DNA from: Deltaproteobacteria bacterium | GTDB lineage: Bacteria; Myxococcota_A; Polyangia; GCA-2747355 | Direction of reading: 5' to 3' | NCBI GenBank assembly: GCA_020633415.1 | Contig: JACKDQ010000002.1 | Span: forward strand, 134,945-198,944 | Length of the DNA: 64,000 bases | Shown: positions 1-64,000 of the stretch, piece after piece | Layout of the letters: each line of letters opens with the position of its first letter | How positions within the stretch are numbered: position 1 is the stretch's first letter | The notes under the pieces: model-generated | Databases searched by the model: none | What the model saw: only the letters and a program-made list of their open reading frames with translations | Told to the model about the DNA's origin: nothing | Translations under genes and position numbers: made by a program

Positions 1-2
1 AA

Positions 3-119
3 GCGGCGGGTATCGACCTCAGTCAGTCCGACACGATAGCCGCCGTGGGCAGCCAACTCGATCGCCTGATCACGCAGCTCGAAGCCGAGCTCAAAGCGCT
101 CGATCGGCTTCCAAGCTAA
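3..119 (+). CDS. 3' end of a CDS truncated by the window edge (product unknown)
   Basis: Open frame from the window edge with G/C-rich third positions, ending TAA 117-119. Tail reads ...LDRLITQLEAELKALDRLPS. Confidence 0.3.
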   Translation, partial: AAGIDLSQSDTIAAVGSQLDRLITQLEAELKALDRLPS

Positions 120-167
120 CCAACTCAACGCGGCGGCAGAGCGGGCAGTTCGTCCGGAACCCTAACG

Positions 168-569
168 TTAGTTGGGCGCGCCACGCTCTTCTTCGGCACC
201 GAAAATCGCGTCCCAATTGCGCCGATAAGCCGCGCTGCTCACGCGCGCCGGTCCGGCGTGGTCGCTACGCCGAGCACCTTCGTGGATCACTTCGACGTCA
301 CAAAGCAGCGGCATCTCCGGGCGCGGTTTGAGTGAGATCACGTCGAGGTCATTGATCGGTTGGCCTTCTTTGACATGGCGCAGTTCAGCCAACTCCAGCT
401 TCCCTTCGCGCGCACGCAAGGCGCGCAGACCCTCGCCATCGGAAGTGCGACCGTGTACCAGCATCACGTCCTTTGCTAGCGCGGCGCCAGCCGATGACGC
501 CCTGGACTGCTCCGCGCCGGGTTTCGTGCGGTCTTCGACGACGATCGACGGTTGGACTTTGCGGCTCAT
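168..569 (-). CDS. hypothetical protein (133 aa)
   Basis: ORF-track frame with a coding-like composition. No motif recognised. Confidence 0.5.
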   Translation of the reverse strand: MSRKVQPSIVVEDRTKPGAEQSRASSAGAALAKDVMLVHGRTSDGEGLRALRAREGKLELAELRHVKEGQPINDLDVISLKPRPEMPLLCDVEVIHEGARRSDHAGPARVSSAAYRRNWDAIFGAEEERGAPN

Positions 570-662
570 CTCGACCGCAACGTAGTCATCGTTGCTAGCA
601 CTCGCAACCCCCGAAGCTGCAACTCGCTGTCATTACGAGCTTTTATAGTCACGCACAGACCG

Positions 663-1571
663 TTAAGGCGGGGAAAGGCTCAGCGCTAGCCCAGCAACGC
701 CGTCGGCGAAAAGCGGGCCAAGCCGCAGCCCCGACCCGTTGGGCGCCGCAAAGGAAAACGGCAAGAGATGACTCAGTAGAGCCCCGAACGAGATACCACC
801 AGCGATCGCCAAGGCGCTGGCCGTCGAAATCGATGGCCGCGCGGCGCGATCGGTGTGAGCAAACGAAATGCCCAGCGCCAAGCCACTGCCAACGAGGGCG
901 CCAACGACCACATCGGAGAGATAGTGGCGACCGGCGCGCAAACGAAGTCCGGCGGTGAAACTGGCCAACGCCAACTGCATCCCCCAAAGCGAGGCACGGG
1001 CGGCGCGATCGCCCGAGCGCGCGGCGAACAGGTAGCTGCCAGAGACCGCCGCCGCAAAGGCTAACGAGCTGTGGCCGGAAAAGAACGAGGCGTAAGCACC
1101 ATCGCCCTTGGCTTGGGCATAGGCGGCCACCGCGGGGTCGGCACTGTGGGTGTAAGGACGCGGTCGACCAACCAATCGCTTGGTGAGCATGGTCAGCGCG
1201 GCATCGATCGCGATCACTTGCGCATAGATCAGCGTTGCTCGACCCGTGTCGGCGTCAGCGCCTGGAGCGAGTTGGGCGATCAACGGCGTGGTCAGCGTGG
1301 TGTAGAGCGTCAGATCGCTGATGCGCGACGCGCGCGCTGAAAAGTTGCGCTGCGCAGCCGCTTCCCCCGGCAACCAGGCGCCCCAATTGCCGCGCCGCGA
1401 CGGCGTGTTGCTCGCAGCGATCGCCAAGGCGATCGCCCCAGAGAGCAAGGCCACATCGCTTCCGACATCGGTACGATAGCGTTCAGCGCGCAGAGCACGC
1501 GTTGCGCTGAGCTGCGTGATCAGCGCTGCCGCGGCAACGAGTGCGCGAGATCGGAGCTTAACTCTGTTCAT
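663..1571 (-). CDS. PAP2-family phosphatase (membrane/secreted)
   Basis: KRLVGRPRP, FFSGHSS and RAGRHYLSD match the PAP2 tripartite signature (KxxxxxxRP / SGH / RxxxxxHxxxD). N-terminal signal-like segment. Confidence 0.85.
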   Translation of the reverse strand: MNRVKLRSRALVAAAALITQLSATRALRAERYRTDVGSDVALLSGAIALAIAASNTPSRRGNWGAWLPGEAAAQRNFSARASRISDLTLYTTLTTPLIAQLAPGADADTGRATLIYAQVIAIDAALTMLTKRLVGRPRPYTHSADPAVAAYAQAKGDGAYASFFSGHSSLAFAAAVSGSYLFAARSGDRAARASLWGMQLALASFTAGLRLRAGRHYLSDVVVGALVGSGLALGISFAHTDRAARPSISTASALAIAGGISFGALLSHLLPFSFAAPNGSGLRLGPLFADGVAGLALSLSPP

Positions 1572-1709
1572 CGATCGACTCGATTCGCGCAGCGGTCAGT
1601 GAATCGTCATTGCAGGGCGTGACGGGCAGCTTCGCGCTAGACTATCGCCGCGCTGCTTGCCAAGCAACGGAGCCCAGCAAAAGCCGATCGGCCGAGGACC
1701 CCGACGACC

Positions 1710-1725
1710 TGGCAGCCCTGTCGCA
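1710..1725 (+). promoter_or_regulatory. sigma54-type (-24/-12) promoter candidate
   Basis: TGGCAG-N5-TCGCA with GG (1711-12) and GC (1723-24) exactly 12 nt apart, about 80 nt upstream of the beta-helix lipoprotein start. Confidence 0.3.
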
Positions 1726-1807
1726 AAATGCTTCGCTTTCCGACTGTTAACTGTCTCAGCTAATCGTCGCCAAAGACGCGCGCCAGCGCATTTGCTACGT
1801 TGTGTGG

Positions 1808-3430
1808 ATGCAGCTCCAGACGCTATTTGGGATCACCGCAGCGCTAACGCTATTGCTCGGCGGATGCAGCGCCGACCTTAAGCAGCAGTCGCAAATCGAT
1901 GGCGACGTGCCACCCGACAGCGACGCCGCGGGTCACGCCGACGCGACAGGGCCTAGCGATGGGACTTCGGCCGACGCGGCGATTCTGCCGCCACCGCCCC
2001 CACTCGGTCCCCCGGCCGGACTAGGCAGTGCCACGACAACAGGCCAACCGTGCAACGTGTCGAGCTCGCCGGCGATACGCTGCGTCGCTGCCACCAGCAC
2101 CGCTCCGCAACCCGACGGCAGTGCACAAAAACCCTTCGCTTCGATCCAAGCCGCCGTCGACGCGGCGAAAAACGGCGATACGATCCAGGTGGCCGGCGGC
2201 AACTATCGCGAGAACGTCGAGGTTAAAGGCAAAGGACTAACCCTGCTCGGCGGCTTCGCGCCAGACTTCGCCTCGCGCGACGCGGCGACCAACGTATCGA
2301 CGATCAACGGCATCGGTGGAAACGCCGTCGTCGCGCTACTCGACGCCAGGCAAACGACGATCGAAGGCTTTCGTATCACCAACGGCACCGGCAACGAGCT
2401 ACAGAGACAGTACTTCATCCTCGGTGGCGGCATCTATGGACGCGGCGGAACGTTGACGATTCGCGGCAACCTGATCGAGCAGAACAACATCATCGCAACC
2501 CACAACAACCGCGAGAACGTCGGTGGCGGCGCTTTCTTCGAATCGGCGACGGTCAACTTCGTCTCCAACGTCGTGCGTAACAATACCGGTGGCCGCGGTG
2601 CGGCGATCGGCACTCAGGACGGCGACCGCGTGCTAATCGAAGGAAACCTCGTGCTCGACAACACTGCGGTCGGCGACCACGGTGGCGGCATCTACGTCGC
2701 CGGCCCAAACATCGAAATCGTCGGGAATTATATCTCGGGCAACAAGGTGACCTTCCGCGAGGGCACCTGGGGCGGCGGGGTGCTGGTCTACAACAAGGGA
2801 TCCAAAGCTCAGTTGCGTTACAACACGATCACCAAGAATCACGCCACGCTGATCGGTTCGGGCGTGTTCATCGACGACGGCGCCCAAGTAACGCTGCAAA
2901 ACGAGCTGATCTTTGGCAACGTTTGCCCGGAGACCGGCGGTGCCGGGCTTTACGTCGATGGCTTGACCAAGTCACTGGGCTCGCGCGCCACCGTGCTGTT
3001 TAGCACGATCGCCGGCCACAACTGCCCAAGCGGCAAGGGGCAGGCGGTCTTTCTCGAAGCCGGCTCACAGGTCGAGATCAAAAACAGCATCCTTTGGGGC
3101 AACGGCGGCGACGACCTCTACGCCGACGGCTCATCGTCGATCAGCGCGGCCTTCACGATCAGCCAAGAGAAATTCAGCGGCACGCAGCAGACTGATCCCC
3201 TGTTCGTCGACCCCAAGAGCGACTTCCATTTGCGCTCGCGCGCCGGACATTTTGCTGCCAACGGCAACTGGGTGGTCGATGCCGAGCATAGCCCGGCGAT
3301 CGATGCTGCTGACCCAACGGCGCCAGTGGGCAGCGAAACCAGCCCGCACGGCAACCGCGCTAACCTCGGCGCCTACGGCACGACCCGCGAAGCCAGCCGC
3401 TCCCAGTCGTCGGCGGCTACGCCCCGATAA
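1808..3430 (+). CDS. right-handed parallel beta-helix repeat lipoprotein
   Basis: Signal peptide plus lipobox LLLGGC. Repeated G-G-G-I/N-rich turns (GGGIYGRGG, GGGAFF, GGGIYV, GGGVLV) typical of the pectate-lyase-like beta-helix. Start is ATG 1808 or GTG 1802. Confidence 0.8.
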   Translation: MQLQTLFGITAALTLLLGGCSADLKQQSQIDGDVPPDSDAAGHADATGPSDGTSADAAILPPPPPLGPPAGLGSATTTGQPCNVSSSPAIRCVAATSTAPQPDGSAQKPFASIQAAVDAAKNGDTIQVAGGNYRENVEVKGKGLTLLGGFAPDFASRDAATNVSTINGIGGNAVVALLDARQTTIEGFRITNGTGNELQRQYFILGGGIYGRGGTLTIRGNLIEQNNIIATHNNRENVGGGAFFESATVNFVSNVVRNNTGGRGAAIGTQDGDRVLIEGNLVLDNTAVGDHGGGIYVAGPNIEIVGNYISGNKVTFREGTWGGGVLVYNKGSKAQLRYNTITKNHATLIGSGVFIDDGAQVTLQNELIFGNVCPETGGAGLYVDGLTKSLGSRATVLFSTIAGHNCPSGKGQAVFLEAGSQVEIKNSILWGNGGDDLYADGSSSISAAFTISQEKFSGTQQTDPLFVDPKSDFHLRSRAGHFAANGNWVVDAEHSPAIDAADPTAPVGSETSPHGNRANLGAYGTTREASRSQSSAATPR

Positions 3431-3619
3431 CGGTCGGTCCGTCCAGCAGTCGGCAAGGGTATCGCTTGGCCTGGGCAGCAGCGAAGGCGATGTCATAATT
3501 GATGGTTTCCGCGCTTGAGCGACAACGCCCAGGCGGCGCAAGCGCCCGCAAATTTTGTGAGGAATCGCTGTTTCAGCGGACCAGGCAGCGTCCTATAATC
3601 CCCCGAGCAGGAGGTGATC

Positions 3620-4084
3620 ATGACCGCAGAGAGCATCGTTCAGCGGCTAACCACCCGACGCGTGGGCGACGTGATGACGCGTCAGTTTTGGTCGGTGGCA
3701 ACCACAGACAAACTTGCCGATGTCAGCCACGAGCTGATCGAGCGGGGCTTGAGCGCCGCACCCGTCTTGCGCAGCGACGGCGCGCTGGCTGGAATCATCA
3801 CCAAGACCGACCTGCTCAAAGAAAAAGAAGATGTCGATCCCCAGCTCACCGTCGAAGCGGCGATGACCCCGGTGACCTATTCGCTGACCGAGGATGCTAC
3901 CGTTGCCGACGCGACCGCTGCGCTGGGCTTCGAAGGCATCCATCATCTCCCGGTGCTCAACGCCCAAGGCAAGATCTCGGGCATGCTCTCCTCGCTCGAC
4001 TTACTCGCCGAGATCGCCAGCGCATTGGGATACCAGCAAAAGCGCGGCGCTCAGGGGCTGATCTTCGCCCGCAACGCCAGCTAA
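3620..4084 (+). CDS. CBS domain pair protein
   Basis: Two CBS-like modules (..VMTRQFWSV...SAAPVL.. and ..AMTPVTYSL...HHLPVLN..). AGGAGG lies 5 nt upstream of ATG 3620, and TATAAT at 3594-3599. Confidence 0.85.
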   Translation: MTAESIVQRLTTRRVGDVMTRQFWSVATTDKLADVSHELIERGLSAAPVLRSDGALAGIITKTDLLKEKEDVDPQLTVEAAMTPVTYSLTEDATVADATAALGFEGIHHLPVLNAQGKISGMLSSLDLLAEIASALGYQQKRGAQGLIFARNAS

Positions 4085-4183
4085 TCGCCGTTTCGAGCCC
4101 TTTTACGCGGTGCGTCGATCGCGTTTGACACCGACCGCAAGGGTTTGCTTAGACTCTGCTTTCACATAGCGGAAGGTGTGGCG

Positions 4184-4999
4184 ATGAAACGCGCGAATCC
4201 TTTGCCCCGACGAACCAACCCGTTTTTCCAATGGGCCTCGGTGATCGCCGCGATTGTCCTTTTGGCCGGCTGCAAGAAGCAGTCGGCCGAACAGCCCACC
4301 ACCGCCCCCGAGGCCACAGCCAAAGAAACCGCGCCCAGCGCGCCGGTCCAACGACCGCTAACCCCGGCGGCCAAAGCCGCCCACATGCGCGACCACTTTA
4401 CCAAGGCCGCAGTTGTCAATCAGGCGATCCTCAGCGGGAACCTCGCCGCCGCCAAGCAAGCCGCCACCTGGCTGGTCGAGCACAAAGACCCTGCGCCACC
4501 TCAGACGTGGAACGTCGAGCCGCTGCGTCTGGCGGCCCGCCGCGTCGCCGAAGCGAGCAACCTGACGACCGCAGGAGCCGCGCTCGGCGAGCTCGCCGCG
4601 ACCTGTGGCAGCTGCCATGTCGCCATGAAGACCAACATCAAGTTTGCCGACGAGCTGCTCGTCTCGGGCGGAACTGACATCAAAGAGCGGATGCGTCGCC
4701 ATGTCTGGGCGACCAAGCGATTCTGGGAGGGGCTGGTGATCCCTTCGGACGAAAAGTGGGCGGGCGCCGCACACCTGCTTCACGAAAAGGCGCTGCGCGA
4801 GCTGCCTAACGTCAAGGACCAAGCCAAGCTCAAAGCCGCCCAGCAGGCCGCCCAATCGGTCCACGACCTGGGCAAGGCGGCGCTGAGCACCAAAGATCTG
4901 GCGATGCGTGCTCAGCTCTACGGACAGTTGGCGGCAACCTGTGCCGGCTGCCACAAGCTGATCCGCCCGCCGAAAGCCGAGCTCGCGACAATAAGGTAG
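4184..4999 (+). CDS. di-haem c-type cytochrome lipoprotein (two tandem helical modules)
   Basis: Lipobox LLAGC. Two CxxCH motifs (CGSCH, CAGCH), each in the context LAATCxxCH at the end of a roughly 100-aa Ala/Leu-rich module that begins MRxH. Confidence 0.75.
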   Translation: MKRANPLPRRTNPFFQWASVIAAIVLLAGCKKQSAEQPTTAPEATAKETAPSAPVQRPLTPAAKAAHMRDHFTKAAVVNQAILSGNLAAAKQAATWLVEHKDPAPPQTWNVEPLRLAARRVAEASNLTTAGAALGELAATCGSCHVAMKTNIKFADELLVSGGTDIKERMRRHVWATKRFWEGLVIPSDEKWAGAAHLLHEKALRELPNVKDQAKLKAAQQAAQSVHDLGKAALSTKDLAMRAQLYGQLAATCAGCHKLIRPPKAELATIR

Positions 5000-5139
5000 C
5001 CCGCACGCCGCGCTCCAACCGCCGGGAATCGCTGCAACGCAGCATCACAAGACCTGCTATTCGCTGAGCGTTACAGAAAAAACCGCAGACGATTAGCGGC
5101 CCATTAAATGCTCCAGACTTTCGGTCGATAAGACCCTCA

Positions 5140-6129
5140 ATGGGTCGTGCCAGCCACTCCACCGCCGAGGCGGTCCAGGTTCCCTCGATCGACGTGCTGC
5201 TGATCGATGATGATCCGGATGACTACGTGATCACCCGGGATCTGCTGCTCAACGCTCGCCAACTCAATCTCGAATGGATCGACTCGGCCGAGCGAGCGAT
5301 CAACGAGATGGCGACCAACCGCCATCAGGTCTACTTGCTCGACTTCCACTTGGGCGCGCTCGACGGCTTGACCGTCTGGGAACAAGCCACCGCCTCCGGC
5401 TGCCAAGGCGCGGTGATCTTCCTAACCGGTGAGGGTGGACGCGACATCGACCTGGTGGTGATGGACCGCGGGGCCCACGACTACATCGCCAAAGAAGAGG
5501 TCACCGCCGAACGGTTGGAGCGCGCGATCCGCTACGCCTATCGTTCACAGCGACGAACCCAAGAGCTCCAAAGCCTGGCGAGCAGCGATACGCTGACCGG
5601 ACTGCTCAACCAGGCAGGCTTTCGCCAGCAGGCCAGCTTGGCCCTGGCGCGTTCGATTCGCAACAAGACCAGCGGCGCGCTGCTGTTTATCGACCTCGAT
5701 GGCTTCAAACCGATCAACGATACCGTCGGTCATCAAGCCGGCGACGAGGTGCTGCGGGTTGTCGCCCAACGTTTGCGCGAGACGGTACGACACACCGACG
5801 TGATCGGTCGCGTCGGTGGAGACGAGTTTGCCGTGGTCTTGGAACGCGTCGATGGCCAAGACAATGTCCGCGCAATCGCCGACAAGGTGCTCGAGAGCAT
5901 CTGCCAGCCGATCGAGGCGATGGGACAGGTGGTGCGCGTCGGCGCCAGCATCGGCGCGAGCATGTTTCCCCGCGACGGCATGGACGTCGAGCGACTGATC
6001 CAGCGCGCCGACACCGCGATGTACCACTGCAAGCAGACCGGCGGCCGCCAATGCGCCTTTTACGAGGCGGATATGCAAACGCTAACCGGCGGCTGGCCCA
6101 TCGACCTTCTAGCGTCCGACGACGACTAG
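5140..6129 (+). CDS. response regulator receiver + GGDEF diguanylate cyclase
   Basis: Receiver (VLLIDDDPDD...YLLDFHL) followed by a GGDEF domain (RVGGDEFAVVL), with an RHTD I-site 5 residues upstream of GGDEF. Confidence 0.9.
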   Translation: MGRASHSTAEAVQVPSIDVLLIDDDPDDYVITRDLLLNARQLNLEWIDSAERAINEMATNRHQVYLLDFHLGALDGLTVWEQATASGCQGAVIFLTGEGGRDIDLVVMDRGAHDYIAKEEVTAERLERAIRYAYRSQRRTQELQSLASSDTLTGLLNQAGFRQQASLALARSIRNKTSGALLFIDLDGFKPINDTVGHQAGDEVLRVVAQRLRETVRHTDVIGRVGGDEFAVVLERVDGQDNVRAIADKVLESICQPIEAMGQVVRVGASIGASMFPRDGMDVERLIQRADTAMYHCKQTGGRQCAFYEADMQTLTGGWPIDLLASDDD

Positions 6130-6132
6130 ATT

Positions 6133-6182
6133 CCCCCTTTGCCTGGGGCGACTTTTTTTCGCGGAGCGAGCGCATTTTTTTT
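6133..6182 (+). terminator. possible intrinsic terminator region (two short GC stems, each followed by a T7-T8 run)
   Basis: CCCC..GGGG stem followed by T7 (6153-6159), then a weak stem followed by T8 (6175-6182), just after the GGDEF gene stop at 6129. Confidence 0.35.
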
Positions 6183-6309
6183 GAGCGGCACGCTAACCAC
6201 GCGAAGATCAGCACGATCTCGTCGCTAGTCTACTAACGCTCTGACAGTGCTGTCGCGGTGACGGCGCCTGCATCCCCAGAAAAAGCAATAACTTACAGCG
6301 ATTCTCGCC

Positions 6310-6325
6310 AGGCACAGCCCTTGCT
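6310..6325 (+). promoter_or_regulatory. sigma54-type (-24/-12) promoter
   Basis: aGGCACagcccTTGCt. GGCAC and TTGC have consensus spacing (GG 6311-12, GC 6323-24), about 55 nt upstream of the OMP start at 6380. Confidence 0.5.
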
Positions 6326-6379
6326 TTGGATGTGTGTATACTGCGCACCGCCGCGTACCCGCGGCGCAGGGAGGTCGTC

Positions 6380-7387
6380 TTGTCATTACGTAGATGTACA
6401 GTGCTGCTCTGCACGCTGCTGATCTCGTCGAGCGCGATGGCGCAATTCGATGAGCCAGCGACGCAGATCGGCACGAAGAAGCGTGCCCAGCTGGGCGACG
6501 ACTGGCGAGGCAGTCAGCTGTTCTATCGCAATGAGATCAGTCTGCCGACGCTCGATCGGTCCTATGACCAAACCTACAACCCCTATTGGGGCAACATGTT
6601 GTACTTCCGCGCGCGCTACGCGCTGAGCGAGATGTTTTACGTGCAAGCCAAGTTCTGGCTGGCCTGGGAAAACACCAACTCTGATGTCACGACGTCAGAA
6701 CGCGAAGTTTGGCCGAGCAACCTCACGCTGACCGCGGGCGCCGACAATTTCTATCGCATCCCGCTCGCGAAGATCGATCTCTCGGCCAACTTTGAGATGA
6801 TCTTGCCAACCAGTCCGACGGCGCAAGCGCGGACGATGGTGCTCGGCCTCAAAGGCGGCCTTTCACTGGCGCGAACTTTCACCTCCGTCGCCAAAGGGCT
6901 CACCATCGGCTACGACCTCGATCTGACCAAGTATCTGAATCGCTACAGCACAGCACAACGCGAGTCCCCGCTGATCCCGGGTTGCGCAGGCACCCTCGAT
7001 GGCTGCGATCAATTTCTCAACAGCGGCGTGCGCAACAGCAGCGTCTCGCTCGACAACTCGCTTTCGGCCCAGTTGAGGATCACCAAGTGGCTGAGCGCCT
7101 ACACGGCGTTCACCGCTCGTGTGGACTTCCTCTATGGCGCTGCAGCGCTGAGCAGCGGATCGCCGCAGCCACTTGAAGATCAAAACCAGCGTTTCTGGTT
7201 GCTCGGTGACATCGGCCTCAAGGCCGACGTCTATAAACCGCTCTTCCTGCGCCTCGGCGCTGCAACGGTGCATCAATTCCAAGCACCGGACGGCAGCCTG
7301 CGCGCACCGATCTTTGACCGCAACACCGTGTTTTACCTTGACGTCGGGGTCAACGTTGCCGACCTCGTCAGCAAGCTTGGAGGATAA
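6380..7387 (+). CDS. putative outer-membrane beta-barrel protein
   Basis: AGGGAGG lies 5 nt upstream of TTG 6380. Signal peptide ...LLISSSAMA/QF. Alternating hydrophobic beta-strand pattern throughout. The next gene starts 5 nt after the stop. Confidence 0.65.
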   Translation: MSLRRCTVLLCTLLISSSAMAQFDEPATQIGTKKRAQLGDDWRGSQLFYRNEISLPTLDRSYDQTYNPYWGNMLYFRARYALSEMFYVQAKFWLAWENTNSDVTTSEREVWPSNLTLTAGADNFYRIPLAKIDLSANFEMILPTSPTAQARTMVLGLKGGLSLARTFTSVAKGLTIGYDLDLTKYLNRYSTAQRESPLIPGCAGTLDGCDQFLNSGVRNSSVSLDNSLSAQLRITKWLSAYTAFTARVDFLYGAAALSSGSPQPLEDQNQRFWLLGDIGLKADVYKPLFLRLGAATVHQFQAPDGSLRAPIFDRNTVFYLDVGVNVADLVSKLGG

Positions 7388-7391
7388 AGGA

Positions 7392-10300
7392 ATGTATCGT
7401 TATCTGATCGCCGCCTCGGCATTGTTGTTTGCTGCCTCGTGCGGCATCGAGCGGGACCCCATCAATCAGGTACAGCCGAACTACGTTAAGAAGGCTAATC
7501 TGAGCGGTGAGTGGTACTACCAACGGACGGTTGTCGACGTCCCGTCATCCAACGGGTTTACCTTCGTCGGCGGCTCGGACTTTTCCGGCCTGGCGAAGAT
7601 TCGCTGGGACATTCAAGAGGACTACCTCTACGCGCGTCGCACCACTGAGCTGATCAAAGGCGCCGACGACAAGTCCAACGATGTGACCGGATACAAGGGC
7701 GAAGTGATCGCAGCATTTGCGATCTCAAAGCACTTCGACATCATCAAGGACTACAACCCGACCACCGGCGAACAGATCAATCGCGTCGTCGAAAACGAGA
7801 GCGACCGTCCCTGGTATGAGCGCGACTACATGCGCATCGATTGGTCGGCCAACCTGGTGAAAAACTACCAGCTCGATTTCGAGGCCGCCTCGGTCGAGCC
7901 CGTCCCCTACTTCGTGCAGAAGTACGACGATCCGGCTTGCGAGCGTGGCACGGGCGAGCTCGGCGACAACACGCCGCCTGCCAGCGACAAGTGCAAGCTC
8001 AATCCCGATGCGCCATACGCCGAATCGGACTTCAGCTATTTCGACGTCACCAACAAGCTGTTCGCCAAGGCGGGATCGATCGAGATCCCCGGCTACGGCG
8101 AAGTGCCACTGTGCTGGCTGCGCGGTGAAGAGTTCACCGAGTGCGGTGCCGGCGAGTACTCGATCCGCAACAGCTTCCTGAAGATCGACGACAAACGCCA
8201 ATACGACCCGATGCCTTACAAGGGCAAGTCCACCGAGATGTTCGGCTTCTTTACCGCCGATCGGCTGGTCTACGACGGCAAACAAGCCGTCCGCGAGCAG
8301 AACAAAGAGCGCTACCTGACACGCCACAATCTATGGGTCAATTGGCGCGACGCACAAGGCAAGCTGATCCCCTATGCGCAGCGCAAACTGCGCCCGATCG
8401 TCTACTTCGTCAACCGCGACTTCCCCGAGGATCTCAAGCACGTCGCTCGCGAAGTGGGTAGACAGTACAACGAAACCTTCACCAACATCGTTAAGACGCT
8501 GGGCCACAACCCGACGGGCAACGTGTTCATCCTCTGCGAGAACAACCCGGTTAAAGAGGGTGACCCCGAGCAATGTGGCAAGGCCGGCAATTCGCCGCGC
8601 CTCGGCGACATTCGCTACTCGTTCATGGCCTACGTGCCGAAGTTCATGGAATACGGCCTGCTCGGCCTCGGGCCATCAAACAACGACCCAGAGACCGGCG
8701 AGATCTTCAGTGGCATGGCTTATGTCTACCACCACAACAACACCGCTGCGTTCCGCACCCAAGAGATGGTCGAACTGCTTTCGGGCAAGAGCGATGTCAA
8801 TAAGTACATCGACGGCGTTGACCTCGGCGAATGGCTACAGCGTGTGAACTCGGGGACCACCTCGGGCGGCCGGACGCACGACCTCGAAGCCGCCAAGCAC
8901 ATGGTGGAGAAGCTAACCACCGGTTGGCGCGCCGAGTACTGGAAAAACAACCGCTACAAGCTCACCGCAACCGACGAGCTCAAACAGAAGACCGACGGCT
9001 TCGATAAGTGGCTTGAGCCGCACCTGGACAACCTCTACTACAATCACAAGATCCTCAACGGCGAGCTGCGATCGGCCAACGGCCGGCTCGCTCAGCTCAA
9101 GGGCACCTACATCGAGGACCTACTGCTCAACAAAGAGATGAAGTTGGTCGCCGGCAAGCTGCCCAACGACCCAGCTGAGCTGACCGATGACGAAAAGAAG
9201 CGCGTCAGCGTCGTGCGCGGTGGCTTCGGTCGCATGCTCAAGCTGCGCGCAAAGACGCGTGAGAAGTTCGCGGCCAGCCGCAACATGTATCTGCCGGAGA
9301 TGGCAGACGATGCGCTGATCGGCCTCGCACGTGAGCTAAAAGACAAGCCCACCGCAGAGACCTACAACATCATCCGCACCGCGATCTACACCGCCGTACT
9401 CACCCACGAGGTTGGTCACAGCCTAGGCTTGATGCACAACTTTGGTGGCTCCGACGACGCGCTCAACTATCACGACGAGTACTGGAAGATCCGTGACGAC
9501 GGCACGGTCGGTCCCCGCTTGACGGACCCGATCACTGAGGCCGAAAAGAACGCAAAGATCTACAACTACGCCTATAGCTCGGTGATGGACTACGCCGGCC
9601 GCTACACGATCGACGGCAAAGGTCTGGGCAAGTACGACCGTGCGGCACTGATGTATGGCTATGCGCAAAAAGTCGAGGTTTACAAGGACACCGTTGGCAT
9701 TCAGGCCAGCACGATGCGTGACTGGCACGAGCGTGACGGCGAGATCGTCAACTTCCTGATCACGGGTCCACGGGCCACCCATTACACGCTGTTCTACAAG
9801 ACGATGGGCCCCAAGCTGTACGAAGCGAGCAACCGTGAGTTGGTCGACGCGTCGACGCTCTCCGCCGACGCATCGGTAGCGACGATCAACGGCAAGGACA
9901 TGGTCCGCGTGCCGTACATCTACTGCTCGCACACGCGCGCCAACTTGGGCGACAGCTGCCTGACCCGCGACTTCGGGGCCGACAGCATGGAGCGCATGCA
10001 GAACATCCTCGATGAACTCGACACCTGGTACATCCAGCGCAACTTCCCGCGCGGCCAGGTCGGCGTCGACCACTACGGCTACGTTGGCAACTATTACTCG
10101 CGGATCTACGACCGCCTCAAGAACTGGAACGACATCTACTCGCTGTACGTCGATCTGCTGCCGCAGTTCTACTCGCCGGCCGTACTCCAGGGTTTCTTCA
10201 ACGATCCGGAAAACGGCTGGGGTGACAAGACCTGGGCGGTCCAGAACGCCTTCAACCACTTGGTGCAGACGGTCTTCTCGCCCAATACCGGCGCCTATGG

Positions 10301-11141
10301 TGCCGCTGCCGAGCAGCCCGATGGTACGCGCGTCGCCAAGCTGGCCGGCCTCGGCACACGCATCGGCGTCGAAGATGGTCGCTACTACAGCACCTCGTGG
10401 CATGACGGCGCTCGCCAGTGCGGTTACTTCTGGTGGGAGTGTCTGCACCACATCGGCTACTACCTCGATAAGATCATGGCGATCGAGGCGCTGACCGACA
10501 GCGAGACCAACTTCGTGGCTCGTGCCTCCCCGGAAGATCTCCGTCAATGGGAGGTCGGTTACTACAACACCTTCCCCGAGCAGATCGCCAAGATCAACTC
10601 GGCGATGTTGCGTAACGACTACTCGAAGCTCGGCCCGTACATGAAAGACGGCGTGTTGACCTTCCCCAACTACACCGGGGCGCTCGACACCGCGCAGAGT
10701 ACGGTGATCGACCCTTACGCGACGTTTACGGTCCAACTGTACTGGCAGGTGCTCGGTCAGGCGCGCTTCTTTAGCAACTACGACCAGAGCTTCCTCGACG
10801 ACTCGCGAGTGTTCGTGATCGGCACCGGCAAACAGCCGACGCTGCCGAGCGATAAGCTCTACACCTTCTACGACCCGCAATCGCACCAGACCTATGGCGC
10901 GATCAAGATGGAAGGCCGTACCGCTGGCGCCCATGCGGTGCTCGCGCGCGCCAATGCGTTGATGGCCCGCTCGGCCGCGTACTGTGACAAAGACGGCAAA
11001 GCTACGCCGAACCAACCGGACGACGATTGTCTCAACCCCAACAGCCAAGCTGGAGGCGAGCTGATCAAACACCTCGACATGATCAAGGTGATGGCGGACC
11101 TCAACGCCACCATGTCGTTCGGCAACCCATACGATCCCTAG
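7392..11141 (+). CDS. large zinc-dependent metalloprotease lipoprotein (met-zincin, DUF4953-like)
   Basis: Start MYRYLIAASALLFAASC (lipobox). HEVGHSLGLMHNF plus a downstream SVMDY motif. The track's N-terminal extension from 7173 overlaps the OMP gene and was rejected. Confidence 0.9.
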   Translation: MYRYLIAASALLFAASCGIERDPINQVQPNYVKKANLSGEWYYQRTVVDVPSSNGFTFVGGSDFSGLAKIRWDIQEDYLYARRTTELIKGADDKSNDVTGYKGEVIAAFAISKHFDIIKDYNPTTGEQINRVVENESDRPWYERDYMRIDWSANLVKNYQLDFEAASVEPVPYFVQKYDDPACERGTGELGDNTPPASDKCKLNPDAPYAESDFSYFDVTNKLFAKAGSIEIPGYGEVPLCWLRGEEFTECGAGEYSIRNSFLKIDDKRQYDPMPYKGKSTEMFGFFTADRLVYDGKQAVREQNKERYLTRHNLWVNWRDAQGKLIPYAQRKLRPIVYFVNRDFPEDLKHVAREVGRQYNETFTNIVKTLGHNPTGNVFILCENNPVKEGDPEQCGKAGNSPRLGDIRYSFMAYVPKFMEYGLLGLGPSNNDPETGEIFSGMAYVYHHNNTAAFRTQEMVELLSGKSDVNKYIDGVDLGEWLQRVNSGTTSGGRTHDLEAAKHMVEKLTTGWRAEYWKNNRYKLTATDELKQKTDGFDKWLEPHLDNLYYNHKILNGELRSANGRLAQLKGTYIEDLLLNKEMKLVAGKLPNDPAELTDDEKKRVSVVRGGFGRMLKLRAKTREKFAASRNMYLPEMADDALIGLARELKDKPTAETYNIIRTAIYTAVLTHEVGHSLGLMHNFGGSDDALNYHDEYWKIRDDGTVGPRLTDPITEAEKNAKIYNYAYSSVMDYAGRYTIDGKGLGKYDRAALMYGYAQKVEVYKDTVGIQASTMRDWHERDGEIVNFLITGPRATHYTLFYKTMGPKLYEASNRELVDASTLSADASVATINGKDMVRVPYIYCSHTRANLGDSCLTRDFGADSMERMQNILDELDTWYIQRNFPRGQVGVDHYGYVGNYYSRIYDRLKNWNDIYSLYVDLLPQFYSPAVLQGFFNDPENGWGDKTWAVQNAFNHLVQTVFSPNTGAYGAAAEQPDGTRVAKLAGLGTRIGVEDGRYYSTSWHDGARQCGYFWWECLHHIGYYLDKIMAIEALTDSETNFVARASPEDLRQWEVGYYNTFPEQIAKINSAMLRNDYSKLGPYMKDGVLTFPNYTGALDTAQSTVIDPYATFTVQLYWQVLGQARFFSNYDQSFLDDSRVFVIGTGKQPTLPSDKLYTFYDPQSHQTYGAIKMEGRTAGAHAVLARANALMARSAAYCDKDGKATPNQPDDDCLNPNSQAGGELIKHLDMIKVMADLNATMSFGNPYDP

Positions 11142-11310
11142 GCCGTTATCGCCGGGCCTGCCGGCCCGTCGTCGCCGACACGACCCCGAAGCGCCAAGCG
11201 CGACCTAGCGTGTCGGTGACGACAAAGAGGCACCGTTTGGGTAACAACCCACGGTGTGGCCCTGCGAGCCAATCCCAACCCCGCCGATCGGCGGGCGACA
11301 AACGTTCAAG

Positions 11311-11345
11311 ACGGGCACCTGCTGTTTGGGGTGCCCGTTTTCTTT
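11311..11345 (+). terminator. rho-independent terminator
   Basis: 9-bp stem ACGGGCACC / GGTGCCCGT with a 10-nt loop, followed by TTTTCTTT. Confidence 0.55.
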
Positions 11346-11385
11346 GGCCACAACGACGCGGCTGAAATCAAAGAAATAGTCGTCG

Positions 11386-12231
11386 ATGAGTCGAACGATG
11401 GGCTGGCGATCGCTACCGGGCCTGCTGTTACTGGCCGCGCTGACGAACTGTCCGGGCAAGGCGCCCCGCGGACTGCGCTTTGACAGTGGTTCAGACCTGC
11501 AACGACTGCGGCCCAAAGATGGACCTCCTGCCGAAAGCGACAGCGCTACCGCCGTCGATCTCAGCAAGCCGAGCGATGGGAGCGTGCCTCGGGTCGATCA
11601 GCGGGTGCCGACCGATGCTAAACCGCCCGACGCTGGACAGCCGCCCAAGCTCGACGGGGCGTCACCCAGCGCCGACAGCACCGTCGTCGATAGCGCCGCA
11701 AAGCTGGACAGCACCCCCATCGATAGCGCGCCACCGGTCGACAGCAGCGTCGACAGCGCGGCGGGCAGCAACCCCTGCCGACCGACAACAGCCACGCTCG
11801 TCAGCCAGCCGCTCGCCGACCTGGCGTTTTGCAGAAAATTGATCGGCGCGGTCAATCAATGCGGTGCCGCCACGCTCTGCAACGATGGCTGGCGCCTCTG
11901 TCCAGCGTCGGTCTATCAGACGCACTACCGCGCCACGCCCGCACCTCTGGCCGACGCTTGGATCGCCGGCTGCGTCGCTGAGTCCTCAGCGGGCTTTCTG
12001 CCGCTCGATCGGGTCTGCATCGGCTGCAGCTCTGGCCAGGGCGCTCAGCAAGACTTTGGCTGGCGATGCAGCGATCTCACGCCGGCCTACAGCAGCAAGG
12101 AGGTCGCCGTCGGCCTGACCAGCTCGACGACCTGCCACCGCGTCGGCATCGCGGTCACCGCGACCATCGGCCATTGGCGCACGCTCGGCGCCTGGATCCC
12201 GGTTTCCGCCGCGGTGTGCTGCAGAAAATAG
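11386..12231 (+). CDS. secreted lipoprotein: Pro/Asp/Ser-rich linker + Cys-rich C-terminal domain
   Basis: Signal peptide with LTNC lipobox. Low-complexity (V/I)DS(A/S/T) repeats. 12 Cys in the C-terminal 150 aa. Confidence 0.7.
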   Translation: MSRTMGWRSLPGLLLLAALTNCPGKAPRGLRFDSGSDLQRLRPKDGPPAESDSATAVDLSKPSDGSVPRVDQRVPTDAKPPDAGQPPKLDGASPSADSTVVDSAAKLDSTPIDSAPPVDSSVDSAAGSNPCRPTTATLVSQPLADLAFCRKLIGAVNQCGAATLCNDGWRLCPASVYQTHYRATPAPLADAWIAGCVAESSAGFLPLDRVCIGCSSGQGAQQDFGWRCSDLTPAYSSKEVAVGLTSSTTCHRVGIAVTATIGHWRTLGAWIPVSAAVCCRK

Positions 12232-12280
12232 CTCGAAAACAAAAGATATTTTCCGGGAGCGCGGGTCGTGACGCCATAGA

Positions 12281-12298
12281 TTTAACCATACGGTTAAA
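12281..12298. promoter_or_regulatory. 18-bp palindrome (operator-like)
   Basis: TTTAACC-ATAC-GGTTAAA, a perfect 7-bp inverted repeat in an AT-rich patch 42 nt upstream of the S8 peptidase ATG. Confidence 0.3.
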
Positions 12299-12339
12299 GC
12301 GCTTGTTTTGGCGGTGCCCAAGGATCCATACTGCCCGTC

Positions 12340-15144
12340 ATGTTTGGCTTCATTAGACGATGCTTGGCGCACAGGGTAATCACCTCGCTACTGGCCCTCG
12401 CGCTGCCGGTGAGCTGCGGCGGCGATGGGAAACATACCGCGCGAGACGCTGCGCCGGCGATCGATGGCGCGACCAGCGATGGGACAAAAGCCGACAGCGG
12501 TCCGGCGCCCGCGCAGTGCCTTGGGGGGTTGGTCGATCAGCCGTTGGGTGAAGCCGCGCTGCAAAGCGGGCAGCGTAGCGGCCGAGCCGAGCGACTAGCG
12601 ATCCCGCTTCACCGGCGCACGCTCAGCGCTGCCGACTTCTCGGCTCCCCTTTCGATCCGTCAGACGCCCCAGCTGGTCTACCTCTGGCTCAACGCGCCGA
12701 CCACCGCCGGCGATTGGCTCGAGCGCCGACAGCACGGCGTTCACTGGATCGAACACGTCAAAGACCGCGTACACCTGGTGTTGCTCGAGGCCGGCGTTAA
12801 CCCGGCGCAAATCACCGGGCTCCCCGAAGTCGCCGGCATTGCCGCACGCAGCTGGCGCGACAAGCTCGGCCCGGCGTTCGTCTATGACCCGCAGCGAAAG
12901 CGCGACATATTGGTGCGCACTTGGTCGCTCGTCACCGACGCCGCGGGCGGCAAACAACTCCAGCTCGGCCACCGCGTCATCCGCGCTCGCAGCCTTGCCG
13001 AGGCCGAGCAGATCGCCCGCCGCGCGACGGTGCTGCGCGTGACCGAGCACGTCGACGACAAGCCGCTGATCGACCGAACGCGTCGCGTGCTGGGCAGCGA
13101 CGACGTCAACAAGATCGATCTTAGCCAGTCGCCGCCGCAATATCTCGGCGTTAGCGGCAAAGGCGTGAAAATCGCCGTGGTCGACACCGGTGTCGACGCT
13201 GACCACCCGGACTTTCATCGCTTTGATAGCGCGGGAAACGATCTCGGTTCGCGCGTCGTCGGCGAAAAGCCTGGCGGCAGCGAGCCAGCGCATGGCACCC
13301 GCGTGGCCGGTGTGATCAGCGGCAGTGGTCGACACAGTGAAAGCAGCGAAGCCAAGCAGGAACAAGAGCCTTCGCCGTATAGCTGGCGTGGGCACGCCCC
13401 GGAAATCGACAAAATCGTCGCGCTCTATTTTGGCGGCTTGAGCGGCTTCACCAACCTCTACAAACAAGGGCTGCAAGCGCACAACACCTATCTGTCCAAC
13501 CACAGCCACACGATCACCACCGGCCCCTACAACGACGCAACCCAAGCCTATGACAGCATCCCGAACAAGGGCACCGAGGGGCTGGGCGACCCGGTGCGAC
13601 CGCCGCGCGTTGTCGTCTTCGCCGCGGCCAATAGTGGCAACAAGGTCGGCTTCTCCGACGCAACCTTCAAACTCCAGGGTTACTACAGCATCTTGGCCGG
13701 ACCGAAAAATGCGATCGTCGTCGGTGGCACCAACGGCAACGACCTAACCTACATGCCGTCATCCTCCAAGGGGCCAACCCTCGATGGCCGACTCAAGCCC
13801 GACGTCGTGGCGATCGGCGGATTCAACTACGGCCCGCTCGACGGCGCGGTGCTAGAGATCGCCGAGATCCGCTTGGTCGGCAAAGCACCCAAGCCAGATC
13901 GCGTCTGGACGTTCAATAAGGACGGCGACATGCTCGGCTGGACCGTCGAGGACGGCTTCGACGATGCACAGGTGAAGAACGGCTTTTTGCGCACGACCAC
14001 CTATGTCAAAGCGCAGGCGGGTGCGCTGCGCTTTTACGCCACCAAAGTCGACGGGAAGCCGATCGAAGCCACCGACTACGAGCGACTCGAAGTCAAGATG
14101 CGGGTGGCGATCAAAATTGTCCCGGACATCTACACGTGGACACGGTTCTGGGCGGTGCGCTGGGACACCAACGGCGACGAGGGGGTCAACGGCGAGGTGT
14201 TCCCGCAGTACGACAAGGCGAAGCGCACGCCAGGCGTGATCCAGACCCACCAAGCGAAGCTCAACGATCAATGGAAAGGGCAAATCCATTGGCTCCGCAT
14301 CCGCCCTTTCCCCTACGACAACCGCGTCGTGGTGCTCGAACCGGGCGCGCAATACGGCGTCGCTGGAGCAACATCGATCGCCGCACCGATGGTCAGCGGC
14401 ATTATCTCGCTGATGATCGACCGCTTGATCCACGACCAGGCGATCGACTTCGAAAACGCACCGCCTCTGCCGTCGACGATCAAAGCGATCGTGATTCACA
14501 CCGCGATCGACCTCGAGCATACCCAGAACGCCGCGCGTGAGCCGGACAACCCCGATACCAAGGCGCCGGTGCAGCATCATCTCGGACCTGACTTTGCCAC
14601 CGGCTACGGCCGCGTCGATGCCCGAGGGGCGATCGCCTTGATCGATGCCCACAAGCAAGCGACCAAATGGCGTGAGGCAGAACTGTCCGAGGGACAAACC
14701 CACAACTATCAACTGCGGGTCGATCGACGTCTCGCTGGATCGGGACCGCTCAAACTAACCCTGGTCTGGGATGACATGTGGGGCTCCCCGGAACTCAAGG
14801 TTACCGCATCGCAGTTGGTCAACGACCTCGACATCGTGGTGATCGATCCCGCTGGCAAAGCGCACTTCCCCTGGCACTTACCGCGGCTACCCTACGACGA
14901 TGCGACGATCGCCAGCGGTATCGACCCGATCAAGCCAACCGATGTGAAGGCAGCAACCCGCTGCGCGCGCGACACGTATTGGACCCCAGCGACGAGTGAC
15001 TGCGAGGACCACCAGAACAACGTCGAACAGGTGTTGATCGATGCGCCGGTCGCCGGTAACTACAAGGTGCTGGTACGCGGCAAGGCAATTCCCCAGGGAC
15101 CACAGAAGTACAGCCTGGTGCTCAGCCAGAGCTGCACCCCTTAG
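12340..15144 (+). CDS. S8 (subtilisin-family) serine peptidase lipoprotein, 934 aa
   Basis: Lipobox LPVSC. Catalytic triad contexts VAVVDTGVD (Asp), HGTRVAGV (His) and GATSIAAPMVSG (Ser). Large insertion between His and Ser. C-terminal P-domain-like tail. Confidence 0.9.
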   Translation: MFGFIRRCLAHRVITSLLALALPVSCGGDGKHTARDAAPAIDGATSDGTKADSGPAPAQCLGGLVDQPLGEAALQSGQRSGRAERLAIPLHRRTLSAADFSAPLSIRQTPQLVYLWLNAPTTAGDWLERRQHGVHWIEHVKDRVHLVLLEAGVNPAQITGLPEVAGIAARSWRDKLGPAFVYDPQRKRDILVRTWSLVTDAAGGKQLQLGHRVIRARSLAEAEQIARRATVLRVTEHVDDKPLIDRTRRVLGSDDVNKIDLSQSPPQYLGVSGKGVKIAVVDTGVDADHPDFHRFDSAGNDLGSRVVGEKPGGSEPAHGTRVAGVISGSGRHSESSEAKQEQEPSPYSWRGHAPEIDKIVALYFGGLSGFTNLYKQGLQAHNTYLSNHSHTITTGPYNDATQAYDSIPNKGTEGLGDPVRPPRVVVFAAANSGNKVGFSDATFKLQGYYSILAGPKNAIVVGGTNGNDLTYMPSSSKGPTLDGRLKPDVVAIGGFNYGPLDGAVLEIAEIRLVGKAPKPDRVWTFNKDGDMLGWTVEDGFDDAQVKNGFLRTTTYVKAQAGALRFYATKVDGKPIEATDYERLEVKMRVAIKIVPDIYTWTRFWAVRWDTNGDEGVNGEVFPQYDKAKRTPGVIQTHQAKLNDQWKGQIHWLRIRPFPYDNRVVVLEPGAQYGVAGATSIAAPMVSGIISLMIDRLIHDQAIDFENAPPLPSTIKAIVIHTAIDLEHTQNAAREPDNPDTKAPVQHHLGPDFATGYGRVDARGAIALIDAHKQATKWREAELSEGQTHNYQLRVDRRLAGSGPLKLTLVWDDMWGSPELKVTASQLVNDLDIVVIDPAGKAHFPWHLPRLPYDDATIASGIDPIKPTDVKAATRCARDTYWTPATSDCEDHQNNVEQVLIDAPVAGNYKVLVRGKAIPQGPQKYSLVLSQSCTP

Positions 15145-15165
15145 CGAACGACGAAAGGCAACACG

Positions 15166-15801
15166 ATGCGCGCTCTTTTGAAACTACTAAAAATCTCGCT
15201 GATTGTCGGCCTCGCTGCCTGCACAAAACAGGGCCCGCGCCCAGCGGCAGCAACGGTGAATTCCGGGGCGATGATAAAGAATCTCCCGCCCAGACCGGAC
15301 GATCAGAGCACGACGCTACAGCGCGCACCACGGGCCGATGAAATCGGCACACGCGAGCACTGGGGCACCACGACATCGGTGATCCGCGTCGGTCACCTGT
15401 TCTTCGCCGACGAGCTCAGCAAAGACGCCCTTCTCTTGGCCAAACAACGCGGCATCGAGCGCGTTATCGACCTGCGCGGTCCCGACGAGATCGCCGCCGC
15501 TGCGCTCAACGAAAAGCACGAAGTCGAGGGACTGGGCATGCAGTACGTCAACACGCCGGTCGTTAGTGGCAAGCCGTTCGATCGCGCCGAGTTTGCCGCG
15601 GTTAGCGCGAAGGTCGGTAACGGACCGACGTTGATCCACTGCCACAGCGGCAATCGCGTCGCCGCCTGGTACGCCGCCCATCTCGTCGGTCACGCCAACT
15701 TGAAGGTAGAGCAAGCGATCGAGATCGCTAACCGTGTCGGCCTAACCAAGGACAAGGCCCGCGAGATGCTGCGCAAGCTGCTGGCCAGCGGCGCGAAATG
15801 A
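15166..15801 (+). CDS. lipoprotein with Cys-based phosphatase-like (DUF442/DSP-type) domain
   Basis: Lipobox GLAAC. HCHSGNR matches the CX5R P-loop. Stop overlaps the next start (ATGA). Confidence 0.7.
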   Translation: MRALLKLLKISLIVGLAACTKQGPRPAAATVNSGAMIKNLPPRPDDQSTTLQRAPRADEIGTREHWGTTTSVIRVGHLFFADELSKDALLLAKQRGIERVIDLRGPDEIAAAALNEKHEVEGLGMQYVNTPVVSGKPFDRAEFAAVSAKVGNGPTLIHCHSGNRVAAWYAAHLVGHANLKVEQAIEIANRVGLTKDKAREMLRKLLASGAK

Positions 15802-16457
15802 GCACCAAGCAGATCGAGCTGGCCTTCGTCCGCCATCCCGTCGAGGAAATGGAGCGCCGCGCAGCGACGATGCTCGCCGAGCTGAAGATGCGGCGCTCGG
15901 TGCGTGAGTTTTCCGCCGAACCGATCCCCCGCCAAGTGCTGATCGACTGCATCGCCACCGCCGCCCAAGCCCCGTCGGGGGCCAACAAGCAGCCCTGGAC
16001 CTTCGTGTTGGTCACCGACCCGACACGAAAGCGCGAGATCCGCCAAGCGGCGGAAAAAGAAGAGCAGGCATTCTACCGCGGTGGCGCTGGTGAGCGCTGG
16101 CTGCGCGACTTGGCGCCGCTCGGGACCGGCTGGGAAAAGCCCTTTTTGGAAACGGCGCCGGCGCTGATCGCCGTCTTTGCCCAGACGCGGGGCAGCGAGG
16201 CCACCAGCCGTCACTACTACGTCCAAGAATCGGTGGGCATCGCCTGCGGCTTTTTGATCGCCGCCTTGCACCACGCCGGCCTGGCCACGCTGACCCATAC
16301 GCCTAGCCCAATGCGCTTTCTCAGCGAACTGCTCGGTCGTCCAACCCATGAGCGGCCCTATCTGCTGCTACCGGTCGGCTATCCGGCCCAGGGCTGCCAG
16401 GTGCCGGCCTTAGCACGCAAAGGCCTCGACCAACTCCTGGTCGAAAACCCTCGATAA
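15798..16457 (+). CDS. nitroreductase-superfamily flavoprotein, iodotyrosine deiodinase (IYD)-like
   Basis: End-to-end resemblance to animal IYD as I recall it (SGANKQPWTF, LLGRPTHERPYLLLPVGYP, VPALARKGLDQLLV). E89/Y93/K114 spacing equals the IYD Glu/Tyr/Lys triad spacing. Confidence 0.8.
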   Translation: MSTKQIELAFVRHPVEEMERRAATMLAELKMRRSVREFSAEPIPRQVLIDCIATAAQAPSGANKQPWTFVLVTDPTRKREIRQAAEKEEQAFYRGGAGERWLRDLAPLGTGWEKPFLETAPALIAVFAQTRGSEATSRHYYVQESVGIACGFLIAALHHAGLATLTHTPSPMRFLSELLGRPTHERPYLLLPVGYPAQGCQVPALARKGLDQLLVENPR

Positions 16458-16565
16458 TTAAAAAGGATACGGCGAATAACGCAGCGCGCCTTGCCTCGGC
16501 CGCCCCGTTGCGACTAGCCTCCGGCCGTCGGTCAGCAGTCCGACGCCCAAGCGGGAGGGGGGCCG

Positions 16566-17561
16566 ATGGGCTGGAATTTCTGCAGCATCTGGGTGCGCGA
16601 TCGCGCCCAGCTCGATCGCCAACAGGTTGTCGACGCCGTAGCTAGCTACTGGCGCAAACAGGGCGCCAAACCGCTCGCCGACCACTACATCGCGCTCTCG
16701 CCGTTTTCTCGGGAACGCGATCAGAAGCTGGCGATCGCGATCAGCGAGGCCGAAATGGGCTGGTACGCGCTGATGGATAGCGAGCGCTATAGTGCCGACC
16801 GGCTACTTGCCGCTCACCTGGCGGACGCCCTGCAAACCGAGGTGGTCTTGCACGGTGTCTGGGACGTCGTCGGTGCCACCGTCGAACGCATATTCGGCGG
16901 GGTCGACGGTGCTAAGCAGTCCAAAAACCTCCCCTATTTTGGGACGCACTATCAAAGCCTGGCCCCGCTGGCCAAGCAGGGTGAGGTCGCCGTGGTCGCC
17001 TTTTCTGGCCAGGCGCTTGAGCGCTACCAGCACATCCCGCCCGCCGATGAACGCGGCAGCCGCCAGGAGACCCAGCGCAACGACGCCTTCGCCCACCGCG
17101 AGCTGGCCAACAACGGGGACGTGGCGACGGCGATCAAAAACCTCGAGCGCTGCGGCAACAACGAAACCCTCAGTGCCGCATTGGCGCAATACTTCGACGC
17201 CCAGCGCGACTACGCCGACCCCTGCCAGCGCAATGTGGCCTTGGCGGTCGGTGACTTCGCCAGCCAGCGAGGCCTGCTCAAGAACGGCTATTGGGGACTG
17301 CGCTACTTCGAGGCCGCCGCGCGCGCCAAAGACCAAGGCGCGCTGGGTCAGGCCAAGCAGCTGCTGATCGGCCGCCCCGCACGCTTGGCGTTCTTTGCCG
17401 AAAAATTGTTAGAGAGCGACCACGACGCCGCGCTGGAATTATTTCAAGTGGCGATCGACCGCGGTTGGCGTCCAACGCGCCCGTACCTCGAACCACAGCA
17501 GGCAGAATCGCTCGACGAGCGCTGGGCTTCGCTCAGCGCCATGCTCTCACAACGGCTTTAG
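16566..17561 (+). CDS. hypothetical protein (331 aa)
   Basis: GGGAGGGGGG lies upstream of the ATG. Coding-like composition. No motif recognised. Confidence 0.6.
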   Translation: MGWNFCSIWVRDRAQLDRQQVVDAVASYWRKQGAKPLADHYIALSPFSRERDQKLAIAISEAEMGWYALMDSERYSADRLLAAHLADALQTEVVLHGVWDVVGATVERIFGGVDGAKQSKNLPYFGTHYQSLAPLAKQGEVAVVAFSGQALERYQHIPPADERGSRQETQRNDAFAHRELANNGDVATAIKNLERCGNNETLSAALAQYFDAQRDYADPCQRNVALAVGDFASQRGLLKNGYWGLRYFEAAARAKDQGALGQAKQLLIGRPARLAFFAEKLLESDHDAALELFQVAIDRGWRPTRPYLEPQQAESLDERWASLSAMLSQRL

Positions 17562-17605
17562 ATCGCGCAGACGGCGCTCGCAGACCGTCGCCGGCCCGCA
17601 AACTC

Positions 17606-19534
17606 TTACTGGCCGCCGGCGCGCAAAGCGCCGCGCTGATCCGTGCGATCGATGTAGCGTCGGTGCCAAAGCTCAAGCCAGAGCAAGTTCCAGATCCGCA
17701 GACCGTGATCGATCGCGCCGCTATCATGCTCGTCGAGCAGTCGCTTGACGCCTTCGCGTTCGAAGTAGCCGCGGCCGATCGCCTGAGGCGAAAGCAACGC
17801 GTCGCGAGCCAGACTGCGCAAGTCGCCGCGTAGCCAACGCGCGTGGGGGATCCCAAACCCGCGCTTGCGACGGCGCAAGATCGCCGGCGGTAACAAATCG
17901 CGCACCGCCTCGCGAAAGATCCGCTTGCCGCGGAATCCGTGAAGCTTGAGGCTCGGAGGCAAGCGTGCGGCGAACTCGAGCACGTGGTGGTCGACGATCG
18001 GCGACCGTACTTCCAGTGAGTGTGCCATCGAGGCGATGTCGACTTTGACGAAAATATCGTCGGGCAGATAGCTGTTGCTGTCGATGTCCAACAGCAGATC
18101 GACGGCATTGCGCGCGCTACTTTGCTTGGCGATCCCCTGCAGCAGTTGGGCGGTCGCGTCGATTTCGCTGAGGCCGAGCGATTGCGCTGCTACGCGTTCG
18201 AGTGACTGGCGATTAAAGTTGCCAAACTCAGCGACGTAGCGCATCTCGGGCGACAACTGGATCCGATAGGCGCGGTGGCGAATATCGGCAAACAGTTCGC
18301 GCAGCTTGCGACGTGCTCCAACGTTGGGCAGTCGTTCGAGGGCTTGTGCGATCGGCTGAACCAACAGCTTCGGCAGTCGACCATAGAGGCGTGCGCCACG
18401 CTCATAGGCGTAGCGCGTGTAACCGGCAAAAGTCTCGTCACCGCCGTCGCCCGACAGCGACACCGTGACGTGCTTGCGCGTCATCCGCGAAAGACAATAG
18501 GTTGGGACCGCCGATGGATCGGAAAACGGCTCGCCGTACTGCTCAACCAACGTCGGCAGCAGCGCGGCAGCGTCTGGGCGGACGATCTCTTCGTAGTGCT
18601 CGGTCCTGCAATGCTCGGCGACAAGCCGCGCATACTCGAGCTCGGAAAAGTCCGCATCATCGAAGCCGATCGAGAAGGTCTTAACCGGGTGCGGCGAGTG
18701 CCTCGCCATCAGCGCAACGATCGCTGACGAATCGACGCCGCCCGAAAGAAACGCCCCAAGGGGCACGTCAGCGATCATTCGCGCGCGGACCGCATCATCG
18801 AGCAGATCGCGCAGATCCGCGGCAACCTCGCGCACGGGCCGGCGATCGTAATCGGCAAAATCGAGCTTCCAATAGCGATGAGACTCGAGCTTGCCATCGC
18901 GCAACAAGACGTAGTGCCCGGGCAACACTTTCTTCACGCCGCTGAACAAACATTGGCTCGAGGGCACAAAGCCGAGCGACATGTAATGGGTCATCGCCAC
19001 AACGTCGACATTGCGTTCGACCTCGTCGTCGAGCAGCAAGGTGCGCACTTCCGAAGCGAAACTGAATCCGCGTCTTCCTGCGTGATAATAGAGTGGCTTC
19101 TGACCGACGCGGTCGCGCGCCATCATCAGCGTTCGCGTCCGTCGGTCCCAAATCGCGAAAGCGAACATACCGCGCAATTCGTTGACGCAGGCTGGACCCT
19201 TGTGACGATAGAGCTCGAGCAGCACCTCGGTATCGCAGCGCGTCTTGAGGCGTACACCGTGCTGAGCCAGCTCAGCGCCGAGCTCATTGAAGTTGTAGAT
19301 CTCGCCGTTAAAAACCACGGCCACCTGGCCGTCTGCGCTGATCATCGGCTGATTGGCTTCGGGACGCAGGTCGAGAATCGATAGGCGCGCATGAGCCAAA
19401 GCGACCGAACCGTCGACGTGAACGCCTGCCGCGTCCGGACCGCGATGATGCAGCGACTTGGCCATCGCTTTGGCCAAGGCCTCTGCAGCAGGTGCTTGCG
19501 GATCAAACCAGAGGTGACCGGCTATTCCACACAT
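17606..19534 (-). CDS. asnB: asparagine synthase (glutamine-hydrolysing)-family amidotransferase
   Basis: N-terminal MCGIAG (Ntn Cys2 nucleophile) fixes the start at 19534. PP-loop FLSGGVDSS. At 642 aa it is longer than housekeeping AsnB and sits in an envelope operon. Confidence 0.9.
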   Translation of the reverse strand: MCGIAGHLWFDPQAPAAEALAKAMAKSLHHRGPDAAGVHVDGSVALAHARLSILDLRPEANQPMISADGQVAVVFNGEIYNFNELGAELAQHGVRLKTRCDTEVLLELYRHKGPACVNELRGMFAFAIWDRRTRTLMMARDRVGQKPLYYHAGRRGFSFASEVRTLLLDDEVERNVDVVAMTHYMSLGFVPSSQCLFSGVKKVLPGHYVLLRDGKLESHRYWKLDFADYDRRPVREVAADLRDLLDDAVRARMIADVPLGAFLSGGVDSSAIVALMARHSPHPVKTFSIGFDDADFSELEYARLVAEHCRTEHYEEIVRPDAAALLPTLVEQYGEPFSDPSAVPTYCLSRMTRKHVTVSLSGDGGDETFAGYTRYAYERGARLYGRLPKLLVQPIAQALERLPNVGARRKLRELFADIRHRAYRIQLSPEMRYVAEFGNFNRQSLERVAAQSLGLSEIDATAQLLQGIAKQSSARNAVDLLLDIDSNSYLPDDIFVKVDIASMAHSLEVRSPIVDHHVLEFAARLPPSLKLHGFRGKRIFREAVRDLLPPAILRRRKRGFGIPHARWLRGDLRSLARDALLSPQAIGRGYFEREGVKRLLDEHDSGAIDHGLRIWNLLWLELWHRRYIDRTDQRGALRAGGQ

Positions 19535-19538
19535 ACTC

Positions 19539-22500
19539 TCACTCTTTATCTTGCGTCGGTTGATCCGACGACACGCGCGTCGGCGCAAGCAACGTAATCA
19601 AGGCCGGCAAGGCATAGGTCGAGGCGATAAACAAACTGACCAACCCGACGATCGCTGCCTGGCCAAGCGAACGCAACCCGGGGTGAGCCGCCAAGGCCAT
19701 GTTGCCAAAACCGACCACCGAAGTAGCGGCGCAAAAGAAGATCACGCCAAACAGCGCACCGCGAGCGCGCGCGACGCTCCGTTCGCCCTGATAGCGGTGA
19801 ACGAAATGGATGCCGTAGTCGATGCCGATGCCGAGCAGCGCCGGCAAGACGACAAAGTTGAAGATGTTGAGCTTGATGTCCAACATGCGCAATGCCAAGA
19901 ACGTCCATAGCATGCCGATGGCAACCGGTGCAAAGGCCAGTAAGCCCAGGCGCCAACTGCGAAAGTCAGCAACGGCCGCCAACAAAACCACGATAAACGC
20001 GATCAACAAGGCGATCCGTCCGTCGCGCAGCATGATCTCGACCACATCGGTGATCACAAGCTCGCTCGACGACACATGGAAACGTCCGGCTGCGACAACC
20101 GGCTGTTCCAGCCGGCGTTCCACGGGAAGGAGATCGCCGCGCACCCAGCCGACCAGCTGTCCGCGCAGACCACCCTCGGTCGCCTTGCCTTGCTTGTAAG
20201 CCTCAGCCGTTTCGATCAACGAAGCGAAGGCCGCGCGACCGTCGTGTTTGAAACCGGCCAGACGTGCTTTGCAGGCGTCGATCGACGGGACAGGCGTCGC
20301 TGCGCTCGCAGGCGTATCGCGCTCAGCGGTCATCCCCGGGCAAGCGACCTCCACGCGCCGCCCTTCGACGTGAACGTTGCCCCCACCAAGCACGGCTAAC
20401 GGACTAAATAGCGGCGTACCGGCGAAATTTCCAACCTGATCTTTGAACCGCCGGGCTTGCCGACTGTCGCTGATGTTGATGCCGTAATAGGCCATACCGA
20501 CCCAAACATCCCCAAAGCCCGGCCCGCGAAAACTGCGCCGCACCGGCGACGGCAAGTCCGCCACATCGAAGGGCTGCGCGGCGGCCATCTTGCGCAGCAG
20601 CGGCAAGCGAATCTGCTCGCGCGTCTTCTTGCCGACCAAGTTCCATCGCTTGCGATGTAGCAACCGCTTGAGGTCGTCGAGGATCAGTCGTTTCTCCCGC
20701 TGACGCTCGGGGATCAAGCTGAGGATCGAGGCCGTCTTGCGCACCGTCGAGCGCTCGCCGAGGCGCCGGCGACTGATTTCGATCGCATCCAACGCAGCGC
20801 GCAGGTGGTCGCGCGAGGGCGTCAACATCAACGTTGGGGTAAACGACTCCCCCAGACATTGACCACAACGGTCGAGAACCTCGTCGGGCCGGCCGGTGGG
20901 ACGCAGCACGCTATGGTCGTACTCGATCTGCACCGTTGCTGCGCTATAGACACCACCCGCAGCCAAGAGCAAAGCAACGATCGACACCCAGCGGGCGGCA
21001 CGGATCGGTCGACGCGGGCGTGCCGCCGCTGCCTCGAGGGTACCCACCCGCAGCATGCCGGAGCGTTCAGCCAAGCGGATCAACGCTGGGAGCACAAACA
21101 GGAACGCCACCAGCGCGAACAGAATGCCAACGCCAGCGATCAAGCCAAACTCGGAAAAACCACGAAAGTCGGAAACCATCAGCGCGAACAGCGCCGCTGC
21201 ACTCGTCAAGGCCGATGTCGTCGTGGCGCGTCCAGTGTCGAGCAGAGTCGTCTCCAACGCGTCGTCGAGCTCGGCACCCGCCTGACGTTCCTCGCGATAG
21301 CGCCCGTAGAGCTGCATGCCGTAGTCGATGCCAAGACCAAACAGCACCGCGAACAGAAACCCGGTGACGACGTTGACGCTACCGATGGTCAACACGACAA
21401 TGCCGAAGGTCCAGATGATCGACATCGCCAGCGGCAACAAAACGAAGACAAAGCCGACCAAACGGCGAAAGTAGAGCGCCAGCATCAAGGCGATGCCACC
21501 GATCGCAAGCCAGGCCAACCCAAGAATATCGGCGATCGTTTCGTCGTACTCGGCGAGTTTGCGAACACCATCTCCGCCAATATCCAAGCGCAACAGTGAG
21601 TCTGCGGGGAGCTTTTCCTCGGCGAGAATCCGCGAGATATCGCTCCGCAGACGACGCAGGTTGCCCAAGCTGGATCGGTTCTCGTGGGGATATACCAGGA
21701 TGCCGGCCGACGCGCCGTCGTGGGCCAAATAGTACGCGCTCTGCTCGGCAAGTCGGTGACGCTGCGACTCGATCAGCTCGCTAAGATCGGACTTTGGGGC
21801 CTTGGACGAATCGCCTTCATCCTCATCAAGCGCGACAAAAACGCCCGTGGCCTTGGCCGTCTCGCGATCGAACGTTTCACTGAGCTTGCGATAGAGGCGC
21901 TTGAGCTCGTCAACGGCGAGATAGTAAAGCCCGCGCTCTTTGAAGAAATCCACCGGCTTTTCGACGACGACGCGGCCGACAAGCGGGCTGGTGCGCAACC
22001 GATCAGCTAGCGCCCGCAGTCGGGGCATGTGCTCGTCCAGCGATACGTCCGGTCGCCAAACGGCCGTCAGCTGCCAATCACATCCGGCCGGCTTGGGCGT
22101 ACACCCTGGAGGCGGCCAGCTGCTCGGAGGGTCGACAGTGTGAAACGCCGCCGGAAACCAGGCCTCGCGTGGCTCACTGCGGCGCAGATAACTGCAGTGC
22201 GTGCCCGCCGCCCAAACCTTGCTACGCCCGCGCGAGAACACCGCGCGCAAATCGGTATTCTCGGCGACACTGCGATCGGACAGCGCTTTGCCGTCGAAGA
22301 ACAGCGCCGTACCGCTATCGCCGACCGCATAAACGTAGCGCTCGTCAGCGCCGCTCACACCTCGCAGATCGACCTGCGTAGGCGCCGCAATCGCCCGCCA
22401 GCCATCGTCCCCGCGCCGCAGAAAGGTTCCGCCGTCGCCAACCGCAAAGGCTGTGCCTCCCTCAGCGACCCACACGCCGCGGAGGTCCTTTTTCACCGGG

Positions 22501-23156
22501 CTGGACTCCGGTACGAAAGCATCATCGTGCCAGCGCAGAATCAAGCCGCCATCGCCCACAACGAACAGTGATCGTCCCGCACCAGCAACAGCGTTGAGTC
22601 TCACCTTGGTCGGACTCGCGACCTGCTGCCACGCTCGTCCATCGAACCGCAACACGCGACCGCTATCACCAACCGCGAATACCCGCGTCGACGATGCGCA
22701 ATACAGACCGCGCAACGTGGTGGTCGTCGGGCTCCGCACCGAGCGCCAGCTCTTGCCATCGTAGTGGTGGAGCGCACCGCCTGCGCCCGCTGCCCAGACA
22801 TTGCGAGGTGAGCTACCGCACACGGTATACAGCGGCTGTGACGTCGGATCGCTCTGCCAGTGCTTGCCATCGTGACGCAGCAGCTCGCCGCGTGCGGTCA
22901 CCGCAAAATGGAAGCTCTTGCTGAGCAGCACCATGAAACCGGTGTCGGTCGGATAGCTCTTTTGAATGCGGCGCAGCACCCGCAAGTCACGGTTATCCTC
23001 GGGGAGCAGGTTGGTTAGATCGCTGTCGAAGCGCAGTTTGTCGAGCGACATCAACGCCGCCACCGTCAAACCGGCCGCGACAACAAGTACGGACCAAGAT
23101 CGGCGACTGGTACTTGCCGCCAGCCGACTCAGTCCTCTTAGTGGATCGAATGCCAT
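19539..23156 (-). CDS. MMPL/RND-type exporter with a beta-propeller inserted in the first periplasmic loop
   Basis: Two 5-6 TM bundles, each with G(I/L)GIDYG...RY(R/Q)(E/G)E motifs. Residues ~83-335 carry seven (V/A)xA(V/A)GDxGxxLxxDGxxW repeats. Confidence 0.85.
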   Translation of the reverse strand: MAFDPLRGLSRLAASTSRRSWSVLVVAAGLTVAALMSLDKLRFDSDLTNLLPEDNRDLRVLRRIQKSYPTDTGFMVLLSKSFHFAVTARGELLRHDGKHWQSDPTSQPLYTVCGSSPRNVWAAGAGGALHHYDGKSWRSVRSPTTTTLRGLYCASSTRVFAVGDSGRVLRFDGRAWQQVASPTKVRLNAVAGAGRSLFVVGDGGLILRWHDDAFVPESSPVKKDLRGVWVAEGGTAFAVGDGGTFLRRGDDGWRAIAAPTQVDLRGVSGADERYVYAVGDSGTALFFDGKALSDRSVAENTDLRAVFSRGRSKVWAAGTHCSYLRRSEPREAWFPAAFHTVDPPSSWPPPGCTPKPAGCDWQLTAVWRPDVSLDEHMPRLRALADRLRTSPLVGRVVVEKPVDFFKERGLYYLAVDELKRLYRKLSETFDRETAKATGVFVALDEDEGDSSKAPKSDLSELIESQRHRLAEQSAYYLAHDGASAGILVYPHENRSSLGNLRRLRSDISRILAEEKLPADSLLRLDIGGDGVRKLAEYDETIADILGLAWLAIGGIALMLALYFRRLVGFVFVLLPLAMSIIWTFGIVVLTIGSVNVVTGFLFAVLFGLGIDYGMQLYGRYREERQAGAELDDALETTLLDTGRATTTSALTSAAALFALMVSDFRGFSEFGLIAGVGILFALVAFLFVLPALIRLAERSGMLRVGTLEAAAARPRRPIRAARWVSIVALLLAAGGVYSAATVQIEYDHSVLRPTGRPDEVLDRCGQCLGESFTPTLMLTPSRDHLRAALDAIEISRRRLGERSTVRKTASILSLIPERQREKRLILDDLKRLLHRKRWNLVGKKTREQIRLPLLRKMAAAQPFDVADLPSPVRRSFRGPGFGDVWVGMAYYGINISDSRQARRFKDQVGNFAGTPLFSPLAVLGGGNVHVEGRRVEVACPGMTAERDTPASAATPVPSIDACKARLAGFKHDGRAAFASLIETAEAYKQGKATEGGLRGQLVGWVRGDLLPVERRLEQPVVAAGRFHVSSSELVITDVVEIMLRDGRIALLIAFIVVLLAAVADFRSWRLGLLAFAPVAIGMLWTFLALRMLDIKLNIFNFVVLPALLGIGIDYGIHFVHRYQGERSVARARGALFGVIFFCAATSVVGFGNMALAAHPGLRSLGQAAIVGLVSLFIASTYALPALITLLAPTRVSSDQPTQDKE
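22152..22910 (-). repeat. seven ~36-42-aa blade repeats (Ycf48/BNR-like beta-propeller) inside the MMPL gene
   Basis: VWAAGAGGALHHYDGKSW, VFAVGDSGRVLRFDGRAW, LFVVGDGGLILRWHDDAF, AFAVGDGGTFLRRGDDGW, VYAVGDSGTALFFDGKAL, VWAAGTHCSYLRR, plus a partial first blade. Confidence 0.65.
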
Positions 23157-23170
23157 CGGTTGCGCTGGTC

Positions 23171-24691
23171 CTAACGGTCCTGGTTTCGTCTATTTCGCCA
23201 TTTATCGATCGCCTGGCGTTCCTCGCGACCTAGCCCGAATAGCAGCACCGCCGCTCCGTATGCCGTGAGCATGATCACCGTACCAACCACCAAACGCATG
23301 ACCAGATTTTCGGGTAGTCGCGGAGCAACGAAGTACATCAAACATATCGTCGCGCTACCGATCGCGACGAGGCGAAGCCCCAAGGACGAAAACGGTTGAA
23401 CACGCTGCAAACGCACCACCAAGAGTAGTTGCAGCAGCTGATAGAACGCCACCGACACCGCGGAGGCTAGTGCCGCGCCGATCAGGCCAAACCGCGGAAC
23501 GGTGAACAAGCAGACCGCGATGTTGAGCGCGGCCGACAAGGCGTTGTTGAGTAGGATCAGATCAGATCTCCCCGCCATCCCTAGCACCCAGCCCACCAGG
23601 CCGAGCGAACAGTTGAACACATGCCCTAAGACAAGGATCAGGAAAGCGGCGGCGCCGCTGGAGAAACCCTTGCCGAACAGACTCAGCAGCTCGACGCGAA
23701 AGCCAACGATAAACGCGACGACCGGAAAGGTCAGCAGCAGCACCCAGCGTGTCATCAGCTTAAGGTTGTAGCTTAGGCGCGCACGATCACCCTGCGCGAG
23801 CGCTTCGGAAAGCACCGGCGAGGCGACCGGATCAAACGCATAGCGAGCATTCGACACCGATCGGCTCAGCAATTCGGCTGCCGCGTAAACGCCGACAACG
23901 CTCTCGTCGGCGTAGAAACTGAGGATGATCAGGTCTGCGCGCTGCAACACGCCATTGAGCGCCTCAGAAAGTCCCATCGGCATCGAGAAGCGCACCATCT
24001 CCCAATGGGGCGGGCCCTGACGAAGCTGCTGCCAAAACGATCCCTGATCGAACACACGCGCGGTGACGACGAAAGCCCAAACGGCGGTGATCGCCGTGGC
24101 GATCAGATGCGAAGCGCACAGCGCCAACAACGAACGCGAAAAGTGGCTAGCGATGATCGCCGCCGCCATCAGCAACAACGGCTGTCCCAGCCCGCGCACA
24201 TAGAGATTGAAGCGCATCACCTTGGCCGCCATCGTCGCCGAGATCAGCACCGCGATCAGTGCAGTGAACGGCGCACTGGGCGCCAACAGGCGCAGAGGTC
24301 TAACGATCGAGGGGTTTTCCTGAAGCGCAGCCAGCGGCGCAGCCAACAGCGCCATCAGCGCTGCCAGCGCAGCGCCGGTCGCCGCGGTCGCCCAAAACGC
24401 CGTCGAGAGCGTCCGACGCAGTAGATCGTCCTCGCCGACGGCGCGATGGGCGGCGATATGCCGCAGCACCCCTTTGTCCATGCCGAGCATGGCGAAGCGC
24501 GCGACGATTTCAAGCAAACCGACCGCCACGGAATACGCGCCGTAGAGCGCCTTGCCAAAAAAGCGCGCCACGACGGCGTGGTATGCGGGTAAGGCAAGGC
24601 CTGCGATCACCGCCAGCAGATTGGTACCGCCGCCTTTGGCAGCGTGACGCACGTCAGCGCGGCGACTTTGCTCGGAGCTCGTCACGCGCAT
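23171..24691 (-). CDS. polysaccharide/oligosaccharide flippase (MOP/Wzx-like) membrane protein
   Basis: 506 aa and highly hydrophobic, with about 12-14 predicted TM segments. Lies 14 nt upstream of the MMPL gene. Family call is from architecture only. Confidence 0.7.
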   Translation of the reverse strand: MRVTSSEQSRRADVRHAAKGGGTNLLAVIAGLALPAYHAVVARFFGKALYGAYSVAVGLLEIVARFAMLGMDKGVLRHIAAHRAVGEDDLLRRTLSTAFWATAATGAALAALMALLAAPLAALQENPSIVRPLRLLAPSAPFTALIAVLISATMAAKVMRFNLYVRGLGQPLLLMAAAIIASHFSRSLLALCASHLIATAITAVWAFVVTARVFDQGSFWQQLRQGPPHWEMVRFSMPMGLSEALNGVLQRADLIILSFYADESVVGVYAAAELLSRSVSNARYAFDPVASPVLSEALAQGDRARLSYNLKLMTRWVLLLTFPVVAFIVGFRVELLSLFGKGFSSGAAAFLILVLGHVFNCSLGLVGWVLGMAGRSDLILLNNALSAALNIAVCLFTVPRFGLIGAALASAVSVAFYQLLQLLLVVRLQRVQPFSSLGLRLVAIGSATICLMYFVAPRLPENLVMRLVVGTVIMLTAYGAAVLLFGLGREERQAIDKWRNRRNQDR

Positions 24692-24834
24692 CAGTATCGA
24701 AAAACGATCGGGTGGTCAATGGGCCCATCGGCGGCCTGCGACGCGCGCGTACTCAGACAAACACCTGTTATCAGTGCATTTACAATGCCTAGGCAGATAC
24801 CGCCTGCCGGTATATCGTCCGCTCAGCGAGGCCG

Positions 24835-25962
24835 ATGGCAGAAAAATCGACCAAGATCTTCTTTTTGATTCCGAGCCTGACCCAAGGCGGTGCGGAGCGC
24901 CAGGTGCTGGAACTGATCCGCCGGCTGCCCGCGCGCTTTCAACCGGTGCTGGCGTTGTTCCACGACGATGTCTACTACCGTGACCTCTTACCTGCAGGCC
25001 AGCCGCGCTACGTGCTCGGCGCCAACAAGATGTCACGCTCGACCTTTGCCCAGTTGGTGTCGATCCTGCGCAAAGAGCGCCCAACGATCTTTCAAGGCTT
25101 TCTCAATCAAGCCAGCTTCTGGGGGCGTCTGGCCGCCCTCCGTGCCGGCGTGCCGGTGATTCTCGGCGCCTGTCGCGCGCGCATGATCGAGCCACAGTAT
25201 CTTGCGTTTGAGTCGTTGCTCTGTCGGCTAACCGGGGGAGTCTTAACAAACTCGGTCGGAGTAGAGCACGAACTGCGAACCCTTGCTGGGGTGCCAGCGC
25301 ACAAGATCCACGTCGTGCCCAACTTCCTCGACCTCGAGACATTCCGCCCACCGACAGATCAAGAACGTCGAGCGGCGCGGCTCCAATGGGGTCTCGGCGC
25401 CGAGCAGCGCGTGATGCTGATGCCGGGGCGAATCTGCCTACAGAAACATCAGCCAGGGTTGCTGCTGGCGATCGAACAGCTGGTGGCATGCGGCGCGATC
25501 GCCAACGACGACGTGTTGCTGCTGGCCGGCCGTCTCAAGGGGGGTACTGTCGCCCCACTGGTCGAGAGGATGGTCCAGCGTCCGCCACTTTCAAGCCACG
25601 TTCGTCTACTGGGGTCGCAGCGCGACATTCGCTCGCTCTATTGGGCGGCCGACCTGCTGGTTATGCCCTCCCTTTGGGAAGGCTTGCCCAATGCCGTCCT
25701 CGAAGGCTGTGCCTGCGGATTGCCCGCTGTGGTATCCCACGCCGCCAACGTCGACGGCATCGTCGATCCACAGCGAACCGGATTCGAAAACATCACCGCC
25801 GACCGGCAAGACTTGATCCACGCACTGCGCACAGCGCTAGCCCTCGATCGCGCTGCCTGGCGCGAGATGGGCCAACGCGCACGGCAGCGGATGGAGCAGC
25901 GCTATCACCCTGATGGTGTGTTGCGGCAGATGACCAGCCTCTACGACAGCCTGGCCGCCTGA
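24835..25962 (+). CDS. glycosyltransferase family 4 (GT-B)
   Basis: N-terminal GGAERQ and the C-terminal EGLPNAVLE (E-x7-E) motif. Divergent from the flippase operon. Confidence 0.85.
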   Translation: MAEKSTKIFFLIPSLTQGGAERQVLELIRRLPARFQPVLALFHDDVYYRDLLPAGQPRYVLGANKMSRSTFAQLVSILRKERPTIFQGFLNQASFWGRLAALRAGVPVILGACRARMIEPQYLAFESLLCRLTGGVLTNSVGVEHELRTLAGVPAHKIHVVPNFLDLETFRPPTDQERRAARLQWGLGAEQRVMLMPGRICLQKHQPGLLLAIEQLVACGAIANDDVLLLAGRLKGGTVAPLVERMVQRPPLSSHVRLLGSQRDIRSLYWAADLLVMPSLWEGLPNAVLEGCACGLPAVVSHAANVDGIVDPQRTGFENITADRQDLIHALRTALALDRAAWREMGQRARQRMEQRYHPDGVLRQMTSLYDSLAA

Positions 25963-25986
25963 ACGCACACGAGCTAGCCGTCGCTG

Positions 25987-26754
25987 CTAGAACTTGGAAA
26001 AGTCCGGCGCGCGCTTCTGCATAAACGCCGTGAAGGCTTCGATCGCTTCGGGCGATGTTAGACGCTCCACGAACAGTTCACCTTCGCTGAGCATCGTCTC
26101 GGCGACAAGCTCTGCGGTTCCCGCCCGCAACAGCTGTTTGCAGATTTGCAGCGCTCCGGGAGGCTTTGCGGCGAGCTTTGCCGCGCGCTCGGCGGCGTGC
26201 TGATAGAGCGTCTCGGCATCGACGATCTGATTGACGATGCCGAGCTGGTAGGCGGTCCGGGCATCAAACGCCTCGGCGAAGAACAACAACTCAGCCGCGC
26301 GCTGGGGCCCAACCAAACGGGGCAAGAGGTAGCTCGAGGCAGCCTCGGGAGGTACAGCCAAATCAACAAACGGCAGGCGGAACTTGGCGCGCGGGCTGGC
26401 ATAGACCAAGTCGCAGTGCAGCAACATCGTCGTGCCGACACCGACCGCGTGGCCGTCGACGGCGGCGATCACCGGTTTGCCGAACCCGCTGATCGCCTGC
26501 AGAAAACGAAAGACCGGCGTGTCGGTGTCTTTGGGCGGTTCCTGCAAGAAACTGCCGAGATCGTTGCCGGCGGTGAACACGCCATCCTCGCCGCGAACAA
26601 CGACCACGCGACACGCGCTGCTCTGATCAGCCTGACGCAGCGCCGTGGCAACCGCCTCGTACATCGCCGGGGTCAAGGCGTTCTTCTTTTCGCTGCGGGC
26701 GAAGGTGATCGTGGTGACGCGGTCGGCGGTCTCGATACGGATCAGTTCACTCAT
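25987..26754 (-). CDS. enoyl-CoA hydratase/isomerase (crotonase fold)
   Basis: FTAGNDL and IAAVDGHAVGVGTTMLLHCDL oxyanion-hole segments. 255 aa. Confidence 0.9.
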   Translation of the reverse strand: MSELIRIETADRVTTITFARSEKKNALTPAMYEAVATALRQADQSSACRVVVVRGEDGVFTAGNDLGSFLQEPPKDTDTPVFRFLQAISGFGKPVIAAVDGHAVGVGTTMLLHCDLVYASPRAKFRLPFVDLAVPPEAASSYLLPRLVGPQRAAELLFFAEAFDARTAYQLGIVNQIVDAETLYQHAAERAAKLAAKPPGALQICKQLLRAGTAELVAETMLSEGELFVERLTSPEAIEAFTAFMQKRAPDFSKF

Positions 26755-26849
26755 GGCGCAAGCTTAACGCAAGGTTCGGCGACGAGCACGCCAAACTCTG
26801 CGCAGCTGCGCTTCTTGGGGGGAGCGAGCTCGTTTTCGAGACGGGCTAA

Positions 26850-27043
26850 CGGCGTGCTCGGGACCACCTCGGGGTGGACGCGGTCGCCATCCGTCGTTCA
26901 TCGACGAGCGCCGACGGACCGAACCAACGAGCGTCCCGAGACACGAAATGTGCGCTCGGTCCCCGAACGAAGCGAGCGTTAGGGCGCGCGCATATGCGGT
27001 CGCTCTCCTCAGAGAGAGAGCCGAGGTGGTCCCGAGCACGCCG
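26850..27043. repeat. 23-bp perfect inverted repeat bracketing a 148-bp structured intergenic segment
   Basis: CGGCGTGCTCGGGACCACCTCGG (26850-26872) is the exact reverse complement of 27021-27043. The interior holds two degenerate copies of the GTCCCGAG core and an (AG)5 run. Confidence 0.6.
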
Positions 27044-27079
27044 ACAGCCCCTCACTCACGCCCGGAGAGGGAAGTCGCC

Positions 27080-28534
27080 TCAGAAGGTGTACTGCAATTC
27101 GAGGCTCGGCAGATGACTACGCCCCGCTCCACGTCCGTTGCTGGGCGGCTGACTGACGCTGTTGCGAATATCGCGCTCGATCAGCTCGTACAGCAGATAG
27201 CTGGCGAGCAGTCGCCAACGCCCGGCAAAGGTATAGCGCACGCCGAATGAGAGGTTGTAGCTGCTCATCGATGGACTCGACAGCGAGAACGCCGGATCTT
27301 CGACCGGTGACTTGTCATAGGAAAAGCCGGCCATCACTTCGAGCTTGGGCAGTGTGCGCAGCGGCCGAACCAGCACCCCAATTCCGAACTCGTAGCTGAG
27401 ATCGTAGAAATTCGTCTGCGTCAACGAGGCGGCATCGATCACTTCGCGACCGGGCTGCTTCGCATCATAGACCGGCGTAACCTTGAGATCGTCGAGCAAC
27501 TGATAGAGCCAAAACCGCGCGTCGACCGAAATCTCGACCTGGCGATGGGGAATCACAGTAAACCCAACGCCGAGCGAATGGGGAATCTCGATCTTGATTT
27601 TAAGCGCCGTCGGCAGCTTTACCCCCGCGGTATCGAGCAACACCGGCAATTGGCTGGGATTGCGCTGAGCGGAAAAGCTCACACCACCGTCGTACTGCGC
27701 GGGCGTCGAACCGCTGTAGTTGAAGCCGAGGATCAACCAGGGCAGCGGCGTGATCTTTAGACCGAGCCCCCAGCTCATGCCGTGGTCGATGCCGGTAAAG
27801 TCGACGGTGATGTCGCCGAGCAACAGCTGGGCGGTCTCCGCCTCGAGGCCGGGCACGCTCACCAAATCGGTCAGCGTGGAGATCAAACTCATCCGCCGAG
27901 TAAACGCCATGCGCATCAGGTTGTAAGAGAGCGTGCCGCCCACAGCGATCTTGTCGTTGATACGCCAAGAGGCACCGAATGTCGCGGTGCCCATCGCGAA
28001 GTTGCCCGAGATAAAGTTGTACTGTGACGGTGCGTCGGCCGGCAAAACCGCGCCGAAGAAGCCCGGCAGGTAGAGGGCAAGTCCAACGACGATGTCCCGT
28101 CGCCCCCAGCGCGCGAGATCGCTGGTCACCGCCGCATAGGGCAGGATACCAACGTTGGCCTCAGGAACGATCGGCTTGGTGTAAAAGCCATCGGGACCGA
28201 CCGGCCAGGGGCAAGGCGCGTGACCCGCTGTGCCGCAGCCCGGCGGATTGAGTTCCGGATAGCGCGTCTCGTCGAGCTGGCGCAGCCAAAACTGCGTCTC
28301 AACGAAGACCATCACGTTGGACAGGTAGAGCGTCGTGCCAGGGATGTCGGCTAGCGCGCCGGGGTTGTGCACCAGCGCGGTGGCTTCATCAACGCTGGCA
28401 ATGTTGGCCAGCGCGGCCATCCGCCGCCCGCCCATCGACGTCAGAATGAAGCCACCGGCATGGGCCGCCGTCAGCGGCGCCGAGATCAGCGTCGCCAGGC
28501 AGAGCCAACAAAGTAGCGATCGCCGGCCCGTCAA
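27080..28534 (-). CDS. outer-membrane transport protein (FadL/OmpP1/TodX-like)
   Basis: TTG start. Signal peptide ...PLTAAHA. Beta-barrel strand pattern. C-terminal ...LELQYTF (terminal Phe). Confidence 0.7.
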   Translation of the reverse strand: MTGRRSLLCWLCLATLISAPLTAAHAGGFILTSMGGRRMAALANIASVDEATALVHNPGALADIPGTTLYLSNVMVFVETQFWLRQLDETRYPELNPPGCGTAGHAPCPWPVGPDGFYTKPIVPEANVGILPYAAVTSDLARWGRRDIVVGLALYLPGFFGAVLPADAPSQYNFISGNFAMGTATFGASWRINDKIAVGGTLSYNLMRMAFTRRMSLISTLTDLVSVPGLEAETAQLLLGDITVDFTGIDHGMSWGLGLKITPLPWLILGFNYSGSTPAQYDGGVSFSAQRNPSQLPVLLDTAGVKLPTALKIKIEIPHSLGVGFTVIPHRQVEISVDARFWLYQLLDDLKVTPVYDAKQPGREVIDAASLTQTNFYDLSYEFGIGVLVRPLRTLPKLEVMAGFSYDKSPVEDPAFSLSSPSMSSYNLSFGVRYTFAGRWRLLASYLLYELIERDIRNSVSQPPSNGRGAGRSHLPSLELQYTF

Positions 28535-29136
28535 AACGTTCTCGATCCCCGGGCCTGCACACCGGCTATCGCAACAGTCTTGCAGCCGCTGAGCGACTGC
28601 GATCCCTGGCGCAAATTGCAGCCACCGCGCAACCAGCGCTGCGGCTGATGCTCAACTCGCTGGGCCAACTGCGGCAACGCGACCGCCAGCCATCCGCGAC
28701 AAAGACGGTTGTCAGGCACACGGCAATCGTATTGGGCGACCATGCGGGCAGACTCACTCGGTAGCCCTTTTTGATCATAACTTGCCGAAAAGCGCAACCG
28801 ATCTGGCGGTCCACCACAGTCTGCGAAAATCCGAGGCTTCGCATTCATCGTGGTCGGTAATGCAGAAAGCGCTCCAGGTCGCGTCTCAATGAATCCGCTA
28901 GCCTGCGTAGCGACACACGCGCTAGTGGAAGGCTCAGGCGCCGCATGCCAACGGCACTACGTCACCCCGCTCCGTTCGCCTCGACCAGAAACCATCTCAG
29001 TTCGCCTCGACCAGGCGCTGGCTGCTTGGCCTGCCGTCAGCGGCCGAACCGCCTGCATTTACGCAATCATTTCAGGTGGCTTTCGTGGCATGGCCCTTGC
29101 TTTGTTACGCCGTCGAGCTGCCTTGAGGGGGAGAGA

Positions 29137-29922
29137 ATGCGACCGTTGATTGCCACCACCGCCTGTTGCCTGCTGTTTGCGGCAACAAGCAGCGCCGCTC
29201 CGCTCAAGGGCCTGCCGCCCGCCACCCGCGCTTGGTTGCGGCCGATCGTCTCAGCGATCAAGTCGCACCAACCGCTCAAGCAACTGCTGCGCGAGCATCG
29301 CAGCGTCGAGATCAAAATCGGCGACGTCAACGTGACGCTCTACAACATGGTCAACATGACCGCGATTCGACTCAACGGTCAGGGCGTGGGCGTCGATGCC
29401 GAGCTGGCAAACCACTCGCTGTACGGCGCAAGGCTCGCCAACTACGGCTACAACTACGGCCACGAAAAGCTGCCGCAGCTCGACGCCGCGCTGATCGAGA
29501 AGCAGATCAACCAAGGCGTCGAAACAGCGCTCGAGACCTATCGCAAAGACCAGGCGATCACTAACGCCATACGCGATGGCATCGCACTAGCGAAAAAAGA
29601 AAGCGCCAACGTGCGCCGCGCGATGCGCCAGGGCGCACCACTGAGCGCCTGGGATAACCGCAGCGACGCTCACGATAAGCGAGCGCCCTACCACCAGGTT
29701 TACGTGGTCAAGGGGTGGATCCGGCCGACGTTTAGCGGTCAGTACGCGGCCTATCGGCCCAAACTGTTCGCCAAGCTGCAGCGCGCACTGTTCGGCTCGC
29801 AAGTGACCGCCGATCCGATGAAGACGATGGTCTCCGCACCCGAACTGAGTGGCTTGATCAAGTCGCTCACCGCGCGGCAGGTCGCCGACACGCTGATCAA
29901 TCAAGCCAAGTATCTCAAGTAA
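29137..29922 (+). CDS. hypothetical secreted protein
   Basis: GGGGGAGAG SD upstream of ATG 29137. Signal peptide MRPLIATTACCLLFAATSSA/AP. The upstream part of the track ORF was rejected. Confidence 0.65.
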   Translation: MRPLIATTACCLLFAATSSAAPLKGLPPATRAWLRPIVSAIKSHQPLKQLLREHRSVEIKIGDVNVTLYNMVNMTAIRLNGQGVGVDAELANHSLYGARLANYGYNYGHEKLPQLDAALIEKQINQGVETALETYRKDQAITNAIRDGIALAKKESANVRRAMRQGAPLSAWDNRSDAHDKRAPYHQVYVVKGWIRPTFSGQYAAYRPKLFAKLQRALFGSQVTADPMKTMVSAPELSGLIKSLTARQVADTLINQAKYLK

Positions 29923-29929
29923 ACGCGGC

Positions 29930-30751
29930 TCAGCCGCTGGTTTTCGCACGAGCGCGCTCAAGCAGCGCGATCATCTGAGTGCGCACCTGGTCGGCGCTGC
30001 CGAGCGGCGCATCAAAAGCCACGCGAATTGGCCGCGGTCCCTCGGGCGTCTCGGCGGACATCTCGAAGCCATAGCGATCGAGGGCGACCATCGTTGCCGA
30101 AGCGACACGCTCGGCGCGAGAAAAAGCGAGACAGTAGGCGACCAGCGCGTCCGCGTGGTCTTCGTTCATGTGGGCAACGATCTCTGGCGCCGCATCACAA
30201 AGTGGGTCGGGAAGCGCTTGTTGCCATTGGCCTCGCGGCACCCAAGACATCCGCCCAAAACCGCCGATATAGCGCACGCTCTCCACGTCGATCTGCCACA
30301 AGGCAAAGTCCTTGAAGTCGACGTAACTGCGGGCCTGCGGATGCGCCGCGAGGTAAACCTCGCGCGCCGCTGCCGTTGTCTCTGCAGGGACCCGCCTGCC
30401 CTGACCGAGGATGGTCACTCGCCCCAGAGCGAGGATATCCCCCGACGAGGTACGCGGTGCCTGGGGTGAAGTCGACTCGGCGACCAGCAGCGAGCAACGC
30501 CGATCGACGGTGAGGTTCTTGGTGTGCTCGGCCAGCGCGCTGATCAAAAACAGCGGCGCCCCGTCGTGCACCGCCAGGCTAACCACCGATCCATAGGGAT
30601 AGCCCGCGGGCTCGCGAGTCAGCGTGCAAAGCGTACCGTGACGGCAAGCGGCAACCAGCGTGCGGGCGCGCTCGGCGTGTGATGGCGCCGGGGTCTCGGC
30701 GTCGTAGAGCAGATCTTGCGGCGTGGTCGCGTCGTGGCGTTTGTTGGGCAT
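29930..30751 (-). CDS. PNPOx-like split-barrel + DUF2470 protein (haem-utilisation/HugZ-related family)
   Basis: N-terminal FMN-binding split-barrel-like region. C-terminal HMNEDHADALVAY motif typical of DUF2470. Confidence 0.75.
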   Translation of the reverse strand: MPNKRHDATTPQDLLYDAETPAPSHAERARTLVAACRHGTLCTLTREPAGYPYGSVVSLAVHDGAPLFLISALAEHTKNLTVDRRCSLLVAESTSPQAPRTSSGDILALGRVTILGQGRRVPAETTAAAREVYLAAHPQARSYVDFKDFALWQIDVESVRYIGGFGRMSWVPRGQWQQALPDPLCDAAPEIVAHMNEDHADALVAYCLAFSRAERVASATMVALDRYGFEMSAETPEGPRPIRVAFDAPLGSADQVRTQMIALLERARAKTSG

Positions 30752-30880
30752 CCACCGAGTCTACACCAGCAGCACCACCGAGATCGAACCAGGTCGTTTC
30801 CGCTGCCCACGGACGGCAAGCCTTATCGCCGCCGGGTCGTATCGGGCAGCAGCGCCACGCACCGCAGGTTTCGTCGAGGC

Positions 30881-31951
30881 TCAGTGGGATGAGGTTCGCT
30901 TGGCTTCATCTTCGCGACGCGCCAGGTTGAGCAGGAGCGCGGTGGTCGACATCTCGATTCGCGGCTTGCGCTCGACGTTTTGGTCGGAAAACTCAAATGT
31001 TCCATCGGCCCAACGACAAACCTCGGCCAGTGCATCGATTGGCTCAAGCTCCGAGGGCTCGAGCACTGCATCGATGACATCACCTTCGACGACAAAGATC
31101 GTCGCGCGACAATCGCCACGAATCGCCTTCAACTCACCGGTCAAGCGCTCCAGCGAAAACAGCGAAAGCAGCGTCGGCACGCCGATCCGCGTGAGTTGAC
31201 CAAAAAGCTCGTTCTTCGGCTCGCGCGACGATTCTGCTGCCAGCTCGATGAAGAGCTGCTCCACGGCGGCAGCGATCGAGGTGCCAGTGTTGACCTCTGT
31301 CGCCCCATCGAACTCGGCCGCCCGCTCATTATCTTGGCTGTCGCTCCTCTTTGCCCCCGCCGACCACTCCAGTTCGATCTCGAGCTTGGCCGGCGCGTCG
31401 CCGTCCGCGGCAGTCACGCCGGTAACCTTCGCTCGCCAAAACACACCTGGCGTTTGATCGAAGCAGATCTGCCCCAACTCCCCGGCTTCGGGAAGCCGAC
31501 CCACCAACGGATATTGACTGGTGATCAACCGGAACTGACCGGTCGGGTGCTTGATGTCGATCGCAAAGTCGTCGCCGACATGGATCTGTACATCCTCTTC
31601 CAATTGCAGCGTCACAATCTCCTGCACGACGCGATCGAGCGCTGCCCGTGTCTCGGGCGTATCCGGCATGAATTCGACAGCGACGCCGTAGATCGGCTCG
31701 GTCGATTCAGCGGCAAACAGGCTGATCAGGCGCGTCACGCGAGAAAGCACGCGCACCCAGTGAGCGCGCTCGCGCGATCCGACGGTGATCATCTGCATCG
31801 ATCCAACGTCGCCGACCGGCTGAACCAGCGTGAAATAGGCGCCGGTCAGACTGATGTCGCCGTGGCGCAACACCGGCAGATCATCGACGCCGTTGATCCC
31901 CACATAGTACGCCGAGCGCATGCGCGCCCCACCTCTACGTCTATCGGACAT
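30881..31951 (-). CDS. PilZ domain + C-terminal DUF4388 protein
   Basis: Start MSDRRRGGAR. RGGAR (RxxxR) and DISLTG (DxSxxG) are PilZ c-di-GMP motifs. C-terminal ...VPTLLSLFSLERLTGELKA...IFVVEGDVIDA...WADGTFEF resembles DUF4388. Confidence 0.7.
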   Translation of the reverse strand: MSDRRRGGARMRSAYYVGINGVDDLPVLRHGDISLTGAYFTLVQPVGDVGSMQMITVGSRERAHWVRVLSRVTRLISLFAAESTEPIYGVAVEFMPDTPETRAALDRVVQEIVTLQLEEDVQIHVGDDFAIDIKHPTGQFRLITSQYPLVGRLPEAGELGQICFDQTPGVFWRAKVTGVTAADGDAPAKLEIELEWSAGAKRSDSQDNERAAEFDGATEVNTGTSIAAAVEQLFIELAAESSREPKNELFGQLTRIGVPTLLSLFSLERLTGELKAIRGDCRATIFVVEGDVIDAVLEPSELEPIDALAEVCRWADGTFEFSDQNVERKPRIEMSTTALLLNLARREDEAKRTSSH

Positions 31952-31968
31952 ATCCCCCCAACTTGCGA

Positions 31969-32847
31969 TTACGGATATAGACCCGCGAATGCAACCCGTG
32001 GCGCCGCTGTCGACACCCCCCAGTCCTCGCTGCCGTTGGCGTAGACCAGCACGTTGCCGCGCTCCAAGGTCAGACACACATCACGCAGACGCCCCCCAGC
32101 TTGGCGAATTCTGCGCACCGCTTCGAGGAAGTCGTGTGTGTAAGCTACGCGTTGATAGACCGCCTCCTGCGCGGAGACGATGATCACTTCAGGGTCGGCA
32201 GCGACCAGATAGTCGATATCGACCGATCCGTGAAAGTGGTGATTGGCGCGATAAACGTCGGTCGTTAGCAGGGCCGGGAATCGCTCGGCGATCCGCCGCT
32301 GCCCGCTGGCGTAAACATCAGCACCATGGGTGTAGGAAAAGCCATCGAGTTCCAGGCGAAAGGCCAAGGAACGATCGTTTTCGTCTTCAGCATCGGCGTA
32401 AGCGTTGAGAATCGTCAGTCGCACGCCTTCAAAGTCGAGCACCTGACCCGCTTCGAAATTGCGATAGTCCCATACCTCTTTGACGTGAAACTGCTTGAGC
32501 AGGCGTTCGCGCTGGCCGACGTGATCCTCGTGGTAATGGGTGTTGATGTAATAGGCGAGCTCGCCGATCTGGTGACGCTCGAGAAATGGAATCACACGGC
32601 GCTCGCACCACTCATCTTTGGCCGAGTCGACCAACGCGACGCGCCCACTCGGCAGGATCAGCAGCGTCGAATCGCCATGGTCGACGTCGAGACAGACGAC
32701 CTTCAAACGATACGGACCGCCGGCATGACGCAATGGGTCAACCGTCTGCTGGACGTGCGCCAGCTCACACGCTGCCGTCTCTTGCGAGGACTCCCGCCGA
32801 AGGGCTCGCAAGCGTTTGAAAAGTTTCAGAGCCATCGGTTCGCTCAA
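31969..32847 (-). CDS. MBL-fold metallo-hydrolase
   Basis: YINTHYHEDHVG (HxHxDH). Lies 17 nt upstream of the PilZ-DUF4388 gene. Confidence 0.8.
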   Translation of the reverse strand: MSEPMALKLFKRLRALRRESSQETAACELAHVQQTVDPLRHAGGPYRLKVVCLDVDHGDSTLLILPSGRVALVDSAKDEWCERRVIPFLERHQIGELAYYINTHYHEDHVGQRERLLKQFHVKEVWDYRNFEAGQVLDFEGVRLTILNAYADAEDENDRSLAFRLELDGFSYTHGADVYASGQRRIAERFPALLTTDVYRANHHFHGSVDIDYLVAADPEVIIVSAQEAVYQRVAYTHDFLEAVRRIRQAGGRLRDVCLTLERGNVLVYANGSEDWGVSTAAPRVAFAGLYP

Positions 32848-32929
32848 CGATTATCGCAGATCCTTGCACGGACCGCGACCACCCACGGATAACGCGCGCC
32901 CTATTTGACTGTTTTGCTATACTAGGCCC

Positions 32930-34228
32930 ATGAAATATCGCTTGTTGGCCCTACGCGCCCTGCTCGGCGGTGCAGCGTCCTGCTTGGCCATTGTGTCCAG
33001 CGCAACGCTGTTTGTCTCTAGCTGCGCAAGCGGCGAAACGGAGATCAAGGAGAAGGCGATCGCCACCGACGCGTCGCTCGGCGACGTTGGCAATGGCGAT
33101 GGTGCGCTGCTCAGCGATGGGAACGGCCAAGACATTCAAACGACAGTGGTCGACAGCGACGGTGACGGGCACTGTGCGCCGGGGACGGTCGACCCGCGAT
33201 GCTTGAGTGACAAGGACTGCGACGACAACGACGACAAGCGCCACCCCGGCGCCGTTGAAACCTGCGCTGACATCGGCATCGACAACGATTGCGACGGAGA
33301 CGACCAGGAGGTCGACGCCGACGGCGACGAAAAGGATGATCGCGGTGAAACCTGTAGCACGAGCTTGCCGGGGATCTGTCAGGCTGGAAAGACTGGCTGC
33401 GAAGCAAACCAGCTCAGTTGCCTGAGTGACTATCGGCTCGGTCAGATCAGCGAAACCTGCAACGGCGAAGACGACGACTGCAACGGCAAGACCGACGATG
33501 GCCAGCTCTGCAGCAACGGCAATAGTTGTCAGGGCCTCAGTGGGTGTCAATGTAATGGCCAGGCAGCGTGTATCGGCTCGACGAGCTGCTGCCCAAGCGG
33601 CTGCGCCGACACGGAGACCTCAACCGAAAACTGCGGTGGCTGCGGCGTCGGCTGCGGCGCCAGCGAGACCTGCGGCGCGGGCAAGTGCGAGTGCGGCACG
33701 ACGATCGGCAGCGTGGGCGGCGGAACTGCCTGCCCGACGGGAACGCACTGCGACGGCACGAGCTGCGTGCTCGACTGCACCACCAAAGGTAACCAAGCGA
33801 CGACGGCACTTGCGGCCAGCAGCGGCGGTGGGTTCGGCGACAAGGGTCCGAGCGCAATGATCGACGGCGCGCTGCAGTCTTCCTGCGGGTTTCACTGGAT
33901 CACGGCGACATCGACGCCGGCCGACAGTTGGATCGAGCTCAGCTGGTCCAATGCTGTGCGGATCAACCAGATCGAAATCGATACCGCCCCGGAAGCCGGC
34001 GCCTGCTCGATGTCATCGGGGCGAACACTCGCCGGCGGCACGTTGCAGTACCATGATGGCAGCAAGTGGGTAGCGATCGACACGATCAGCAACAAGCTCG
34101 ACGACTGGACGGCAGCCTTCCCCACGTTAGAAACGCGGCGATTGCGGATCTATGGCGCCCACGCCTCCAACAAGGGGCACTTCGATTCAAACCCGATGAT
34201 CTTCGAGTGGAAGGTCTACTGCCGCTAG
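32930..34228 (+). CDS. Cys-rich lipoprotein with metal-binding-motif repeats and a C-terminal F5/8-type-C (discoidin)-like domain
   Basis: Lipobox FVSSC. DGDGHC...DCDDNDDxxHPGAxExC and ETCNGEDDDCNGKTDDG repeats. GCGxxC run. Galactose-binding-like C-terminal ~150 aa. Confidence 0.8.
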   Translation: MKYRLLALRALLGGAASCLAIVSSATLFVSSCASGETEIKEKAIATDASLGDVGNGDGALLSDGNGQDIQTTVVDSDGDGHCAPGTVDPRCLSDKDCDDNDDKRHPGAVETCADIGIDNDCDGDDQEVDADGDEKDDRGETCSTSLPGICQAGKTGCEANQLSCLSDYRLGQISETCNGEDDDCNGKTDDGQLCSNGNSCQGLSGCQCNGQAACIGSTSCCPSGCADTETSTENCGGCGVGCGASETCGAGKCECGTTIGSVGGGTACPTGTHCDGTSCVLDCTTKGNQATTALAASSGGGFGDKGPSAMIDGALQSSCGFHWITATSTPADSWIELSWSNAVRINQIEIDTAPEAGACSMSSGRTLAGGTLQYHDGSKWVAIDTISNKLDDWTAAFPTLETRRLRIYGAHASNKGHFDSNPMIFEWKVYCR

Positions 34229-34268
34229 CGCGAGTCAGTCCGCGCGGCGCGTGTTCACTCGATCGGCG

Positions 34269-35738
34269 CTAAGACCAGCGCTGGCGATTTGCGATCGCGC
34301 GCTGATAGAGCGCGAGATAGGCCGTCGCCGAGGCTTGCCAGCCAAAGTCTTCGCTCATCGCCGCACGGCGCAGCGCAGCTAGATGCTGCGGACGATCGAA
34401 GTAGGTCGAAACGGCCCAGCCGATGGTGTCAAACAAGGCCGCAGGCGTGGCCGCCTCAAAGACAAAACCTGTCCCGTCGCCGCTGGCTTCGTCGTAGTTT
34501 CTCACGGTGTCAGCCAAACCACCGGTCGCCCGCACGATAGGGAGCGTTCCGTACTTGAGCGAATAGATCTGATTGAGCCCACACGGCTCGTAGATCGACG
34601 GCATCACAAAGAAGTCGCTGCCGGCCTCGATCAGATGGCTGAGCGCTTCGTCGTAGCCGAAAAACGAACCGACGCGGCCCGGCCAGCGAGCGGTGAGCTC
34701 GCCGAAAAATCCCTCGAGTGCGAGGCTTCCTTGGCCGAGGACAACAAACTGCATGCTCAGTTGAGCGAGCGCACGCTCGATCGTACCGCGCAAAAGCTCG
34801 AGACCCTTCTGCGGCGCAAAGCGACTTACCACGCCAAATAGCGGAACGTCGGCCCGTTGTTCCAGGCCAAAGCGCGCTTGAAGCGCCGCTTTGCAGCGCC
34901 ACTTGCCGGTCAGATCGTCGATCGAAAAGTTCGCAGGCAGCAGCCGGTCGGTCGACGGATCCCAATGCTCGTAATCCACCCCGTTGAGGATGCCAACGAA
35001 ATCGTCGCCGCGGTCGGTGAGGTATGGGGCCAAGCCCTGTCCGCCGACGGGATCGACGAGTTCCTTGGCATGGGTCGGCGAAACGGTCGTCAGCGCATCG
35101 GCGAAGAAGATGCCCGCCTTGAGCAGGTTAAGCCGTCCGTGGTCCTCGATCACCCGCGGTGTCAACCATTGGTCACCGACGCCAAGGTAGCCGAATAGTT
35201 CCCCATCGAACACGCCTTGGTAACCGATATTGTGAATCGTCAGCACGCTTGCCACGCCCGACAGCGGCGAGAGGATCCGGTCCCAGGTCTTGAGAAACAT
35301 CGCCGCCAGCGCCGTCGGCCAGTCGTGTAGGTGAACGACGTCTAGCCCAAGTTGGCGATCCTTTGCCAGCTGCAGCGCGGCCTTGCTGAGCAACGCAAAC
35401 CGATAGCCGTTGTCGGCATAGCCCTCGCCGCCAGCATCGTAGATGCCGGGTCGGTCAAAGCTCTCCTGGTGGTCGATCAACAGCACTGGTACTTCGCCAT
35501 CGAGTGAGCTGCGCCACACACCAATCCAATGTTCGGCCCCTTGACCCAAATGAACGCAGGCCGACCCATCGAAAACCAGCTTGTGACGTTGACGATCGAT
35601 CGCCCGGTAAAGCGGCATCACCACGCTGACCCGATGCCCCTGGCGGTGCAACGTCTTACTCAACCCCGCGACAACGTCGGCCAAGCCGCCGACCTTGGCA
35701 AAGGGAACGCACTCCGAGCAAATGAAGAGGATATTCAT
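34269..35738 (-). CDS. glgA: glycogen (starch) synthase
   Basis: Start MNILFICSECVPFAKVGGLADVV (KVGGLADV motif). C-terminal PSIYEPCGLNQIY...ATGGLADTV. Confidence 0.9.
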   Translation of the reverse strand: MNILFICSECVPFAKVGGLADVVAGLSKTLHRQGHRVSVVMPLYRAIDRQRHKLVFDGSACVHLGQGAEHWIGVWRSSLDGEVPVLLIDHQESFDRPGIYDAGGEGYADNGYRFALLSKAALQLAKDRQLGLDVVHLHDWPTALAAMFLKTWDRILSPLSGVASVLTIHNIGYQGVFDGELFGYLGVGDQWLTPRVIEDHGRLNLLKAGIFFADALTTVSPTHAKELVDPVGGQGLAPYLTDRGDDFVGILNGVDYEHWDPSTDRLLPANFSIDDLTGKWRCKAALQARFGLEQRADVPLFGVVSRFAPQKGLELLRGTIERALAQLSMQFVVLGQGSLALEGFFGELTARWPGRVGSFFGYDEALSHLIEAGSDFFVMPSIYEPCGLNQIYSLKYGTLPIVRATGGLADTVRNYDEASGDGTGFVFEAATPAALFDTIGWAVSTYFDRPQHLAALRRAAMSEDFGWQASATAYLALYQRAIANRQRWS

Positions 35739-35855
35739 CGACTCTAGGTAACCCGTCGAAGGCAAAGTAGAAATGGATTGTAGCCCAGTCCTCAGCCGAG
35801 GTCGATCCAACGAAGGCCCTTGGCGTGCGTCTTGAGCGATCCTAGACTCCCGGCC

Positions 35856-36389
35856 ATGACGATTAACATCCTGAGACCAACAAAGCTGTTATTCGTCGCC
35901 GCGCTTTGCCTGTTGGGCGGGTGTAGCGACAGCAAAGCGCCAGCCAACGACGCTGCGGCGGCCGACCAACGGATCACCGACGCCACGCTACCCAGCGATA
36001 GCATAGCGGTCGACGCGCTGAAAACGCTGACCTGCCCGGACCAAGTCCCTCAAGCAGGCACCGCTTGCGACGGCAAGGCACTGTGCAGCTATGCGGGCCC
36101 CGCCAACAAAGACGGCAAATGCCCGCTGGCTGCGTGTCAGGGCAGTGGTTCGACCTGGAACCTGCTCTACACCTTCTCTTGCGATCAGCCCTGCCAGCCA
36201 GCTTGCGACAACGGACAGGTCTGCCTAAGCGTCACCACCGGGCAAGTGACAAACAGCTGCAAGCCTTCGCCCTGCCCAACCGCTGGGCTAGCTGAGAAAT
36301 GCGCCTGCACGCTCTGCCCAGCCGAGACCAACCACTGCAACGTCTTGCCAGGCCGTGTGAGCTGCGACAACGTCGCCCCCAACGGCTAA
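35856..36389 (+). CDS. Cys-rich lipoprotein
   Basis: MTINILRPTKLLFVAALCLLGGCSD lipobox. 16 Cys in the mature 150 aa. Confidence 0.65.
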   Translation: MTINILRPTKLLFVAALCLLGGCSDSKAPANDAAAADQRITDATLPSDSIAVDALKTLTCPDQVPQAGTACDGKALCSYAGPANKDGKCPLAACQGSGSTWNLLYTFSCDQPCQPACDNGQVCLSVTTGQVTNSCKPSPCPTAGLAEKCACTLCPAETNHCNVLPGRVSCDNVAPNG

Positions 36390-36739
36390 CCACTAAGTTT
36401 GCGGGCGGCGACACCGACCATCAGTAGGCCGACGCAGATCACCAAAAAACCGGCCGCACCCAGGTAGCACCAAAACAGCACGCGCCGTCTGCCGCGCTCA
36501 GGCAAGCGCTCGTGAAGTCGCAGTGGGCGCCAGATCCAGCTGGCGGGCAGCGGGCCCTGGCGCCGCAGCACGCGATAGAGCAACAGATGGTAGTACGCGC
36601 CCGCGGGAATACCGACCGCCGCTCCGACGGCGGTTACCAAACAGCCGGCAACAAACAAGCGGCTACCACCGATGGCGAACAGCGCCGCCGTAGCGACCAG
36701 CCCCAACAAGATGCCGCAAACGATCAACACCTCGCGCAT
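36386..36739 (-). CDS. small membrane protein (about 117 aa, 3-4 TM)
   Basis: Start taken at the ATG sharing one base with the upstream stop (TGATG). Hydrophobic segments. Confidence 0.5.
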   Translation of the reverse strand: MREVLIVCGILLGLVATAALFAIGGSRLFVAGCLVTAVGAAVGIPAGAYYHLLLYRVLRRQGPLPASWIWRPLRLHERLPERGRRRVLFWCYLGAAGFLVICVGLLMVGVAARKLSG

Positions 36740-37335
36740 CAGATCTTCACGCGACGCCCTGGAAACCACTGTTCGCAGCATCGAACGTCATCGACCTCGC
36801 ACCAACGATGCTCGATAAACAGTTCTAGCCGATGAAAATCGAGCGCACCTCGCGCGTCATCGGTAGACCAGGCGCAGTGCGTGCGCGGATTCTGCCCGTG
36901 GATCGCATAGGCATTGATCCGATGCGGTTCGGCGGGCAACAGCGTGCGCGAAAAAACCGCGACACAGCGCCAGCGATCGTCGCCGAGCGCAACCTTGAGC
37001 GACTGCGGTCGCAGGTGTTCATCAACGATCTGTCGCACGCCGCGCAGCCGTAACATCAAATAGTGACCGTGTGGCCCGAACTCGAGTTCGATGTATTCGT
37101 GATCAGCGCCGGCGATGAACAGCTCGACCACCTCGTGTTCCCAGAGTTTCCAAAGGCGCCCCTCGGCTGCTTCTGGAGGCGGATCGGCAAAATACGGCGC
37201 GTCGATCACCACGGCGACTGAGCGCAGATCGCGAGCGATCGACAGCTCGTAGCGCTGCGCGAACGGCTTGCCGTCGAAACAGCGGTCGATCACCAGCGGC
37301 GCTAGCGTGAATTGGCTAGACTCATCGCTGCCCAT
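36739..37335 (-). CDS. hypothetical protein (198 aa)
   Basis: Start MGSDESSQF. High GC3. The Arg-rich 112-aa extension in the track was rejected. Confidence 0.6.
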   Translation of the reverse strand: MGSDESSQFTLAPLVIDRCFDGKPFAQRYELSIARDLRSVAVVIDAPYFADPPPEAAEGRLWKLWEHEVVELFIAGADHEYIELEFGPHGHYLMLRLRGVRQIVDEHLRPQSLKVALGDDRWRCVAVFSRTLLPAEPHRINAYAIHGQNPRTHCAWSTDDARGALDFHRLELFIEHRWCEVDDVRCCEQWFPGRRVKI

Positions 37336-37775
37336 AGTCCCGCCAGCGCAAAGAACGGCGTCGCTAATAGTGTGCCGCCCAGAGCGAAGCAGCAGACGCC
37401 GACACCGGCGGCGCCGGACGCCGCCAGCGCCCAACTGCAGCTGCCTACCAAGATCTGTTCTCGACGACGATCGGCGCGACAAAGTCGACCGTCGCCCACA
37501 CGACCGCTGATCACCACGCACGACACACCGCTCTGCCGGCACAAGGCATCGGCGTGTTGCTGAAGCGCCACGATCAACTGATCCCGAGCGCGCCAGTGCA
37601 AATGCTCGTCGAGATCGAAACGCAGCTCGCCTCCCGTTCGCGCCGCGCAGTGCTGCTCGACGATCTCGCAACCGACCCGATACAACTCGGTCAGCGGAAG
37701 GTCGGGCAGCTTCGCCTGCAAGCCGACTGGCGATCGCACAACCAGGGCGTTATCGATGTCGTTTCGCGTCTCCAC
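37302..37775 (-). CDS. hypothetical protein with C-terminal hydrophobic tail
   Basis: GTG start. GC3 roughly 80% by hand count over the first 45 codons. Overlaps the next gene by 34 nt. Confidence 0.5.
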   Translation of the reverse strand: METRNDIDNALVVRSPVGLQAKLPDLPLTELYRVGCEIVEQHCAARTGGELRFDLDEHLHWRARDQLIVALQQHADALCRQSGVSCVVISGRVGDGRLCRADRRREQILVGSCSWALAASGAAGVGVCCFALGGTLLATPFFALAGLWAAMSLANSR

Positions 37776-37910
37776 CTGTCTCTATGTTCACCGATCGACG
37801 CGTCCAGGACCAGGGGGCGAACGCTCCGACCTGATCCTACATTGGTGCAACGTGCACCGGTGTCGCGATTTCCTCTGCGCGTTCGGCGAATCACTGGTTA
37901 CCATCGAAAG

Positions 37911-38537
37911 ATGCTTCGGGCGATCTTGCCGGTCTTGGCAACGCTTTTGCTGATCTCGACACCACTTGATGCGGCGATGCCCAAGGCGCTGCGCCAACAG
38001 CTCGCGCGCGGCGAGGTCGTCACCCATTACTACAAGACGCCAGCCGGTCTCGGCACCGGCTGGGCGATGGCCATCGTTAACGCCCCCCCCGAGCAGGTCT
38101 TCGCGGTGATCGCCGACGTCGAGCGCTATCACGAATTTTTCAAACGCGTAGTGCAAAGCCGGATCGTCGCCCGGCAACTGGGCAGCTACGACTTCTACTA
38201 CAAGATCGATCTACCCTGGCCGTTGTCGGACCTCAGCTGCACCACGCGCAACGTCCACGAAATCGACCGCAAAAAGCGGCGATTCAAGCGCAGCTGGACC
38301 CTGCTCAACGGAACGTTTAGCCACAACCAAGGCTATTGGCTGGTCCAAGCCTATCCCGATAACAAAACGCTGCTGACCTATTCAGTGCTGTTGCGCCCTA
38401 AGCTGTCGCTGCCCCAGTCGATCCTCAACTATGTCAGCAAGGTCGCCCTGCCACGATCGGTCAAAGCGGTCCGCAAGCGCGTCGGAGACCTGCAGAAAAC
38501 ACGAGTGAATTCAAAGAGCTCGACGAAAGCGCCCTAG
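37911..38537 (+). CDS. secreted SRPBCC/START-like (lipid-binding fold) protein
   Basis: Start MLRAILPVLATLLLISTPLDA (signal peptide). Overall resemblance to the polyketide-cyclase/START fold (low-specificity call). Confidence 0.6.
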   Translation: MLRAILPVLATLLLISTPLDAAMPKALRQQLARGEVVTHYYKTPAGLGTGWAMAIVNAPPEQVFAVIADVERYHEFFKRVVQSRIVARQLGSYDFYYKIDLPWPLSDLSCTTRNVHEIDRKKRRFKRSWTLLNGTFSHNQGYWLVQAYPDNKTLLTYSVLLRPKLSLPQSILNYVSKVALPRSVKAVRKRVGDLQKTRVNSKSSTKAP

Positions 38538-38600
38538 CCGAGACCGACCGGCCCCCACAAAAACGCTCAAGATCGCCGAAAAACGGCCGATTTTCTAAGT

Positions 38601-39653
38601 GTGCAGGATATACCAAGAAGACTGCGCTGTTTTGACGGCCAATGGGCGCTTGAGGTCGAAACCTACGTCGAGATCTACGACGGCATTTTTCGCCCCAAGT
38701 GGCGCAGAATCATGGGTGCAGCTTCGATCACCACCGAGCTGCTGAGCGTGTTTCGCGCCCAGGCCTTGGCCGAGGGCGCCAACGCGCTGATGGCTCATGA
38801 AACCGAGTGGGACGACGGTCGCTGCTACGAAGCGAAAAACGGCCGCTGGGTGCTCACGCCGGTCTGGGCGCCGCAAAGCGGCGGTGAACCCGAAGACGTC
38901 AAAGAGCTCAAAGAGCGGCTATCGAATATGGAGCAGCTGCTCGGCACGCTGCGCGGTTCGATCGAGCGGCTAGAGACGATGCTCGCCGCAGGGATCGATC
39001 CCGCCGCGCTCAAGGCTGCTGCCCAAGGCGCGCTACCTCGCGGCGACGACGCCGAGAACGAGATGCTCGCCGGACTGGGCCTCGACGGTGCGATGCCCGA
39101 GATGGGCTTTATGCCGGAGCCGGAGCCTGAGCCGGAACCTGAGCCCGACGAACCCGTCGAGCTGTCCGACGATATCGCCGCGATGCTCGACGGCGCCAAC
39201 GCCGATGACGATCTGCCAACCAACGAGCGCGTCATGAGCGCGGTCGCACACGCTTGTGCCGATATCCTTGGCGGACTCCCCGAGCCCGTCGGTGAGGATG
39301 TGCTCGAATCGATCGTCAACAACAAGCCGATTCTCGCCGTGCTGCAAATCACCGGGGGGTTCACCGGCATGGTGGCCTTTGCCGCCACCGAGGACCTAGC
39401 ACGCTTGCTGGCAGGTAAGGGTGGCGCGACCGCCGATGGAGAAGAGGCCCTGATCGATGGACTGACCGAGTGGGCCCAGCCCCTGGCGCGAAAAGTGGCA
39501 AAGATCTTCGGCAGCGGCTCGATGGCCGCACCGCCGGTTGTCGATCGCGGCGACCAAGAAACGCTCGAGCATTTTGCCGGCCAGGCAGCCGAGAAGTACT
39601 ACGGGAGCTTCGGCGCCGACGACTTGGTCTGCTGCTTCATCATCGAACAGTAG
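38601..39653 (+). CDS. coiled-coil / acidic (PE)n linker protein with C-terminal CheX-like domain
   Basis: GTG start. PEPEPEPEPEPDEP run. C-terminal ..AVLQITGGFTGMVAFAATEDLARLLAG...IDGLTEW...MAAPPVV resembles the CheX/CheC-type fold. Confidence 0.5.
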   Translation: MQDIPRRLRCFDGQWALEVETYVEIYDGIFRPKWRRIMGAASITTELLSVFRAQALAEGANALMAHETEWDDGRCYEAKNGRWVLTPVWAPQSGGEPEDVKELKERLSNMEQLLGTLRGSIERLETMLAAGIDPAALKAAAQGALPRGDDAENEMLAGLGLDGAMPEMGFMPEPEPEPEPEPDEPVELSDDIAAMLDGANADDDLPTNERVMSAVAHACADILGGLPEPVGEDVLESIVNNKPILAVLQITGGFTGMVAFAATEDLARLLAGKGGATADGEEALIDGLTEWAQPLARKVAKIFGSGSMAAPPVVDRGDQETLEHFAGQAAEKYYGSFGADDLVCCFIIEQ

Positions 39654-40242
39654 CGTCGAGCTGCGACCCACGACCGTGGCTGCACGGTGCGTCGCTCCAT
39701 TGCGGACAAGCGAAGCAACGATCGCCAGCGCAACCCTGCTCTCCCTCGAGCGAACAGTCGAGCATCCGCCGAATCCAACCGATCTGCTCGGCCGCGACCT
39801 TTCGTCCGGTCAAGCCGGCAAGATACAGCGCACCAGCGAATACCAGGCAGACCGGCAACACCCACAGCGCTGTCGGCGAACGACCAAGTGTCGCCTGCGA
39901 CATCGCAAAGATCGCCGCGGAGATCGTGGCAAAAGCGATGCATGCGTAGCTAAAGGCCAGCCCGGTCCAAATCGCCGGCCGCGGCCCAAAGCGTCCAAAG
40001 ATCCGCGCCTGTCCGTCTTGATGGTCGTAAACTTCCGCAGATAACCACGGCGACCAAAAGTGACGGTGATCGCCCTTGATTAACAGTTCGATGTGTCGGT
40101 CGACTACCGTTCCCTCACACTTACACGTCGCGCTGGCCAACCCCTGCCTAATGCGCTCCAACAACTGCTCCGGCGCAACGTCGACGACGCGTTCGAGCGT
40201 CGGCCGGAGTCGTATCCCCCGCTGAATCTCGCTTTGTTCCAT
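39640..40242 (-). CDS. membrane protein (200 aa)
   Basis: Start MEQSEIQRG. Three hydrophobic segments in the C-terminal half. The track's 120-aa extension overlaps typA and was rejected. Confidence 0.55.
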   Translation of the reverse strand: MEQSEIQRGIRLRPTLERVVDVAPEQLLERIRQGLASATCKCEGTVVDRHIELLIKGDHRHFWSPWLSAEVYDHQDGQARIFGRFGPRPAIWTGLAFSYACIAFATISAAIFAMSQATLGRSPTALWVLPVCLVFAGALYLAGLTGRKVAAEQIGWIRRMLDCSLEGEQGCAGDRCFACPQWSDAPCSHGRGSQLDATVR

Positions 40243-40371
40243 CGGCTCAGCATATGCGCAAGCGGAGGCGAAAAACCACCCTCCCCTTTGGCGACAAAAG
40301 CCAAGTATTAGCCGCCCCGCTGTGCTATAGGTCGCCCGCGACAACGGGCATAGACAGCCCAACCCATTGAT

Positions 40372-42177
<1,806 letters not shown>

Positions 42178-42223
42178 CGGCAGGGCCGAGCTAGCGGCAA
42201 GGCCGAGCTTTGCTGGGCCGCGC

Positions 42224-42904
42224 TCAGCAGGGCCCGGCGTGCTGAACCGATACACCGGCGGCAGCGGCACGGCAAGCATTGCTGAACGTCACGCCGTTGC
42301 AGCCACAGACCGGATCGAACTGTGCGGTGCAGGTCTGCGGTCGCGGTTCGCACACACCCATCTGATCGGCCACACCGCAATGGCCACCCTGATAGTTGCA
42401 GTAATCCGACGTGTCTCGGCAACGCAAACCAACGATGCCACCACAGCGCTCGACGGTGCAGGCGATCTTGGTGCAACCAACGAGGCCGTTGTTGCACATG
42501 CAGGTGTTGCATCCATCGCTGGCCGGAAAACTCGCACCGTGCGCGTACAGCTGACCGTTGAACGTGCAGCCTATCGGCGGGCAGGCCTTTTCCGTGCATC
42601 CAACTTGACCGTCGTTGCAGACGCAGGTGTTACAGCCATCGGCTGCCGGAAAACTCGCACCATCGGCGTATGTCCGTCCATCGACGGTGCAGGTCTTCGG
42701 ACAGGCGCGCAGCGTGCAACGGACCCTCCCCGCGCTGCAGCTGCAGCTGTTGCAGCCATCAGTCGCCGCGAAGGTCTCGCCGTCGCCATAGGTCGCACCA
42801 TCATAGGTGCAGGTATCGCCCCCACCACAGCCCGCAGATTGCTGCTTTGCCGCAACCAAGAACAGCAACGCCACCGGAATAAGCGCCATCACGCGACCAC
42901 GCAT
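42224..42904 (-). CDS. secreted Cys-rich protein: 3 tandem VWC-like repeats + C-terminal Kazal-like domain
   Basis: Signal peptide. Three ~40-aa repeats CTxxGxxYxxGxxFxxxDGCNxCxCxxGxxxCTxxAC. C-terminal CTAQFDPVCGCNGVTFSNAC...C matches the Kazal core PVCGxxGxT(Y/F)xNxC. Confidence 0.8.
   Translation of the reverse strand: MRGRVMALIPVALLFLVAAKQQSAGCGGGDTCTYDGATYGDGETFAATDGCNSCSCSAGRVRCTLRACPKTCTVDGRTYADGASFPAADGCNTCVCNDGQVGCTEKACPPIGCTFNGQLYAHGASFPASDGCNTCMCNNGLVGCTKIACTVERCGGIVGLRCRDTSDYCNYQGGHCGVADQMGVCEPRPQTCTAQFDPVCGCNGVTFSNACRAAAAGVSVQHAGPC
42458..42811 (-). repeat. three tandem ~120-123-bp coding repeats (six-Cys modules)
   Basis: Residues C32-C68, C72-C108 and C113-C149 align position-for-position on all Cys plus the Y, G, F and DGCN residues. 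Confidence 0.8.
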
Positions 42905-43334
42905 CGCTCGACTCCTTCAAGTGCCTCGGGAACTTCCCCCCCGGACACTTGCAGCTAGCCCCTTTTCGCCAGCGGGTCAAGCGGCTCGAGCAGCCAGCCC
43001 AAACGGCCGGCGGCCAGACGCAAATGGCGCTCTAGCGCCAGGCTTGAATCGGGACTAAACGCGCATCGCGACTTGATTTCGCGCCGTTTCAACGACCGCG
43101 GCGAGCATCTGGCGGTGGGCCTACGGCAAGAGACACGGCTCGGCTCCGCGCCAGCCGATCTCGCGAGGCCCAGCCTCAGCGGGTCACCTTTTGCCGCGTT
43201 GCCCATGGCTGACCGCTTGCCGTCCTGCGCAGATTGGCCAGCGCAGGTAAGGAATTGGTTTAGCGTCCGATTTCAGCCGAGCGATCGGCGGAAAGATCGG
43301 TTCCGCGCCCGAGTGGTAGTTCGCGGAGGGACCC

Positions 43335-43973
43335 ATGAGACGCCATTATCTTCACGCCTGTTTAGTCCTCGCCGCGTCGATCAGCGGCGGCTGCTCGTCC
43401 GACACTTATCATCAACAGACCAGTGACGCTGCGACCATCAACGGCACAGCACGCGATGGCGCAACACTAAGGACCGACGACAGCCGTGTCTGGGATCAAC
43501 GCCGCCCAGTCGCTGACGGCAGCATCGATCGTTCCCCGCTGGACGCTGGCCCGTCGACGGATCAATCCTACGCCAGCGATAGTTCATCAGCGCAGCTCGA
43601 CAGCCAACGAACGCCGCCGACCTGCGGTGAGGTATTGACCTGCGTCTACCTGGCCTGCCCTCCCGGCGACAAGCCTTGTCACAACAGCTGCTATGCCAAC
43701 GCCGGCTCCCCTGCAGGTGACCTGGCGCGCAGCGTCGTCGACTGCAACGAAAGATTGGCGAACGACAAGACTTGCGCAACCGCATGCAGCGGTGCCACGC
43801 CACAGCTCTGCCAGCGCTGTGAGGCGATCTGCAAGCCTGACGCAGACGCCTGCGCCAGACACAGTGGCATCGCGATTCCCGATGGCGGCTTCAACATCGA
43901 CGGTGCTGTCTGGCCCGACGGACACTTAGTCAACGACGCGATGCCGACGCCCGACGCCACGCAGACCGACTAA
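43335..43973 (+). CDS. lipoprotein, Cys-rich C-terminal half
   Basis: GGAGGG SD. MRRHYLHACLVLAASISGGCSSD lipobox. Confidence 0.65.
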   Translation: MRRHYLHACLVLAASISGGCSSDTYHQQTSDAATINGTARDGATLRTDDSRVWDQRRPVADGSIDRSPLDAGPSTDQSYASDSSSAQLDSQRTPPTCGEVLTCVYLACPPGDKPCHNSCYANAGSPAGDLARSVVDCNERLANDKTCATACSGATPQLCQRCEAICKPDADACARHSGIAIPDGGFNIDGAVWPDGHLVNDAMPTPDATQTD

Positions 43974-44120
43974 ACAGGGAATCGCAGACCGGCGACGCTC
44001 GATCGCTGTTCGATCGGCGCCGCTGCGCGCGCTGCGCCGACGCCGACCGCTTCTCGCGATCTTCTTGGCGATCGCGCAGCGATCGTCGTACCCTTGATCG
44101 CCTGAGTCAGGGGAGAGAAC

Positions 44121-45197
44121 TTGTCCCAAGCCGACGAACTGGCGGTCCGCTGTCGCCCGCTACCCTTGGCGCTGCGCCGGCCCTTTACCATCGCGCGAAG
44201 CACCCAGCACGCCCGCGAAAATCTGCTGGTCGAGGTTATCGGTGCCCAAGTGATCGGTCGTGGTGAGGCAGCGCCCAATCCGCGATATGGTGAACGGTTT
44301 GAGAGCGCGCTGGCTGCACTGAGCGCGCTGGCTACGCTGCCCGCACCGTCGGACCTACAAGCTGCAGAGCAGCTGCTCGCCGAGCGCGGAGAGCAGCTGG
44401 TAGCTGCCGCCGGTCAAACGGCGAAGAACGCCCTCGCCTGCGCCTTGCTCGATTGGCTTGCCCGGCACCTGCGACAGCCGCTATGGAAGTTGCTTGGCTG
44501 CGCCGAGCCGCGGCCCAAAGCAACCTCGATCACGCTAGGCATCGCCGATCCTGTACTCATGGCCGAGGAAGCGCAGCGCTACCAGCAAGCCGGGCACACG
44601 CTCTTAAAACTAAAGCTCAGCGGTGATCCGGAGAGCGATCGCGCCCGCGTTCGTGCGATCCGCCAACGCTGTCAGCTGCCGGTTTGCGTCGACGTCAACG
44701 AGGGTTGGCGCGAGCTGTCCATCGCCGAGCGTGAGATCGAGTGGCTCGCGAATCAACAGGCGATTTTCGTCGAGCAACCGCTGCCGACCGGTGACACTGA
44801 GAAGCTCGCTGCGCTGCGGCAGTCGACGGCGCTGCCGCTCTTCGCCGACGAAGCGCTTAGCGGCGCTGAACCGGACTGGGACAAACTCGCGCGCTGCTAC
44901 CACGGCGTCAACGTCAAGCTCGACAAGTGCGGTGGACCGCTGGAAGCCAAGCGGCTGATCGAAAGCGCGCAAGAGGCGCAGCTAAAGGTGATGATCGGTT
45001 GCATGCTGACTTCATCGCTAGGGATCGCCAACGCGTTTCAACTCAGCGCAACGGCCGATCATCTGGACCTCGACGCGCATTTTTTGATCGCCGCCGATCC
45101 ATTCGCCGGTCTGAGCTTCGAAGCAGGCGCGCTCTCGATCGACACCCAGGCTGCCGGCTGTGGTGCCTCGTTTAGCGCAGAGTACGACGATGGCTGA
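44121..45197 (+). CDS. dipeptide epimerase (enolase superfamily, L-Ala-D/L-Glu epimerase-like)
   Basis: TTG start with GGGGAGAG SD. LKLKL (KxK), VDVNEGW, FVEQPL, FADEA and VKLDKCGG catalytic/metal motifs. Confidence 0.85.
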   Translation: MSQADELAVRCRPLPLALRRPFTIARSTQHARENLLVEVIGAQVIGRGEAAPNPRYGERFESALAALSALATLPAPSDLQAAEQLLAERGEQLVAAAGQTAKNALACALLDWLARHLRQPLWKLLGCAEPRPKATSITLGIADPVLMAEEAQRYQQAGHTLLKLKLSGDPESDRARVRAIRQRCQLPVCVDVNEGWRELSIAEREIEWLANQQAIFVEQPLPTGDTEKLAALRQSTALPLFADEALSGAEPDWDKLARCYHGVNVKLDKCGGPLEAKRLIESAQEAQLKVMIGCMLTSSLGIANAFQLSATADHLDLDAHFLIAADPFAGLSFEAGALSIDTQAAGCGASFSAEYDDG

Positions 45198-46383
45198 AAC
45201 GCAGCCACAGCGTGCACCGCGTCGCCAAACTCGACCGAAAATGCCCAAGCTGCGCGCTAGACGCACGCTGCTCGCTGCTCTGCTGCTCTTTGTCGGATGC
45301 GGCCGTAGCTGCGGCAACGACGAAGACCCAATGGCCTCACTCAAGCTGCGTGACTGGCGCCCCAAGACCACGGCGACGCTTAGGCGCACGCCGATCGACA
45401 AGCCTGCCTTTGAGGTGATCGACTTTCACACCCATCTGCGCAACATCAAAGAGCCCGCTCGATTGGTCGCGAAGATGGACCGGATCGGCATCAAGATGAT
45501 CGTCGACCTTGACGGTGGCGTAACGTCGCTCAAGGCGAACCTCGCGCGCTATGACCGCGCCTTTCCCGGCCGCTTTGCCTCCTTCGCTGTGATCGATTTT
45601 GAAAACAACATCGACGCTGCCGACTGGAGCGACCGCACCGCCAGAGCGCTTGACGACGCGTTTCGCCAGGGTGCGCGGGGGTTGAAGATCCACAAGTCGC
45701 TCGGACTCTACATTCGCTACAAGAGCGGCAAGCTGATGCCCGTCGATGATCCCAAGCTCGACGCGGCCTGGCGCATCTGTGCCAAGCATCGACGCCCCGT
45801 GGTGATCCACACCGCCGACCCCGCGGCGTTCTTCGAGCCCTTTGACAAGCACAACGAGCGCTGGCACGAGCTACTCGAAGAACCAGACTGGATCTACAGC
45901 GGGAAAAAGCTCTACTCGCGGGAGCAACTGTTTGCCCAACGCAACCGGCTGCTCGAACGCCACCCCGACACGACCTTTGTCGCGGCCCATCTAAGCGACA
46001 ACGCCGAAGATCTGCCGACCCTCGCCAAATGGCTCGACCGCTTCCCCAACCTCTACGTCGATCTCTCAGCGCGACTCAACGAGCTCGGCCGCCAGCCCTA
46101 CTCGGCGCGGCGCTTCCTGCTCAAGTATCAAGACCGCTTGCTGTTCGGTACGGACTTTCTCGCATTCGACAAGGACCGCTACCGCGTTTACTTTCGCGTA
46201 CTGGAAACCGCCGACGAGTATATCGACACGCGGTTAGCCAATGGCATTCAGGGGATCTGGCGCACCCATGGATTTTATCTTCCCAAAGCGGTGCTCAAGA
46301 AGATTTACCGCGACAACGCGCTGAAGCTTTTGGGCGACGATCAGAGCCCACATCCCGCGACTTCCCAGCCAACGCAGCGCTAG
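45190..46383 (+). CDS. amidohydrolase-family metal-dependent hydrolase (exported)
   Basis: ATG overlaps the upstream stop by 8 nt. IDFHTHL (HxH) motif. N-terminal signal/lipobox LLFVGC. Confidence 0.8.
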   Translation: MAETQPQRAPRRQTRPKMPKLRARRTLLAALLLFVGCGRSCGNDEDPMASLKLRDWRPKTTATLRRTPIDKPAFEVIDFHTHLRNIKEPARLVAKMDRIGIKMIVDLDGGVTSLKANLARYDRAFPGRFASFAVIDFENNIDAADWSDRTARALDDAFRQGARGLKIHKSLGLYIRYKSGKLMPVDDPKLDAAWRICAKHRRPVVIHTADPAAFFEPFDKHNERWHELLEEPDWIYSGKKLYSREQLFAQRNRLLERHPDTTFVAAHLSDNAEDLPTLAKWLDRFPNLYVDLSARLNELGRQPYSARRFLLKYQDRLLFGTDFLAFDKDRYRVYFRVLETADEYIDTRLANGIQGIWRTHGFYLPKAVLKKIYRDNALKLLGDDQSPHPATSQPTQR

Positions 46384-47045
46384 TGCTTGTCACCCCAGCT
46401 GCGCGCGATGAACGCATCTCGCCCTGATCCCCGGCGGTAGCTGTAGTAGCGCGTCGGGTCCTTTTTGTAGAACTTCTGGTGGTAGTTCTCTGCGGGCCAG
46501 AAACGTCCCGCCGCACTGATCTCGACGGCGATCGGCTTTGAGAAGCGCCCACTGCGCGCGAGCGCATCACGAGAACGCACAGCGATGCGGCGCTGCTCAG
46601 CGTTGAGGTAGAAAATACCCGGTCGGTATTGGGAGCCGCGATCGACAAACTGACCGTGCTTGTCGGTCGGGTCGATATTGCGCCAATAGACCTCGAGCAG
46701 CTTCTCGTAGCTGACCTGCTTGGGCTCGAAGATCACGTAGATCGCCTCGGTGTGGCCGGTCTTGCCGCGCGCGACATCATCGTATTGGGGATCGACCTCG
46801 TTGCCGCCGACAAAGCCGACGGTCGTCGACACCACACCGACTGTCTTGTCAAACGGCGGTTGCATGCACCAAAAGCATCCGCCAGCGAAGATCGCCACAC
46901 GCTGCCCTGCGGCCGGCTTGAGCAGCGGCGCTTTGCGTTTGTCCTTGGCGGACACCCAGCCGAACATTGTCGTCACCAGCGCGGAGACGATGGCGATGGT
47001 TAGCAAGAAGCGTCTTGCGCTGTTGTTCTTCGCCCAGTTGTTCAT
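46380..47045 (-). CDS. msrA: peptide-methionine (S)-S-oxide reductase, N-terminally membrane-anchored
   Basis: GGCFWCMQ active-site motif. The hydrophobic N-terminus [23 protein letters not shown] fixes the start at 47045 (ATGA overlap with msrB). Confidence 0.9.
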
Positions 47046-47584
47046 CGTTTGGCTGCCTGCTGGTGCTTGACGTCGGCGCGCGGCACAAATTTCAACGCGA
47101 CTGAATTGATGCAATAGCGCAGACCGGTCGGCCTCGGCCCGTCGGTAAACACGTGGCCAAGATGGCCGCCGCAACGGGCACATCGGACTTCCACACGACG
47201 CATCCCATAGCTATTGTCCGCATGCTCGCTGATCGCCGCGGCGTTCGCCGGGCGAGTAAAGCTCGGCCATCCGGTGCCCGATCTGAACTTCGCTGCCGAC
47301 GAAAACAAGTGCAAGCCGCAGCCAGCGCAGAGGTACTCGCCGGCGCGCTTGTTGGCATAGAGCGCTCCGCTAAAGGCCCGCTCGGTGTGGCCTTGGCGCA
47401 GCACGTCGTACTGCATTGGCGTCAGACGTTTGCGCCATGTTGCGTCACTTAGCCGCAGGGGCTTGATCGTCGAACGGCTCGAAGCACTGTGGCGATCAGC
47501 AGCCTGGTTGGCGCTGCTTGAGCGACAGGACATCAAGCCACCGAGCAGCAGAAGGGCAACGACGAGCATCGGTTTTTTGGCCAC
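47042..47584 (-). CDS. msrB: peptide-methionine (R)-S-oxide reductase lipoprotein
   Basis: Lipobox GGLMSC. Two CxxC Zn motifs (CAGCG, CARCG). Catalytic RYCINS. Confidence 0.9.
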
Positions 47585-47728
47585 ACCGTGTCTACGCCCA
47601 GAAGCCGAACGCCGTTACGTCTAGTGGTTAGATCCCGGCCTTTGAACCGCTTCGAATGTGAGAGACCTCACCGAATAACGTCGAGGTTAGCGACATTTGT
47701 GCACCAACTTACAAACACTTGCAGACCT

Positions 47729-47745
47729 TGGCACCCTCCGTGCAA
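47729..47745 (+). promoter_or_regulatory. sigma54-type promoter candidate
   Basis: TGGCACcctccGTGCA with GG/GC 12 nt apart. The predicted TSS falls within a few nt of ATG 47757, so it would be leaderless or the start call is wrong. Confidence 0.3.
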
Positions 47746-47756
47746 CCAAGGTCAAC

Positions 47757-48569
47757 ATGTTCCGACAGCCGCGCATCCGGCAGGCTCAACTGGGCCTAAT
47801 CGCGCTCACCACCCTGCTGTGCGTTGCCCGTGCCGACGCGCGCCCGCTGCATCGCGCGCGAGACATAGTGCTCAGACAATCGCTGATGCCCCGCGGCGTC
47901 CATCGCCCCAGCGCCTTCTCGGCGCCACTCGCACGCCAGCTGGCGCGGAGCCGTAGATACCGCGAGGGCGCGCCGCGTCGGCTTGCGTTAGCCGTTAAAG
48001 CCAACGTGCAGCGCGCCAAACAGCGCTGGCAAGCCAGCCGAACCTACGCGCTTTACCGACGCGCTTCTGACCACACCGAACGCCTGTTCTTGCGCTTTGG
48101 CGACCTGCTCACCGAACGCGCCGACCGCTACGAAGGCAAACTACCCGCGCGACTCGCCCGCTCGTTTCACGGGCTGCGTCAATTCAACCCGCTGACCATC
48201 GTCTCGTTCGCCCTTCGCGAGGTAAAGAAGGACCCCAAGGCGCTGCTCTATTGGGCACTGACGACGCGCGCATTGACCTACACCAGCATCCCACTGACGA
48301 TGGGGGTCCTCGGCTGGTCCTTCGGACTGGCCTATGGCATGAGCTATTCCTACGACGTGCTCTGCGCGATCGGTGTGCTCGCGGCCAGCGAAGGACGGCG
48401 CGCCGGCGGCTTCTTCAAGGGCCTCGCCGTGGTCCGCAAGCAATTTCGCCACTTCGTCCGCGAGCGCCGCGCCGCTGCAAGGGCGCGCAACGCCGCCCGC
48501 GACGCTCGGCGCGCCCCCGCCCTGCAGCTTGACGAGCAAGCGAGCGCCGGGGCTAATATGCGCCCATGA
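47757..48569 (+). CDS. basic membrane-associated hypothetical protein
   Basis: Signal-like N-terminus MFRQPRIRQAQLGLIALTTLLCVARADA. Two hydrophobic segments. ATGA overlap with the next gene. Confidence 0.6.
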   Translation: MFRQPRIRQAQLGLIALTTLLCVARADARPLHRARDIVLRQSLMPRGVHRPSAFSAPLARQLARSRRYREGAPRRLALAVKANVQRAKQRWQASRTYALYRRASDHTERLFLRFGDLLTERADRYEGKLPARLARSFHGLRQFNPLTIVSFALREVKKDPKALLYWALTTRALTYTSIPLTMGVLGWSFGLAYGMSYSYDVLCAIGVLAASEGRRAGGFFKGLAVVRKQFRHFVRERRAAARARNAARDARRAPALQLDEQASAGANMRP

Positions 48570-49180
48570 TCATCGAACTCGACGCGCTTTCGCCGAACCA
48601 GATCTATCATATGCTCACCCAAGCGGTAATTCCCCGACCGATCGCTTGGGTGCTCAGCGAGAACGCCGACCAGAGCTTCAACCTGGCGCCTTTTTCCTAC
48701 TTTAACGCTATCGCCAGCGCTCCACCGCTGGTGCTGCTCTCGCTCGGCAAACGCCCCGACGGCACACCCAAAGATACCCGAGCCAATATCGAGGCCCGCC
48801 AAGACTACGTGATCCACATCGCCGACGGTACGCAGCTCGAACCCCTGAACCAAAGCGCAGCCAGCCTAGCGCCCGGCCAATCCGAAGTGGACGAGCTCGG
48901 CTTGCAGACCGTCGAATTCCCTGGTTCGCGTCTACCACGACTCGCCAACGCGCCCATCGCGCTGGCTTGTCGGCTCTACAAACTGATCGAAATCGGCGAT
49001 GTACCCCAAACGCTGATCATTGGCCAAGTTGACCGCCTCTACGTCAGCGACGACGCCGCAAAGAGCGACGCCAAAGGCCGTTTGAGCATCGACGCGAAGG
49101 TCGTCGATCCGTTGGCTCGGCTCGGTGCACGTGAATATGCGGCGTTTGGCGAAGTGATCGTCAAGGCTCGACCGAGTTAG
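48566..49180 (+). CDS. flavin reductase-like FMN-binding protein
   Basis: NLAPFSYFNAIASAPPLV segment typical of the flavin-reductase split-barrel family. Confidence 0.8.
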   Translation: MIIELDALSPNQIYHMLTQAVIPRPIAWVLSENADQSFNLAPFSYFNAIASAPPLVLLSLGKRPDGTPKDTRANIEARQDYVIHIADGTQLEPLNQSAASLAPGQSEVDELGLQTVEFPGSRLPRLANAPIALACRLYKLIEIGDVPQTLIIGQVDRLYVSDDAAKSDAKGRLSIDAKVVDPLARLGAREYAAFGEVIVKARPS

Positions 49181-49210
49181 GCCCGCCGAATCGCGCTGCA
49201 ACACCCTGCC

Positions 49211-49963
49211 ATGAATCAACACAGCTTTCATCTGCTTTGCTACGGCTGGATCGGCGTCGCACTAGCGAGCTTTGCCTTGTTGCTGCGCGTCGCAGCCCCT
49301 TACGGCCGCCACCATCGCCGAGGCTGGGGACCGTCGATCAACCAGCGCTTGGGCTGGGTGCTGATGGAACTTCCTGCGGTGATCGCGATCGCCGCTTTTG
49401 CCTGGGGCGGTCCGCTTCCCTGGTCGAAGACGACGATCGCGATGCTCGCGCTTTGGCAACTGCACTACCTCAACCGCGCGCTGATCTTCCCGCTACGGAT
49501 CCGCAGCGGCGGCAAACGCACACCTGTCGCGATCATCGGCTCGGCGATCTTTTTCAACGTCGTCAATGGCTTCATCCAAGGACGCCAACTGACCTATTTC
49601 GGCTCGCCCAGCGACGCGCTGCTCGAGCCGACGTTCATCCTCGGCACGGCGCTGTTCCTTTGCGGACTGGCGATCAACCTGCATGCTGACGCGGTCCTCC
49701 GCCAGCTGCGCGGCCCGGGTGAAAACAACTACGCGATCCCTCAAGGTGGCCTCTACCGCTATGTCTCCTGTCCAAACTACCTCGGCGAACTGATCGAATG
49801 GAGCGCTTGGGCGTTACTCAGCCGATCGCTCGCTGGTCTAACCTTCACGATCTGGACAGCGGCAAACCTCGTACCTCGTGCGCTTTCGCACCACCGCTGG
49901 TACCGCGAGCAGTTCGCTGGCTACCCCAAGCAGCGTCGCGCGCTGATCCCCGGGCTGCTCTAA
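49211..49963 (+). CDS. 3-oxo-5-alpha-steroid 4-dehydrogenase (steroid 5-alpha-reductase)-like membrane protein
   Basis: NYLGELIEWSAWALL and C-terminal HHRWYREQFAGYPKQRRALIPGLL closely resemble the SRD5A C-terminal signature. 6-7 TM. Confidence 0.8.
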   Translation: MNQHSFHLLCYGWIGVALASFALLLRVAAPYGRHHRRGWGPSINQRLGWVLMELPAVIAIAAFAWGGPLPWSKTTIAMLALWQLHYLNRALIFPLRIRSGGKRTPVAIIGSAIFFNVVNGFIQGRQLTYFGSPSDALLEPTFILGTALFLCGLAINLHADAVLRQLRGPGENNYAIPQGGLYRYVSCPNYLGELIEWSAWALLSRSLAGLTFTIWTAANLVPRALSHHRWYREQFAGYPKQRRALIPGLL

Positions 49964-49990
49964 CAAGCGGGCGGTCGTCCACCCCGCTGG

Positions 49991-50485
49991 TTAGATCGCC
50001 GCGCCGGGATAGCACGCCACTTCGATAAACGCCCGCCGCTGCTCATCCCAAGCGAAGAGCTTGGCCGCGCTGATCTGGGCGGCATCGATACCCACCACAA
50101 GCTGCTGCACCGGATAAAGCGGGGTGCCCCAGGGGTCGAGTGCCATCCGGCGATCGGTGGCGGAAAAGTAGGCTGCGCCGTTGGTATGGGAATGATAGAC
50201 GACCAGCGCCGGCAACGCGCTGTCGAGCGAGCCACAGAACGCCAGCAGATCGCCACCTTCGATCGCGTAAGCCTGCTCGACGCCGCGCCCCCCCAGGGGC
50301 CGATGCGCGGCCCGCTGTGCGTTGTTCGCCGGTCGAATCCCCTGCGCACGGTTGGGCGCTCGCTGACCGATCAGCCATCCGCAGCACTCGCTCGGAAAGG
50401 CCAAGCGCGCCTGACGATAGACCTCAAGCAACAGATCGCGACGGATATCGACGGGAGGATCAGCCACTACCGAGCCTTTTATCAC
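49991..50485 (-). CDS. JAMM/MPN+ metalloprotease-domain protein
   Basis: Glu in FPSECCGW plus HSHTNGAAYFSATD (HxHx7Sx2D). Confidence 0.8.
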   Translation of the reverse strand: MIKGSVVADPPVDIRRDLLLEVYRQARLAFPSECCGWLIGQRAPNRAQGIRPANNAQRAAHRPLGGRGVEQAYAIEGGDLLAFCGSLDSALPALVVYHSHTNGAAYFSATDRRMALDPWGTPLYPVQQLVVGIDAAQISAAKLFAWDEQRRAFIEVACYPGAAI

Positions 50486-50503
50486 CGAAGCGACAGCCGA
50501 GCG

Positions 50504-51946
50504 CTAGCGCAAAAGCAACCAGGCCAGCACAGCCAGCACCGCGGCCGCTGCGGCGATCGATCGCCACGGAACACGTCGGCGGGGCGACGAGACCTCGGCG
50601 GCGTCCAACGGAGCCGATGCAGCAGCCGGCAGTTGGTGGGCCGGCTCGAGCGCCTCGACCACCGTCGTCGGTGTAACGATCCCTCCGGGCATCAGCTCGC
50701 GCGAAAGGAGTCCCGACTCGCCACTGGTCGGAGCCTTCATCACTTCGGGTAGATCGACAACCTGGGTTGGAATGCGCGACTCGTCGGAATCGGGCCTGAT
50801 CGAGCGCTCCTCGGCAACAACCGCCTCGCCTTGCTGGGAAGCGGCCGACTGCCTGCAATAGCGAGCGAACACTTTGCGCTGGCCGCAGGTCTTCAGCGCC
50901 TCCGCCAACTCATCCATCGACTGAAAACGATCCGCCGGATCTTTTGCCAGGCAACGCAGCACGATTTCGTCTGTGCGCTGGTCGACGTCGCCCGAATAGA
51001 CGCTGGGCGGCGTCGGATCCTCCTTGATGTGGGCATTGAGGATGTGAAGCAGCGTACTTCCATCAAACGGCAGGCGCCCGGTCAGCATCTCGTAGCAAAG
51101 CACGCCAAGCGAGTAGACGTCGGAGCGCGCGTCAGCGGGCCGCGCCTCCGCCTGCTCGGGCGAGAGATAACATGGCGTACCGACGACCACACCGGTCCTG
51201 GTACGCTCGCTAAGGGTCAGGTCATCGGTGCACTTGGCGATACCAAAGTCCAGCACCTTAACCCGATCGAAGCTGCCCTCTTTCTCCGGCTCTTGCCATT
51301 GACCGTCGATCGCTTGGCAGACCATCCGCCGCCCTGGCTGAGCGACCAGCATCACGTTGCCGGGTTTGAGATCGCGATGGATCACCTGAGCCCGATGGGC
51401 CGCCGCCAACGCGCGCGCCGTCTGATAGGCGATATTGCACATCGCCTCGAATACACTGAGCTTGCCCTGGCGGGTGATCCGCTGCTCGACGCTCTCGCCG
51501 TCGATCAACTCCATCGAGATGTACGTCAATCCCTGATGGATGCCGCTGTCGATCACACGAACGATTCCCTCGTGCTTGATGCGACTAGCAGCGTCGGCCT
51601 CGCGCATGAATTTGCGCACCAGCTGCTCTTTCAGCGCCAGCTCTTCGTGAAGCACCTTGATCGCGATCGTCTCATCGCTCTCCAGGCTTCGCCCGCGGTA
51701 AACCGTGCCCATTCCGCCGGTGCCCAGCACCGCTTCGAGCAGGTAACCGTTAAAATCCGTCTGCAGGCGGGCCAGCGCCTTGCTGGTACAAAGCTGGGCA
51801 CCGTCGTGAGGGCAGCGATAGCGTCCTTGAGCGCCCCGACCGCAACGGGGACAAATCAATCGATAACGCGTAGTTGGAACGTAGTCCTCAAAGCCGCTAC
51901 CGGTGGACTCGCCGAACATTGCCCTGACAATCGTCGAGTTTGCCAA
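50504..51946 (-). CDS. Ser/Thr protein kinase: N-terminal zinc-ribbon, C-terminal tail anchor
   Basis: CPRCG...CPHDG. GTGGMGTVYRG, AIKVL, HRDLKPGNVML, DFGIAK. Terminal hydrophobic AAAAAVLAVLAWLLL. Confidence 0.9.
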   Translation of the reverse strand: MANSTIVRAMFGESTGSGFEDYVPTTRYRLICPRCGRGAQGRYRCPHDGAQLCTSKALARLQTDFNGYLLEAVLGTGGMGTVYRGRSLESDETIAIKVLHEELALKEQLVRKFMREADAASRIKHEGIVRVIDSGIHQGLTYISMELIDGESVEQRITRQGKLSVFEAMCNIAYQTARALAAAHRAQVIHRDLKPGNVMLVAQPGRRMVCQAIDGQWQEPEKEGSFDRVKVLDFGIAKCTDDLTLSERTRTGVVVGTPCYLSPEQAEARPADARSDVYSLGVLCYEMLTGRLPFDGSTLLHILNAHIKEDPTPPSVYSGDVDQRTDEIVLRCLAKDPADRFQSMDELAEALKTCGQRKVFARYCRQSAASQQGEAVVAEERSIRPDSDESRIPTQVVDLPEVMKAPTSGESGLLSRELMPGGIVTPTTVVEALEPAHQLPAAASAPLDAAEVSSPRRRVPWRSIAAAAAVLAVLAWLLLR

Positions 51947-52019
51947 AACATTTAGTGATTTCTCGCACCTCCGGCAAAATCACAAGCGGCCGCCGAAGGG
52001 CCAGCGACGATCGAACGGG

Positions 52020-54176
52020 CTAGTTTTGCGGCTCGTCAAAGAACAACGGCTCGCGGTGCTTGATGAACTCTTTGAGCACACCCTCGACGTCGGGCGAAAG
52101 CGCGACAAACTCGACCCCGACGCCGGCAGCCCATTGCGGAGCAGCAGGGTTAGGCTCACGTCGCCAGCGGACGCGGGCCGGGACGACGAAACGCGTCCGC
52201 CCACCGGGAAGCGAGAAAGCGACGTCTAGCTCAGTGCCAATCGCGGGTCCATCGGCCGTGGCCACGAACAGACCGCCGCAGCCGATGTTCTGGGAGAACC
52301 CCAAGTAAAAGTTGTGCTCGGTGAAGTAGTCCACGTCGACTTCAAGGCGCACGCGAGCCGTGTGCCGACGCTCGCCACTTGACGAAGTTTTCGAATCGCC
52401 TCGCCCAACAACCAACCTCGCACCCTGTTCGCGCTGCAGCGTCGGTGTATTCGCGCGCCCAAGCTGGGCGTTGCGTAGGTCTGCAGCATACATCGCCGCG
52501 CCAACGACGACGGCCCGCTTGGGATGGACCACCGCCCGCGGAGCACGGCCAAAGAACTGGCCGACAGCGTGGCGAAGCGCCGGCAGACTGCAGCTACCAC
52601 CAGCGAGATACACCGCATCGAGATCTTCGACGTTCAGCGCAGCATCGCGAAGCACAGTGCGACAAATACCAAGCGCGCGCTCGATCAGGCCCTTGGACAA
52701 GTCGTCAAGTCGTTGTTTGGAAACCGTCCAACTCAGCGACCGCGGCTGATCGCTACCAAGACACACATCACTGAGCGACAAGCGAACCTCGTTTTCCATC
52801 GACAGAGCGCACTTGGCCCGTTCGGCTTCAAGCAGCAGGCGCTGCCAGATCGCGATCTGGTTACGCAAGTCAACCGCTGAGTGCTCAACGAACACAGCGG
52901 CAGCAGCGTCAGCGAGCGCGGCGTCCAAGTCGTCGCCGCCCAACCAAACGTCACCCGCCGTGGCGATCACGCTGTAGTCCGCACGAGTCACATCGATCAC
53001 GCTGAACTCAAACGTCCCACCGCCAAAATCGAACACAGCGACCGTCTTCTGCTCACTCAGCTCGCCGCGCTGGGCGATCGCAGCAGCGGTCGGCTGATCG
53101 ATCAATTCGCGAACCTCTAGACCGACCATTTTCGCCGCTGCGCGCAAAGCGTCGCAGCCTCCGTGCGGGAAGCTCACCGGTACGGCCAATACCGCCTCTG
53201 AAATCTCGACGCCCAGCTGCTGCTCGGCGATGAATTTAATCTGCCCCAAGATCGGCGCGCAGAGCTGCGGAATCGCGTAGTGGCGGCCGTCGACTTCGAT
53301 CAGGATCTCCCCGGCGGCCCCACGAACGCTCGGCGCGGCAATCGTTGCCAAATACGCCTGAATCGCCGGGTCATCGAAAGACCGCCCGAGCAGGCGCAGC
53401 GGGCTGGGGACGACGCGATCCGGTTGTCGCGCCGACAAATCCCGTGCCGGCTGTCCGGTGATCACGCCGTTTCGGACAAAGCCGACCGCGGAGGGAATAC
53501 TCCAATCACGGCTGGTGAGCTTGATCACGCGTGATTGGCTGCCGATCACCACCGCCACCGAAGATCTGGCGGTACCGAAGTCGATCGCGATCAGTGGCGG
53601 GCGAACCGAGCTCCATTTGAGCGGAGACTGAAACGCCCGAACGGTATCTTCACTCTCGCTCAATGCATGTCCCGCCGTGAGATCTTCGACTTCGTCGAAG
53701 CGCAGCAGGCCCTCAAAGTCTGCATAGCGACGCGTCGGTAGCGTGACGCTCACGCTCTGCTCGTCGATCGCGAACAACTGACTCTCACCGAACCCAGGCG
53801 AGTAAAACGGCTGTTTCGCCGGGACGGCCTCGCAGCCCTTGGCCGCCCGATCGATCAACGCCTGGTATGACGCAATGCGCTGCGCCGTCGCCGCGTCCAA
53901 TTCCACGCCCACACCGCGTGGCTCCTCGCTCTGGATGTGAACCACCCGCCCCTTTAGCGGCAAGCGATCACCGTCGGGCAGCGTCAGCGTGATCGAAACG
54001 CGCTCACCCACAGGCAATGGTTCGCCACACGGCACGAACAAGCCACCCCGCCCGACGTTTGCCGAAAACAGCTCTCGCGCCTGCTGCCAATCGACACAGC
54101 TCAGGCTTAGCGGCACGCGCAAAGGAAACCGGGCAAAGTTCCGTCGCCGCTTCCCACGGGGGGGATGCTCGCTCAT
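52020..54176 (-). CDS. PilZ - Hsp70/actin-fold nucleotide-binding domain - PilZ protein (no substrate-binding domain)
   Basis: N-terminal RNFAR...NVGRGGLFV and C-terminal RHTAR...NIGCGGLFV (PilZ RxxxR / (D/N)xGxxG). Central IAIDFGTARSSVAV, VFDFGGGTFEFSV and YLAGGSCSLP are Hsp70 NBD phosphate/adenosine motifs. Confidence 0.85.
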   Translation of the reverse strand: MSEHPPRGKRRRNFARFPLRVPLSLSCVDWQQARELFSANVGRGGLFVPCGEPLPVGERVSITLTLPDGDRLPLKGRVVHIQSEEPRGVGVELDAATAQRIASYQALIDRAAKGCEAVPAKQPFYSPGFGESQLFAIDEQSVSVTLPTRRYADFEGLLRFDEVEDLTAGHALSESEDTVRAFQSPLKWSSVRPPLIAIDFGTARSSVAVVIGSQSRVIKLTSRDWSIPSAVGFVRNGVITGQPARDLSARQPDRVVPSPLRLLGRSFDDPAIQAYLATIAAPSVRGAAGEILIEVDGRHYAIPQLCAPILGQIKFIAEQQLGVEISEAVLAVPVSFPHGGCDALRAAAKMVGLEVRELIDQPTAAAIAQRGELSEQKTVAVFDFGGGTFEFSVIDVTRADYSVIATAGDVWLGGDDLDAALADAAAAVFVEHSAVDLRNQIAIWQRLLLEAERAKCALSMENEVRLSLSDVCLGSDQPRSLSWTVSKQRLDDLSKGLIERALGICRTVLRDAALNVEDLDAVYLAGGSCSLPALRHAVGQFFGRAPRAVVHPKRAVVVGAAMYAADLRNAQLGRANTPTLQREQGARLVVGRGDSKTSSSGERRHTARVRLEVDVDYFTEHNFYLGFSQNIGCGGLFVATADGPAIGTELDVAFSLPGGRTRFVVPARVRWRREPNPAAPQWAAGVGVEFVALSPDVEGVLKEFIKHREPLFFDEPQN

Positions 54177-54361
54177 CGTACGCGCTCCGTCGCTTTGGCG
54201 ATAATAGCATCCTTCGACCGGCGGATCGGCCGGCGCCCGCGACGTTTGTCAAAAGGCGCTGGCGCTAGCGATTGGATTTGGCATCAGTAGCAGCTAGGTC
54301 CTTACCTCGACGCCGCTTCGCTGGTACCCTGAAGGTATTCGCCAAAATCGGGGGGCCCACA

Positions 54362-54631
54362 GTGTCAACTGAGTACGACGAGATCGCCAAGATCGCTCGC
54401 GCATCACTGCTGCCAGACTTTTTCGCTGTGCGCATCGATGAAGAGCACTTGTTCGGAAAACTGCAAGAGATGATCGCCAAGATCACCTTACCCAAGCCGG
54501 TACCGCAGCTCGATGCGATCAAACGGATCGCCGCCGCCACAGACAGCGCCGCTGCGTTCATGCAACAGATCAACGAGGCCAATCTCTACACCGTAACCCG
54601 CGAGCTGATCTCGAAGATCAAAGTCGCCTAG
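54362..54631 (+). CDS. small hypothetical protein (about 89 aa; start could be as early as 54272)
   Basis: High GC3 on the + strand, unlike the antisense ORF. A GGGGGG run lies 6-12 nt upstream of GTG 54362. Confidence 0.45.
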   Translation: MSTEYDEIAKIARASLLPDFFAVRIDEEHLFGKLQEMIAKITLPKPVPQLDAIKRIAAATDSAAAFMQQINEANLYTVTRELISKIKVA

Positions 54632-54637
54632 CGACGA

Positions 54638-55873
54638 CTAGCGGCACGACGAGCGCAGCCACCAGGTCTGTTCGGACGCCAGGGCCAAATTGGCCGCGGC
54701 ACTCCGCACCCAACGACTCGGATCGCGCACGGTCACGCTGAGTTTGCTCGCACCTCGCGCATTGTCGCAGCTTAGGCTGAGCTCACTGCCGGCGACGATC
54801 ACCCGACCATCGAGCTTCCATTCGATGATCAACGGCGCTGCCCTGCTATCATCGCTGATCACGTCGTAGCGCGGTCCGCGCAGATCGAGCCGAAATGTCG
54901 TCGGCGAAACACCGATCGGCGTCCGCCGCCACGGTGAAGGCTCCGGTGTGGCCTTGATCAGCGGACCACCGACGCGACGATAGAGTTCAGCGACGAGAAA
55001 CTCGCGGCAAACCACGCAAAACGCCGCCTCAGTGGTATAGCGCATCTTGCAGTGGGCACTCGGCGAATAGGCCCGAGCAGTGTAGTAGCAGCCCGCCTCA
55101 GGCTCGCCCAATGAACCATCCTTTTGCCAAATCGCCCAGCGCGTCGGATCGGTCGAACAATTTGGCTTTGAATCGGCGATCTTCAGCACAGACGCACCGC
55201 GCTGCACGTGCTCGGCAACAACAGCCACGTCGATGTACTCGTCAGCCAAGCCGAAGGCGTGCGCCAGTTCGTGAATGGCGATGCCCGGAGCACTCCCGAT
55301 CGCCGTGATGTAGCGTCCCTTATGATGCGCGCCACCCAGCGGGTCGGCGACATTGAGCAAGACGATCGTCTCGCCGACGTCCCATCCCAAGCCATCGCGC
55401 CAGTGGCGCACCCGACGCTCGTCGCAAACCGCTCGACGGATCGTCATCGCTGAGCAGCCCAAGGGGTTTTGCTCCGGCGCCAAACCCGAACGCGCGGAGA
55501 TCAACGGCACGAAGCGAATGCGCAGCAAGCCACCGTAGCGCGAAAACGGATCGACGATCATCAGCCGGTCGGTGAGCGCCTTCGCCTGTTGACGCAGCAA
55601 TTCCTGCTCGTCGGCTGTATAGCCATCGCCGGTGATGACGATCTCGAGCTTGTTCGGATCAGCAAACTCGCTCAGGTCGAACAGCGTTTCACTGCCCTGC
55701 TGCTCGGCCTTGCCCAACCGATCATCGAGCGGATCGAACAATCCGTTGTACTCCGGGCCGCAACCGACGAGCATCAGTGCGAACGAAACGACGGCCAATC
55801 TGCAGCGACCGCGACGCCTGATCGATACCTGCGCGACGAACTGTCCAACCTCTTTAGCGCCACGCAGCTTCAT
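54638..55873 (-). CDS. M64-like zinc metallopeptidase lipoprotein
   Basis: Lipobox MLVGC. IHELAHAFGLADEY (HExxHxxxGLxDEY, as in the IgA-peptidase M64 family). Confidence 0.75.
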   Translation of the reverse strand: MKLRGAKEVGQFVAQVSIRRRGRCRLAVVSFALMLVGCGPEYNGLFDPLDDRLGKAEQQGSETLFDLSEFADPNKLEIVITGDGYTADEQELLRQQAKALTDRLMIVDPFSRYGGLLRIRFVPLISARSGLAPEQNPLGCSAMTIRRAVCDERRVRHWRDGLGWDVGETIVLLNVADPLGGAHHKGRYITAIGSAPGIAIHELAHAFGLADEYIDVAVVAEHVQRGASVLKIADSKPNCSTDPTRWAIWQKDGSLGEPEAGCYYTARAYSPSAHCKMRYTTEAAFCVVCREFLVAELYRRVGGPLIKATPEPSPWRRTPIGVSPTTFRLDLRGPRYDVISDDSRAAPLIIEWKLDGRVIVAGSELSLSCDNARGASKLSVTVRDPSRWVRSAAANLALASEQTWWLRSSCR

Positions 55874-57036
55874 TTACCGCTCTCCGCCTCAATCAACCGT
55901 CGCGCACCACCATAGATGTCGCGATAGCCGGGATATCTTTGCTCGCTCGGCGCCGTGGGCAACGTCACGCCTTGGCCGAGATCGGCCGCCATCGCCAGCC
56001 GGGTCAGCAGACGCAGCGCGTGGCGCGCAGTCCCGCCCACCAGGCCGAGCTCAACACGGCTCGGCGTGTCGTGGGCGCTGTGTAGATCGAGAACCTCGCC
56101 CAGGTAAAAGACCATCGGAATGCCCGCTCCGGCGAGCGACCAATGATCGCCAGCGGTGTAGAGTCTCGTGCCGGCAAAGCCCGGATAGTCTTTCTGATGG
56201 CCGGCAACAGCACGCGCCATATCGCCCTTGGGAACGATCGCCATGCCGTGACGCCAGGCGAGATTCGCCTGGCTAGTCACCGCATCCACGCCGCCGTGTA
56301 GCGCGATCTGCAGACCCTCGCCGCGACCGATCATGTCGAGATTGATCCCGGCGACGAAGCGCGTGTCGGAAAACTGTCGCGACTGGCGAAGGAACGCTTC
56401 AGCGCCGACCAAGCCGATCTCCTCGGCCGAGGTTACCAAGAAGACGACGTCACGCTTGAGTCCGTTACCGCGACGGCGATCTTTGACAAATCGGCGCTGA
56501 TAACGAGCGAGCGTTTCGGAGATCGCCAGCAAGGCGGCCACACCGCTGGCGTTGTCATTGGCGCCGTAGTAGCGCCGCCCATCGAGCCCCTTCTTCTGCC
56601 GCTCACTCAAACCATCGATGTGAGCGACGACCAACAGCGACTCGTTGGTCGAGCCGTCGCCTTTGGCGACAGCGATCACATTGCGCGTCTCAACCCGTTT
56701 GTCACCAAACGCCTGCTGGACGCGCAAACTCGCGCGCGGCGCGCGGTAAGCAAACGGCGCAAAGAAGCTGCTCGGCCGATCCCCCGCCGGCTGCCAACCT
56801 TGCTCGCGAAAACGCTCCGCAACCCAACGGGTCAGACGAAAAAAGGAGCGCTGCTTTTCCGGATTACGACCGTCGCTCCAGTTGGCGATCCGCTGGAAAT
56901 CGTCAACGAGCGGCGAGCCGACGAGGGCTGGCCGCTTGCGGGCCACAGCGAGGCCGGGCAGCAGCAGCAAGGCCAACACCAGCTGCCATCTTAACCCATC
57001 GGTTAAAGTCGGGCGATATCTGTTCGCGGACCGCAC
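55870..57036 (-). CDS. M28-family aminopeptidase
   Basis: GANDNASGVAALLAI and TSAEEIGLVGA metal-ligand motifs. ATGA overlap with the M64 gene. Confidence 0.85.
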   Translation of the reverse strand: MRSANRYRPTLTDGLRWQLVLALLLLPGLAVARKRPALVGSPLVDDFQRIANWSDGRNPEKQRSFFRLTRWVAERFREQGWQPAGDRPSSFFAPFAYRAPRASLRVQQAFGDKRVETRNVIAVAKGDGSTNESLLVVAHIDGLSERQKKGLDGRRYYGANDNASGVAALLAISETLARYQRRFVKDRRRGNGLKRDVVFLVTSAEEIGLVGAEAFLRQSRQFSDTRFVAGINLDMIGRGEGLQIALHGGVDAVTSQANLAWRHGMAIVPKGDMARAVAGHQKDYPGFAGTRLYTAGDHWSLAGAGIPMVFYLGEVLDLHSAHDTPSRVELGLVGGTARHALRLLTRLAMAADLGQGVTLPTAPSEQRYPGYRDIYGGARRLIEAESGK

Positions 57037-57166
57037 CCGCTGGGTGGGGCAAGATCGGGGCCAGCGGTTGCAGGCCCCGCGCAGCGGTTTCTCACGGTTC
57101 GGCCCGACGAGACTGGCCAGAGTTGCCAGTCTGCTGGCAGCGGCAGCAAAAATTGGGGCGCCCGCG

Positions 57167-58111
57167 CTACTTGCTCCGCGACTTGCGCTGGCGCTTGAAG
57201 ATCAGCACAAAGGCGTTTTTCGCTCGCTCGAACAACAGCACTTTGCGCCGCGACTGCTGCTTGAGAAACGGCGCGAACCAGGCTTGCTTTTGCAGCAACG
57301 TCTGATCGCCTTCGATGTATTCGGGGACGAACAGGTCGAGTTCAAGATAGCGATCGCCGAGCGCCTTGATCATCGCCGGACCGTAACTGTAGTGCTCGAT
57401 CCCCGTCGTTGGATAGCGGTCGTTGTGCAGCGCGCCGCCATAGGCGAGCACCAGATCGCGCCGTCCGCGATCACCCTTGCCGCGCCACATCGCCACACTG
57501 GCGTCTTCGACCGCACGCTTGATCGGATCGCTGCGCACGTGGTGAATCGCCAAGAGTTTCTCGCGCAACTGGTCGGCGGTCATCTTCAGAAAGGTGTCGT
57601 AGTTGACGCCTTCTTGGCCGCTGAGCAGACGGCGATAGTCGGCGCAAGTCATCTCCAGGATATGCGGCTTGACCAACTTGTGCCGCGCCCGCTTCACCAG
57701 CGTAAGGATTTCGTCCTCGGTTTGTGCGGGTCGCTTGGTGGTCTCTTCAACGTCCTTGACCACCGCCTTTTCGCTGCTGCCGCAATCACCCTTGGTGATC
57801 CAGGTCTCGATCACCAGATCCGAGGTACGCCGATCGAGCAGACGGCTAAACAACTCTCGGGTAAAGCGTCGCAACGAGGAGGCAACCCGCACGCTTTCGT
57901 GCTTTTGATGATATTCGCCAACACCGATCAGCGCCGGCTTGCGGCGCAGTACATAGCGCAGCGCTTCTTGCGCCGAGGAGAACTTGCGCAGCGTTGGATA
58001 AGCCACCGGTTCGCTGGGCTGACTCGCTGCGGGCGTCGGCTGGGCAGCGAGCTCAGCACCGAGCGCGAACACCAATAAGGCCGTGATCACCGCCTGGCGC
58101 TTCAAGGGCAT
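57167..58111 (-). CDS. secreted hypothetical protein (possible ChaN/Tiki-superfamily fold)
   Basis: Signal peptide. GVGEYHQ and YGGALHN loosely recall the GExH...GxxH motifs of that superfamily (weak). Confidence 0.55.
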   Translation of the reverse strand: MPLKRQAVITALLVFALGAELAAQPTPAASQPSEPVAYPTLRKFSSAQEALRYVLRRKPALIGVGEYHQKHESVRVASSLRRFTRELFSRLLDRRTSDLVIETWITKGDCGSSEKAVVKDVEETTKRPAQTEDEILTLVKRARHKLVKPHILEMTCADYRRLLSGQEGVNYDTFLKMTADQLREKLLAIHHVRSDPIKRAVEDASVAMWRGKGDRGRRDLVLAYGGALHNDRYPTTGIEHYSYGPAMIKALGDRYLELDLFVPEYIEGDQTLLQKQAWFAPFLKQQSRRKVLLFERAKNAFVLIFKRQRKSRSK

Positions 58112-58281
58112 GCCTGCTTAGACGTCGGCTCAGCCGCGATGTTCCCCATCACCGACCATTGTCGGCGATCGATGCCAAACAGGCTAGCGCGGTTCACCCG
58201 CCAAGGGCACGGCGAGATCGATCCGAATCGCGCCGACCAACGCCCCACGGGCACGCACAGTACTAGCGCAACGCGCGAAAA

Positions 58282-59097
58282 TTACTGGAGCGACTGCCAA
58301 TCGCCGTTGGCGATCCAATCATCGACTTCGGCCCGGGTCAGCGGCGCGGCGATCAAGCTGCGGAAGCAGGTCTGCCAAAACAACCAGGACTGGGTGGAAA
58401 CCGCCACGCCGAGCACCTTTTGGTCGACAATCAACGGCCCGCCGGAGTCGCCACGGCAGATCTTCTGCTCGCCCTGTTTGGTCTTCCAGCGCAAGGCGCG
58501 GCCAAACCGTGAGCGAGGTGGACGCAGTTTCCCTTCGGCAGCAGCCTCTTCGGCGACGATTCCGAAAAAGGTCGCCACAAAGATCCGCGCGATGATCTCG
58601 CCCAGCTTGCGATCGCGATCGCCAAAACCGACGATCGTCGCCTGATCCTTGACGTTGTAAGCGCCATCTTCGCTGAGCGTCATCGCCACCGCCCCTGCAA
58701 ACGCGGGGGCGTGGAGCATCGCCAGGTCAAACTGCTGTTTGTTGGCGCCCGAGGTCGAAGCGTAGGACGGGTGGATCCAGTAGGCTTTCGCCTGCCCCCG
58801 CGGCCTGCGCAGATTGATCGTACTGCCGGTGAAGATCTCGACCTTGGCCAGCGGCTTGGCACTGGCGGTCAAGCAATGCGCAGCGGTCAGCAAATAGCCC
58901 TCACCAACATGAAATGCCGTGCACTGGGTCTCACGCTCCTCGCCAAATGACATGACCAAGCCGTGCACCGCGGCAAACTCGGCGGGAACTTCGGCTTTGC
59001 CGGTGGCGTCGGCATCGGCGGGCTCAATCGCTGGTGCGCCGCAGGCGACGACAGCAGAAAGCAGGGTTAGCAACAGGCATCGGATCGTCAGCAGCAT
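58282..59097 (-). CDS. trypsin-like (S1) serine protease, secreted
   Basis: LTAAHC (His), FDLAMLH (Asp), CRGDSGGPL (Ser). Signal peptide/lipobox VVAC. Confidence 0.9.
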   Translation of the reverse strand: MLLTIRCLLLTLLSAVVACGAPAIEPADADATGKAEVPAEFAAVHGLVMSFGEERETQCTAFHVGEGYLLTAAHCLTASAKPLAKVEIFTGSTINLRRPRGQAKAYWIHPSYASTSGANKQQFDLAMLHAPAFAGAVAMTLSEDGAYNVKDQATIVGFGDRDRKLGEIIARIFVATFFGIVAEEAAAEGKLRPPRSRFGRALRWKTKQGEQKICRGDSGGPLIVDQKVLGVAVSTQSWLFWQTCFRSLIAAPLTRAEVDDWIANGDWQSLQ

Positions 59098-59238
59098 GGC
59101 GAGCTCCAGCAGGGCAAAAGACAGCCAGCGTACGCCGATGCAAAATGAAGTCCATACGCGATAAACAAAAGAGATCAGCTACGGCGCGCGCCCGAATAGC
59201 AGAACTCCGGCGAGCGCAGCAAACACAGACCGAGCCCG

Positions 59239-60900
59239 CTAGTGCGGTTCGCTAGCGATGATCGCCTGGTAGGTCAGCAGTCCCCCGCTGAGGTTGCGCG
59301 CATCAAAACCATGCTGGCGTAGCGCGCGAACGGCGTAATAGGCGCGCTGACCGACCCGGCAATACAGCCAAAGCTCGCCACCTTGAGGCAATTTGTCGAG
59401 GCCCTGGCGCAATTGAGAAAGCGGCAAGCTGAGTGCGCCGGGGATGTGCTCGGACTCGAATTCATTGGGTTCGCGAACGTCGACCAGCGTGACATCACCG
59501 CGTTGATCGAGCGCCCGCCAACTGGCAAGCGGCATGTCGCCACGCAAAACATTGGCGGCGATCATCCCGGCCATGTTGACCGGATCTTTGGCGGCGCCAA
59601 ACTGTGGCGCGTAGCACAACTCGGCTTCTTCGAGGTCGTAGACCGTTGCACCCATTTGGATCGCCATCGCGATCACATCGATCCGTCGCTCGACCCCGGC
59701 CTCGCCCGTGGCTTGCGCCCCGAGAATCTTGCCGTCGGCCAGCGAAAACGTCAGCTTCAGGTGAATCGGCCGCGCGCCGGGATAATAGCCAACGTGATGC
59801 CCAGGGTGTAGATAGATGCTCGCCACGTCGCTTTGGGCGCGCTCGGCGAGCAGCTTCTCCGTCGCACCGGTCTGCGCAATGACTTGGTCGAACACGCCGC
59901 AAACGGCAGTCGACTGCACGCCGCGAAAGCGCGAGCCGCGGCCGGCGATGCTGTCGGCGGCGACGCGTCCCTGGCGGTTGGCCGGACCCGCCAACGGCAC
60001 GATGTGCGGCGTCCCGTGGACGACGTGGGTCACCTCGATCGCGTCACCGACCGCCCAAATATGCGGGTCACTGGTTTGCATCTCCGTATCGACTTGGATC
60101 GCTTTGGTCTGGCCGAGGGTTAGCCCAGCGTCGGCGGCCAAGCTGGTCTCGGGAACGATGCCCATCCCAAGGATCACCAGGTCGGCAGGAAACCGGCTGC
60201 CGTCCCGGGTCGCGACGGTCAATCCGCCACCATCGGGCGAAAAGCCGGCGACACCATCACCGAGGTGCAACTTTACGCCCTTGCGCTGTAACGTTTCAGC
60301 GATCGGCGCAGCCATCTCGCGATCGAGGCTCGGCATCACCTGCTCGGCAAGCTCGATCAAGGTCACCTCGACGCCCCGGCGCGTGAGGTTCTCGGCCATC
60401 TCCAACCCAATAAACCCAGCGCCGACCACCACCGCCCGCTGAACGTTCTTTTCGACCAACCAGCTGCGGATCAACCGACTGTCGGGGATCGTCCGCAGCG
60501 AAAAGATGCCTGGCAGATCGATACCGGGGATCGGCGGTCGAACCGGACGACCTCCCGGCGAGAGAACCAACGCGTCGTAGCGCTCTTGATAGTCGCGCCT
60601 GCCCTTTAGGTCGCGAACGATCACCGTTTGCCCTGCGCGATCGATCGAGAGCACCTCGCTATCGGTGCGCACGTCGATAGCAAAGCGCTCCCGAAAGAGC
60701 TCCGGCGAAGCGACGAGCAGTTTGCGCTCATCGGCGATGACGTCGCCAACGTAATAGGGCAGGCCGCAGTTGGCGAAGCTCACGTAAGGCCCGCGGTCAA
60801 AAACAACGATCTCCCAGTGTTCTTTGAGACGTCGCAATCGTGCCGCACATGAAGCACCGCCGGCGACGCCCCCAACGATCAACGCGCGCTTTTTTTCCAT
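59239..60900 (-). CDS. CoA-disulfide/persulfide reductase-type FAD oxidoreductase with C-terminal rhodanese domain
   Basis: Start MEKKRALIVGGVAGGASCA (FAD fold). Redox Cys in SFANCGLPYY. Rhodanese loop CRVGQR. Confidence 0.9.
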   Translation of the reverse strand: MEKKRALIVGGVAGGASCAARLRRLKEHWEIVVFDRGPYVSFANCGLPYYVGDVIADERKLLVASPELFRERFAIDVRTDSEVLSIDRAGQTVIVRDLKGRRDYQERYDALVLSPGGRPVRPPIPGIDLPGIFSLRTIPDSRLIRSWLVEKNVQRAVVVGAGFIGLEMAENLTRRGVEVTLIELAEQVMPSLDREMAAPIAETLQRKGVKLHLGDGVAGFSPDGGGLTVATRDGSRFPADLVILGMGIVPETSLAADAGLTLGQTKAIQVDTEMQTSDPHIWAVGDAIEVTHVVHGTPHIVPLAGPANRQGRVAADSIAGRGSRFRGVQSTAVCGVFDQVIAQTGATEKLLAERAQSDVASIYLHPGHHVGYYPGARPIHLKLTFSLADGKILGAQATGEAGVERRIDVIAMAIQMGATVYDLEEAELCYAPQFGAAKDPVNMAGMIAANVLRGDMPLASWRALDQRGDVTLVDVREPNEFESEHIPGALSLPLSQLRQGLDKLPQGGELWLYCRVGQRAYYAVRALRQHGFDARNLSGGLLTYQAIIASEPH

Positions 60901-61048
60901 GCGGCAGCCTACCCCAGCGCCAACCAGGCTTACAACCGCAGCGCCAGTCCTGCTGCGAACAGCCGTGCTGCAGGCCGATTGTTGCCAGCTGCCACGCCAG
61001 TTGCCGCCAGTCGCAACGCCAGTTGCCAGCGATGCCCGCCGCCAACAC

Positions 61049-61070
61049 CGGCTAAACAACGGTTTAGCCG
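61049..61070. promoter_or_regulatory. 22-bp palindrome between divergent genes
   Basis: CGGCTAAAC-AACG-GTTTAGCCG, a perfect 9-bp inverted repeat. Confidence 0.3.
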
Positions 61071-61140
61071 CCGCTCAGGCTGGTCCGATACCTGCACGTG
61101 ATCGAAGCGGCGTCCGCCGCGCCGAGCTCCGGGAGGTATC

Positions 61141-61419
61141 ATGGGCCAAGGCCAGTCCAACGCCGCGATTCGCATCGAAAGCCTAGAGAGACCCCGCACG
61201 CCGGGGCAGCGACGTCGCTGGCGCGACCGGATCAGCCAGGTCATCCGCCTCAGACCGAGCGCGCCACCGCCGCTTCCCGGCGGAGTACTCGAGGAAGACG
61301 ACCAGAGCGCCCCTTTGGTCGAGCTCGTCGCTCGGGCAACCGGGCGGCCGGTCGTGCCCCCAAAACCGACGCCAACCTTTGCCGACCTCGACGCGATCAT
61401 CGAAGACTACAAGCGCTAG
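61141..61419 (+). CDS. small hypothetical protein (92 aa)
   Basis: GGGAGG lies 4 nt upstream of the ATG. Pro-rich middle section. Confidence 0.5.
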   Translation: MGQGQSNAAIRIESLERPRTPGQRRRWRDRISQVIRLRPSAPPPLPGGVLEEDDQSAPLVELVARATGRPVVPPKPTPTFADLDAIIEDYKR

Positions 61420-61543
61420 CCTTTCGAAGCCAACCCGCCGACAACATAAACATTTCTCTTCCGATCCCGGCAGGCCGGCCCCAACAGTATCGTCCAGCCC
61501 AGAGATGGACACATCACGCCAAAGTGAGCTAAAAGGCGCCGCG

Positions 61544-61987
61544 ATGAAGATCAACGACCGAGCCCCCGCTCATGCCCGCGACGATATCCTGATCGCGGCC
61601 CCACTCGAACTGGTCTGGCAGCTCCACTGTGACGTCGACAACTGGGCCAACTGGCAACCGGACATTTCGCGAGCCAAACTCGATACGCCGCTTGCTATCG
61701 GCGCCTCCTTCACCTGGAAGGCCGGACCGGCGGCGATCGCCTCGCGCATCGAGGCCTTTGAGCCACAGCGCACGATGGGCTGGAGCGGCAAGGCGATGGG
61801 AGCGCGAGCGTTGCACGTCTGGCACTTCGACCGGCGTGGTGACCAAACCTACGTTGAAACCGCCGAGTCGCTCGAAGGGCTGGTGATCCGCATGGCCGGC
61901 CGCAAAGCCCAGGCAATGCTTGAAAAGACCTGTCGCCGCTGGCTCGAAGCGCTCAAAGCCGAGGCTGAACGCCGTCACGCTGGCTGA
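61544..61987 (+). CDS. SRPBCC-family (polyketide cyclase/Bet v1-like) protein
   Basis: ...ILIAAPLELVWQLHCDVDNWANWQPDI... is a typical SRPBCC N-terminus. Alternative start at 61505. Confidence 0.7.
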   Translation: MKINDRAPAHARDDILIAAPLELVWQLHCDVDNWANWQPDISRAKLDTPLAIGASFTWKAGPAAIASRIEAFEPQRTMGWSGKAMGARALHVWHFDRRGDQTYVETAESLEGLVIRMAGRKAQAMLEKTCRRWLEALKAEAERRHAG

Positions 61988-62038
61988 GCCCTATTTCCGC
62001 TGTTGTGGCGACGGCTTCCCGACCGAAGGCCGCCGAGA

Positions 62039-62067
62039 TTGACGACTGAGCTGTGGGCTGCTATCAA
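62039..62067 (+). promoter_or_regulatory. sigma70-type promoter for the his leader
   Basis: TTGACG, 17 nt, TATCAA. The predicted TSS is about 62074, 2 nt before the leader ATG. Confidence 0.45.
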
Positions 62068-62075
62068 TTCAACCG

Positions 62076-62162
62076 ATGATTGGCCCGCAAAAATGCCACG
62101 CCTGCGTTGCTGACCGCCATCACGGTCATCATCACCATTGTGATCATCGAGGGCCGGCCTAG
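62076..62162 (+). CDS. hisL: histidine-rich leader peptide (28 codons): MIGPQKCHACVADRHHGHHHHCDHRGPA
   Basis: Hand-translated and below the ORF-track cutoff. 8 His codons, 7 of them within 10 consecutive codons. Lies immediately upstream of a terminator and hisG. Confidence 0.6.
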   Translation: MIGPQKCHACVADRHHGHHHHCDHRGPA

Positions 62163-62186
62163 GTATTTTCCCAGCAAGTTGAACCA

Positions 62187-62216
62187 ACGTCGGCCTCCGA
62201 GCCGGCGTTTTTTTTT
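62187..62216 (+). terminator. intrinsic terminator (attenuator) upstream of hisG
   Basis: 8-bp stem ACGTCGGC / GCCGGCGT (one G-U pair) with a 6-nt loop, followed by T9 (62208-62216). Lies 62 nt before the hisG ATG. Confidence 0.7.
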
Positions 62217-62278
62217 GCGCGATCTTCCTGCCCCAAAAAAAACGCCCCGCCCGGTGGTCAAGAAGATGGACCGTCGAA

Positions 62279-63151
62279 ATGGAAAACAAGGGAATCGAAC
62301 CGCTCAAGCTAGCGCTGCCCAAAGGGCGGATGCAGGACGGCGTGCTGTCCTTACTGGCCGATGCCGGCATCGCACTGACCAATACCGCGCGCAGCTACCG
62401 CCCACAGATCTCGCTGGCCAACTGCGAAGTCAAGCAGCTCAAGCCACAAAACGTCGTCGAGATGCTCCATGTCGGCTCACGCGATATCGGCTTTGCCGGT
62501 GCCGACTGGGTCGCTGAGCTGGGCGTCGAAGTGGTCGAGCTGCTCAACACCGAGCTCAACCCGGTCGAGATCGTGCTCGCGGCACCACCAGCGTTGCTCG
62601 ATGGCGGAGAACTTCCGCCACGTCGATTGTTGCTGGCAACTGAATACGTTCGGTTGACCAGCGATTGGATCGACGCGCGTGGACGCACCGATCAGGTGCT
62701 GCGGACCTACGGCGCTACAGAGGTATTTCCTCCCGAGGACGCCGATGCGATCGTCGACAACTCAGCAACAGGCAGCACGCTGGCGGCAAACGGCCTGCAG
62801 ATCGTCGACCGATTGATGCGGTCTTCGACACGCCTCTACGCTAACCCGCGCGCGCTCGACAACCCAACCAAGCGCCAACGCATCGAAGACCTCAAGCTGC
62901 TGCTCTGCGCGGTGCTCGACGCGCGACGACGGGTCATGCTCGAGGTCAACGTTTCGAAAGACCGCCTCGATGAGGTACTGACAACGCTGCCCTGCATGCG
63001 CCAGCCGACGATCGCTTCGCTGGCCAACGATGCGGGGTTCGCCGTCAAAGTCGCCATCCCCCGTGCACAGCTCGCCGATACCGTTCCGCGTGTACGCGCC
63101 GCCGGCGGCACTGATATCGTGATCACTCGCCCGGAGCAAATCATCGCATGA
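62279..63151 (+). CDS. hisG: ATP phosphoribosyltransferase (long form)
   Basis: LKLALPKGRMQD N-terminus and overall HisG similarity. 290 aa implies a C-terminal regulatory domain. Confidence 0.9.
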   Translation: MENKGIEPLKLALPKGRMQDGVLSLLADAGIALTNTARSYRPQISLANCEVKQLKPQNVVEMLHVGSRDIGFAGADWVAELGVEVVELLNTELNPVEIVLAAPPALLDGGELPPRRLLLATEYVRLTSDWIDARGRTDQVLRTYGATEVFPPEDADAIVDNSATGSTLAANGLQIVDRLMRSSTRLYANPRALDNPTKRQRIEDLKLLLCAVLDARRRVMLEVNVSKDRLDEVLTTLPCMRQPTIASLANDAGFAVKVAIPRAQLADTVPRVRAAGGTDIVITRPEQIIA

Positions 63152-64000
63152 CCACACCGCCCAAAGCTGTCGGCGCCCTCGGCGAAATGCGACGCTACGC
63201 GCCAAACAAACACCCGGCGCCGATCGAGTTGCGCCTTTCGGGCAACGAGGGTGCTTTGCGCGATCCGCAGATCGCGGCGCGATTGGCCAGCGCGATCAGC
63301 GCATCGAGCCTGCGAGACTACCCCGATACGACGTCGTTAACCGCCCAAGTCGCCGAGCGCTTCGGGGTCACCACAGATCGCGTGCTGGTCACCGCCGGCG
63401 CCGATGACGCGCTCTACCGAGCGCTGCTTTGCTACGCCAGTGGTCGTAATGTCGTGCTGCCCAGCCCGACTTTTGAGATGCTCGACCGTTATATTGCGCT
63501 GGTTGGTGGCGAGCTGCGCACGATCCCGTGGACTCAGCCGAGCTACCCGTTGCAAGAGGTAGAATCGCAGATCGACCCGAACACCGGTGTGGTCTTCGTC
63601 GTCAGCCCCAACAATCCGACCGGCGGCTGCTGCTCGCCCGCGCAGCTTAAGCGCCTGCTCCGCAGCGCTAACAATGCGCTAGTGATCGTCGACGAGGCTT
63701 ACGGAGAATTTGCCAACGAGCCGTTGACCGAAATCGCGCTAAGCAGTCCCAATGCGCTGCTGCTGCGAACCCTCTCGAAGGCCTGGGGACTGGCCGGCCT
63801 TCGCGTGGGCTTTGCGATCGGCGCCCCAGAAGTCATCGAAGTGCTGCGCAGCGTCGGACAACCTTACGCGGTCAGTGGTCCATCGCTAGCGATCGCTGTT
63901 GCCGCCCTCGCCGCAGAAGGCCACTGGGTTGACGACTACGTCGACCGCGTCCGTACCGAACGCGAACAACTCGTCCAGCTGCTTGCAGAGCTCGGCCAGA
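63148..64000 (+). CDS. hisC: histidinol-phosphate aminotransferase (3'-truncated by the window)
   Basis: ATGA overlap with hisG. Hand translation gives ...SPNNPTG...VDEAY...TLSKAWGLAGLRVG (PLP-Lys motif). Absent from the ORF track because there is no in-window stop. Confidence 0.85.
   Translation, partial: MTTPPKAVGALGEMRRYAPNKHPAPIELRLSGNEGALRDPQIAARLASAISASSLRDYPDTTSLTAQVAERFGVTTDRVLVTAGADDALYRALLCYASGRNVVLPSPTFEMLDRYIALVGGELRTIPWTQPSYPLQEVESQIDPNTGVVFVVSPNNPTGGCCSPAQLKRLLRSANNALVIVDEAYGEFANEPLTEIALSSPNALLLRTLSKAWGLAGLRVGFAIGAPEVIEVLRSVGQPYAVSGPSLAIAVAALAAEGHWVDDYVDRVRTEREQLVQLLAELGQ

Follow-up and report, generated by a model that had tools for sequence, protein, structure and literature searches.

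A Ycf48-related beta-propeller built into an HAE3/MMPL-family RND transporter encoded beside a Wzx-type flippase and an AsnB-like amidotransferase in a Myxococcota MAG

Genes of the locus

Three genes lie on the minus strand of the window, by which we mean the whole 64-kb stretch of DNA that was analysed. They encode a 506-aa Wzx-type flippase of the MOP/PST superfamily (23171-24691; Pfam match Polysacc_synt_3, PF13440, 75.2 bits, and PF01943, 51.6 bits), a 1205-aa HAE3/MMPL-family RND transporter with 12 transmembrane (TM) helices and an HpnN-like fold (19539-23156), and a 642-aa AsnB-like class II (Ntn) glutamine amidotransferase (17606-19534). The Wzx stop codon is separated from the ATG of the RND gene by 14 nt (23157-23170, minus strand), and the TGA stop codon of the RND gene (19539-19541) from the AsnB ATG by 4 nt (19535-19538, minus strand). 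These are exactly the distances given in an earlier reading of this DNA (the sequence-only reading), and the layout is operon-like. The two short spacers flanking the RND gene indicate a single transcript, probably with translational coupling. Codon GC3 is uniform over the genes of the locus. The divergent intergenic region of 143 nt (24692-24834) presumably holds the promoters; no match to the sigma-70 consensus, and hence no promoter, was detected in it. Beyond it, on the plus strand, a 375-aa glycosyltransferase with GT4 domains (Pfam/NCBIfam) is encoded at 24835-25962. Past the GT4 gene, at distances between 25 nt and 2.6 kb, are genes for a FadL-like outer-membrane protein and an enoyl-CoA hydratase, which have counterparts at no other locus examined.

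The true start of the amidotransferase is the ATG at 19534 (MCGIAG...), not the TTG at 19588, and its stop is at 17606. The Cys2 nucleophile (codon 19529-19531, minus strand) and the PP-loop SGGVDS (aa 264-269; 18728-18745, minus strand) are both present, as had been claimed, and the excess of about 90 aa over housekeeping AsnB agrees with 642 aa against 553 aa in E. coli AsnB (1CT9). Pfam finds Asn_synthase (PF00733, 354.5 bits) and GATase_6/7. Among NCBIfam models the best is TIGR03108, the XrtA/PEP-CTERM amidotransferase, at 597.5 bits; the suspected resemblance to glycan-locus amidotransferases therefore holds in that a PEP-CTERM/EPS-associated model scores best, yet the score stays under the curated cut-off of 816.9. 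The protein also passes the generic asparagine-synthase equivalog TIGR01536 (477.5 bits, cut-off 267.1), and could therefore have a housekeeping role. For the GT4 protein the best NCBIfam model is TIGR03088 (114.7 bits, below the cut-off of 409). TIGR03108 and TIGR03088 both belong to XrtA/PEP-CTERM EPS loci, which likewise have a Wzx-type flippase, but the scores here are below the cut-offs and the 64-kb window contains no exosortase, PEP-CTERM protein, Wzy, Wzc or Wza gene. To our knowledge, the XrtA/PEP-CTERM EPS loci have no RND.

The transporter and its inserted propeller

The assignment of the 1205-aa protein to the MMPL/RND family was confirmed by a Pfam MMPL match (PF03176, 136.8 bits) and by HpnN, the hopanoid-transporting HAE3 RND of Burkholderia and Rhodopseudomonas, which is its best match in both sequence (6WU0, E 1.3e-30) and fold (5KHN, E 8e-23; 5KHN and 6WU0 both E ~1e-22). 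A full-length AlphaFold2 (AF2) model (pLDDT 83.3, pTM 0.74) has 12 TM helices and two large loops. With HpnN the protein shares the 12 TM helices, the two periplasmic loops and the character of a lipid-type RND, no membrane-fusion-protein or TolC genes being found near the RND gene. It differs in that HpnN has no propeller, loop 1 being about 265 aa longer here, in that HpnN TIGR03480, although its best NCBIfam model, scores only 247.9 bits, far below the equivalog cut-off of 751.85, and in that the 64-kb window holds no hopanoid biosynthesis genes.

TM1 (aa 20-40; 23037-23099, minus strand) is preceded by a positively charged segment with 4 K/R in 19 aa, and its region is conserved across the fused-RND family; the NCBI annotation starts later, giving a product of 1170 aa without TM1. 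TM4 carries a putative proton-relay motif, the Asp-Tyr pair D611-Y612 in GIDYG (21321-21326, minus strand), which is family-invariant, and the pair D1113-Y1114 in GIDYG of TM10 (19815-19820, minus strand) is nearly so. We take the TM4 pair to be equivalent to the proton-relay motif of MmpL3. The mycobacterial MmpL3, MmpL4 and MmpL5, inner-membrane exporters of lipid or glycolipid with known accessory periplasmic partners (MmpS), belong to the same Pfam family and likewise have an Asp-Tyr pair in each of TM4 and TM10. They are nevertheless distant (E 1e-6 to 1e-20) and carry a coiled-coil or C-terminal domain rather than a propeller, and the organisms studied here are diderm Myxococcota. Periplasmic loop 2 (aa 742-1030; 20067-20933, minus strand) contains an invariant C939; about 100 aa of it (aa ~915-1013) are missing from the nearest relatives of ~800 aa.

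Periplasmic loop 1 contains a seven-bladed Ycf48-related beta-propeller (aa 83-335; 22152-22910, minus strand), inserted between the first strand of the porter domain and the strand that follows. A linker of low pLDDT (aa 336-362; 22071-22151, minus strand) leads back to that domain; it is bracketed by C321 and C359, which are family-invariant and may form a disulfide. Compared with unfused relatives, whose alignment does not start before query aa ~380, the insertion comprises about 285 aa including the 253-aa propeller, so that the enlargement of loop 1 noted earlier stands and its size of about 250 aa is revised. TRF found no DNA tandem repeat in the propeller region. Self-identity of the DNA at 22152-22910 was maximal at a shift of 117 nt (0.417 versus 0.284 +/- 0.03 for other in-frame shifts), with harmonics at 231 and 234 nt, and the peak was absent from three control segments of the RND gene. 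At the protein level, self-matches at shifts of 39, 77 and 116 aa were far above 200 shuffles. The periodicity of roughly 120 nt given in the sequence-only reading measures 117 nt, or 39 aa. All seven blades have pLDDT > 90 in the AF2 models, and a model of the propeller alone (pLDDT 89.6, pTM 0.88) is also seven-bladed; the canonical blade motif, attributed to all seven in the sequence-only reading, occurs in five, the other two being degenerate. In a fold search the 11 best PDB matches were all Ycf48 (TM-score 0.61-0.69), which together with the AF2 model upholds the identification of the insert as a Ycf48-like propeller.

The propeller insert is located after TM1, behind the positively charged N-terminus, and members of a sister clade end in a glutaredoxin domain, counted as cytoplasmic. 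The canonical 12-TM RND topology, the N-terminal charge, the HpnN-like fold, the flanking invariant cysteines and this glutaredoxin domain place the propeller in the periplasm and not in the cytoplasm.

Judged from sequence comparison, the propeller-RND fusion is real and rare. The same collinear architecture, with the same insertion point, was found in about 15 independent metagenome proteins of 41-52% identity, and all members of the fused family, about 16, derive from metagenomes of Myxococcota. That the fused ORF is an artefact of assembly or annotation has next to no probability. The shorter NCBI product without TM1 would fit such an artefact, but collinear homologues, 16 in all, were found in assemblies from JGI, ENA, NCBI and Logan, the genes are uniform in codon GC3, and the AF2 model is confident over both insert junctions. 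In addition, an independent Logan assembly (longest contig of the record, 15,368 bp) contains the identical 1205-aa ORF together with the identical AsnB (P0268). The possibility of mis-assembly, raised in the sequence-only reading, can therefore be dismissed.

Stand-alone propeller partners and gene neighbourhoods

Ycf48/HCF136, the photosystem II assembly factor (2XBG, 5OJR), is the top structural match of the propeller and has the same seven-bladed fold and a common blade motif of the type AVGxxGxxLxxDGxxW. However, the likeness in sequence is weak (29-30 bits, with PF14870 below its gathering threshold), the host here is non-photosynthetic, and the propeller forms a domain of a transporter. 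Among annotated plasmid matches in tblastn, the best for the propeller were 'YCF48-related protein' genes directly upstream of 'MMPL family transporter' genes, accompanied by DUF1302 and DUF1329 genes. The family propeller profile scored 72-76 bits against two such MMPL-partner proteins and 29-30.5 bits against true Ycf48 in PDB, and hhalign matched it to the Cupriavidus partner protein with a probability of 97% (E 8e-11). In profile score, the propeller lies much nearer to the MMPL-partner YCF48-related proteins of Proteobacteria (AmeC/PhnL type) than to photosystem Ycf48, and we therefore regard the whole protein as a known kind of propeller-RND pair made covalent, in the manner of a Rosetta stone.

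Such pairs have been described in AmeABCD, with a proposal of tolerance or efflux for monoterpenes (PMC6394551), in PhnJKLM for phenanthrene (PMC3318190) and in the 'Nanopod' cluster for benzene (PMC13101534), and cofitness of a BNR/Ycf48-like protein, an RND protein, DUF1302 and DUF1329 has been reported (Price et al., bioRxiv 10.1101/072470). The sequence-only reading knew of no characterised system with this architecture; an HAE3/MMPL gene preceded immediately by a propeller gene is in fact a documented and widespread, though mechanistically uncharacterised, pairing. AmeC-AmeD, PhnL-PhnM, the 'Nanopod' pair and COG4447 + COG1033 pairs combine a Ycf48-related propeller with an HAE3/MMPL RND, as here. 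What is new is that the partner propeller, elsewhere the product of a separate gene, is built into the RND polypeptide. The pairs also differ in their DUF1302 and DUF1329 genes, neither of which, nor any other obvious outer-membrane partner, was found within the 64-kb window, in having catabolic neighbours instead of glycan-pathway ones, and in an RND of another HAE3 lineage. The RND moiety matches AmeD-type MMPLs at E 4e-9 by BLASTP, in TM segments only, a relationship so distant that the protein is not just an AmeC orthologue joined to an AmeD orthologue. No propeller gene was found beside the two nearest inspectable unfused relatives.

Co-occurrence of the genes in related genomes, on which the sequence-only reading made its proposal depend, was upheld in part. 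Neither Wzx nor AsnB adjoins the fused RND at any of the 8 other loci that encode one, but pairwise links occur elsewhere. In a Polyangia MAG (L014), AsnB (59% identity) is followed by a full-length Wzx orthologue (38% identity, E 2e-103) with a convergent, unfused HAE3 MMPL gene. A GT4 orthologue (37% identity) adjoins the fused RND at L001, and GT4 orthologues adjoin AsnB orthologues at L015 (37%) and L017 (51%). Recurrence of the trio with an unfused MMPL, together with the GT4 recurrences, makes a functional link plausible but lineage-specific.

Proposed role and alternatives

The best explanation, to which we give slightly better than even chances, is that the 1205-aa protein is an HpnN-like HAE3/MMPL RND exporter equipped with a propeller and partnered in a glycan operon. 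We infer that its substrate is a glycoconjugate, lipid-linked or amphiphilic and possibly amidated. Sharing an operon with genes for an amidotransferase and a flippase for glycans suggests that a lipid-linked component of the envelope is exported; of the earlier proposal that an amidated glycolipid or glycan is exported, the operon context is borne out, and export is the reading which that context favours. The RND would be co-transcribed with the Wzx flippase and the amidotransferase, opposite the GT4 gene. The GT4 protein would make a sugar unit linked to lipid at the cytoplasmic side, and a carboxyl group of this unit would be amidated by the amidotransferase. Wzx would then flip the unit to the other side of the inner membrane, leaving its onward movement to the RND. 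As in HpnN and MmpL3, transport would be driven by the proton-motive force via the Asp-Tyr relay pairs in TM4 and TM10; the RND would take a lipidic or amphiphilic substrate out of the inner membrane's outer leaflet and lead it through the periplasmic domain. Fixed atop that domain, the propeller would be a docking or hand-off platform toward the outer membrane and is not expected to be an enzyme.

Less probable, though a serious competitor, is that the fused RND serves Polyangia as a general outer-membrane lipid transporter (of phospholipid, sphingolipid, ether lipid or the like), in which case its position between Wzx and AsnB would reflect local rearrangement and no common substrate. Four of the nine fused-RND loci (L005, L006, L008 and L010) share an amino-acid permease / RND / HEAT-repeat protein / ruvCAB synteny with no glycan genes, which argues for a general envelope role independent of the glycan module. 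Another fused-RND locus follows a LolCDE-like ABC transporter and the LolA-like TP_0789 protein, and the nearest unfused relatives adjoin membrane-lipid or lipid-carrier genes, one lying beside DedA and BacA and the other beside CDP-alcohol phosphatidyltransferase and LPG_synthase_TM. Against this stand the tight spacing around the RND gene, the AsnB-Wzx-MMPL trio of L014, and GT4 or other glycan genes less than 8 kb away in 4 of the 9 fused-RND loci.

We consider it unlikely that the cargo is a small hydrophobic compound and the protein part of a machine for tolerance or efflux, or one associated with uptake, in which the propeller would help assembly much as a membrane-fusion protein does. 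The homology of the propeller to AmeC/PhnL-type partners, with the literature cited above, would fit such a machine, as would the FadL-like and hydratase genes near the GT4 gene. The RND part, however, is outside the AmeD lineage, the window contains no DUF1302, DUF1329 or catabolic island, the FadL-like and hydratase genes lack counterparts elsewhere, and the operon partners belong to a glycan pathway. Similarly low odds attach to the propeller being a carbohydrate-binding, lectin-like module that recognises the glycan head group of the cargo instead of docking a protein. Its closest relatives include secreted multi-Big_2-domain proteins, Tectonin-2 lectin structures rank 12th-14th in the fold search (E ~2e-8), and Pfam Tectonin gives a weak match (E 0.028); but Ycf48, which binds protein, and the MMPL-partner propellers match better, and Tectonin is six-bladed.

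The transporter and its inserted propeller

The MMPL gene of the operon (19539-23156, minus strand) encodes a 1205-aa RND exporter of the HAE3/MMPL type that matched PF03176 (MMPL, Pfam) in two stretches with 136.8 bits against a cut-off of 20.5. By hydropathy and AlphaFold2 modeling we placed 12 transmembrane (TM) helices, one at aa 20-40, five in aa 529-698, one at aa 721-741 and five in aa 1031-1190, with large periplasmic loops between TM1 and TM2 (aa 41-528) and between TM7 and TM8 (aa 742-1030). Two GIDYG motifs provide intact Asp-Tyr pairs: D611-Y612 in TM4 is invariant in the family, and D1113-Y1114 in TM10 is nearly so. Asp-Tyr pairs form the proton relay of MmpL3, and by analogy we infer that these residues serve as the relay here.

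HpnN was the best match to the transporter body both in sequence (closest PDB match, E 1.3e-30) and in fold; its structures 5KHN and 6WU0 were closest (E ~1e-22) to the full-length AlphaFold2 model (pLDDT 83.3, pTM 0.74). We rejected an orthologue of HpnN because every equivalog or subfamily model scored far under its cut-off (TIGR03480, 247.9 against 751.85; NF052374, 121.7 against 1100; the NCBIfam HAE3 subfamily model TIGR00921, 175.1 against 351.9) and because Pfam detected no hopanoid biosynthesis genes (shc, hpnH, others) among the ORFs of the 64-kb window. The annotated NCBI protein, MCB9555336.1, is 1170 aa long, starts 35 codons past the ATG at 23156, leaving out 23052-23156 (minus strand), and so lacks TM1; a topology predictor given this form would be likely to misplace the propeller. 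The family alignment and the gene call in the Logan assembly (1205 aa) agree with the longer start, supporting it over the shorter one.

Unfused relatives of about 800 aa aligned with the protein only from aa ~380 onward, and HpnN-like sequences left a gap over aa ~57-373 save one short block. The insertion lies in porter subdomain 1, bounded by the conserved strands DTGFMVLLS (aa 71-79) and TAVWRP (aa 364-369), and consists of a propeller (aa 83-335) plus a linker flanked by C321 and C359, both invariant. Modeled alone from 14 family members, the propeller gave a confident structure (pLDDT 89.6, pTM 0.88) with seven blades, the number counted in the sequence-only reading. When this model was used to search PDB folds, ranks 1-11 were all Ycf48 (TM-scores 0.61-0.69), followed by Tectonin lectins and then by generic WD40 propellers. 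The blade motif is canonical in five blades and degenerate in the first (FAVTARGELLRHDGKHW) and the last (VWAAGTHCSYLRR). The periodicity of about 120 nt noticed at 22152-22910 is real, with its peak at 117 nt, but it is visible only statistically. DNA self-identity in this segment reached 0.417 at a 117-nt shift against 0.284 ± 0.03, with harmonics at 231 and 234 nt. Three segments of this gene used as controls showed no comparable peak. Compared with itself, the protein sequence peaked when shifted by 39, 77 and 116 aa, far over shuffled controls. A DNA tandem repeat was ruled out, as TRF found none.

The insert had been assigned to the periplasm, and we reached the same placement because it follows TM1 in a canonical RND topology, the segment N-terminal to TM1 is positive (4 K/R in 19 aa), conserved Cys residues are present in both periplasmic loops, and the C-terminal glutaredoxin-like domain of a sister clade must be cytoplasmic. 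That domain (PF00462; a CP(S/A)C-type motif within about 90 aa) is found in most other members of the fused family (protein records P0005-P0015), for example at the metagenome loci L004 (10001-13930) and L008 (8001-11918), whereas the window protein and the three relatives closest to it lack it. The domain's presence hints at redox control of the pump. Periplasmic loop 2 (20067-20933, minus strand) contains about 100 aa (aa ~915-1013) missing from the nearest relatives of ~800 aa, which form a small alpha/beta unit with an invariant C939 and a second Cys, C962. A CGQC motif at aa 764-767 is peculiar to the window protein.

Mis-assembly, named in the sequence-only reading as what could refute the fusion, is effectively excluded. 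We collected 16 full-length homologues from JGI, ENA, NCBI and Logan assemblies, with 41-52% identity, 96-99% coverage and one common insertion point, and an independent Logan assembly carried both the 1205-aa ORF and AsnB in identical form, 15,368 bp being the longest contig for each. When 1.84 billion cluster representatives were scanned exhaustively with HMMER, no more than about four full-length clusters (50% level) and some fragments came up, and the GTDB species set yielded two loci only, in a Myxococcales MAG and in a MAG labelled Haliangium ochraceum. The fusion is real, conserved and rare. Our literature search found no paper on an HAE3 or MMPL protein carrying an inserted propeller.

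Relation to Ycf48 and to split propeller-RND systems

The seven-bladed fold of the propeller is nearest to Ycf48/HCF136, whereas the role of Ycf48, photosystem II assembly in an oxygenic phototroph, does not apply here. The propeller scored under the cut-offs of both PF14870 (20.6 bits against 27) and PRK13684 (18.5 bits against 326), the window contains no photosynthesis genes, and the closest records are labelled by their sources as Deltaproteobacteria, Myxococcales and Polyangia.

In a recurrent, still uncharacterised pairing known from the literature, an HAE3 RND gene (COG1033) is immediately preceded by one for a periplasmic Ycf48-like propeller (COG4447), and DUF1302 and DUF1329 usually accompany the two. 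The four genes were cofit in Shewanella, Kangiella and Pseudomonas (Price et al., bioRxiv 10.1101/072470), and the pair is PP_2018 and PP_2019 in P. putida (10.1101/2020.07.04.188060). Such systems include AmeABCD of Castellaniella (PMC6394551), PhnJKLM of Delftia (PMC3318190) and the 'Nanopod' cluster of Desulfobacterota ORM2 (PMC13101534). When the propeller was compared with plasmids by tblastn, the best annotated matches were genes for 'YCF48-related protein' on Cupriavidus necator pBB2, Aromatoleum EbN1 plasmid 2 and a Pseudomonas veronii plasmid. At both loci that we opened, the next gene downstream encodes an 'MMPL family transporter', and DUF1302 and DUF1329 accompany the pair. The family propeller profile matched the Cupriavidus protein with an hhalign probability of 97% (E 8e-11) and gave 72-76 bits for two MMPL-partner proteins versus 29-30.5 bits for genuine PDB Ycf48. 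By these profile comparisons, the inserted propeller is homologous to the YCF48-related partners of MMPL pumps, as in AmeABCD and PhnJKLM.

The fused transporter differs from those systems: its RND moiety is not of the lineage of their pumps, AmeD and PhnM, and genes for the DUF1302 barrel and the LolA-like DUF1329 protein are absent from the scanned ORFs of the 64-kb window. BLASTP between the RND moiety and the MMPL protein of Cupriavidus pBB2 aligned TM segments only (E 4e-9), and HpnN was closer. A plain fusion of orthologues of AmeC, the stand-alone propeller, and AmeD was therefore rejected. For the two nearest unfused relatives open to inspection (loci L011, L012 and L013), no propeller gene was seen beside the transporter gene. 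Because the propeller matches MMPL partners, the RND moiety is remote from the AmeD type and the unfused relatives have no propeller neighbour, we read the fused protein as an independent covalent version of a known propeller-RND partnership.

The operon and its relatives at other loci

The layout described in the sequence-only reading was reproduced by our ORF map and junction sequences, and its four gene identities were upheld by Pfam and NCBIfam. On the minus strand, the Wzx-like gene (23171-24691) is followed after 14 nt by the MMPL gene and, after another 4 nt, by the AsnB-like gene, which has its functional start at ATG 19534 and its stop at 17606 and encodes 642 aa (MCGIAG...). The GT4 gene (24835-25962, plus strand) is divergent, across a gap of 143 nt. 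The short spacers argue for co-transcription of the three genes; a promoter and terminator scan gave counts near shuffle expectation. Wzx (506 aa), a MOP flippase, matched Polysacc_synt_3 (75.2, cut-off 23) and Polysacc_synt (51.6, cut-off 28.2), and hydropathy showed several hydrophobic segments along its length, indicating a polytopic protein. GT4 matched Glycos_transf_1 (68.7, cut-off 26.4) and Glyco_transf_4 (56.6, cut-off 28.5).

The AsnB-like protein has GATase (Ntn) and Asn_synthase domains, with the Cys2 nucleophile and the SGGxDS PP-loop that had been read from the sequence, and scored 477.5 with TIGR01536 (cut-off 267.1). The best NCBIfam models for AsnB and GT4 were those of the XrtA/PEP-CTERM system, yet both proteins were under the cut-offs (TIGR03108, the XrtA/PEP-CTERM amidotransferase, 597.5 against 816.9; TIGR03088, 114.7 against 409), and the window has no exosortase. 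The solved structure nearest to the AsnB-like enzyme (17606-19534, minus strand) is the hydroxyamidotransferase 7YLZ (E 4.6e-68), with E. coli AsnB at 1e-44. That 7YLZ, not an asparagine synthetase, is closest fits a substrate other than aspartate. The ORF family scan detected no exosortase, PEP-CTERM, Wzy, Wzc or Wza genes in the 64-kb window, and the operon is therefore a minimal module rather than a classical EPS locus.

A minus-strand run (25987-28848) converges on the GT4 gene and encodes a 105-aa ORF, a FadL/TodX-like outer-membrane protein (27080-28534) and an enoyl-CoA hydratase (25987-26754). We ruled out the latter two as conserved partners, since neither has a homologue at any related locus; none was found there for the 105-aa ORF either. 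An overlapping plus-strand ORF (26146-26982) without a Pfam match is probably spurious.

Nine distinct loci, the window included, encode the fused transporter in heterogeneous surroundings. In the window it stands in the operon with Wzx and AsnB; at L001 it has a divergent GT4 orthologue (37% identity), at L004 it is surrounded by the GT4, Wzy_C, epimerase and nucleotidyltransferase genes of a glycan locus, and at L007 GT genes and an unrelated Wzx are found at 3-8 kb. At L002 a LolCDE-like ABC transporter and a LolA-like protein are encoded upstream of it. The other four, L005, L006, L008 and L010, share the order amino-acid permease, fused transporter, HEAT-repeat protein and ruvCAB. This synteny with ruvB, ruvA and ruvC is kept in four independent metagenome loci, three of which (L005, L006 and L008) have ExbB/ExbD clusters nearby.

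The search from the AsnB side gave three further loci. L014, in a Polyangia MAG, encodes AsnB (59% identity), then a Wzx orthologue over its full length (38%, E 2e-103), and an HAE3 MMPL lacking a propeller lies in convergent orientation; the 340-aa neighbour of this MMPL, considered as a stand-alone propeller, turned out to be an acidic, low-complexity protein. L015 combines a GT4 orthologue, a polysaccharide deacetylase, AsnB and a CDP-alcohol transferase fusion. In L017 (27-5000), a GT4 orthologue (51% identity) comes first and two AsnB-like paralogues in tandem come next, which share 57% and 61% identity with the enzyme of the window. This arrangement speaks for a role of this AsnB subfamily in modifying glycans or glycolipids, not in supplying asparagine. 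Scanning metagenomes with the Wzx alignment gave a single contig of 1.8 kb. From the pairings at L001, L014, L015 and L017, the four genes are linked pairwise in several genomes, and the exact operon is so far unique to the genome of the window; the co-occurrence in related genomes, whose absence was to count against the sequence-only reading, recurs in pairs but not as the whole operon.

The nearest unfused HAE3 relatives adjoin genes for lipid carriers and membrane lipids: DedA/VTT and BacA (undecaprenyl-diphosphatase) at L011 (5352-9299), and LPG_synthase_TM at L012 (3-5032) and L013 (1-5005). At L013 a CDP-alcohol phosphatidyltransferase gene (weak match) precedes LPG_synthase_TM; the equivalent at L012 is cut by the contig end and gave no match.

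Possible function of the fused transporter

The outer envelope receives hopanoids, sterols, mycolates and other lipids through HAE3/MMPL pumps, and a large group of these pumps is encoded next to uncharacterised Ycf48-like propellers. We infer that the fused pump would work in the manner of HpnN and MmpL3, taking an amphiphilic or lipidic component of the envelope out of the inner membrane's outer leaflet, and that the propeller would act as a docking or hand-off platform. In the genome of the window, the cargo would be the product of GT4, AsnB and Wzx, a lipid-linked, possibly amidated sugar unit. The main rival explanation is that the fused protein is a general outer-membrane lipid transporter that stands in this operon by chance; it is favoured by the housekeeping synteny at four fused-transporter loci and by the lipid-gene neighbours of the unfused relatives.

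The earlier interpretation, export of an amidated glycan or glycolipid with the propeller as a docking module, is partly supported and is sharpened by the tie to the split propeller-RND systems. Because a propeller inside the periplasmic domain of the pump fixes the point where the two parts meet, the docking hypothesis becomes testable, and the chief value of this natural fusion is that the role of Ycf48-related partners of HAE3 pumps can be tested. We consider it unlikely that the fusion is both a Rosetta stone, with Ycf48-related propellers docking on the first periplasmic porter subdomain of HAE3 pumps, and the mark of an undescribed route, in which a Wzx-flipped, lipid-linked amidated glycoconjugate would cross the periplasm by an RND pump and not by Wzy/Wzc/Wza or an ABC system. 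If true, such docking would be the first architectural clue to the widespread, uncharacterised envelope machines composed of DUF1302, DUF1329, Ycf48-related and MMPL proteins. If the link with Wzx, AsnB and GT4 is functional, it would represent an unrecognised way for diderms to move a flipped glycolipid past the inner membrane.

Elsewhere in the window, upstream of the cluster (7173-15144, plus strand), two very large, probably secreted proteases are encoded, one of 1322 aa with a Met-zincin motif match only and the other a 934-aa S8 subtilase; a 281-aa ORF between them has no family match. A PF02544 protein of the 3-oxo-5-alpha-steroid 4-dehydrogenase (steroid 5-alpha-reductase) family (49211-49963, plus strand; 167 bits) may be tied to sterol or polyprenol metabolism in this myxobacterium. 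In a 718-aa protein (52020-54176, minus strand), an Hsp70/DnaK-type ATPase domain is joined to two PilZ (c-di-GMP-binding) stretches at the C-terminus; the same strand has genes for a Ser/Thr kinase and a JAB-domain protein immediately downstream.

What the first reader, a model, noticed from the sequence alone, without database searches (positions are those of the whole stretch)
42224..42904. Secreted bacterial protein built from eukaryote-style modules: three VWC-like six-Cys repeats plus a Kazal-like domain
After a signal peptide, three tandem ~40-aa repeats align on every Cys. They share the pattern C-T-x-x-G-x-x-Y-x-x-G-x-x-F-x-x-x-D-G-C-N-x-C-x-C-x-x-G-x-x-x-C-T-x-x-A-C. The G..Y..G..(W/F)....C..C.C..G...C layout is what I associate with von Willebrand factor type C / chordin-like CR modules.

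The C-terminal 73 aa contain CTAQFDPVCGCNGVTFSNAC...C, matching the Kazal protease-inhibitor core (PVCG-x-x-G-x-T-Y/F-x-N-x-C). A Kazal inhibitor fused to VWC-like repeats in a genome region rich in secreted proteases could be a self-protection or anti-prey protease inhibitor. It could also be a horizontally acquired or convergent extracellular-matrix-type module.
Basis: partly seen in the sequence, partly recalled or inferred. Interest (0 to 1): 0.65.

Follow-up and report, generated by a model that had tools for sequence, protein, structure and literature searches.

The report
Bacterial lipoprotein built from protease-inhibitor modules
This is a real 226-residue myxobacterial-type lipoprotein made of three small six-cysteine repeats (the type found in insect pacifastin inhibitors and in the first half of animal VWC domains) plus a Kazal inhibitor domain; it most likely blocks serine proteases at the cell envelope, belongs to a large family already labelled in databases, and no member has been tested.

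Summary
ORF 42224-42904 (-) encodes a signal peptide, a lipobox-type Cys26, three 37-aa repeats with identical Cys spacing, and a 73-aa C-terminal module with 10 Cys.

**Repeats.** Pfam scores them above threshold for both VWC and Pacifastin_I. They cover only VWC profile positions 1-38 of 57 (6 of 10 Cys, no CC motif). They are the VWC N-terminal subdomain, also seen as the VWF E module and the "ancestral" pacifastin-like domain, not a full VWC. Their Cys5-Cys6 loops read CT-LR-AC, CT-EK-AC and CT-KI-AC, which puts Leu, Glu and Lys at the pacifastin P1 position.

**C-terminus.** It is a non-classical Kazal domain with P1 Ala. Its closest solved relative is GmSPI-2, a subtilisin and proteinase K inhibitor. 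It sits inside a 10-Cys module found as stand-alone (lipo)proteins in several bacterial phyla.

**Family.** The repeat occurs at 495 or more loci in species-representative genomes. The best 80 are nearly all Myxococcota/Polyangia. Repeats are shuffled with Kazal and Kunitz modules.

**Context.** There is no synteny and no adjacent protease.

**Prior work.** A 2026 paper already reports pacifastin-like domains in myxobacteria.

**Best reading.** A membrane-tethered, multi-headed canonical serine-protease inhibitor (confidence about 0.55), untested biochemically. It is a new member of a known kind, of moderate interest.

The parts
42224..42904 (-). Coding sequence, 226 aa plus stop (NCBI MCB9555355.1, 'hypothetical protein H6707_04575')
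   Evidence: ORF list; translation; identical database protein; same gene in an independent assembly
42912..42917 (-). Shine-Dalgarno-like AAGGAG, 7 nt upstream of the ATG
   Evidence: Read directly from the sequence
42830..42904 (-). Signal peptide, residues 1-25 (MRGR, then a hydrophobic core, then KQQSAG)
   Evidence: Sequence; pLDDT below 50 for residues 16-26; aligned with the signal peptides of homologs
42827..42829 (-). Cys26, the probable lipid-attachment Cys of a lipobox (S-A-G-C). It is the only Cys outside the disulfide modules (29 Cys = 1 + 18 + 10)
   Evidence: Column C26 is at least 90% conserved among 35 homologs, where it sits in L-[AST]-[GA]-C lipoboxes. About 82 of 115 full-length homologs have a lipobox-like motif by a crude regex that includes some false internal-Cys hits
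42701..42811 (-). Repeat 1 (residues 32-68), pacifastin-like / VWC-SD1-like six-Cys module. Loop C63-T-L65-R66-A-C68, so P1 is Leu and P1' is Arg
   Evidence: Pfam Pacifastin_I 29.9 bits and VWC 29.5 bits for this repeat alone; local HMM 49.1 bits at these coordinates; pLDDT above 90
42581..42691 (-). Repeat 2 (residues 72-108). Loop C103-T-E105-K106-A-C108, so P1 is Glu and P1' is Lys
   Evidence: Pfam VWC 34.3 bits and Pacifastin_I 31.9 bits. Single-repeat AF2 model with pLDDT 91.6. Foldseek: CCN3 VWC TM 0.77 at 1.6 A, VWF TIL'E' TM 0.74 at 1.5 A, PMP-C TM 0.57-0.61
42458..42568 (-). Repeat 3 (residues 113-149). Loop C144-T-K146-I147-A-C149, so P1 is Lys and P1' is Ile
   Evidence: Pfam VWC 32.1 bits; Pacifastin_I 24.9 bits, below the cut-off on its own. 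Its best relatives are the last repeats of other proteins, which also carry CTKIAC
42353..42445 (-). Pre-Kazal subdomain (residues 154-184) with four invariant Cys (154, 162, 169, 176). It has no Pfam family and forms the N-terminal half of the bacterial 10-Cys Kazal module
   Evidence: No Pfam hit at E below 10 (protein 4). All Cys invariant in 126 modules. Conserved together with the Kazal core in Alphaproteobacteria, Planctomycetota and Desulfobulbaceae proteins. Only weak follistatin-domain similarity, E = 0.005-0.007
42227..42352 (-). Non-classical Kazal core (residues 185-226). Reactive loop C192-T-A194-Q-F-D-P-V-C200, so P1 is Ala194. Loop-supporting Asn209 is present, classical Cys5 is absent, and there is an extra Cys202
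   Evidence: Pfam Kazal_1 33.2 bits and Kazal_2 28.1 bits. PDB phmmer hit to GmSPI-2 at 3.6e-7. Module profile against PDB: ovomucoid 6e-15, SPI-2 4e-11, LDTI 6e-10. Foldseek 4hgu: TM 0.79, rmsd 1.9 A, 47% identity

Best explanation
The gene encodes a membrane-tethered, multi-headed canonical (standard-mechanism) serine-protease inhibitor.

**Export and anchoring.** After Sec export, the signal peptide is probably removed at the lipobox and Cys26 is lipidated (inferred).

**Architecture.** The mature chain is a string of four small disulfide-locked modules (shown by sequence and models).

**Mechanism.** Each module would present a rigid, substrate-like loop that docks in a protease active site and is cleaved extremely slowly (inferred from family membership). 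The three pacifastin-like repeats put Leu65, Glu105 and Lys146 at P1. The Kazal core puts Ala194 at P1. One molecule could therefore engage chymotrypsin-like, Glu-specific, trypsin-like and elastase/subtilisin-like enzymes (inferred).

**Role.** Held at the envelope, it would shield periplasmic or surface proteins from the cell's own or competitors' secreted serine proteases. This is the logic proposed for periplasmic ecotin. The targets are unknown.
For: **Domain identity**
- Pfam Pacifastin_I, VWC, Kazal_1 and Kazal_2 all score above their curated cut-offs.
- A profile of 86 bacterial repeats finds solved pacifastin inhibitors as top sequence hits: SGPI-1 2.3e-6, LCMI-II 5.7e-6, SGCI 1.2e-5, PMP-C 2.1e-5.
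- Repeat 1's loop CTLRACP equals that of an LCMI-II chain.
- The P1 position is read as defined in PMC13388995.

**Kazal core**
- GmSPI-2 matches at E = 3.6e-7 by sequence and at TM 0.79, rmsd 1.9 A by structure.
- GmSPI-2 has only two disulfides, seven residues between its first two Cys as here, and strongly inhibits subtilisin and proteinase K (PMC4169406).
- The Asn that braces the Kazal loop is conserved in 119 of 126 modules.
- Kazal P1 is the 5th most variable of 73 columns. It differs between all heads in 41 of 49 multi-Kazal relatives. This matches the P1 variability I recall for Kazal inhibitors.

**Fusion partners**
- The same repeats are fused to Kazal modules in many relatives.
- They are fused to a bona fide Kunitz_BPTI domain (66.9 bits) in P0031.

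**Localisation**
- Signal peptide and a conserved lipobox Cys.

**Models**
- High-confidence models: pLDDT 87 for the whole protein and 91.6 for one repeat.

**Analogy**
- Ecotin as a periplasmic protective inhibitor (PMC9904509).
Against: - No bacterial member of either module family has been tested. I found no paper on it.
- The whole repeat is structurally closer to non-inhibitory VWC SD1 and VWF/mucin E modules (TM 0.72-0.77) than to pacifastins (0.50-0.61). The CT-x3-C motif is shared with those modules.
- The pacifastin-type P1 column is not especially variable (rank 11 of 37). It is dominated by Glu (80 of 231), an unusual P1 for canonical inhibitors.
- No serine protease is adjacent, either here or at three related loci. 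The only neighbouring peptidase seen is an M48 metalloprotease.
- None of the window's seven tested neighbours (TypA and six other ORFs) recurs in the 85 related loci.
- The query's Kazal core has Phe for the usual Tyr and lacks Cys5.
- The pairing of Cys185 and Cys202 is unknown.
- The -3 and -4 lipobox positions (Q-S) are atypical.
Confidence: 0.55

Rival explanations
1. Only the C-terminal Kazal module inhibits proteases. The three six-Cys repeats serve as a rigid stalk or as binding modules (as VWF E modules, VWC SD1 and fibronectin type I modules do) that hold the Kazal head away from the membrane or attach it to a partner.
For: - The best structural matches of a single repeat are VWC SD1, VWF TIL'E' and mucin E modules, then FnI. 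Pacifastins rank lower.
- The repeat's P1 and P1' columns are only moderately variable, and Glu is the commonest P1.
- Arrays of up to 15 repeats occur in relatives, which looks more like a stalk or matrix protein than like an inhibitor.
- The Kazal module alone is a widespread stand-alone bacterial (lipo)protein.
Against: - Sequence profiles tie the repeat to proven pacifastin inhibitors as strongly as to E modules.
- Specific P1-P1' pairs (L-R, E-K, K-I) recur at matching repeat positions in different proteins. This suggests selection on the loop rather than on a mere spacer.
- The repeats are also fused to Kunitz domains.
Confidence: 0.25
2. The protein is not an inhibitor at all. It is a disulfide-rich structural or adhesive cell-surface or extracellular-matrix lipoprotein of a myxobacterium, and the inhibitor-type folds serve only as stable scaffolds.
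For: - Many eukaryotic Kazal, VWC and FnI modules (agrin, follistatin, RECK, mucins) are non-inhibitory; several of these appear among the hits.
- There is no genomic link to proteases.
- Copy number and domain order are highly variable across the family.
Against: - The Kazal reactive-loop geometry markers are kept: seven-residue Cys2-Cys3 spacing, P2 Thr and the bracing Asn.
- Kazal P1 varies between heads.
- Three independent inhibitor families (pacifastin-like, Kazal, Kunitz) co-occur in the same protein family.
Confidence: 0.13
3. The protein is a precursor that is cut between modules to release free small inhibitory or antimicrobial peptides, as arthropod pacifastin precursors are.
For: Arthropod pacifastin-like precursors are processed in this way (PMC13388995, abstract). 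The modules here are separated by short linkers.
Against: - The linkers (PKT, PPIG, TVER) carry no dibasic or other obvious processing sites.
- The paper treats processing sites as a derived arthropod trait.
- A lipid anchor argues for a tethered product.
Confidence: 0.04
4. The gene is eukaryotic contamination or a very recent horizontal acquisition in the assembly, not a genuine bacterial gene.
For: The domain types are classed as eukaryotic in older surveys (PMC2394772). One relative comes from a dinoflagellate record (P0117).
Against: - Gene GC is 62.6% against 62.3% for the window.
- The gene has a Shine-Dalgarno sequence and a lipobox.
- It is flanked by typical bacterial genes.
- Two independent assemblies show the same locus.
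- At least 495 related loci occur in species-representative genomes; the best 80 listed are nearly all Myxococcota and include closed Sorangium and Minicystis chromosomes.
- The repeats are old: they are 51-70% identical to each other and just as similar to repeats in other proteins.
Confidence: 0.02

Closest known systems
Pacifastin family (Pfam PF05375; recalled as MEROPS I19): locust SGPI-1/SGPI-2 (SGTI/SGCI) and LCMI-I/II (PMP-D2/PMP-C), especially the 'ancestral' pacifastin-like domains of PMC13388995
   Same: - Six-Cys scaffold with C-N-x-C-x-C, a Gly in the Cys4-Cys5 loop and C5-T-P1-P1'-x-C6.
- Pfam score above the cut-off.
- Top solved-sequence hits for the bacterial profile.
- Repeat 1's loop CTLRACP is the same as an LCMI-II chain.
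- The N-terminal Gly/aromatic-rich beta-hairpin extension and Glu-rich P1 usage match the 'ancestral, non-metazoan' class described.
- That paper lists five myxobacterial proteins (Chondromyces, Sorangium, Polyangium). A Chondromyces crocatus protein is among the query's relatives (P0118).
   Different: - Cys1-Cys2 spacing is 18 residues, against the 9-12 I recall for classical pacifastins.
- Lipoprotein context.
- Fusion to a Kazal module.
- No processing sites.
- No activity data.
- The paper found its bacterial members by structure only and reported 24 accessions. Here they are plainly detectable by sequence, and there are at least 495 loci.
von Willebrand factor type C (VWC / chordin-like CR) domain and the VWF/mucin E modules (TIL'E', TILa)
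   Same: - C-x-x-C-x-C motif and the G..Y..G..F hairpin.
- Pfam VWC at 29.5-34.3 bits per repeat.
- Model superposes on CCN3 VWC (TM 0.77, 1.6 A), collagen IIA VWC, VWF TIL'E' (TM 0.74, 1.5 A) and MUC2/MUC5AC E modules.
   Different: - Only the N-terminal subdomain is present (profile positions 1-38 of 57).
- 6 Cys rather than 10, no C-terminal CC-x-x-C, no SD2.
- The eukaryotic modules bind BMPs or build multimers and are not known as protease inhibitors.
Non-classical Kazal inhibitors: Galleria mellonella GmSPI-2 (2m5x/4hgu), leech LDTI (1an1), Anemonia elastase inhibitor (1y1b)
   Same: - Motif C-T-P1-x-[FYW]-D-P-V-C-G-x-[DN]-G-x-T-[YF]-x-N-x-C ... C.
- Seven residues between Cys2 and Cys3.
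- Beta-alpha-beta fold (TM 0.79, rmsd 1.9 A, 47% identity to 4hgu).
- Like GmSPI-2, it lacks the classical Cys1-Cys5 bridge partner.
   Different: - An extra Cys directly after Cys3+1 (PVCGC).
- A 4-Cys N-terminal extension, giving a 10-Cys module.
- P1 is Ala, against Thr in GmSPI-2, Lys in LDTI and Met in AEI.
- Tyr is replaced by Phe in T-F-S-N.
Bacterial 'Kazal-type serine protease inhibitor family protein' (about 100-125 aa stand-alone proteins, e.g. Marinicauda salina, Mesorhizobium sp., Ca. Electronema, Planctomycetota and Myxococcales MAGs)
   Same: The whole 73-aa 10-Cys module aligns end to end at 45-60% identity. At least one of these proteins also has a lipobox.
   Different: Those proteins carry one module (sometimes two) and no six-Cys repeats. 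They are named by automated annotation only, and I found no experimental work.
Ecotin (periplasmic broad-range serine-protease inhibitor of E. coli)
   Same: It is proposed to work alike: an envelope-located, broad-specificity canonical inhibitor that protects the cell against exogenous serine proteases (PMC9904509).
   Different: Unrelated fold. Ecotin is a soluble dimer with one primary site per monomer, whereas this is a lipid-anchored chain of four disulfide-rich heads.

Membership tests
VWC (PF00093) | HMM score above the Pfam gathering threshold | tested here: met
   65.5 bits for the whole protein and 29.5, 34.3 and 32.1 bits per repeat, against a cut-off of 27.6
VWC (PF00093) | Full domain of about 60-80 aa with ten Cys, including the C-terminal C8-C9-x-x-C10 motif (SD2 subdomain); feature list from my own knowledge | tested here: not met
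   Each repeat is 37 aa with 6 Cys. It matches profile positions 1-37/38 of 57 only. There is no Cys-Cys dipeptide anywhere in the protein
VWC (PF00093) | SD1 fold (short beta-hairpin plus three-stranded sheet) with C-x-x-C-x-C | tested here: met
   CN-x-C-x-C in all three repeats. Model matches CCN3 VWC at TM 0.77 and rmsd 1.6 A over 40 columns, and collagen IIA VWC at TM 0.69-0.71
Pacifastin (PF05375; recalled as MEROPS I19) | HMM score above the Pfam gathering threshold | tested here: met
   52.2 bits for the whole protein (cut-off 27.9). Repeats alone score 29.9 and 31.9 (pass) and 24.9 (repeat 3, below)
Pacifastin (PF05375; recalled as MEROPS I19) | Cys pattern C1-x(9-12)-C2-N-x-C3-x-C4-x(2-3)-G-x(3-6)-C5-T-x3-C6 (classical pattern, recalled) | tested here: inconclusive
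   Everything from C2 onward fits in all three repeats, but the C1-C2 spacing is 18. [quoted passage not shown]
Pacifastin (PF05375; recalled as MEROPS I19) | Disulfide connectivity 1-4, 2-6, 3-5 | not testable with these tools
Only pLDDT, secondary structure and Foldseek superpositions are available (PMP-C 1gl1_I TM 0.57-0.61, rmsd 2.8 A, 44% identity over 34 columns)
Pacifastin (PF05375; recalled as MEROPS I19) | Inhibits serine proteases through the Cys5-Cys6 loop | not testable with these tools
   Needs biochemistry. P1 and P1' read as L-R, E-K and K-I (position as defined)
Kazal (PF00050 / PF07648; recalled as MEROPS I1) | HMM score above the Pfam gathering thresholds | tested here: met
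   Kazal_1 at 30.7-33.2 bits (cut-off 21) and Kazal_2 at 26.4-28.2 bits (cut-off 22.8). All 33 tested modules of the family match both
Kazal (PF00050 / PF07648; recalled as MEROPS I1) | Six Cys forming C1-C5, C2-C4 and C3-C6 (classical Kazal) | tested here: not met
   Equivalents of C1 (185), C2 (192), C3 (200), C4 (211) and C6 (226) are present. No Cys follows 2-3 residues after C4 (NACRAAAAG). An extra Cys202 is present. GmSPI-2, a proven inhibitor, likewise has only the C2-C4 and C3-C6 bridges
Kazal (PF00050 / PF07648; recalled as MEROPS I1) | Kazal fold (beta-hairpin, alpha-helix, C-terminal strand) | tested here: met
   Model shows strand 199-201, helix 210-215 and strand 220-223 with pLDDT 96-97. 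Foldseek: 4hgu TM 0.79 at rmsd 1.9 A; SPINK1 and PSTI TM about 0.6
Kazal (PF00050 / PF07648; recalled as MEROPS I1) | Canonical reactive loop: seven residues between Cys2 and Cys3, P1 two residues after Cys2, bracing Asn before Cys4 | tested here: met
   C192-TAQFDPV-C200 and Asn209 in TFSNAC. The Asn is conserved in 119 of 126 family modules and P1 is variable. Loop size matches GmSPI-2
Follistatin (FS) module (FOLN + Kazal) | Significant match over the N-terminal subdomain as well as the Kazal part | tested here: not met
   No FOLN or other Pfam hit on residues 148-192. Module profile against follistatin and FSTL1 gives only E = 0.005-0.007
Fibronectin type I (FnI_RECK PF25028, Fn1_2) | HMM above threshold per module; four-Cys FnI pattern | tested here: inconclusive
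   Whole protein scores 49.9 bits (cut-off 30), but single repeats score 25.4, 28.7 and 23.8, all below it. There are 6 Cys rather than 4. Structural TM to FnI pairs is 0.59-0.67
Bacterial lipoprotein | Signal peptide followed by a lipobox [LVI][ASTVI][GAS]-C | tested here: inconclusive
   The query has S-A-G-C26 preceded by K-Q-Q, so positions -3 and -4 are atypical. Cys26 aligns with classical lipobox Cys (LSGC, LAGC, LTAC...) in at least 90% of 35 homologs. It is the one Cys left over after the 28 in the modules

The most novel reading that the evidence does not exclude
Polyangia myxobacteria may maintain a large, combinatorially shuffled arsenal of membrane-anchored canonical protease inhibitors. 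The arsenal would be built from the same six-Cys module that animals use in VWC domains, VWF/mucin E modules and pacifastins, together with Kazal and Kunitz heads.

On this reading the bacterial set is not a late borrowing. It reflects an ancient inter-kingdom transfer, or even the bacterial source of these 'animal' extracellular modules.

The abundant Glu-P1 heads would define a specificity class aimed at Glu-specific microbial S1 endopeptidases.
Probability: 0.15. Interest if true: 0.75.

Novelty: new member of a known kind. Interest (0 to 1): 0.42.

Why it matters
**If the inhibitor reading holds.** This would be a four-headed, lipid-anchored serine-protease inhibitor from a predatory or degradative bacterial lineage that secretes many proteases. 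The family, with hundreds of loci and shuffled pacifastin-like, Kazal and Kunitz heads, would be an untapped source of small, stable inhibitors with varied P1 residues.

**Authenticity of bacterial pacifastin-like domains.** PMC13388995 flagged bacterial pacifastin-like domains as intriguing but in need of confirmation. The data here strengthen their authenticity in four ways:
- They are detectable by sequence.
- They are embedded in bacterial gene contexts.
- They are present in closed genomes.
- They carry bacterial lipoprotein signals.

**A practical annotation point.** These repeats are not full VWC domains. UniProt-style labels such as 'VWFC domain-containing protein' overstate the match.

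Tried and rejected
- **NCBIfam.** No family matched.
- **PADLOC and PHROGs.** Not scanned; I judged them not relevant.
- **Promoter and terminator scan of 42100-43400.** Nothing found.
- **The search for related loci with the full-length alignment A1.** It failed for lack of conserved stretches. I repeated it with a three-repeat alignment.
- **Whole-protein Foldseek.** It gave only low TM-scores because the modules are flexibly linked. I therefore modelled a single repeat separately.
- **Synteny and guilt by association.**
  - No conserved neighbours at three homolog loci.
  - No TypA or other window neighbours in the 85 related loci.
  - No second paralog in the window.
- **Pre-Kazal subdomain.** No Pfam hit and only a marginal follistatin-domain signal.
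- **Literature on functional bacterial Kazal or myxobacterial inhibitors.** Nothing relevant found.
- **Readings considered and rejected.**
  - Metal-binding or metallothionein-like Cys protein: the Cys are in known disulfide scaffolds and the protein is exported.
  - Recent tandem duplication: the repeats are 51-70% identical in protein and 61-74% in DNA, and are equally close to repeats in other proteins.
  - Contamination: see the rival explanations.
Full report
**1. What is there**

ORF 42224..42904 (minus strand) encodes 226 aa from an ATG. An AAGGAG motif lies 7 nt upstream.

The product has 29 Cys:
- Cys26, directly after a signal peptide.
- Three blocks of six Cys (residues 32-68, 72-108, 113-149) with identical spacing 19, 3, 2, 7, 5.
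- Ten Cys in residues 154-226.

The identical protein is NCBI MCB9555355.1, 'hypothetical protein H6707_04575' from a Deltaproteobacteria MAG. An independent Logan assembly has the same gene and the same neighbours. Gene GC (62.6%) equals window GC (62.3%).

**2. The repeats**

*Pfam scores.*
- VWC scores 65.5 bits, Pacifastin_I 52.2 and FnI_RECK 49.9, all above their cut-offs.
- Repeat by repeat, VWC scores 29.5, 34.3 and 32.1 bits, but only over profile positions 1-37/38 of 57.
- Pacifastin_I scores 29.9, 31.9 and 24.9 bits per repeat.
- With 6 Cys and no Cys-Cys dipeptide, each repeat lacks the C-terminal half of a VWC domain.

*Model and fold search.*
- An AlphaFold2 model of repeat 2, built on 86 family repeats, is confident (pLDDT 91.6). 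It shows a beta-hairpin followed by a three-stranded sheet.
- Foldseek places it on CCN3 VWC (TM 0.77, 1.6 A), VWF TIL'E' (0.74, 1.5 A), MUC2/MUC5AC/VWF E modules (about 0.73) and fibronectin type I modules (0.59-0.67).
- Over its last 34 residues it matches pacifastins: PMP-C and an SGCI-derived inhibitor at TM 0.57-0.61 normalised to the target, with 39-44% identity.

*Profile search.*
- A sequence profile of the bacterial repeats finds pacifastins first among solved chains: SGPI-1 at 2.3e-6, LCMI-II at 5.7e-6, SGCI at 1.2e-5 and PMP-C at 2.1e-5.
- These are interleaved with MUC5AC and VWF E' modules.

*Conclusion.* The repeat is the common six-Cys module that appears as VWC subdomain 1, as the VWF/mucin E module, and as the 'ancestral' pacifastin-like domain with an N-terminal hairpin described in PMC13388995.

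*Reactive loops.* By that paper's definition (Cys5-X-P1-P1'-X-Cys6), the P1-P1' pairs are Leu-Arg, Glu-Lys and Lys-Ile. Repeat 1's CTLRACP equals the loop of an LCMI-II chain.

**3. The C-terminal module**

- Residues 185-226 pass both Kazal HMMs.
- They hit GmSPI-2 at E = 3.6e-7 and superpose on it at TM 0.79, 1.9 A and 47% identity.
- GmSPI-2 is a 36-residue Kazal with only two disulfides and seven residues between its first two Cys. It has P1 Thr and high activity on subtilisin and proteinase K (PMC4169406).
- The query has the same loop length, P1 Ala194 and the loop-bracing Asn. It lacks Cys5 and has an extra Cys202.
- Residues 154-184 add four invariant Cys and match no Pfam family. Similarity to follistatin modules is marginal.

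The whole 73-aa, 10-Cys module is a unit:
- 152 copies occur in the 120 listed relatives.
- A profile search finds at least 2292 proteins.
- Many are 100-125-aa stand-alone proteins. One example carries a classical lipobox (LLLAGC) and another a lipobox-like LALAAC.
- Sources include Myxococcales, Planctomycetota, Alphaproteobacteria (Marinicauda, Mesorhizobium, Hellea) and Ca. Electronema.
- These are named 'Kazal-type serine protease inhibitor family protein' by automated annotation.

**4. The family**

- 166 relatives were found by sequence. The named ones are from Sorangium, Minicystis, Chondromyces and Polyangiaceae MAGs.
- Local HMMs show free shuffling of the two modules: repeat-only proteins, Kazal-only proteins and alternating arrays.
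- Three relatives carry precomputed Kunitz (PF00014) hits. In P0031 the architecture is five repeats plus a Kunitz_BPTI domain (66.9 bits).
- A scan of one genome per species found at least 495 confirmed loci. The best 80 are all labelled Myxococcota, Polyangia or 'Deltaproteobacteria', apart from one unclassified 'uncultured bacterium' MAG and one 'Nitrospirae' MAG. They include closed Sorangium and Minicystis chromosomes.
- Arrays reach 15 repeats.

Age of the repeats:
- The query's repeats are 51-70% identical to each other.
- They are 65-76% identical to repeats in other proteins.
- Repeat 3 groups mostly with the last repeats of other proteins, which also carry CTKIAC.
- The triplication is therefore old.

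**5. Localisation**

- Cys26 aligns with the lipobox Cys of at least 90% of 35 homologs.
- A crude regex (some false internal-Cys hits) finds a lipobox-like motif in about 70% of full-length relatives, with Gly the commonest +2 residue.
- Cys26 is also the single Cys not accounted for by the disulfide modules.
- The query's own lipobox (QSAGC) is atypical, so lipidation is probable, not certain.

**6. Context**

- Neighbours are TypA/BipA (convergent), a Cys-rich putative lipoprotein (divergent), an MR/MLE enzyme, an amidohydrolase and MsrA.
- Peptidases exist in the window (S8, S1, M28, M64-like), but they lie 12-27 kb away.
- Three related loci show no serine protease next door.
- None of the window's neighbours recurs in the 85 related loci.

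**7. Functional signals**

- Kazal P1 is the 5th most variable of 73 columns (D, L, A, T, K, R, Q, E, F ...).
- It differs between all heads in 41 of 49 multi-Kazal relatives. This is the behaviour expected of real Kazal inhibitors.
- The repeat's P1 column ranks only 11th of 37 (E 80, L 56, K 25, A 18, D 16 of 231).
- Particular P1-P1' pairs recur.
- This is compatible with conserved targets, but equally with a structural role. The Glu preference is unexplained.

**8. Verdict**

The best explanation is a lipid-anchored four-headed canonical serine-protease inhibitor. The Kazal head is the most secure part and the three pacifastin-like heads are less so.

Novelty is limited:
- Databases already label relatives with these domains.
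- A 2026 paper reports pacifastin-like domains in five myxobacterial proteins.

What is added here:
- The size of the family and its restriction to Polyangia.
- Its fusions with Kazal and Kunitz modules.
- The lipoprotein signal.
- The point that these are not full VWC domains.

Noticed in passing
window 43335-43973 (+): Divergently transcribed neighbour of 212 aa. It has a lipoprotein-like N-terminus (LAASISGGC) and a Cys-rich C-terminal half, with no Pfam match. The same gene pair appears in an independent assembly.
   Followed up: partly
window 58282-59097 (-): S1 (trypsin-family) peptidase with TAAHC and GDSGGP motifs. It has a Lys six residues before the catalytic Ser (KICRGDSGGP). If this is the S1-pocket position, it might favour acidic P1 residues such as the Glu of repeat 2. 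This is pure speculation.
   Followed up: partly
window 12340-15144 (+); 54638-55873 (-); 55870-57036 (-); 7173-11141 (+): Other peptidase genes in the window: an S8 subtilase of 934 aa, an adjacent M64-like and M28 pair, and a 1322-aa ORF with a short Met-zincin (DUF4953) match.
   Followed up: no
window 52020-54176 (-): A 718-aa protein that combines an Hsp70-type ATPase with two C-terminal PilZ stretches, an unusual fusion.
   Followed up: no
L031 1041-2999; L008 3638-5520; L035 3653-5830; L083 520-2690: Relatives with 15 or 14 consecutive six-Cys repeats, or with five alternating repeat-Kazal units in one reading frame.
   Followed up: partly
P0031 (Pfam re-scanned); P0052, P0057 (precomputed PF00014 only) - metagenome proteins: Five six-Cys repeats followed by a Kunitz/BPTI domain (66.9 bits in P0031). 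This is a third inhibitor type in the same family.
   Followed up: partly
P0015, P0021, P0022, P0026, P0027, P0034, P0035, P0039 C-termini: Repeat-only relatives end in a conserved Cys-rich module: CDP..EWWR.YV..P..C..IDF.C...N.CGCGCEQ..CP..FDC.PP..CD...I...CPYS. It has no Pfam family of its own.
   Followed up: no
P0117 (Effrenium voratum record); L072 ('Nitrospirae' MAG): The only specifically non-myxobacterial labels among close relatives of the repeats. They may be contamination or mis-binning, or genuine transfers.
   Followed up: no
window 32930-34228 (+): A 432-aa ORF with a MopE-type putative metal-binding Cys motif (33.3 bits), another Cys-rich exported-looking protein in the window.
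   Followed up: no

Follow-up and report, generated by a model that had tools for sequence, protein, structure and literature searches.

A candidate histidine attenuator with a presumably leaderless or nearly leaderless leader ORF upstream of hisG

Upstream of hisG in the window (the whole 64-kb stretch of DNA that was analysed) lies a compact element that is probably a ribosome-mediated transcription attenuator, serving the hisG-hisC-hisB-hisH operon as its histidine sensor. Judged by covariance-model matching, the element is a diverged member of a family of His leaders that share a covarying CGCCGGCC hairpin with a U-rich tail and occur in at least six phyla, including Gemmatimonadota, Planctomycetota, Acidobacteriota, and Myxococcota. 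A ribosome-stalling His attenuator had been proposed earlier from the letters of the DNA (the sequence-only reading). Each feature listed there was found in the DNA at the coordinates given, and none appears to be fortuitous. The interpretation is supported by the conservation of the arrangement, the covarying terminator, the spacing of the promoter, and the place at which the antiterminator strand lies.

In the searchable literature, His leader-peptide attenuators are known only from gamma-proteobacteria and a few Firmicutes, leaderless sensory ORFs are confined to Actinobacteria, and Rfam holds only the enteric His leader model. Queries by phylum and by older group names yielded no His attenuator for the phyla newly found to carry one, although an earlier mention is possible. 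In most sampled members of these poorly studied, mostly uncultured phyla, hisG appears to be preceded by an unrelated, sequence-conserved His leader, and annotators gain a model for a small ORF and a regulatory RNA that are common and so far unannotated. Leaderless sensory ORFs would be extended beyond Actinobacteria, and an attenuator of only about 140 nt from start to U-tract would suit the testing of how leaderless (70S) initiation is coupled to transcription. Leader-peptide attenuation is a textbook mechanism, and no principle is overturned.

The hisG locus

The genes downstream of the element are as follows.

62279..63151, + strand: hisG, ATP phosphoribosyltransferase, long form, 290 aa (Pfam HisG and HisG_C)
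63148..64000, + strand: next gene of the operon, a HisC-type aminotransferase, of which only the start is present, overlapping the hisG stop (ATGA) and continuing beyond the end of the window

A protein identical to the HisG of the window is labelled by NCBI as coming from a 'Deltaproteobacteria bacterium' MAG. On contig L081, the HisC-type gene encodes a 570-aa aminotransferase+HAD fusion and is followed by hisB (IGPD) and hisH; it is this hisG-hisC-hisB-hisH operon that is placed under the putative attenuator. The Shine-Dalgarno (SD) sequence of hisG itself is weak. On the other side of the element, an upstream SRPBCC gene ends at 61987.

A family of His leaders preceding hisG

The spread of the element was assessed in 80 hisG loci from GTDB genomes, which were screened for a short ORF with at least four His in eight codons lying 130-330 nt upstream of hisG. 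This screen was positive at 58 of the 80 loci and missed members with fewer His codons, which were recovered by a covariance model (R1). This model was made from the regions preceding hisG at 54 of the screen-positive loci, all in other organisms, the window being left out. R1 adds 16 of the genome loci, giving about 74 of 80, and matches 70 of 80 independent metagenomic hisG loci. A lack of the His-codon run or the hairpin in relatives, by which the sequence-only reading would have been refuted, was not observed. All R1 matches lie just upstream of hisG on the same strand, and the order of ORF, hairpin, and hisG is maintained in most of the 160 loci, in several phyla, whatever the upstream gene. 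Common to the family are an ORF of 15-35 codons with 4-9 His codons and an antiterminator strand abutting the leader stop.

Within the window, the sole significant R1 match is at 62115-62221 (46.5 bits, E 2.9e-8), ending 58 nt before hisG, the next best place scoring 11.8 bits. The closest HisG relatives score 65-72 bits.

Existing RNA models did not account for the element. No Rfam family matched anywhere in the window at gathering score, His_leader (RF00514) was absent from 61900-62400 even at E up to 10, and a T-box leader, the other RNA device that commonly controls his genes, was matched in the region neither at gathering score nor at E up to 10. When 15 related loci were searched with Rfam, only a tRNA matched. 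Weak matches to mir-3613, suhB, and BSnc120 were rejected, reflecting just the U-tract/A-tract hairpin or the terminator.

The leader ORF and its His codons

The coding part of the element comprises the following features.

62076..62162, + strand: leader ORF, 28 codons plus TAG (62160-62162), encoding MIGPQKCHACVADRHHGHHHHCDHRGPA; the sole canonical start in frame, with short His-rich ORFs at the same place in relatives
62118..62147, + strand: cluster of His codons (7 of 10), at which the ribosome is proposed to stall; unique in six frames
62131..62144, + strand: small in-ORF hairpin AUCAC-CAUU-GUGAU predicted by folding, in which His codons pair with Cys-Asp codons

The sequence-only reading had described precisely this 28-codon ORF opening at 62076 and its seven His codons among ten, and both were found as described. 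Eight His (the eighth at 62097) and three Cys occur among the 28 residues, and every 10-codon stretch with at least five His, in six frames over the whole window, lies at 62106-62127 on the + strand. Across the family, the CA of the His codons is fixed and the third position varies (CAU 174, CAC 164).

Such a His/Cys-rich composition could also befit a functional peptide, for example a metal-binding micro-protein, in place of a sensor read by the ribosome. This is scarcely credible, given that relatives keep just the His run and those C-terminal codons that the RNA constrains, length and other residues varying freely, that the ORF is always coupled to hisG and the hairpin, and that one subgroup of the family carries Tyr codons in place of His.

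Directly after the leader stop, most relatives carry UGAUGGUG, the complement of the His codons, which is absent from the window. The place of the family's pairing between His codons and UGAUGGUG is occupied in the window by the in-ORF hairpin, GUGAU (62140-62144) being paired with AUCAC (62131-62135).

Promoter and start codon

The region preceding the leader ORF contains the following features.

62039..62044, + strand: -35 box TTGACG, starting at -37 relative to the leader ATG; read directly
62062..62067, + strand: -10 box TATCAA, after a 17-nt spacer, ending 8 nt before the leader ATG
62074..62076, + strand: predicted transcription start, giving a 5' UTR of 0-2 nt, placed by the usual 6-8 nt from a -10 box to +1 and by family conservation

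The TTGACG and TATCAA boxes that had been pointed out at 62039-62067 are present in the DNA, with the geometry typical of the family. This promoter was not called by a generic promoter scan because the -10 box, which does have the -11 A, ends in A rather than T. Of 59 related loci, 40 have an exact TTGAC beginning 34-45 nt (mostly 35-40) ahead of the leader ATG, and 52 have a relaxed TTG[AC][CG] at that distance; in 48 of these 52, a predicted -10 box ends 6-11 nt before the ATG. The leader opens with an AUG codon, no SD sequence being present in gctatcaattcaaccgATG; the 16 nt before the ATG show nothing purine-rich of this kind, as the sequence-only reading had maintained, and from the upstream stop (62040-62042) to 62076 the frame offers no alternative ATG, GTG, or TTG.

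On these observations, the leader ORF is probably leaderless or nearly so, the 5' end of its message being placed by promoter geometry. The earlier suggestion of a leaderless ORF is upheld insofar as the spacing from -10 box to ATG is kept in the family. A leaderless sensory ORF, which that reading had called an unusual variant, has a precedent in the mycobacterial polycysteine ORFs (bioRxiv 10.1101/834739).

It is conceivable, if doubtful, that the attenuator is real and the ORF is not truly leaderless, being translated by SD-independent 30S initiation on a short SD-less 5' UTR or on read-through RNA from the upstream SRPBCC gene, with the attenuation logic unchanged. The family gap of 6-11 nt from -10 box to ATG allows a 5' UTR of 0-5 nt, and strict leaderlessness is not universal in the family because in L163 and L166, the relatives nearest by HisG, the predicted -10 box and the start codon are 15-17 nt apart. 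In addition, a scan found no terminator between the end of the upstream gene and the leader promoter, and the weak SD of hisG would be in keeping with SD-independent initiation being common in the organism. Set against this are the mere 8 nt between the -10 box and the ATG in the window and the fixed distance from -35 box to ATG across phyla, which would be puzzling if the start codon were not anchored to the 5' end of the RNA. A leaderless or nearly leaderless start is the reading retained below.

Terminator and proposed antiterminator

Between the end of the leader ORF and hisG, the elements of the proposed switch are arranged as follows.

62151..62158, + strand: antiterminator 5' strand GGGCCGGC, 2-9 nt before the leader stop, pairing with 62189-62196 in MFE folds
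62186..62209, + strand: terminator hairpin AACGUCGGC / CUCCGA / GCCGGCGUU, -14.3 kcal/mol, whose 5' arm doubles as the antiterminator 3' strand (62189-62196)
62208..62216, + strand: U9 tract of the intrinsic terminator; read directly, the sole T9 in the 64 kb

An 8-bp GC-rich hairpin at 62187-62208 followed by T9 had been claimed and was indeed found, its eight pairs falling within a 9-bp stem in which 62186-62194 pairs with 62201-62209, with one G-U and the loop CUCCGA. The claimed distances were reproduced as well, namely 24 nt from the leader stop to the hairpin and 62 nt from the T9 to the hisG ATG. The terminator helix coincides with the RNAalifold consensus of the family, in which it is 91% paired and shows compensatory changes in seven of its ten pairs, a figure reached by none of 500 shuffles. 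The 5' arm in the window has U for the consensus C (ACGUCGGCC). As for the tail, a metagenome variant (L082) has T7, and in 28 of 57 family loci the 10 nt that follow the stem contain just 3-5 U.

By generic criteria the hairpin makes a good intrinsic terminator, and terminator-like sites in the region are no commoner than in shuffled sequences (3 found, 2.7 expected). The hairpin and T9 might accordingly be thought to end the upstream gene or to stand alone, the His-rich ORF being coincidental and the hisG promoter lying further downstream. This explanation is highly improbable, in view of the layout of ORF, hairpin, and hisG kept in most of the 160 loci with any upstream gene, the uniqueness of the His run in the window, the promoter directly before the ORF, and the finding by a generic promoter scan of no promoter-like site from the T9 to hisG.

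The second half of the putative switch was sought at the leader stop, where the sequence-only reading had suggested the palindrome GGCCGGCC (62152-62159) as an antiterminator strand. Its position was confirmed, and the suggestion is supported by pairing in MFE folds, a conserved position, and modest covariation. In 37 of 57 family loci, at least 5 nt of the terminator 5' arm can pair with bases -10 to +5 of the leader stop, compared with a mean of 9.8 and a maximum of 15 loci in shuffles. In the family alignment, 83% of the cells of the antiterminator helix are paired, as against 24-67% in slid registers; its covariation amounts to nine double-change cells, reached by none of 500 shuffles.

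When growing transcripts were folded with a ribosome masking the His cluster, the MFE structure up to the point at which the 3' arm of the terminator emerges was the antiterminator (-18.1 kcal/mol); with the mask at the leader stop, only the terminator formed. Once the whole terminator has been transcribed beneath a stalled ribosome, the terminator conformer is the MFE structure and is favoured by about 3 kcal/mol, so that the switch is not reproduced by ribosome-masked equilibrium folding on its own. Antitermination would therefore have to be kinetic, the antiterminator forming first, an argument that draws on MFE folds of growing transcripts. For an untranslated leader, the folds predict read-through, not termination. 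Against shuffled sequences, the region does not stand out in its equilibrium folding energy (z -1.2 and -1.7).

The A8CGCC segment downstream of the terminator

Two further features lie between the U9 tract and hisG.

62235..62246, + strand: A8+CGCC, exact complement of GGCG+U8 (62204-62215), forming a hairpin of -17.3 kcal/mol in read-through RNA
62251..62275, + strand: predicted 8-bp hairpin just 5' of the hisG start; MFE fold only

The exact complementarity of A8+CGCC to GGCG+T8 had been pointed out in the sequence-only reading and was confirmed; the A8 is the only run of at least seven A in the 64 kb. When the full-length RNA is folded with the ribosome masked at the His cluster, the antiterminator together with the U9:A8 hairpin constitutes the MFE structure (-34.6 kcal/mol). 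The segment is transcribed only once the termination point has been passed, and so cannot influence the decision to terminate.

No A-tract was seen in relatives, including the canonical family leaders at the loci of 66-69% HisG relatives. The genome and metagenome scans contained no closer HisG relative above 64% identity, and a protein search returned the identical protein and then one at 69%. Judged from these comparisons, the A8/U9 pairing is real and specific to the lineage of the window among the relatives compared. In 14 of 57 loci (z below -2), a sequence complementary to the terminator 3' arm and tail is again present further downstream.

Two other roles for the A8 were considered and rejected. 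As a minus-strand or bidirectional terminator, it would serve a hairpin that is followed on that strand by GGUUCAAC, with no U-run, and no minus-strand gene ends here. The notion that A8 and T9 mark the ends of a tiny mobile element is unsupported, with only 18 nt between the runs and no further copies.

The recurrence of a downstream complement, the poor U-tails in 28 of the 57 relatives, and the altered structure of the hisG 5' UTR in the read-through fold lend some weight to control that is mainly post-transcriptional. On that account, the U9:A8 and 62251-62275 hairpins would gate hisG translation or mRNA stability, and termination at the T9 would be secondary, translational attenuation by leaderless ORFs having a precedent in the mycobacterial polycysteine ORFs (bioRxiv 10.1101/834739). 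We consider this unlikely, since the U9 tail of the window is as strong as terminator tails get and the hisG start at 62279, 62 nt past the U9, is not sequestered by leader hairpins in any fold.

Proposed mechanism

Under the preferred reading of transcription attenuation, a sigma-70-type promoter would start the RNA at the AUG of 62076 or no more than about 2 nt away from it, and the 28-codon ORF would undergo leaderless or nearly leaderless translation. With charged tRNA-His in plentiful supply, the ribosome is expected to run to the UAG at 62160 and to cover GGGCCGGC (62151-62158), whereupon the hairpin at 62186-62209 and the U9 would form and RNA polymerase would terminate 62 nt before hisG. 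With tRNA-His scarce, the ribosome would stall within the His cluster (62118-62138), its leading edge short of 62151, leaving GGGCCGGC to pair with the nascent 5' arm of the terminator (62189-62196) ahead of synthesis of the 3' arm, and transcription would read through into hisG. In the read-through RNA, the freed 3' arm and U-tract may then pair with A8CGCC (62235-62246), the antiterminated fold being the predicted global minimum; this pairing may lock or stabilise the full-length mRNA.

A more ambitious synthesis joins several of these points: an undescribed His attenuator family among the most widespread leader-peptide switches outside proteobacteria (preceding most sampled hisG loci of Gemmatimonadota, Planctomycetota, Acidobacteriota, Myxococcota, Eisenbacteria, and Armatimonadota), a truly leaderless sensory ORF, and a three-part switch whose post-terminator segment secures the antiterminated fold and through it governs hisG mRNA stability or translation, which would be a second level of control beyond classical attenuation. 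Taken as a whole, this synthesis is speculative and rather improbable.

Comparison with known systems

Among the closest known systems is hisL of Escherichia coli and Salmonella (RF00514), which likewise has a short ORF immediately before hisG with a His run in mixed CAU and CAC codons, and an intrinsic terminator that precedes the first structural gene. Its mutually exclusive folds depend on where the ribosome stands, as is proposed for the element. The phyla differ, and the window has no sequence or structure match to RF00514. Whereas hisL has an SD sequence and a 5' UTR, the ATG of the window lies 8 nt after the -10 box. The enteric his leader relies on three stacked alternative hairpins (A:B, C:D, and E:F versus B:C and D:E), in contrast to the single antiterminator strand that here would compete, at the stop codon, for the sequence-conserved CGCCGGCC stem.

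With trpL of E. coli the element shares the minimal layout of 1:2, 2:3, and 3:4 pairings, the proposed masking of region 2 by a ribosome at the leader stop, and regulatory codons about 80 nt before the end of the U-tract. It departs from trpL in having His and not Trp as its regulatory codons, in a presumably leaderless or nearly leaderless start, and in having the post-terminator complement A8CGCC. Moreover, the 1:2 pairing of the window leaves the antiterminator strand free, so that for an untranslated leader the folds predict read-through in place of super-attenuation; this, together with the lack of UGAUGGUG, differs from the classical trp and his designs.

Candidate His leaders have also been reported in Firmicutes, in the Bacillus cereus group, Peptostreptococcaceae, and Erysipelotrichales (PMC9413887) and for hisS/hisZ in bacilli (PMC2965389). 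The search logic behind them was the same, a short His-rich ORF with terminator and antiterminator hairpins upstream of his genes. They too lack a match to RF00514 and are taken as independent inventions of the same mechanism; they belong to other phyla and have unrelated sequences, and the papers report neither a leaderless layout nor an element shared across phyla. Last, the mycobacterial polycysteine ORFs (bioRxiv 10.1101/834739) resemble the present element, as proposed, in having a sensory ORF at the 5' end of the RNA, a run of codons for the amino acid of the operon, and ribosome stalling. They differ from it in sensing Cys rather than His and in belonging to Actinobacteria, and the output of the element in the window would be a strong intrinsic terminator.

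The element upstream of hisG and its genomic setting

The histidine attenuator proposed upstream of hisG and the genes flanking it comprise the following features:

61544-61987: upstream neighbour, the gene of an unrelated SRPBCC/polyketide-cyclase-like protein
62039-62044 (+): -35 box TTGACG, read directly
62062-62067 (+): -10 box TATCAA, after a 17-nt spacer from the -35 box
62076 (ATG) to 62160-62162 (stop) (+): leader ORF MIGPQKCHACVADRHHGHHHHCDHRGPA, read directly
62118-62147 (+): His cluster, 7 His among 10 codons
62152-62159 (+): palindrome GGCCGGCC, read directly
62186-62194 with 62201-62209: terminator stem of 9 bp including one G-U pair, loop CUCCGA
62208-62216 (+): T9 tail of the hairpin, read directly
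62235-62246: A8CGCC, exact complement of GGCGT8 (62204-62215)
62279-63151: hisG, encoding a long-form HisG (Pfam HisG and HisG_C)
63148-64000: HisC-type aminotransferase gene, overlapping the hisG stop codon and leaving the window

The promoter, ORF, His codons, hairpin, T9, palindrome and A8 complement described in the sequence-only reading were all recovered in place, with 24 nt between the leader stop and the hairpin and 62 nt between the end of T9 and the hisG ATG (62279). Its statement that the leader ATG has no Shine-Dalgarno (SD) sequence was likewise borne out, no purine-rich stretch of this kind preceding the codon, and no alternative in-frame ATG, GTG or TTG occurs from the upstream stop (62040-62042) to 62076. 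Across six frames of the 64-kb window, ten-codon windows with at least five His are confined to 62106-62127 (+), while A8 is the sole A-run of at least seven and T9 the sole T9 in this 62% G+C sequence. The listed sequence features are not chance. The promoter at 62039-62067 was left uncalled by a generic promoter scan because its -10 box ends in A, and the equilibrium folding energy of the region did not stand out from that of shuffles (z -1.2 and -1.7).

A longer metagenome contig with an identical HisG (L081) carries the gene order hisG, HisC+HAD fusion, hisB (IGPD) and hisH. The 570-aa fusion (L081:2393-4105), also found in the closest relatives, joins a HisC-type aminotransferase to a HAD-family hydrolase, possibly a histidinol-phosphate aminotransferase joined to a histidinol-phosphatase. 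The NCBI label on the identical HisG protein is that of a 'Deltaproteobacteria bacterium' MAG. Elsewhere in the window, a 718-aa DnaK/HscA-like ATPase (52020-54176, -) bears a C-terminal TIGR02266 (Myxococcus paralogous, PilZ-like) domain, which hints at a Myxococcota-like origin. Besides T9, the only T-runs of at least seven lie at 6153-6159, 6175-6182 and 60890-60896; the first two (T7 and T8, +) lie in the gap downstream of the ORF at 5140-6129, both with G+C-rich sequence before them, and may be tandem terminators.

A conserved family of His leaders

Conservation was assessed in 80 hisG loci from species-representative genomes (HisG identity 55-64%), from MAGs labelled Gemmatimonadota, Phycisphaerae/Planctomycetota, Acidobacteriota, Myxococcota, Eisenbacteria and Fimbriimonadales. 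Of these, 58 have a short ORF in which eight codons include four or more His, 130-330 nt before the hisG match. The check set by the sequence-only reading, conservation of the His run and hairpin upstream of hisG in relatives, came out in its favour. Aligned side by side, these regions share a TTGAC -35 box, a -10-like box and an ATG, followed by a leader ORF of 15-35 codons with 4-9 His that usually ends in GGCCGGnTGA; then come TGATGGTG, the complement of the His codons, and an almost invariant stem (CGCCGGCC / GGCCGGCG) with a U-rich tail. The consensus structure returned by RNAalifold is the terminator hairpin. In the alignment without the window, its 10-bp helix is 91% paired with compensatory changes in seven pairs, matched by none of 500 shuffles. 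Leader His codons in the alignment number 174 CAU and 164 CAC, those of the window's long ORFs 56 CAT and 141 CAC; the surplus of CAU may stem from pairing with UGAUGGUG or from the rarer codon being favoured where sensing takes place.

R1, a covariance model built from 54 hisG-upstream regions with the window excluded, matches the window once (62115-62221, +; 46.5 bits, E 2.9e-8), the runner-up there scoring 11.8 bits. It also recovers 16 genome loci missed by the His-run screen, and among 80 independent hisG loci from metagenomes it matches 70, scores at the closest HisG relatives (66-69% identity) being 65-72 bits; every match lies directly upstream of hisG on the same strand. These matches in window, genomes and metagenomes place the element in a large family, as a diverged member. 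The window's copy lacks TGATGGTG, in whose stead GUGAU within the ORF (62140-62144) pairs with AUCAC (62131-62135), and a U replaces the consensus C in its terminator 5' arm, giving the G-U pair.

Leaders encoded by the R1 element before hisG in the Palauibacter group (Gemmatimonadota) include MTNTHPFFGHYYYHRVRGGR (example L064:2843-2959), in which Tyr codons (TAT/TAC) occupy the usual His positions (CAT/CAC) and 2-4 His are left. Further Tyr-codon loci are L032, L035, L037, L042, L044, L047, L055, L057, L067, L074, L076 and L079; these leaders may sense Tyr as well, or may be decaying. Two 'Alphaproteobacteria' MAG loci (L059 and L061) have no His leader. About 120 nt upstream of hisG they hold in common another conserved 5' region (cttgacag...gccttggccggga..ccggcgaacggtgattc..ATG), free of His-rich ORFs, which may be a different control element. 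The R1 element is also missing at L001, L002, L036 and L045.

Putative antiterminator and proposed switching

Each family sequence was folded starting right after a ribosome set on the middle His codon and ending at the terminator loop, the 3' arm not yet being made. In every one of the 57 sequences the terminator 5' arm has a pairing partner upstream, and in 37 the partners of at least five arm bases fall in the interval -10 to +5, counted from the first base of the leader stop codon (shuffles: mean 9.8, maximum 15); in the Gemmatimonadales subgroup the strand lies ~20 nt before the stop. Pairing in the 6-bp GGCCGG/CCGGCC helix reaches 83%, compared with 24-67% for slid registers, and the helix has nine double-change cells, a number reached in 0 of 500 shuffles; GGTCGG strands, for example, accompany CCGACC arms. 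In the window, GGGCCGGC (62151-62158), 2-9 nt before the UAG, pairs in the folds with GUCGGCCU (62189-62196) of the terminator 5' arm; it is the candidate antiterminator strand, and its position beside the leader stop recurs in the family.

With the ribosome masked at the His cluster and the transcript end varied, the antiterminator fold (-18.1 kcal/mol) is the minimum free energy (MFE) structure for ends 62196-62204. For ends 62208-62216, when the 3' arm is out, the terminator conformer is better by ~3 kcal/mol. By 62250 the MFE structure is the antiterminator plus a U9:A8 hairpin (-34.6 kcal/mol). A ribosome at the stop codon leaves the terminator (-14.3 kcal/mol) as the only possible fold, and the antiterminated fold is predicted when there is no ribosome. 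The modelled switch would work only kinetically, since the antiterminator is favoured early and the terminator once its 3' arm is out: the antiterminator would form first, unless a terminating ribosome sits on its strand.

The post-terminator complement

The A8 tract cannot influence termination because it is transcribed at least 19 nt after the U-tract. It is argued here that A8CGCC is selected, given that A8 is unique in the window and the 12-nt complementarity perfect. A downstream complement to the terminator 3' arm and tail reaches z below -2 in 14 of 57 loci, mostly of Phycisphaerae type (window, -2.0); the A-tract is the window's alone in the family, none occurring at this position among the relatives examined. 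Our best guess is that in read-through RNA A8CGCC would capture the freed 3' arm and U-tract, locking the antiterminated fold and hiding a long single-stranded U-run. The closest natural variant (L082, a metagenome contig from SRR17907852; 99.7% identical) differs only in having T7 for T9 (62208-62216) and three substitutions, A8 being unchanged; the shorter T-run may have arisen naturally or be a homopolymer error of the assembly.

A probable leaderless start

In 40 of 59 loci an exact TTGAC begins 34-45 nt (mostly 35-40) ahead of the start codon chosen, and a relaxed -35 box lies in that range in 52. Between the end of the best -10 hexamer (16-18 nt spacer) and the ATG there are 6-11 nt in 48 of these 52, and 8 nt in the window. 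As +1 usually falls ~7 nt after the -10 box, the predicted 5' UTR is 0-5 nt, too short for an SD sequence, and none is visible. The leaderless start proposed earlier is probable, its main support being this spacing, conserved across phyla. The idea may not hold throughout: in the two nearest HisG relatives (L163:1000-1216 and L166:1280-1501; 66-69% identity) the predicted -10 box is separated from the leader ATG/GTG by 15-17 nt, suggesting that the family is not uniformly strictly leaderless or that the start is an upstream TTG. Both carry GTTGAG within this interval.

Comparison with known systems

Conserved layout, covarying terminator helix, R1 match and antiterminator position together support the His attenuator reading, which we consider likely. 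Neither the window nor 15 relatives matched Rfam 15, and the His_leader model (RF00514) gave no match even at E up to 10. His leader-peptide attenuators are on record in gamma-proteobacteria; PMC9413887 adds the B. cereus group, Peptostreptococcaceae and Erysipelotrichales, and PMC2965389 those ahead of hisS/hisZ paralogues of bacilli. As of 2010, leader peptides were reported unknown outside Proteobacteria and Actinobacteria (PMC2965389). None was found in the searchable literature for Gemmatimonadota, Planctomycetota, Acidobacteriota or Myxococcota, an earlier mention being possible. For leaderless sensory ORFs there is experimental evidence from mycobacteria; these respond to Cys and work at the level of translation (bioRxiv 10.1101/834739).

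What appears to be new here is the family, its spread across phyla, the probable leaderless layout and the post-terminator complement. The element extends the catalogue of RNA regulators in a solid and useful way and is well suited to testing how leaderless translation is coupled to transcription. Specialists would not be greatly surprised by it. The proposed mechanism is already known in kind, brings no new principle and follows the logic of the trp attenuator, with one exception: if the window's leader is left untranslated, the folds predict read-through and not super-attenuation.
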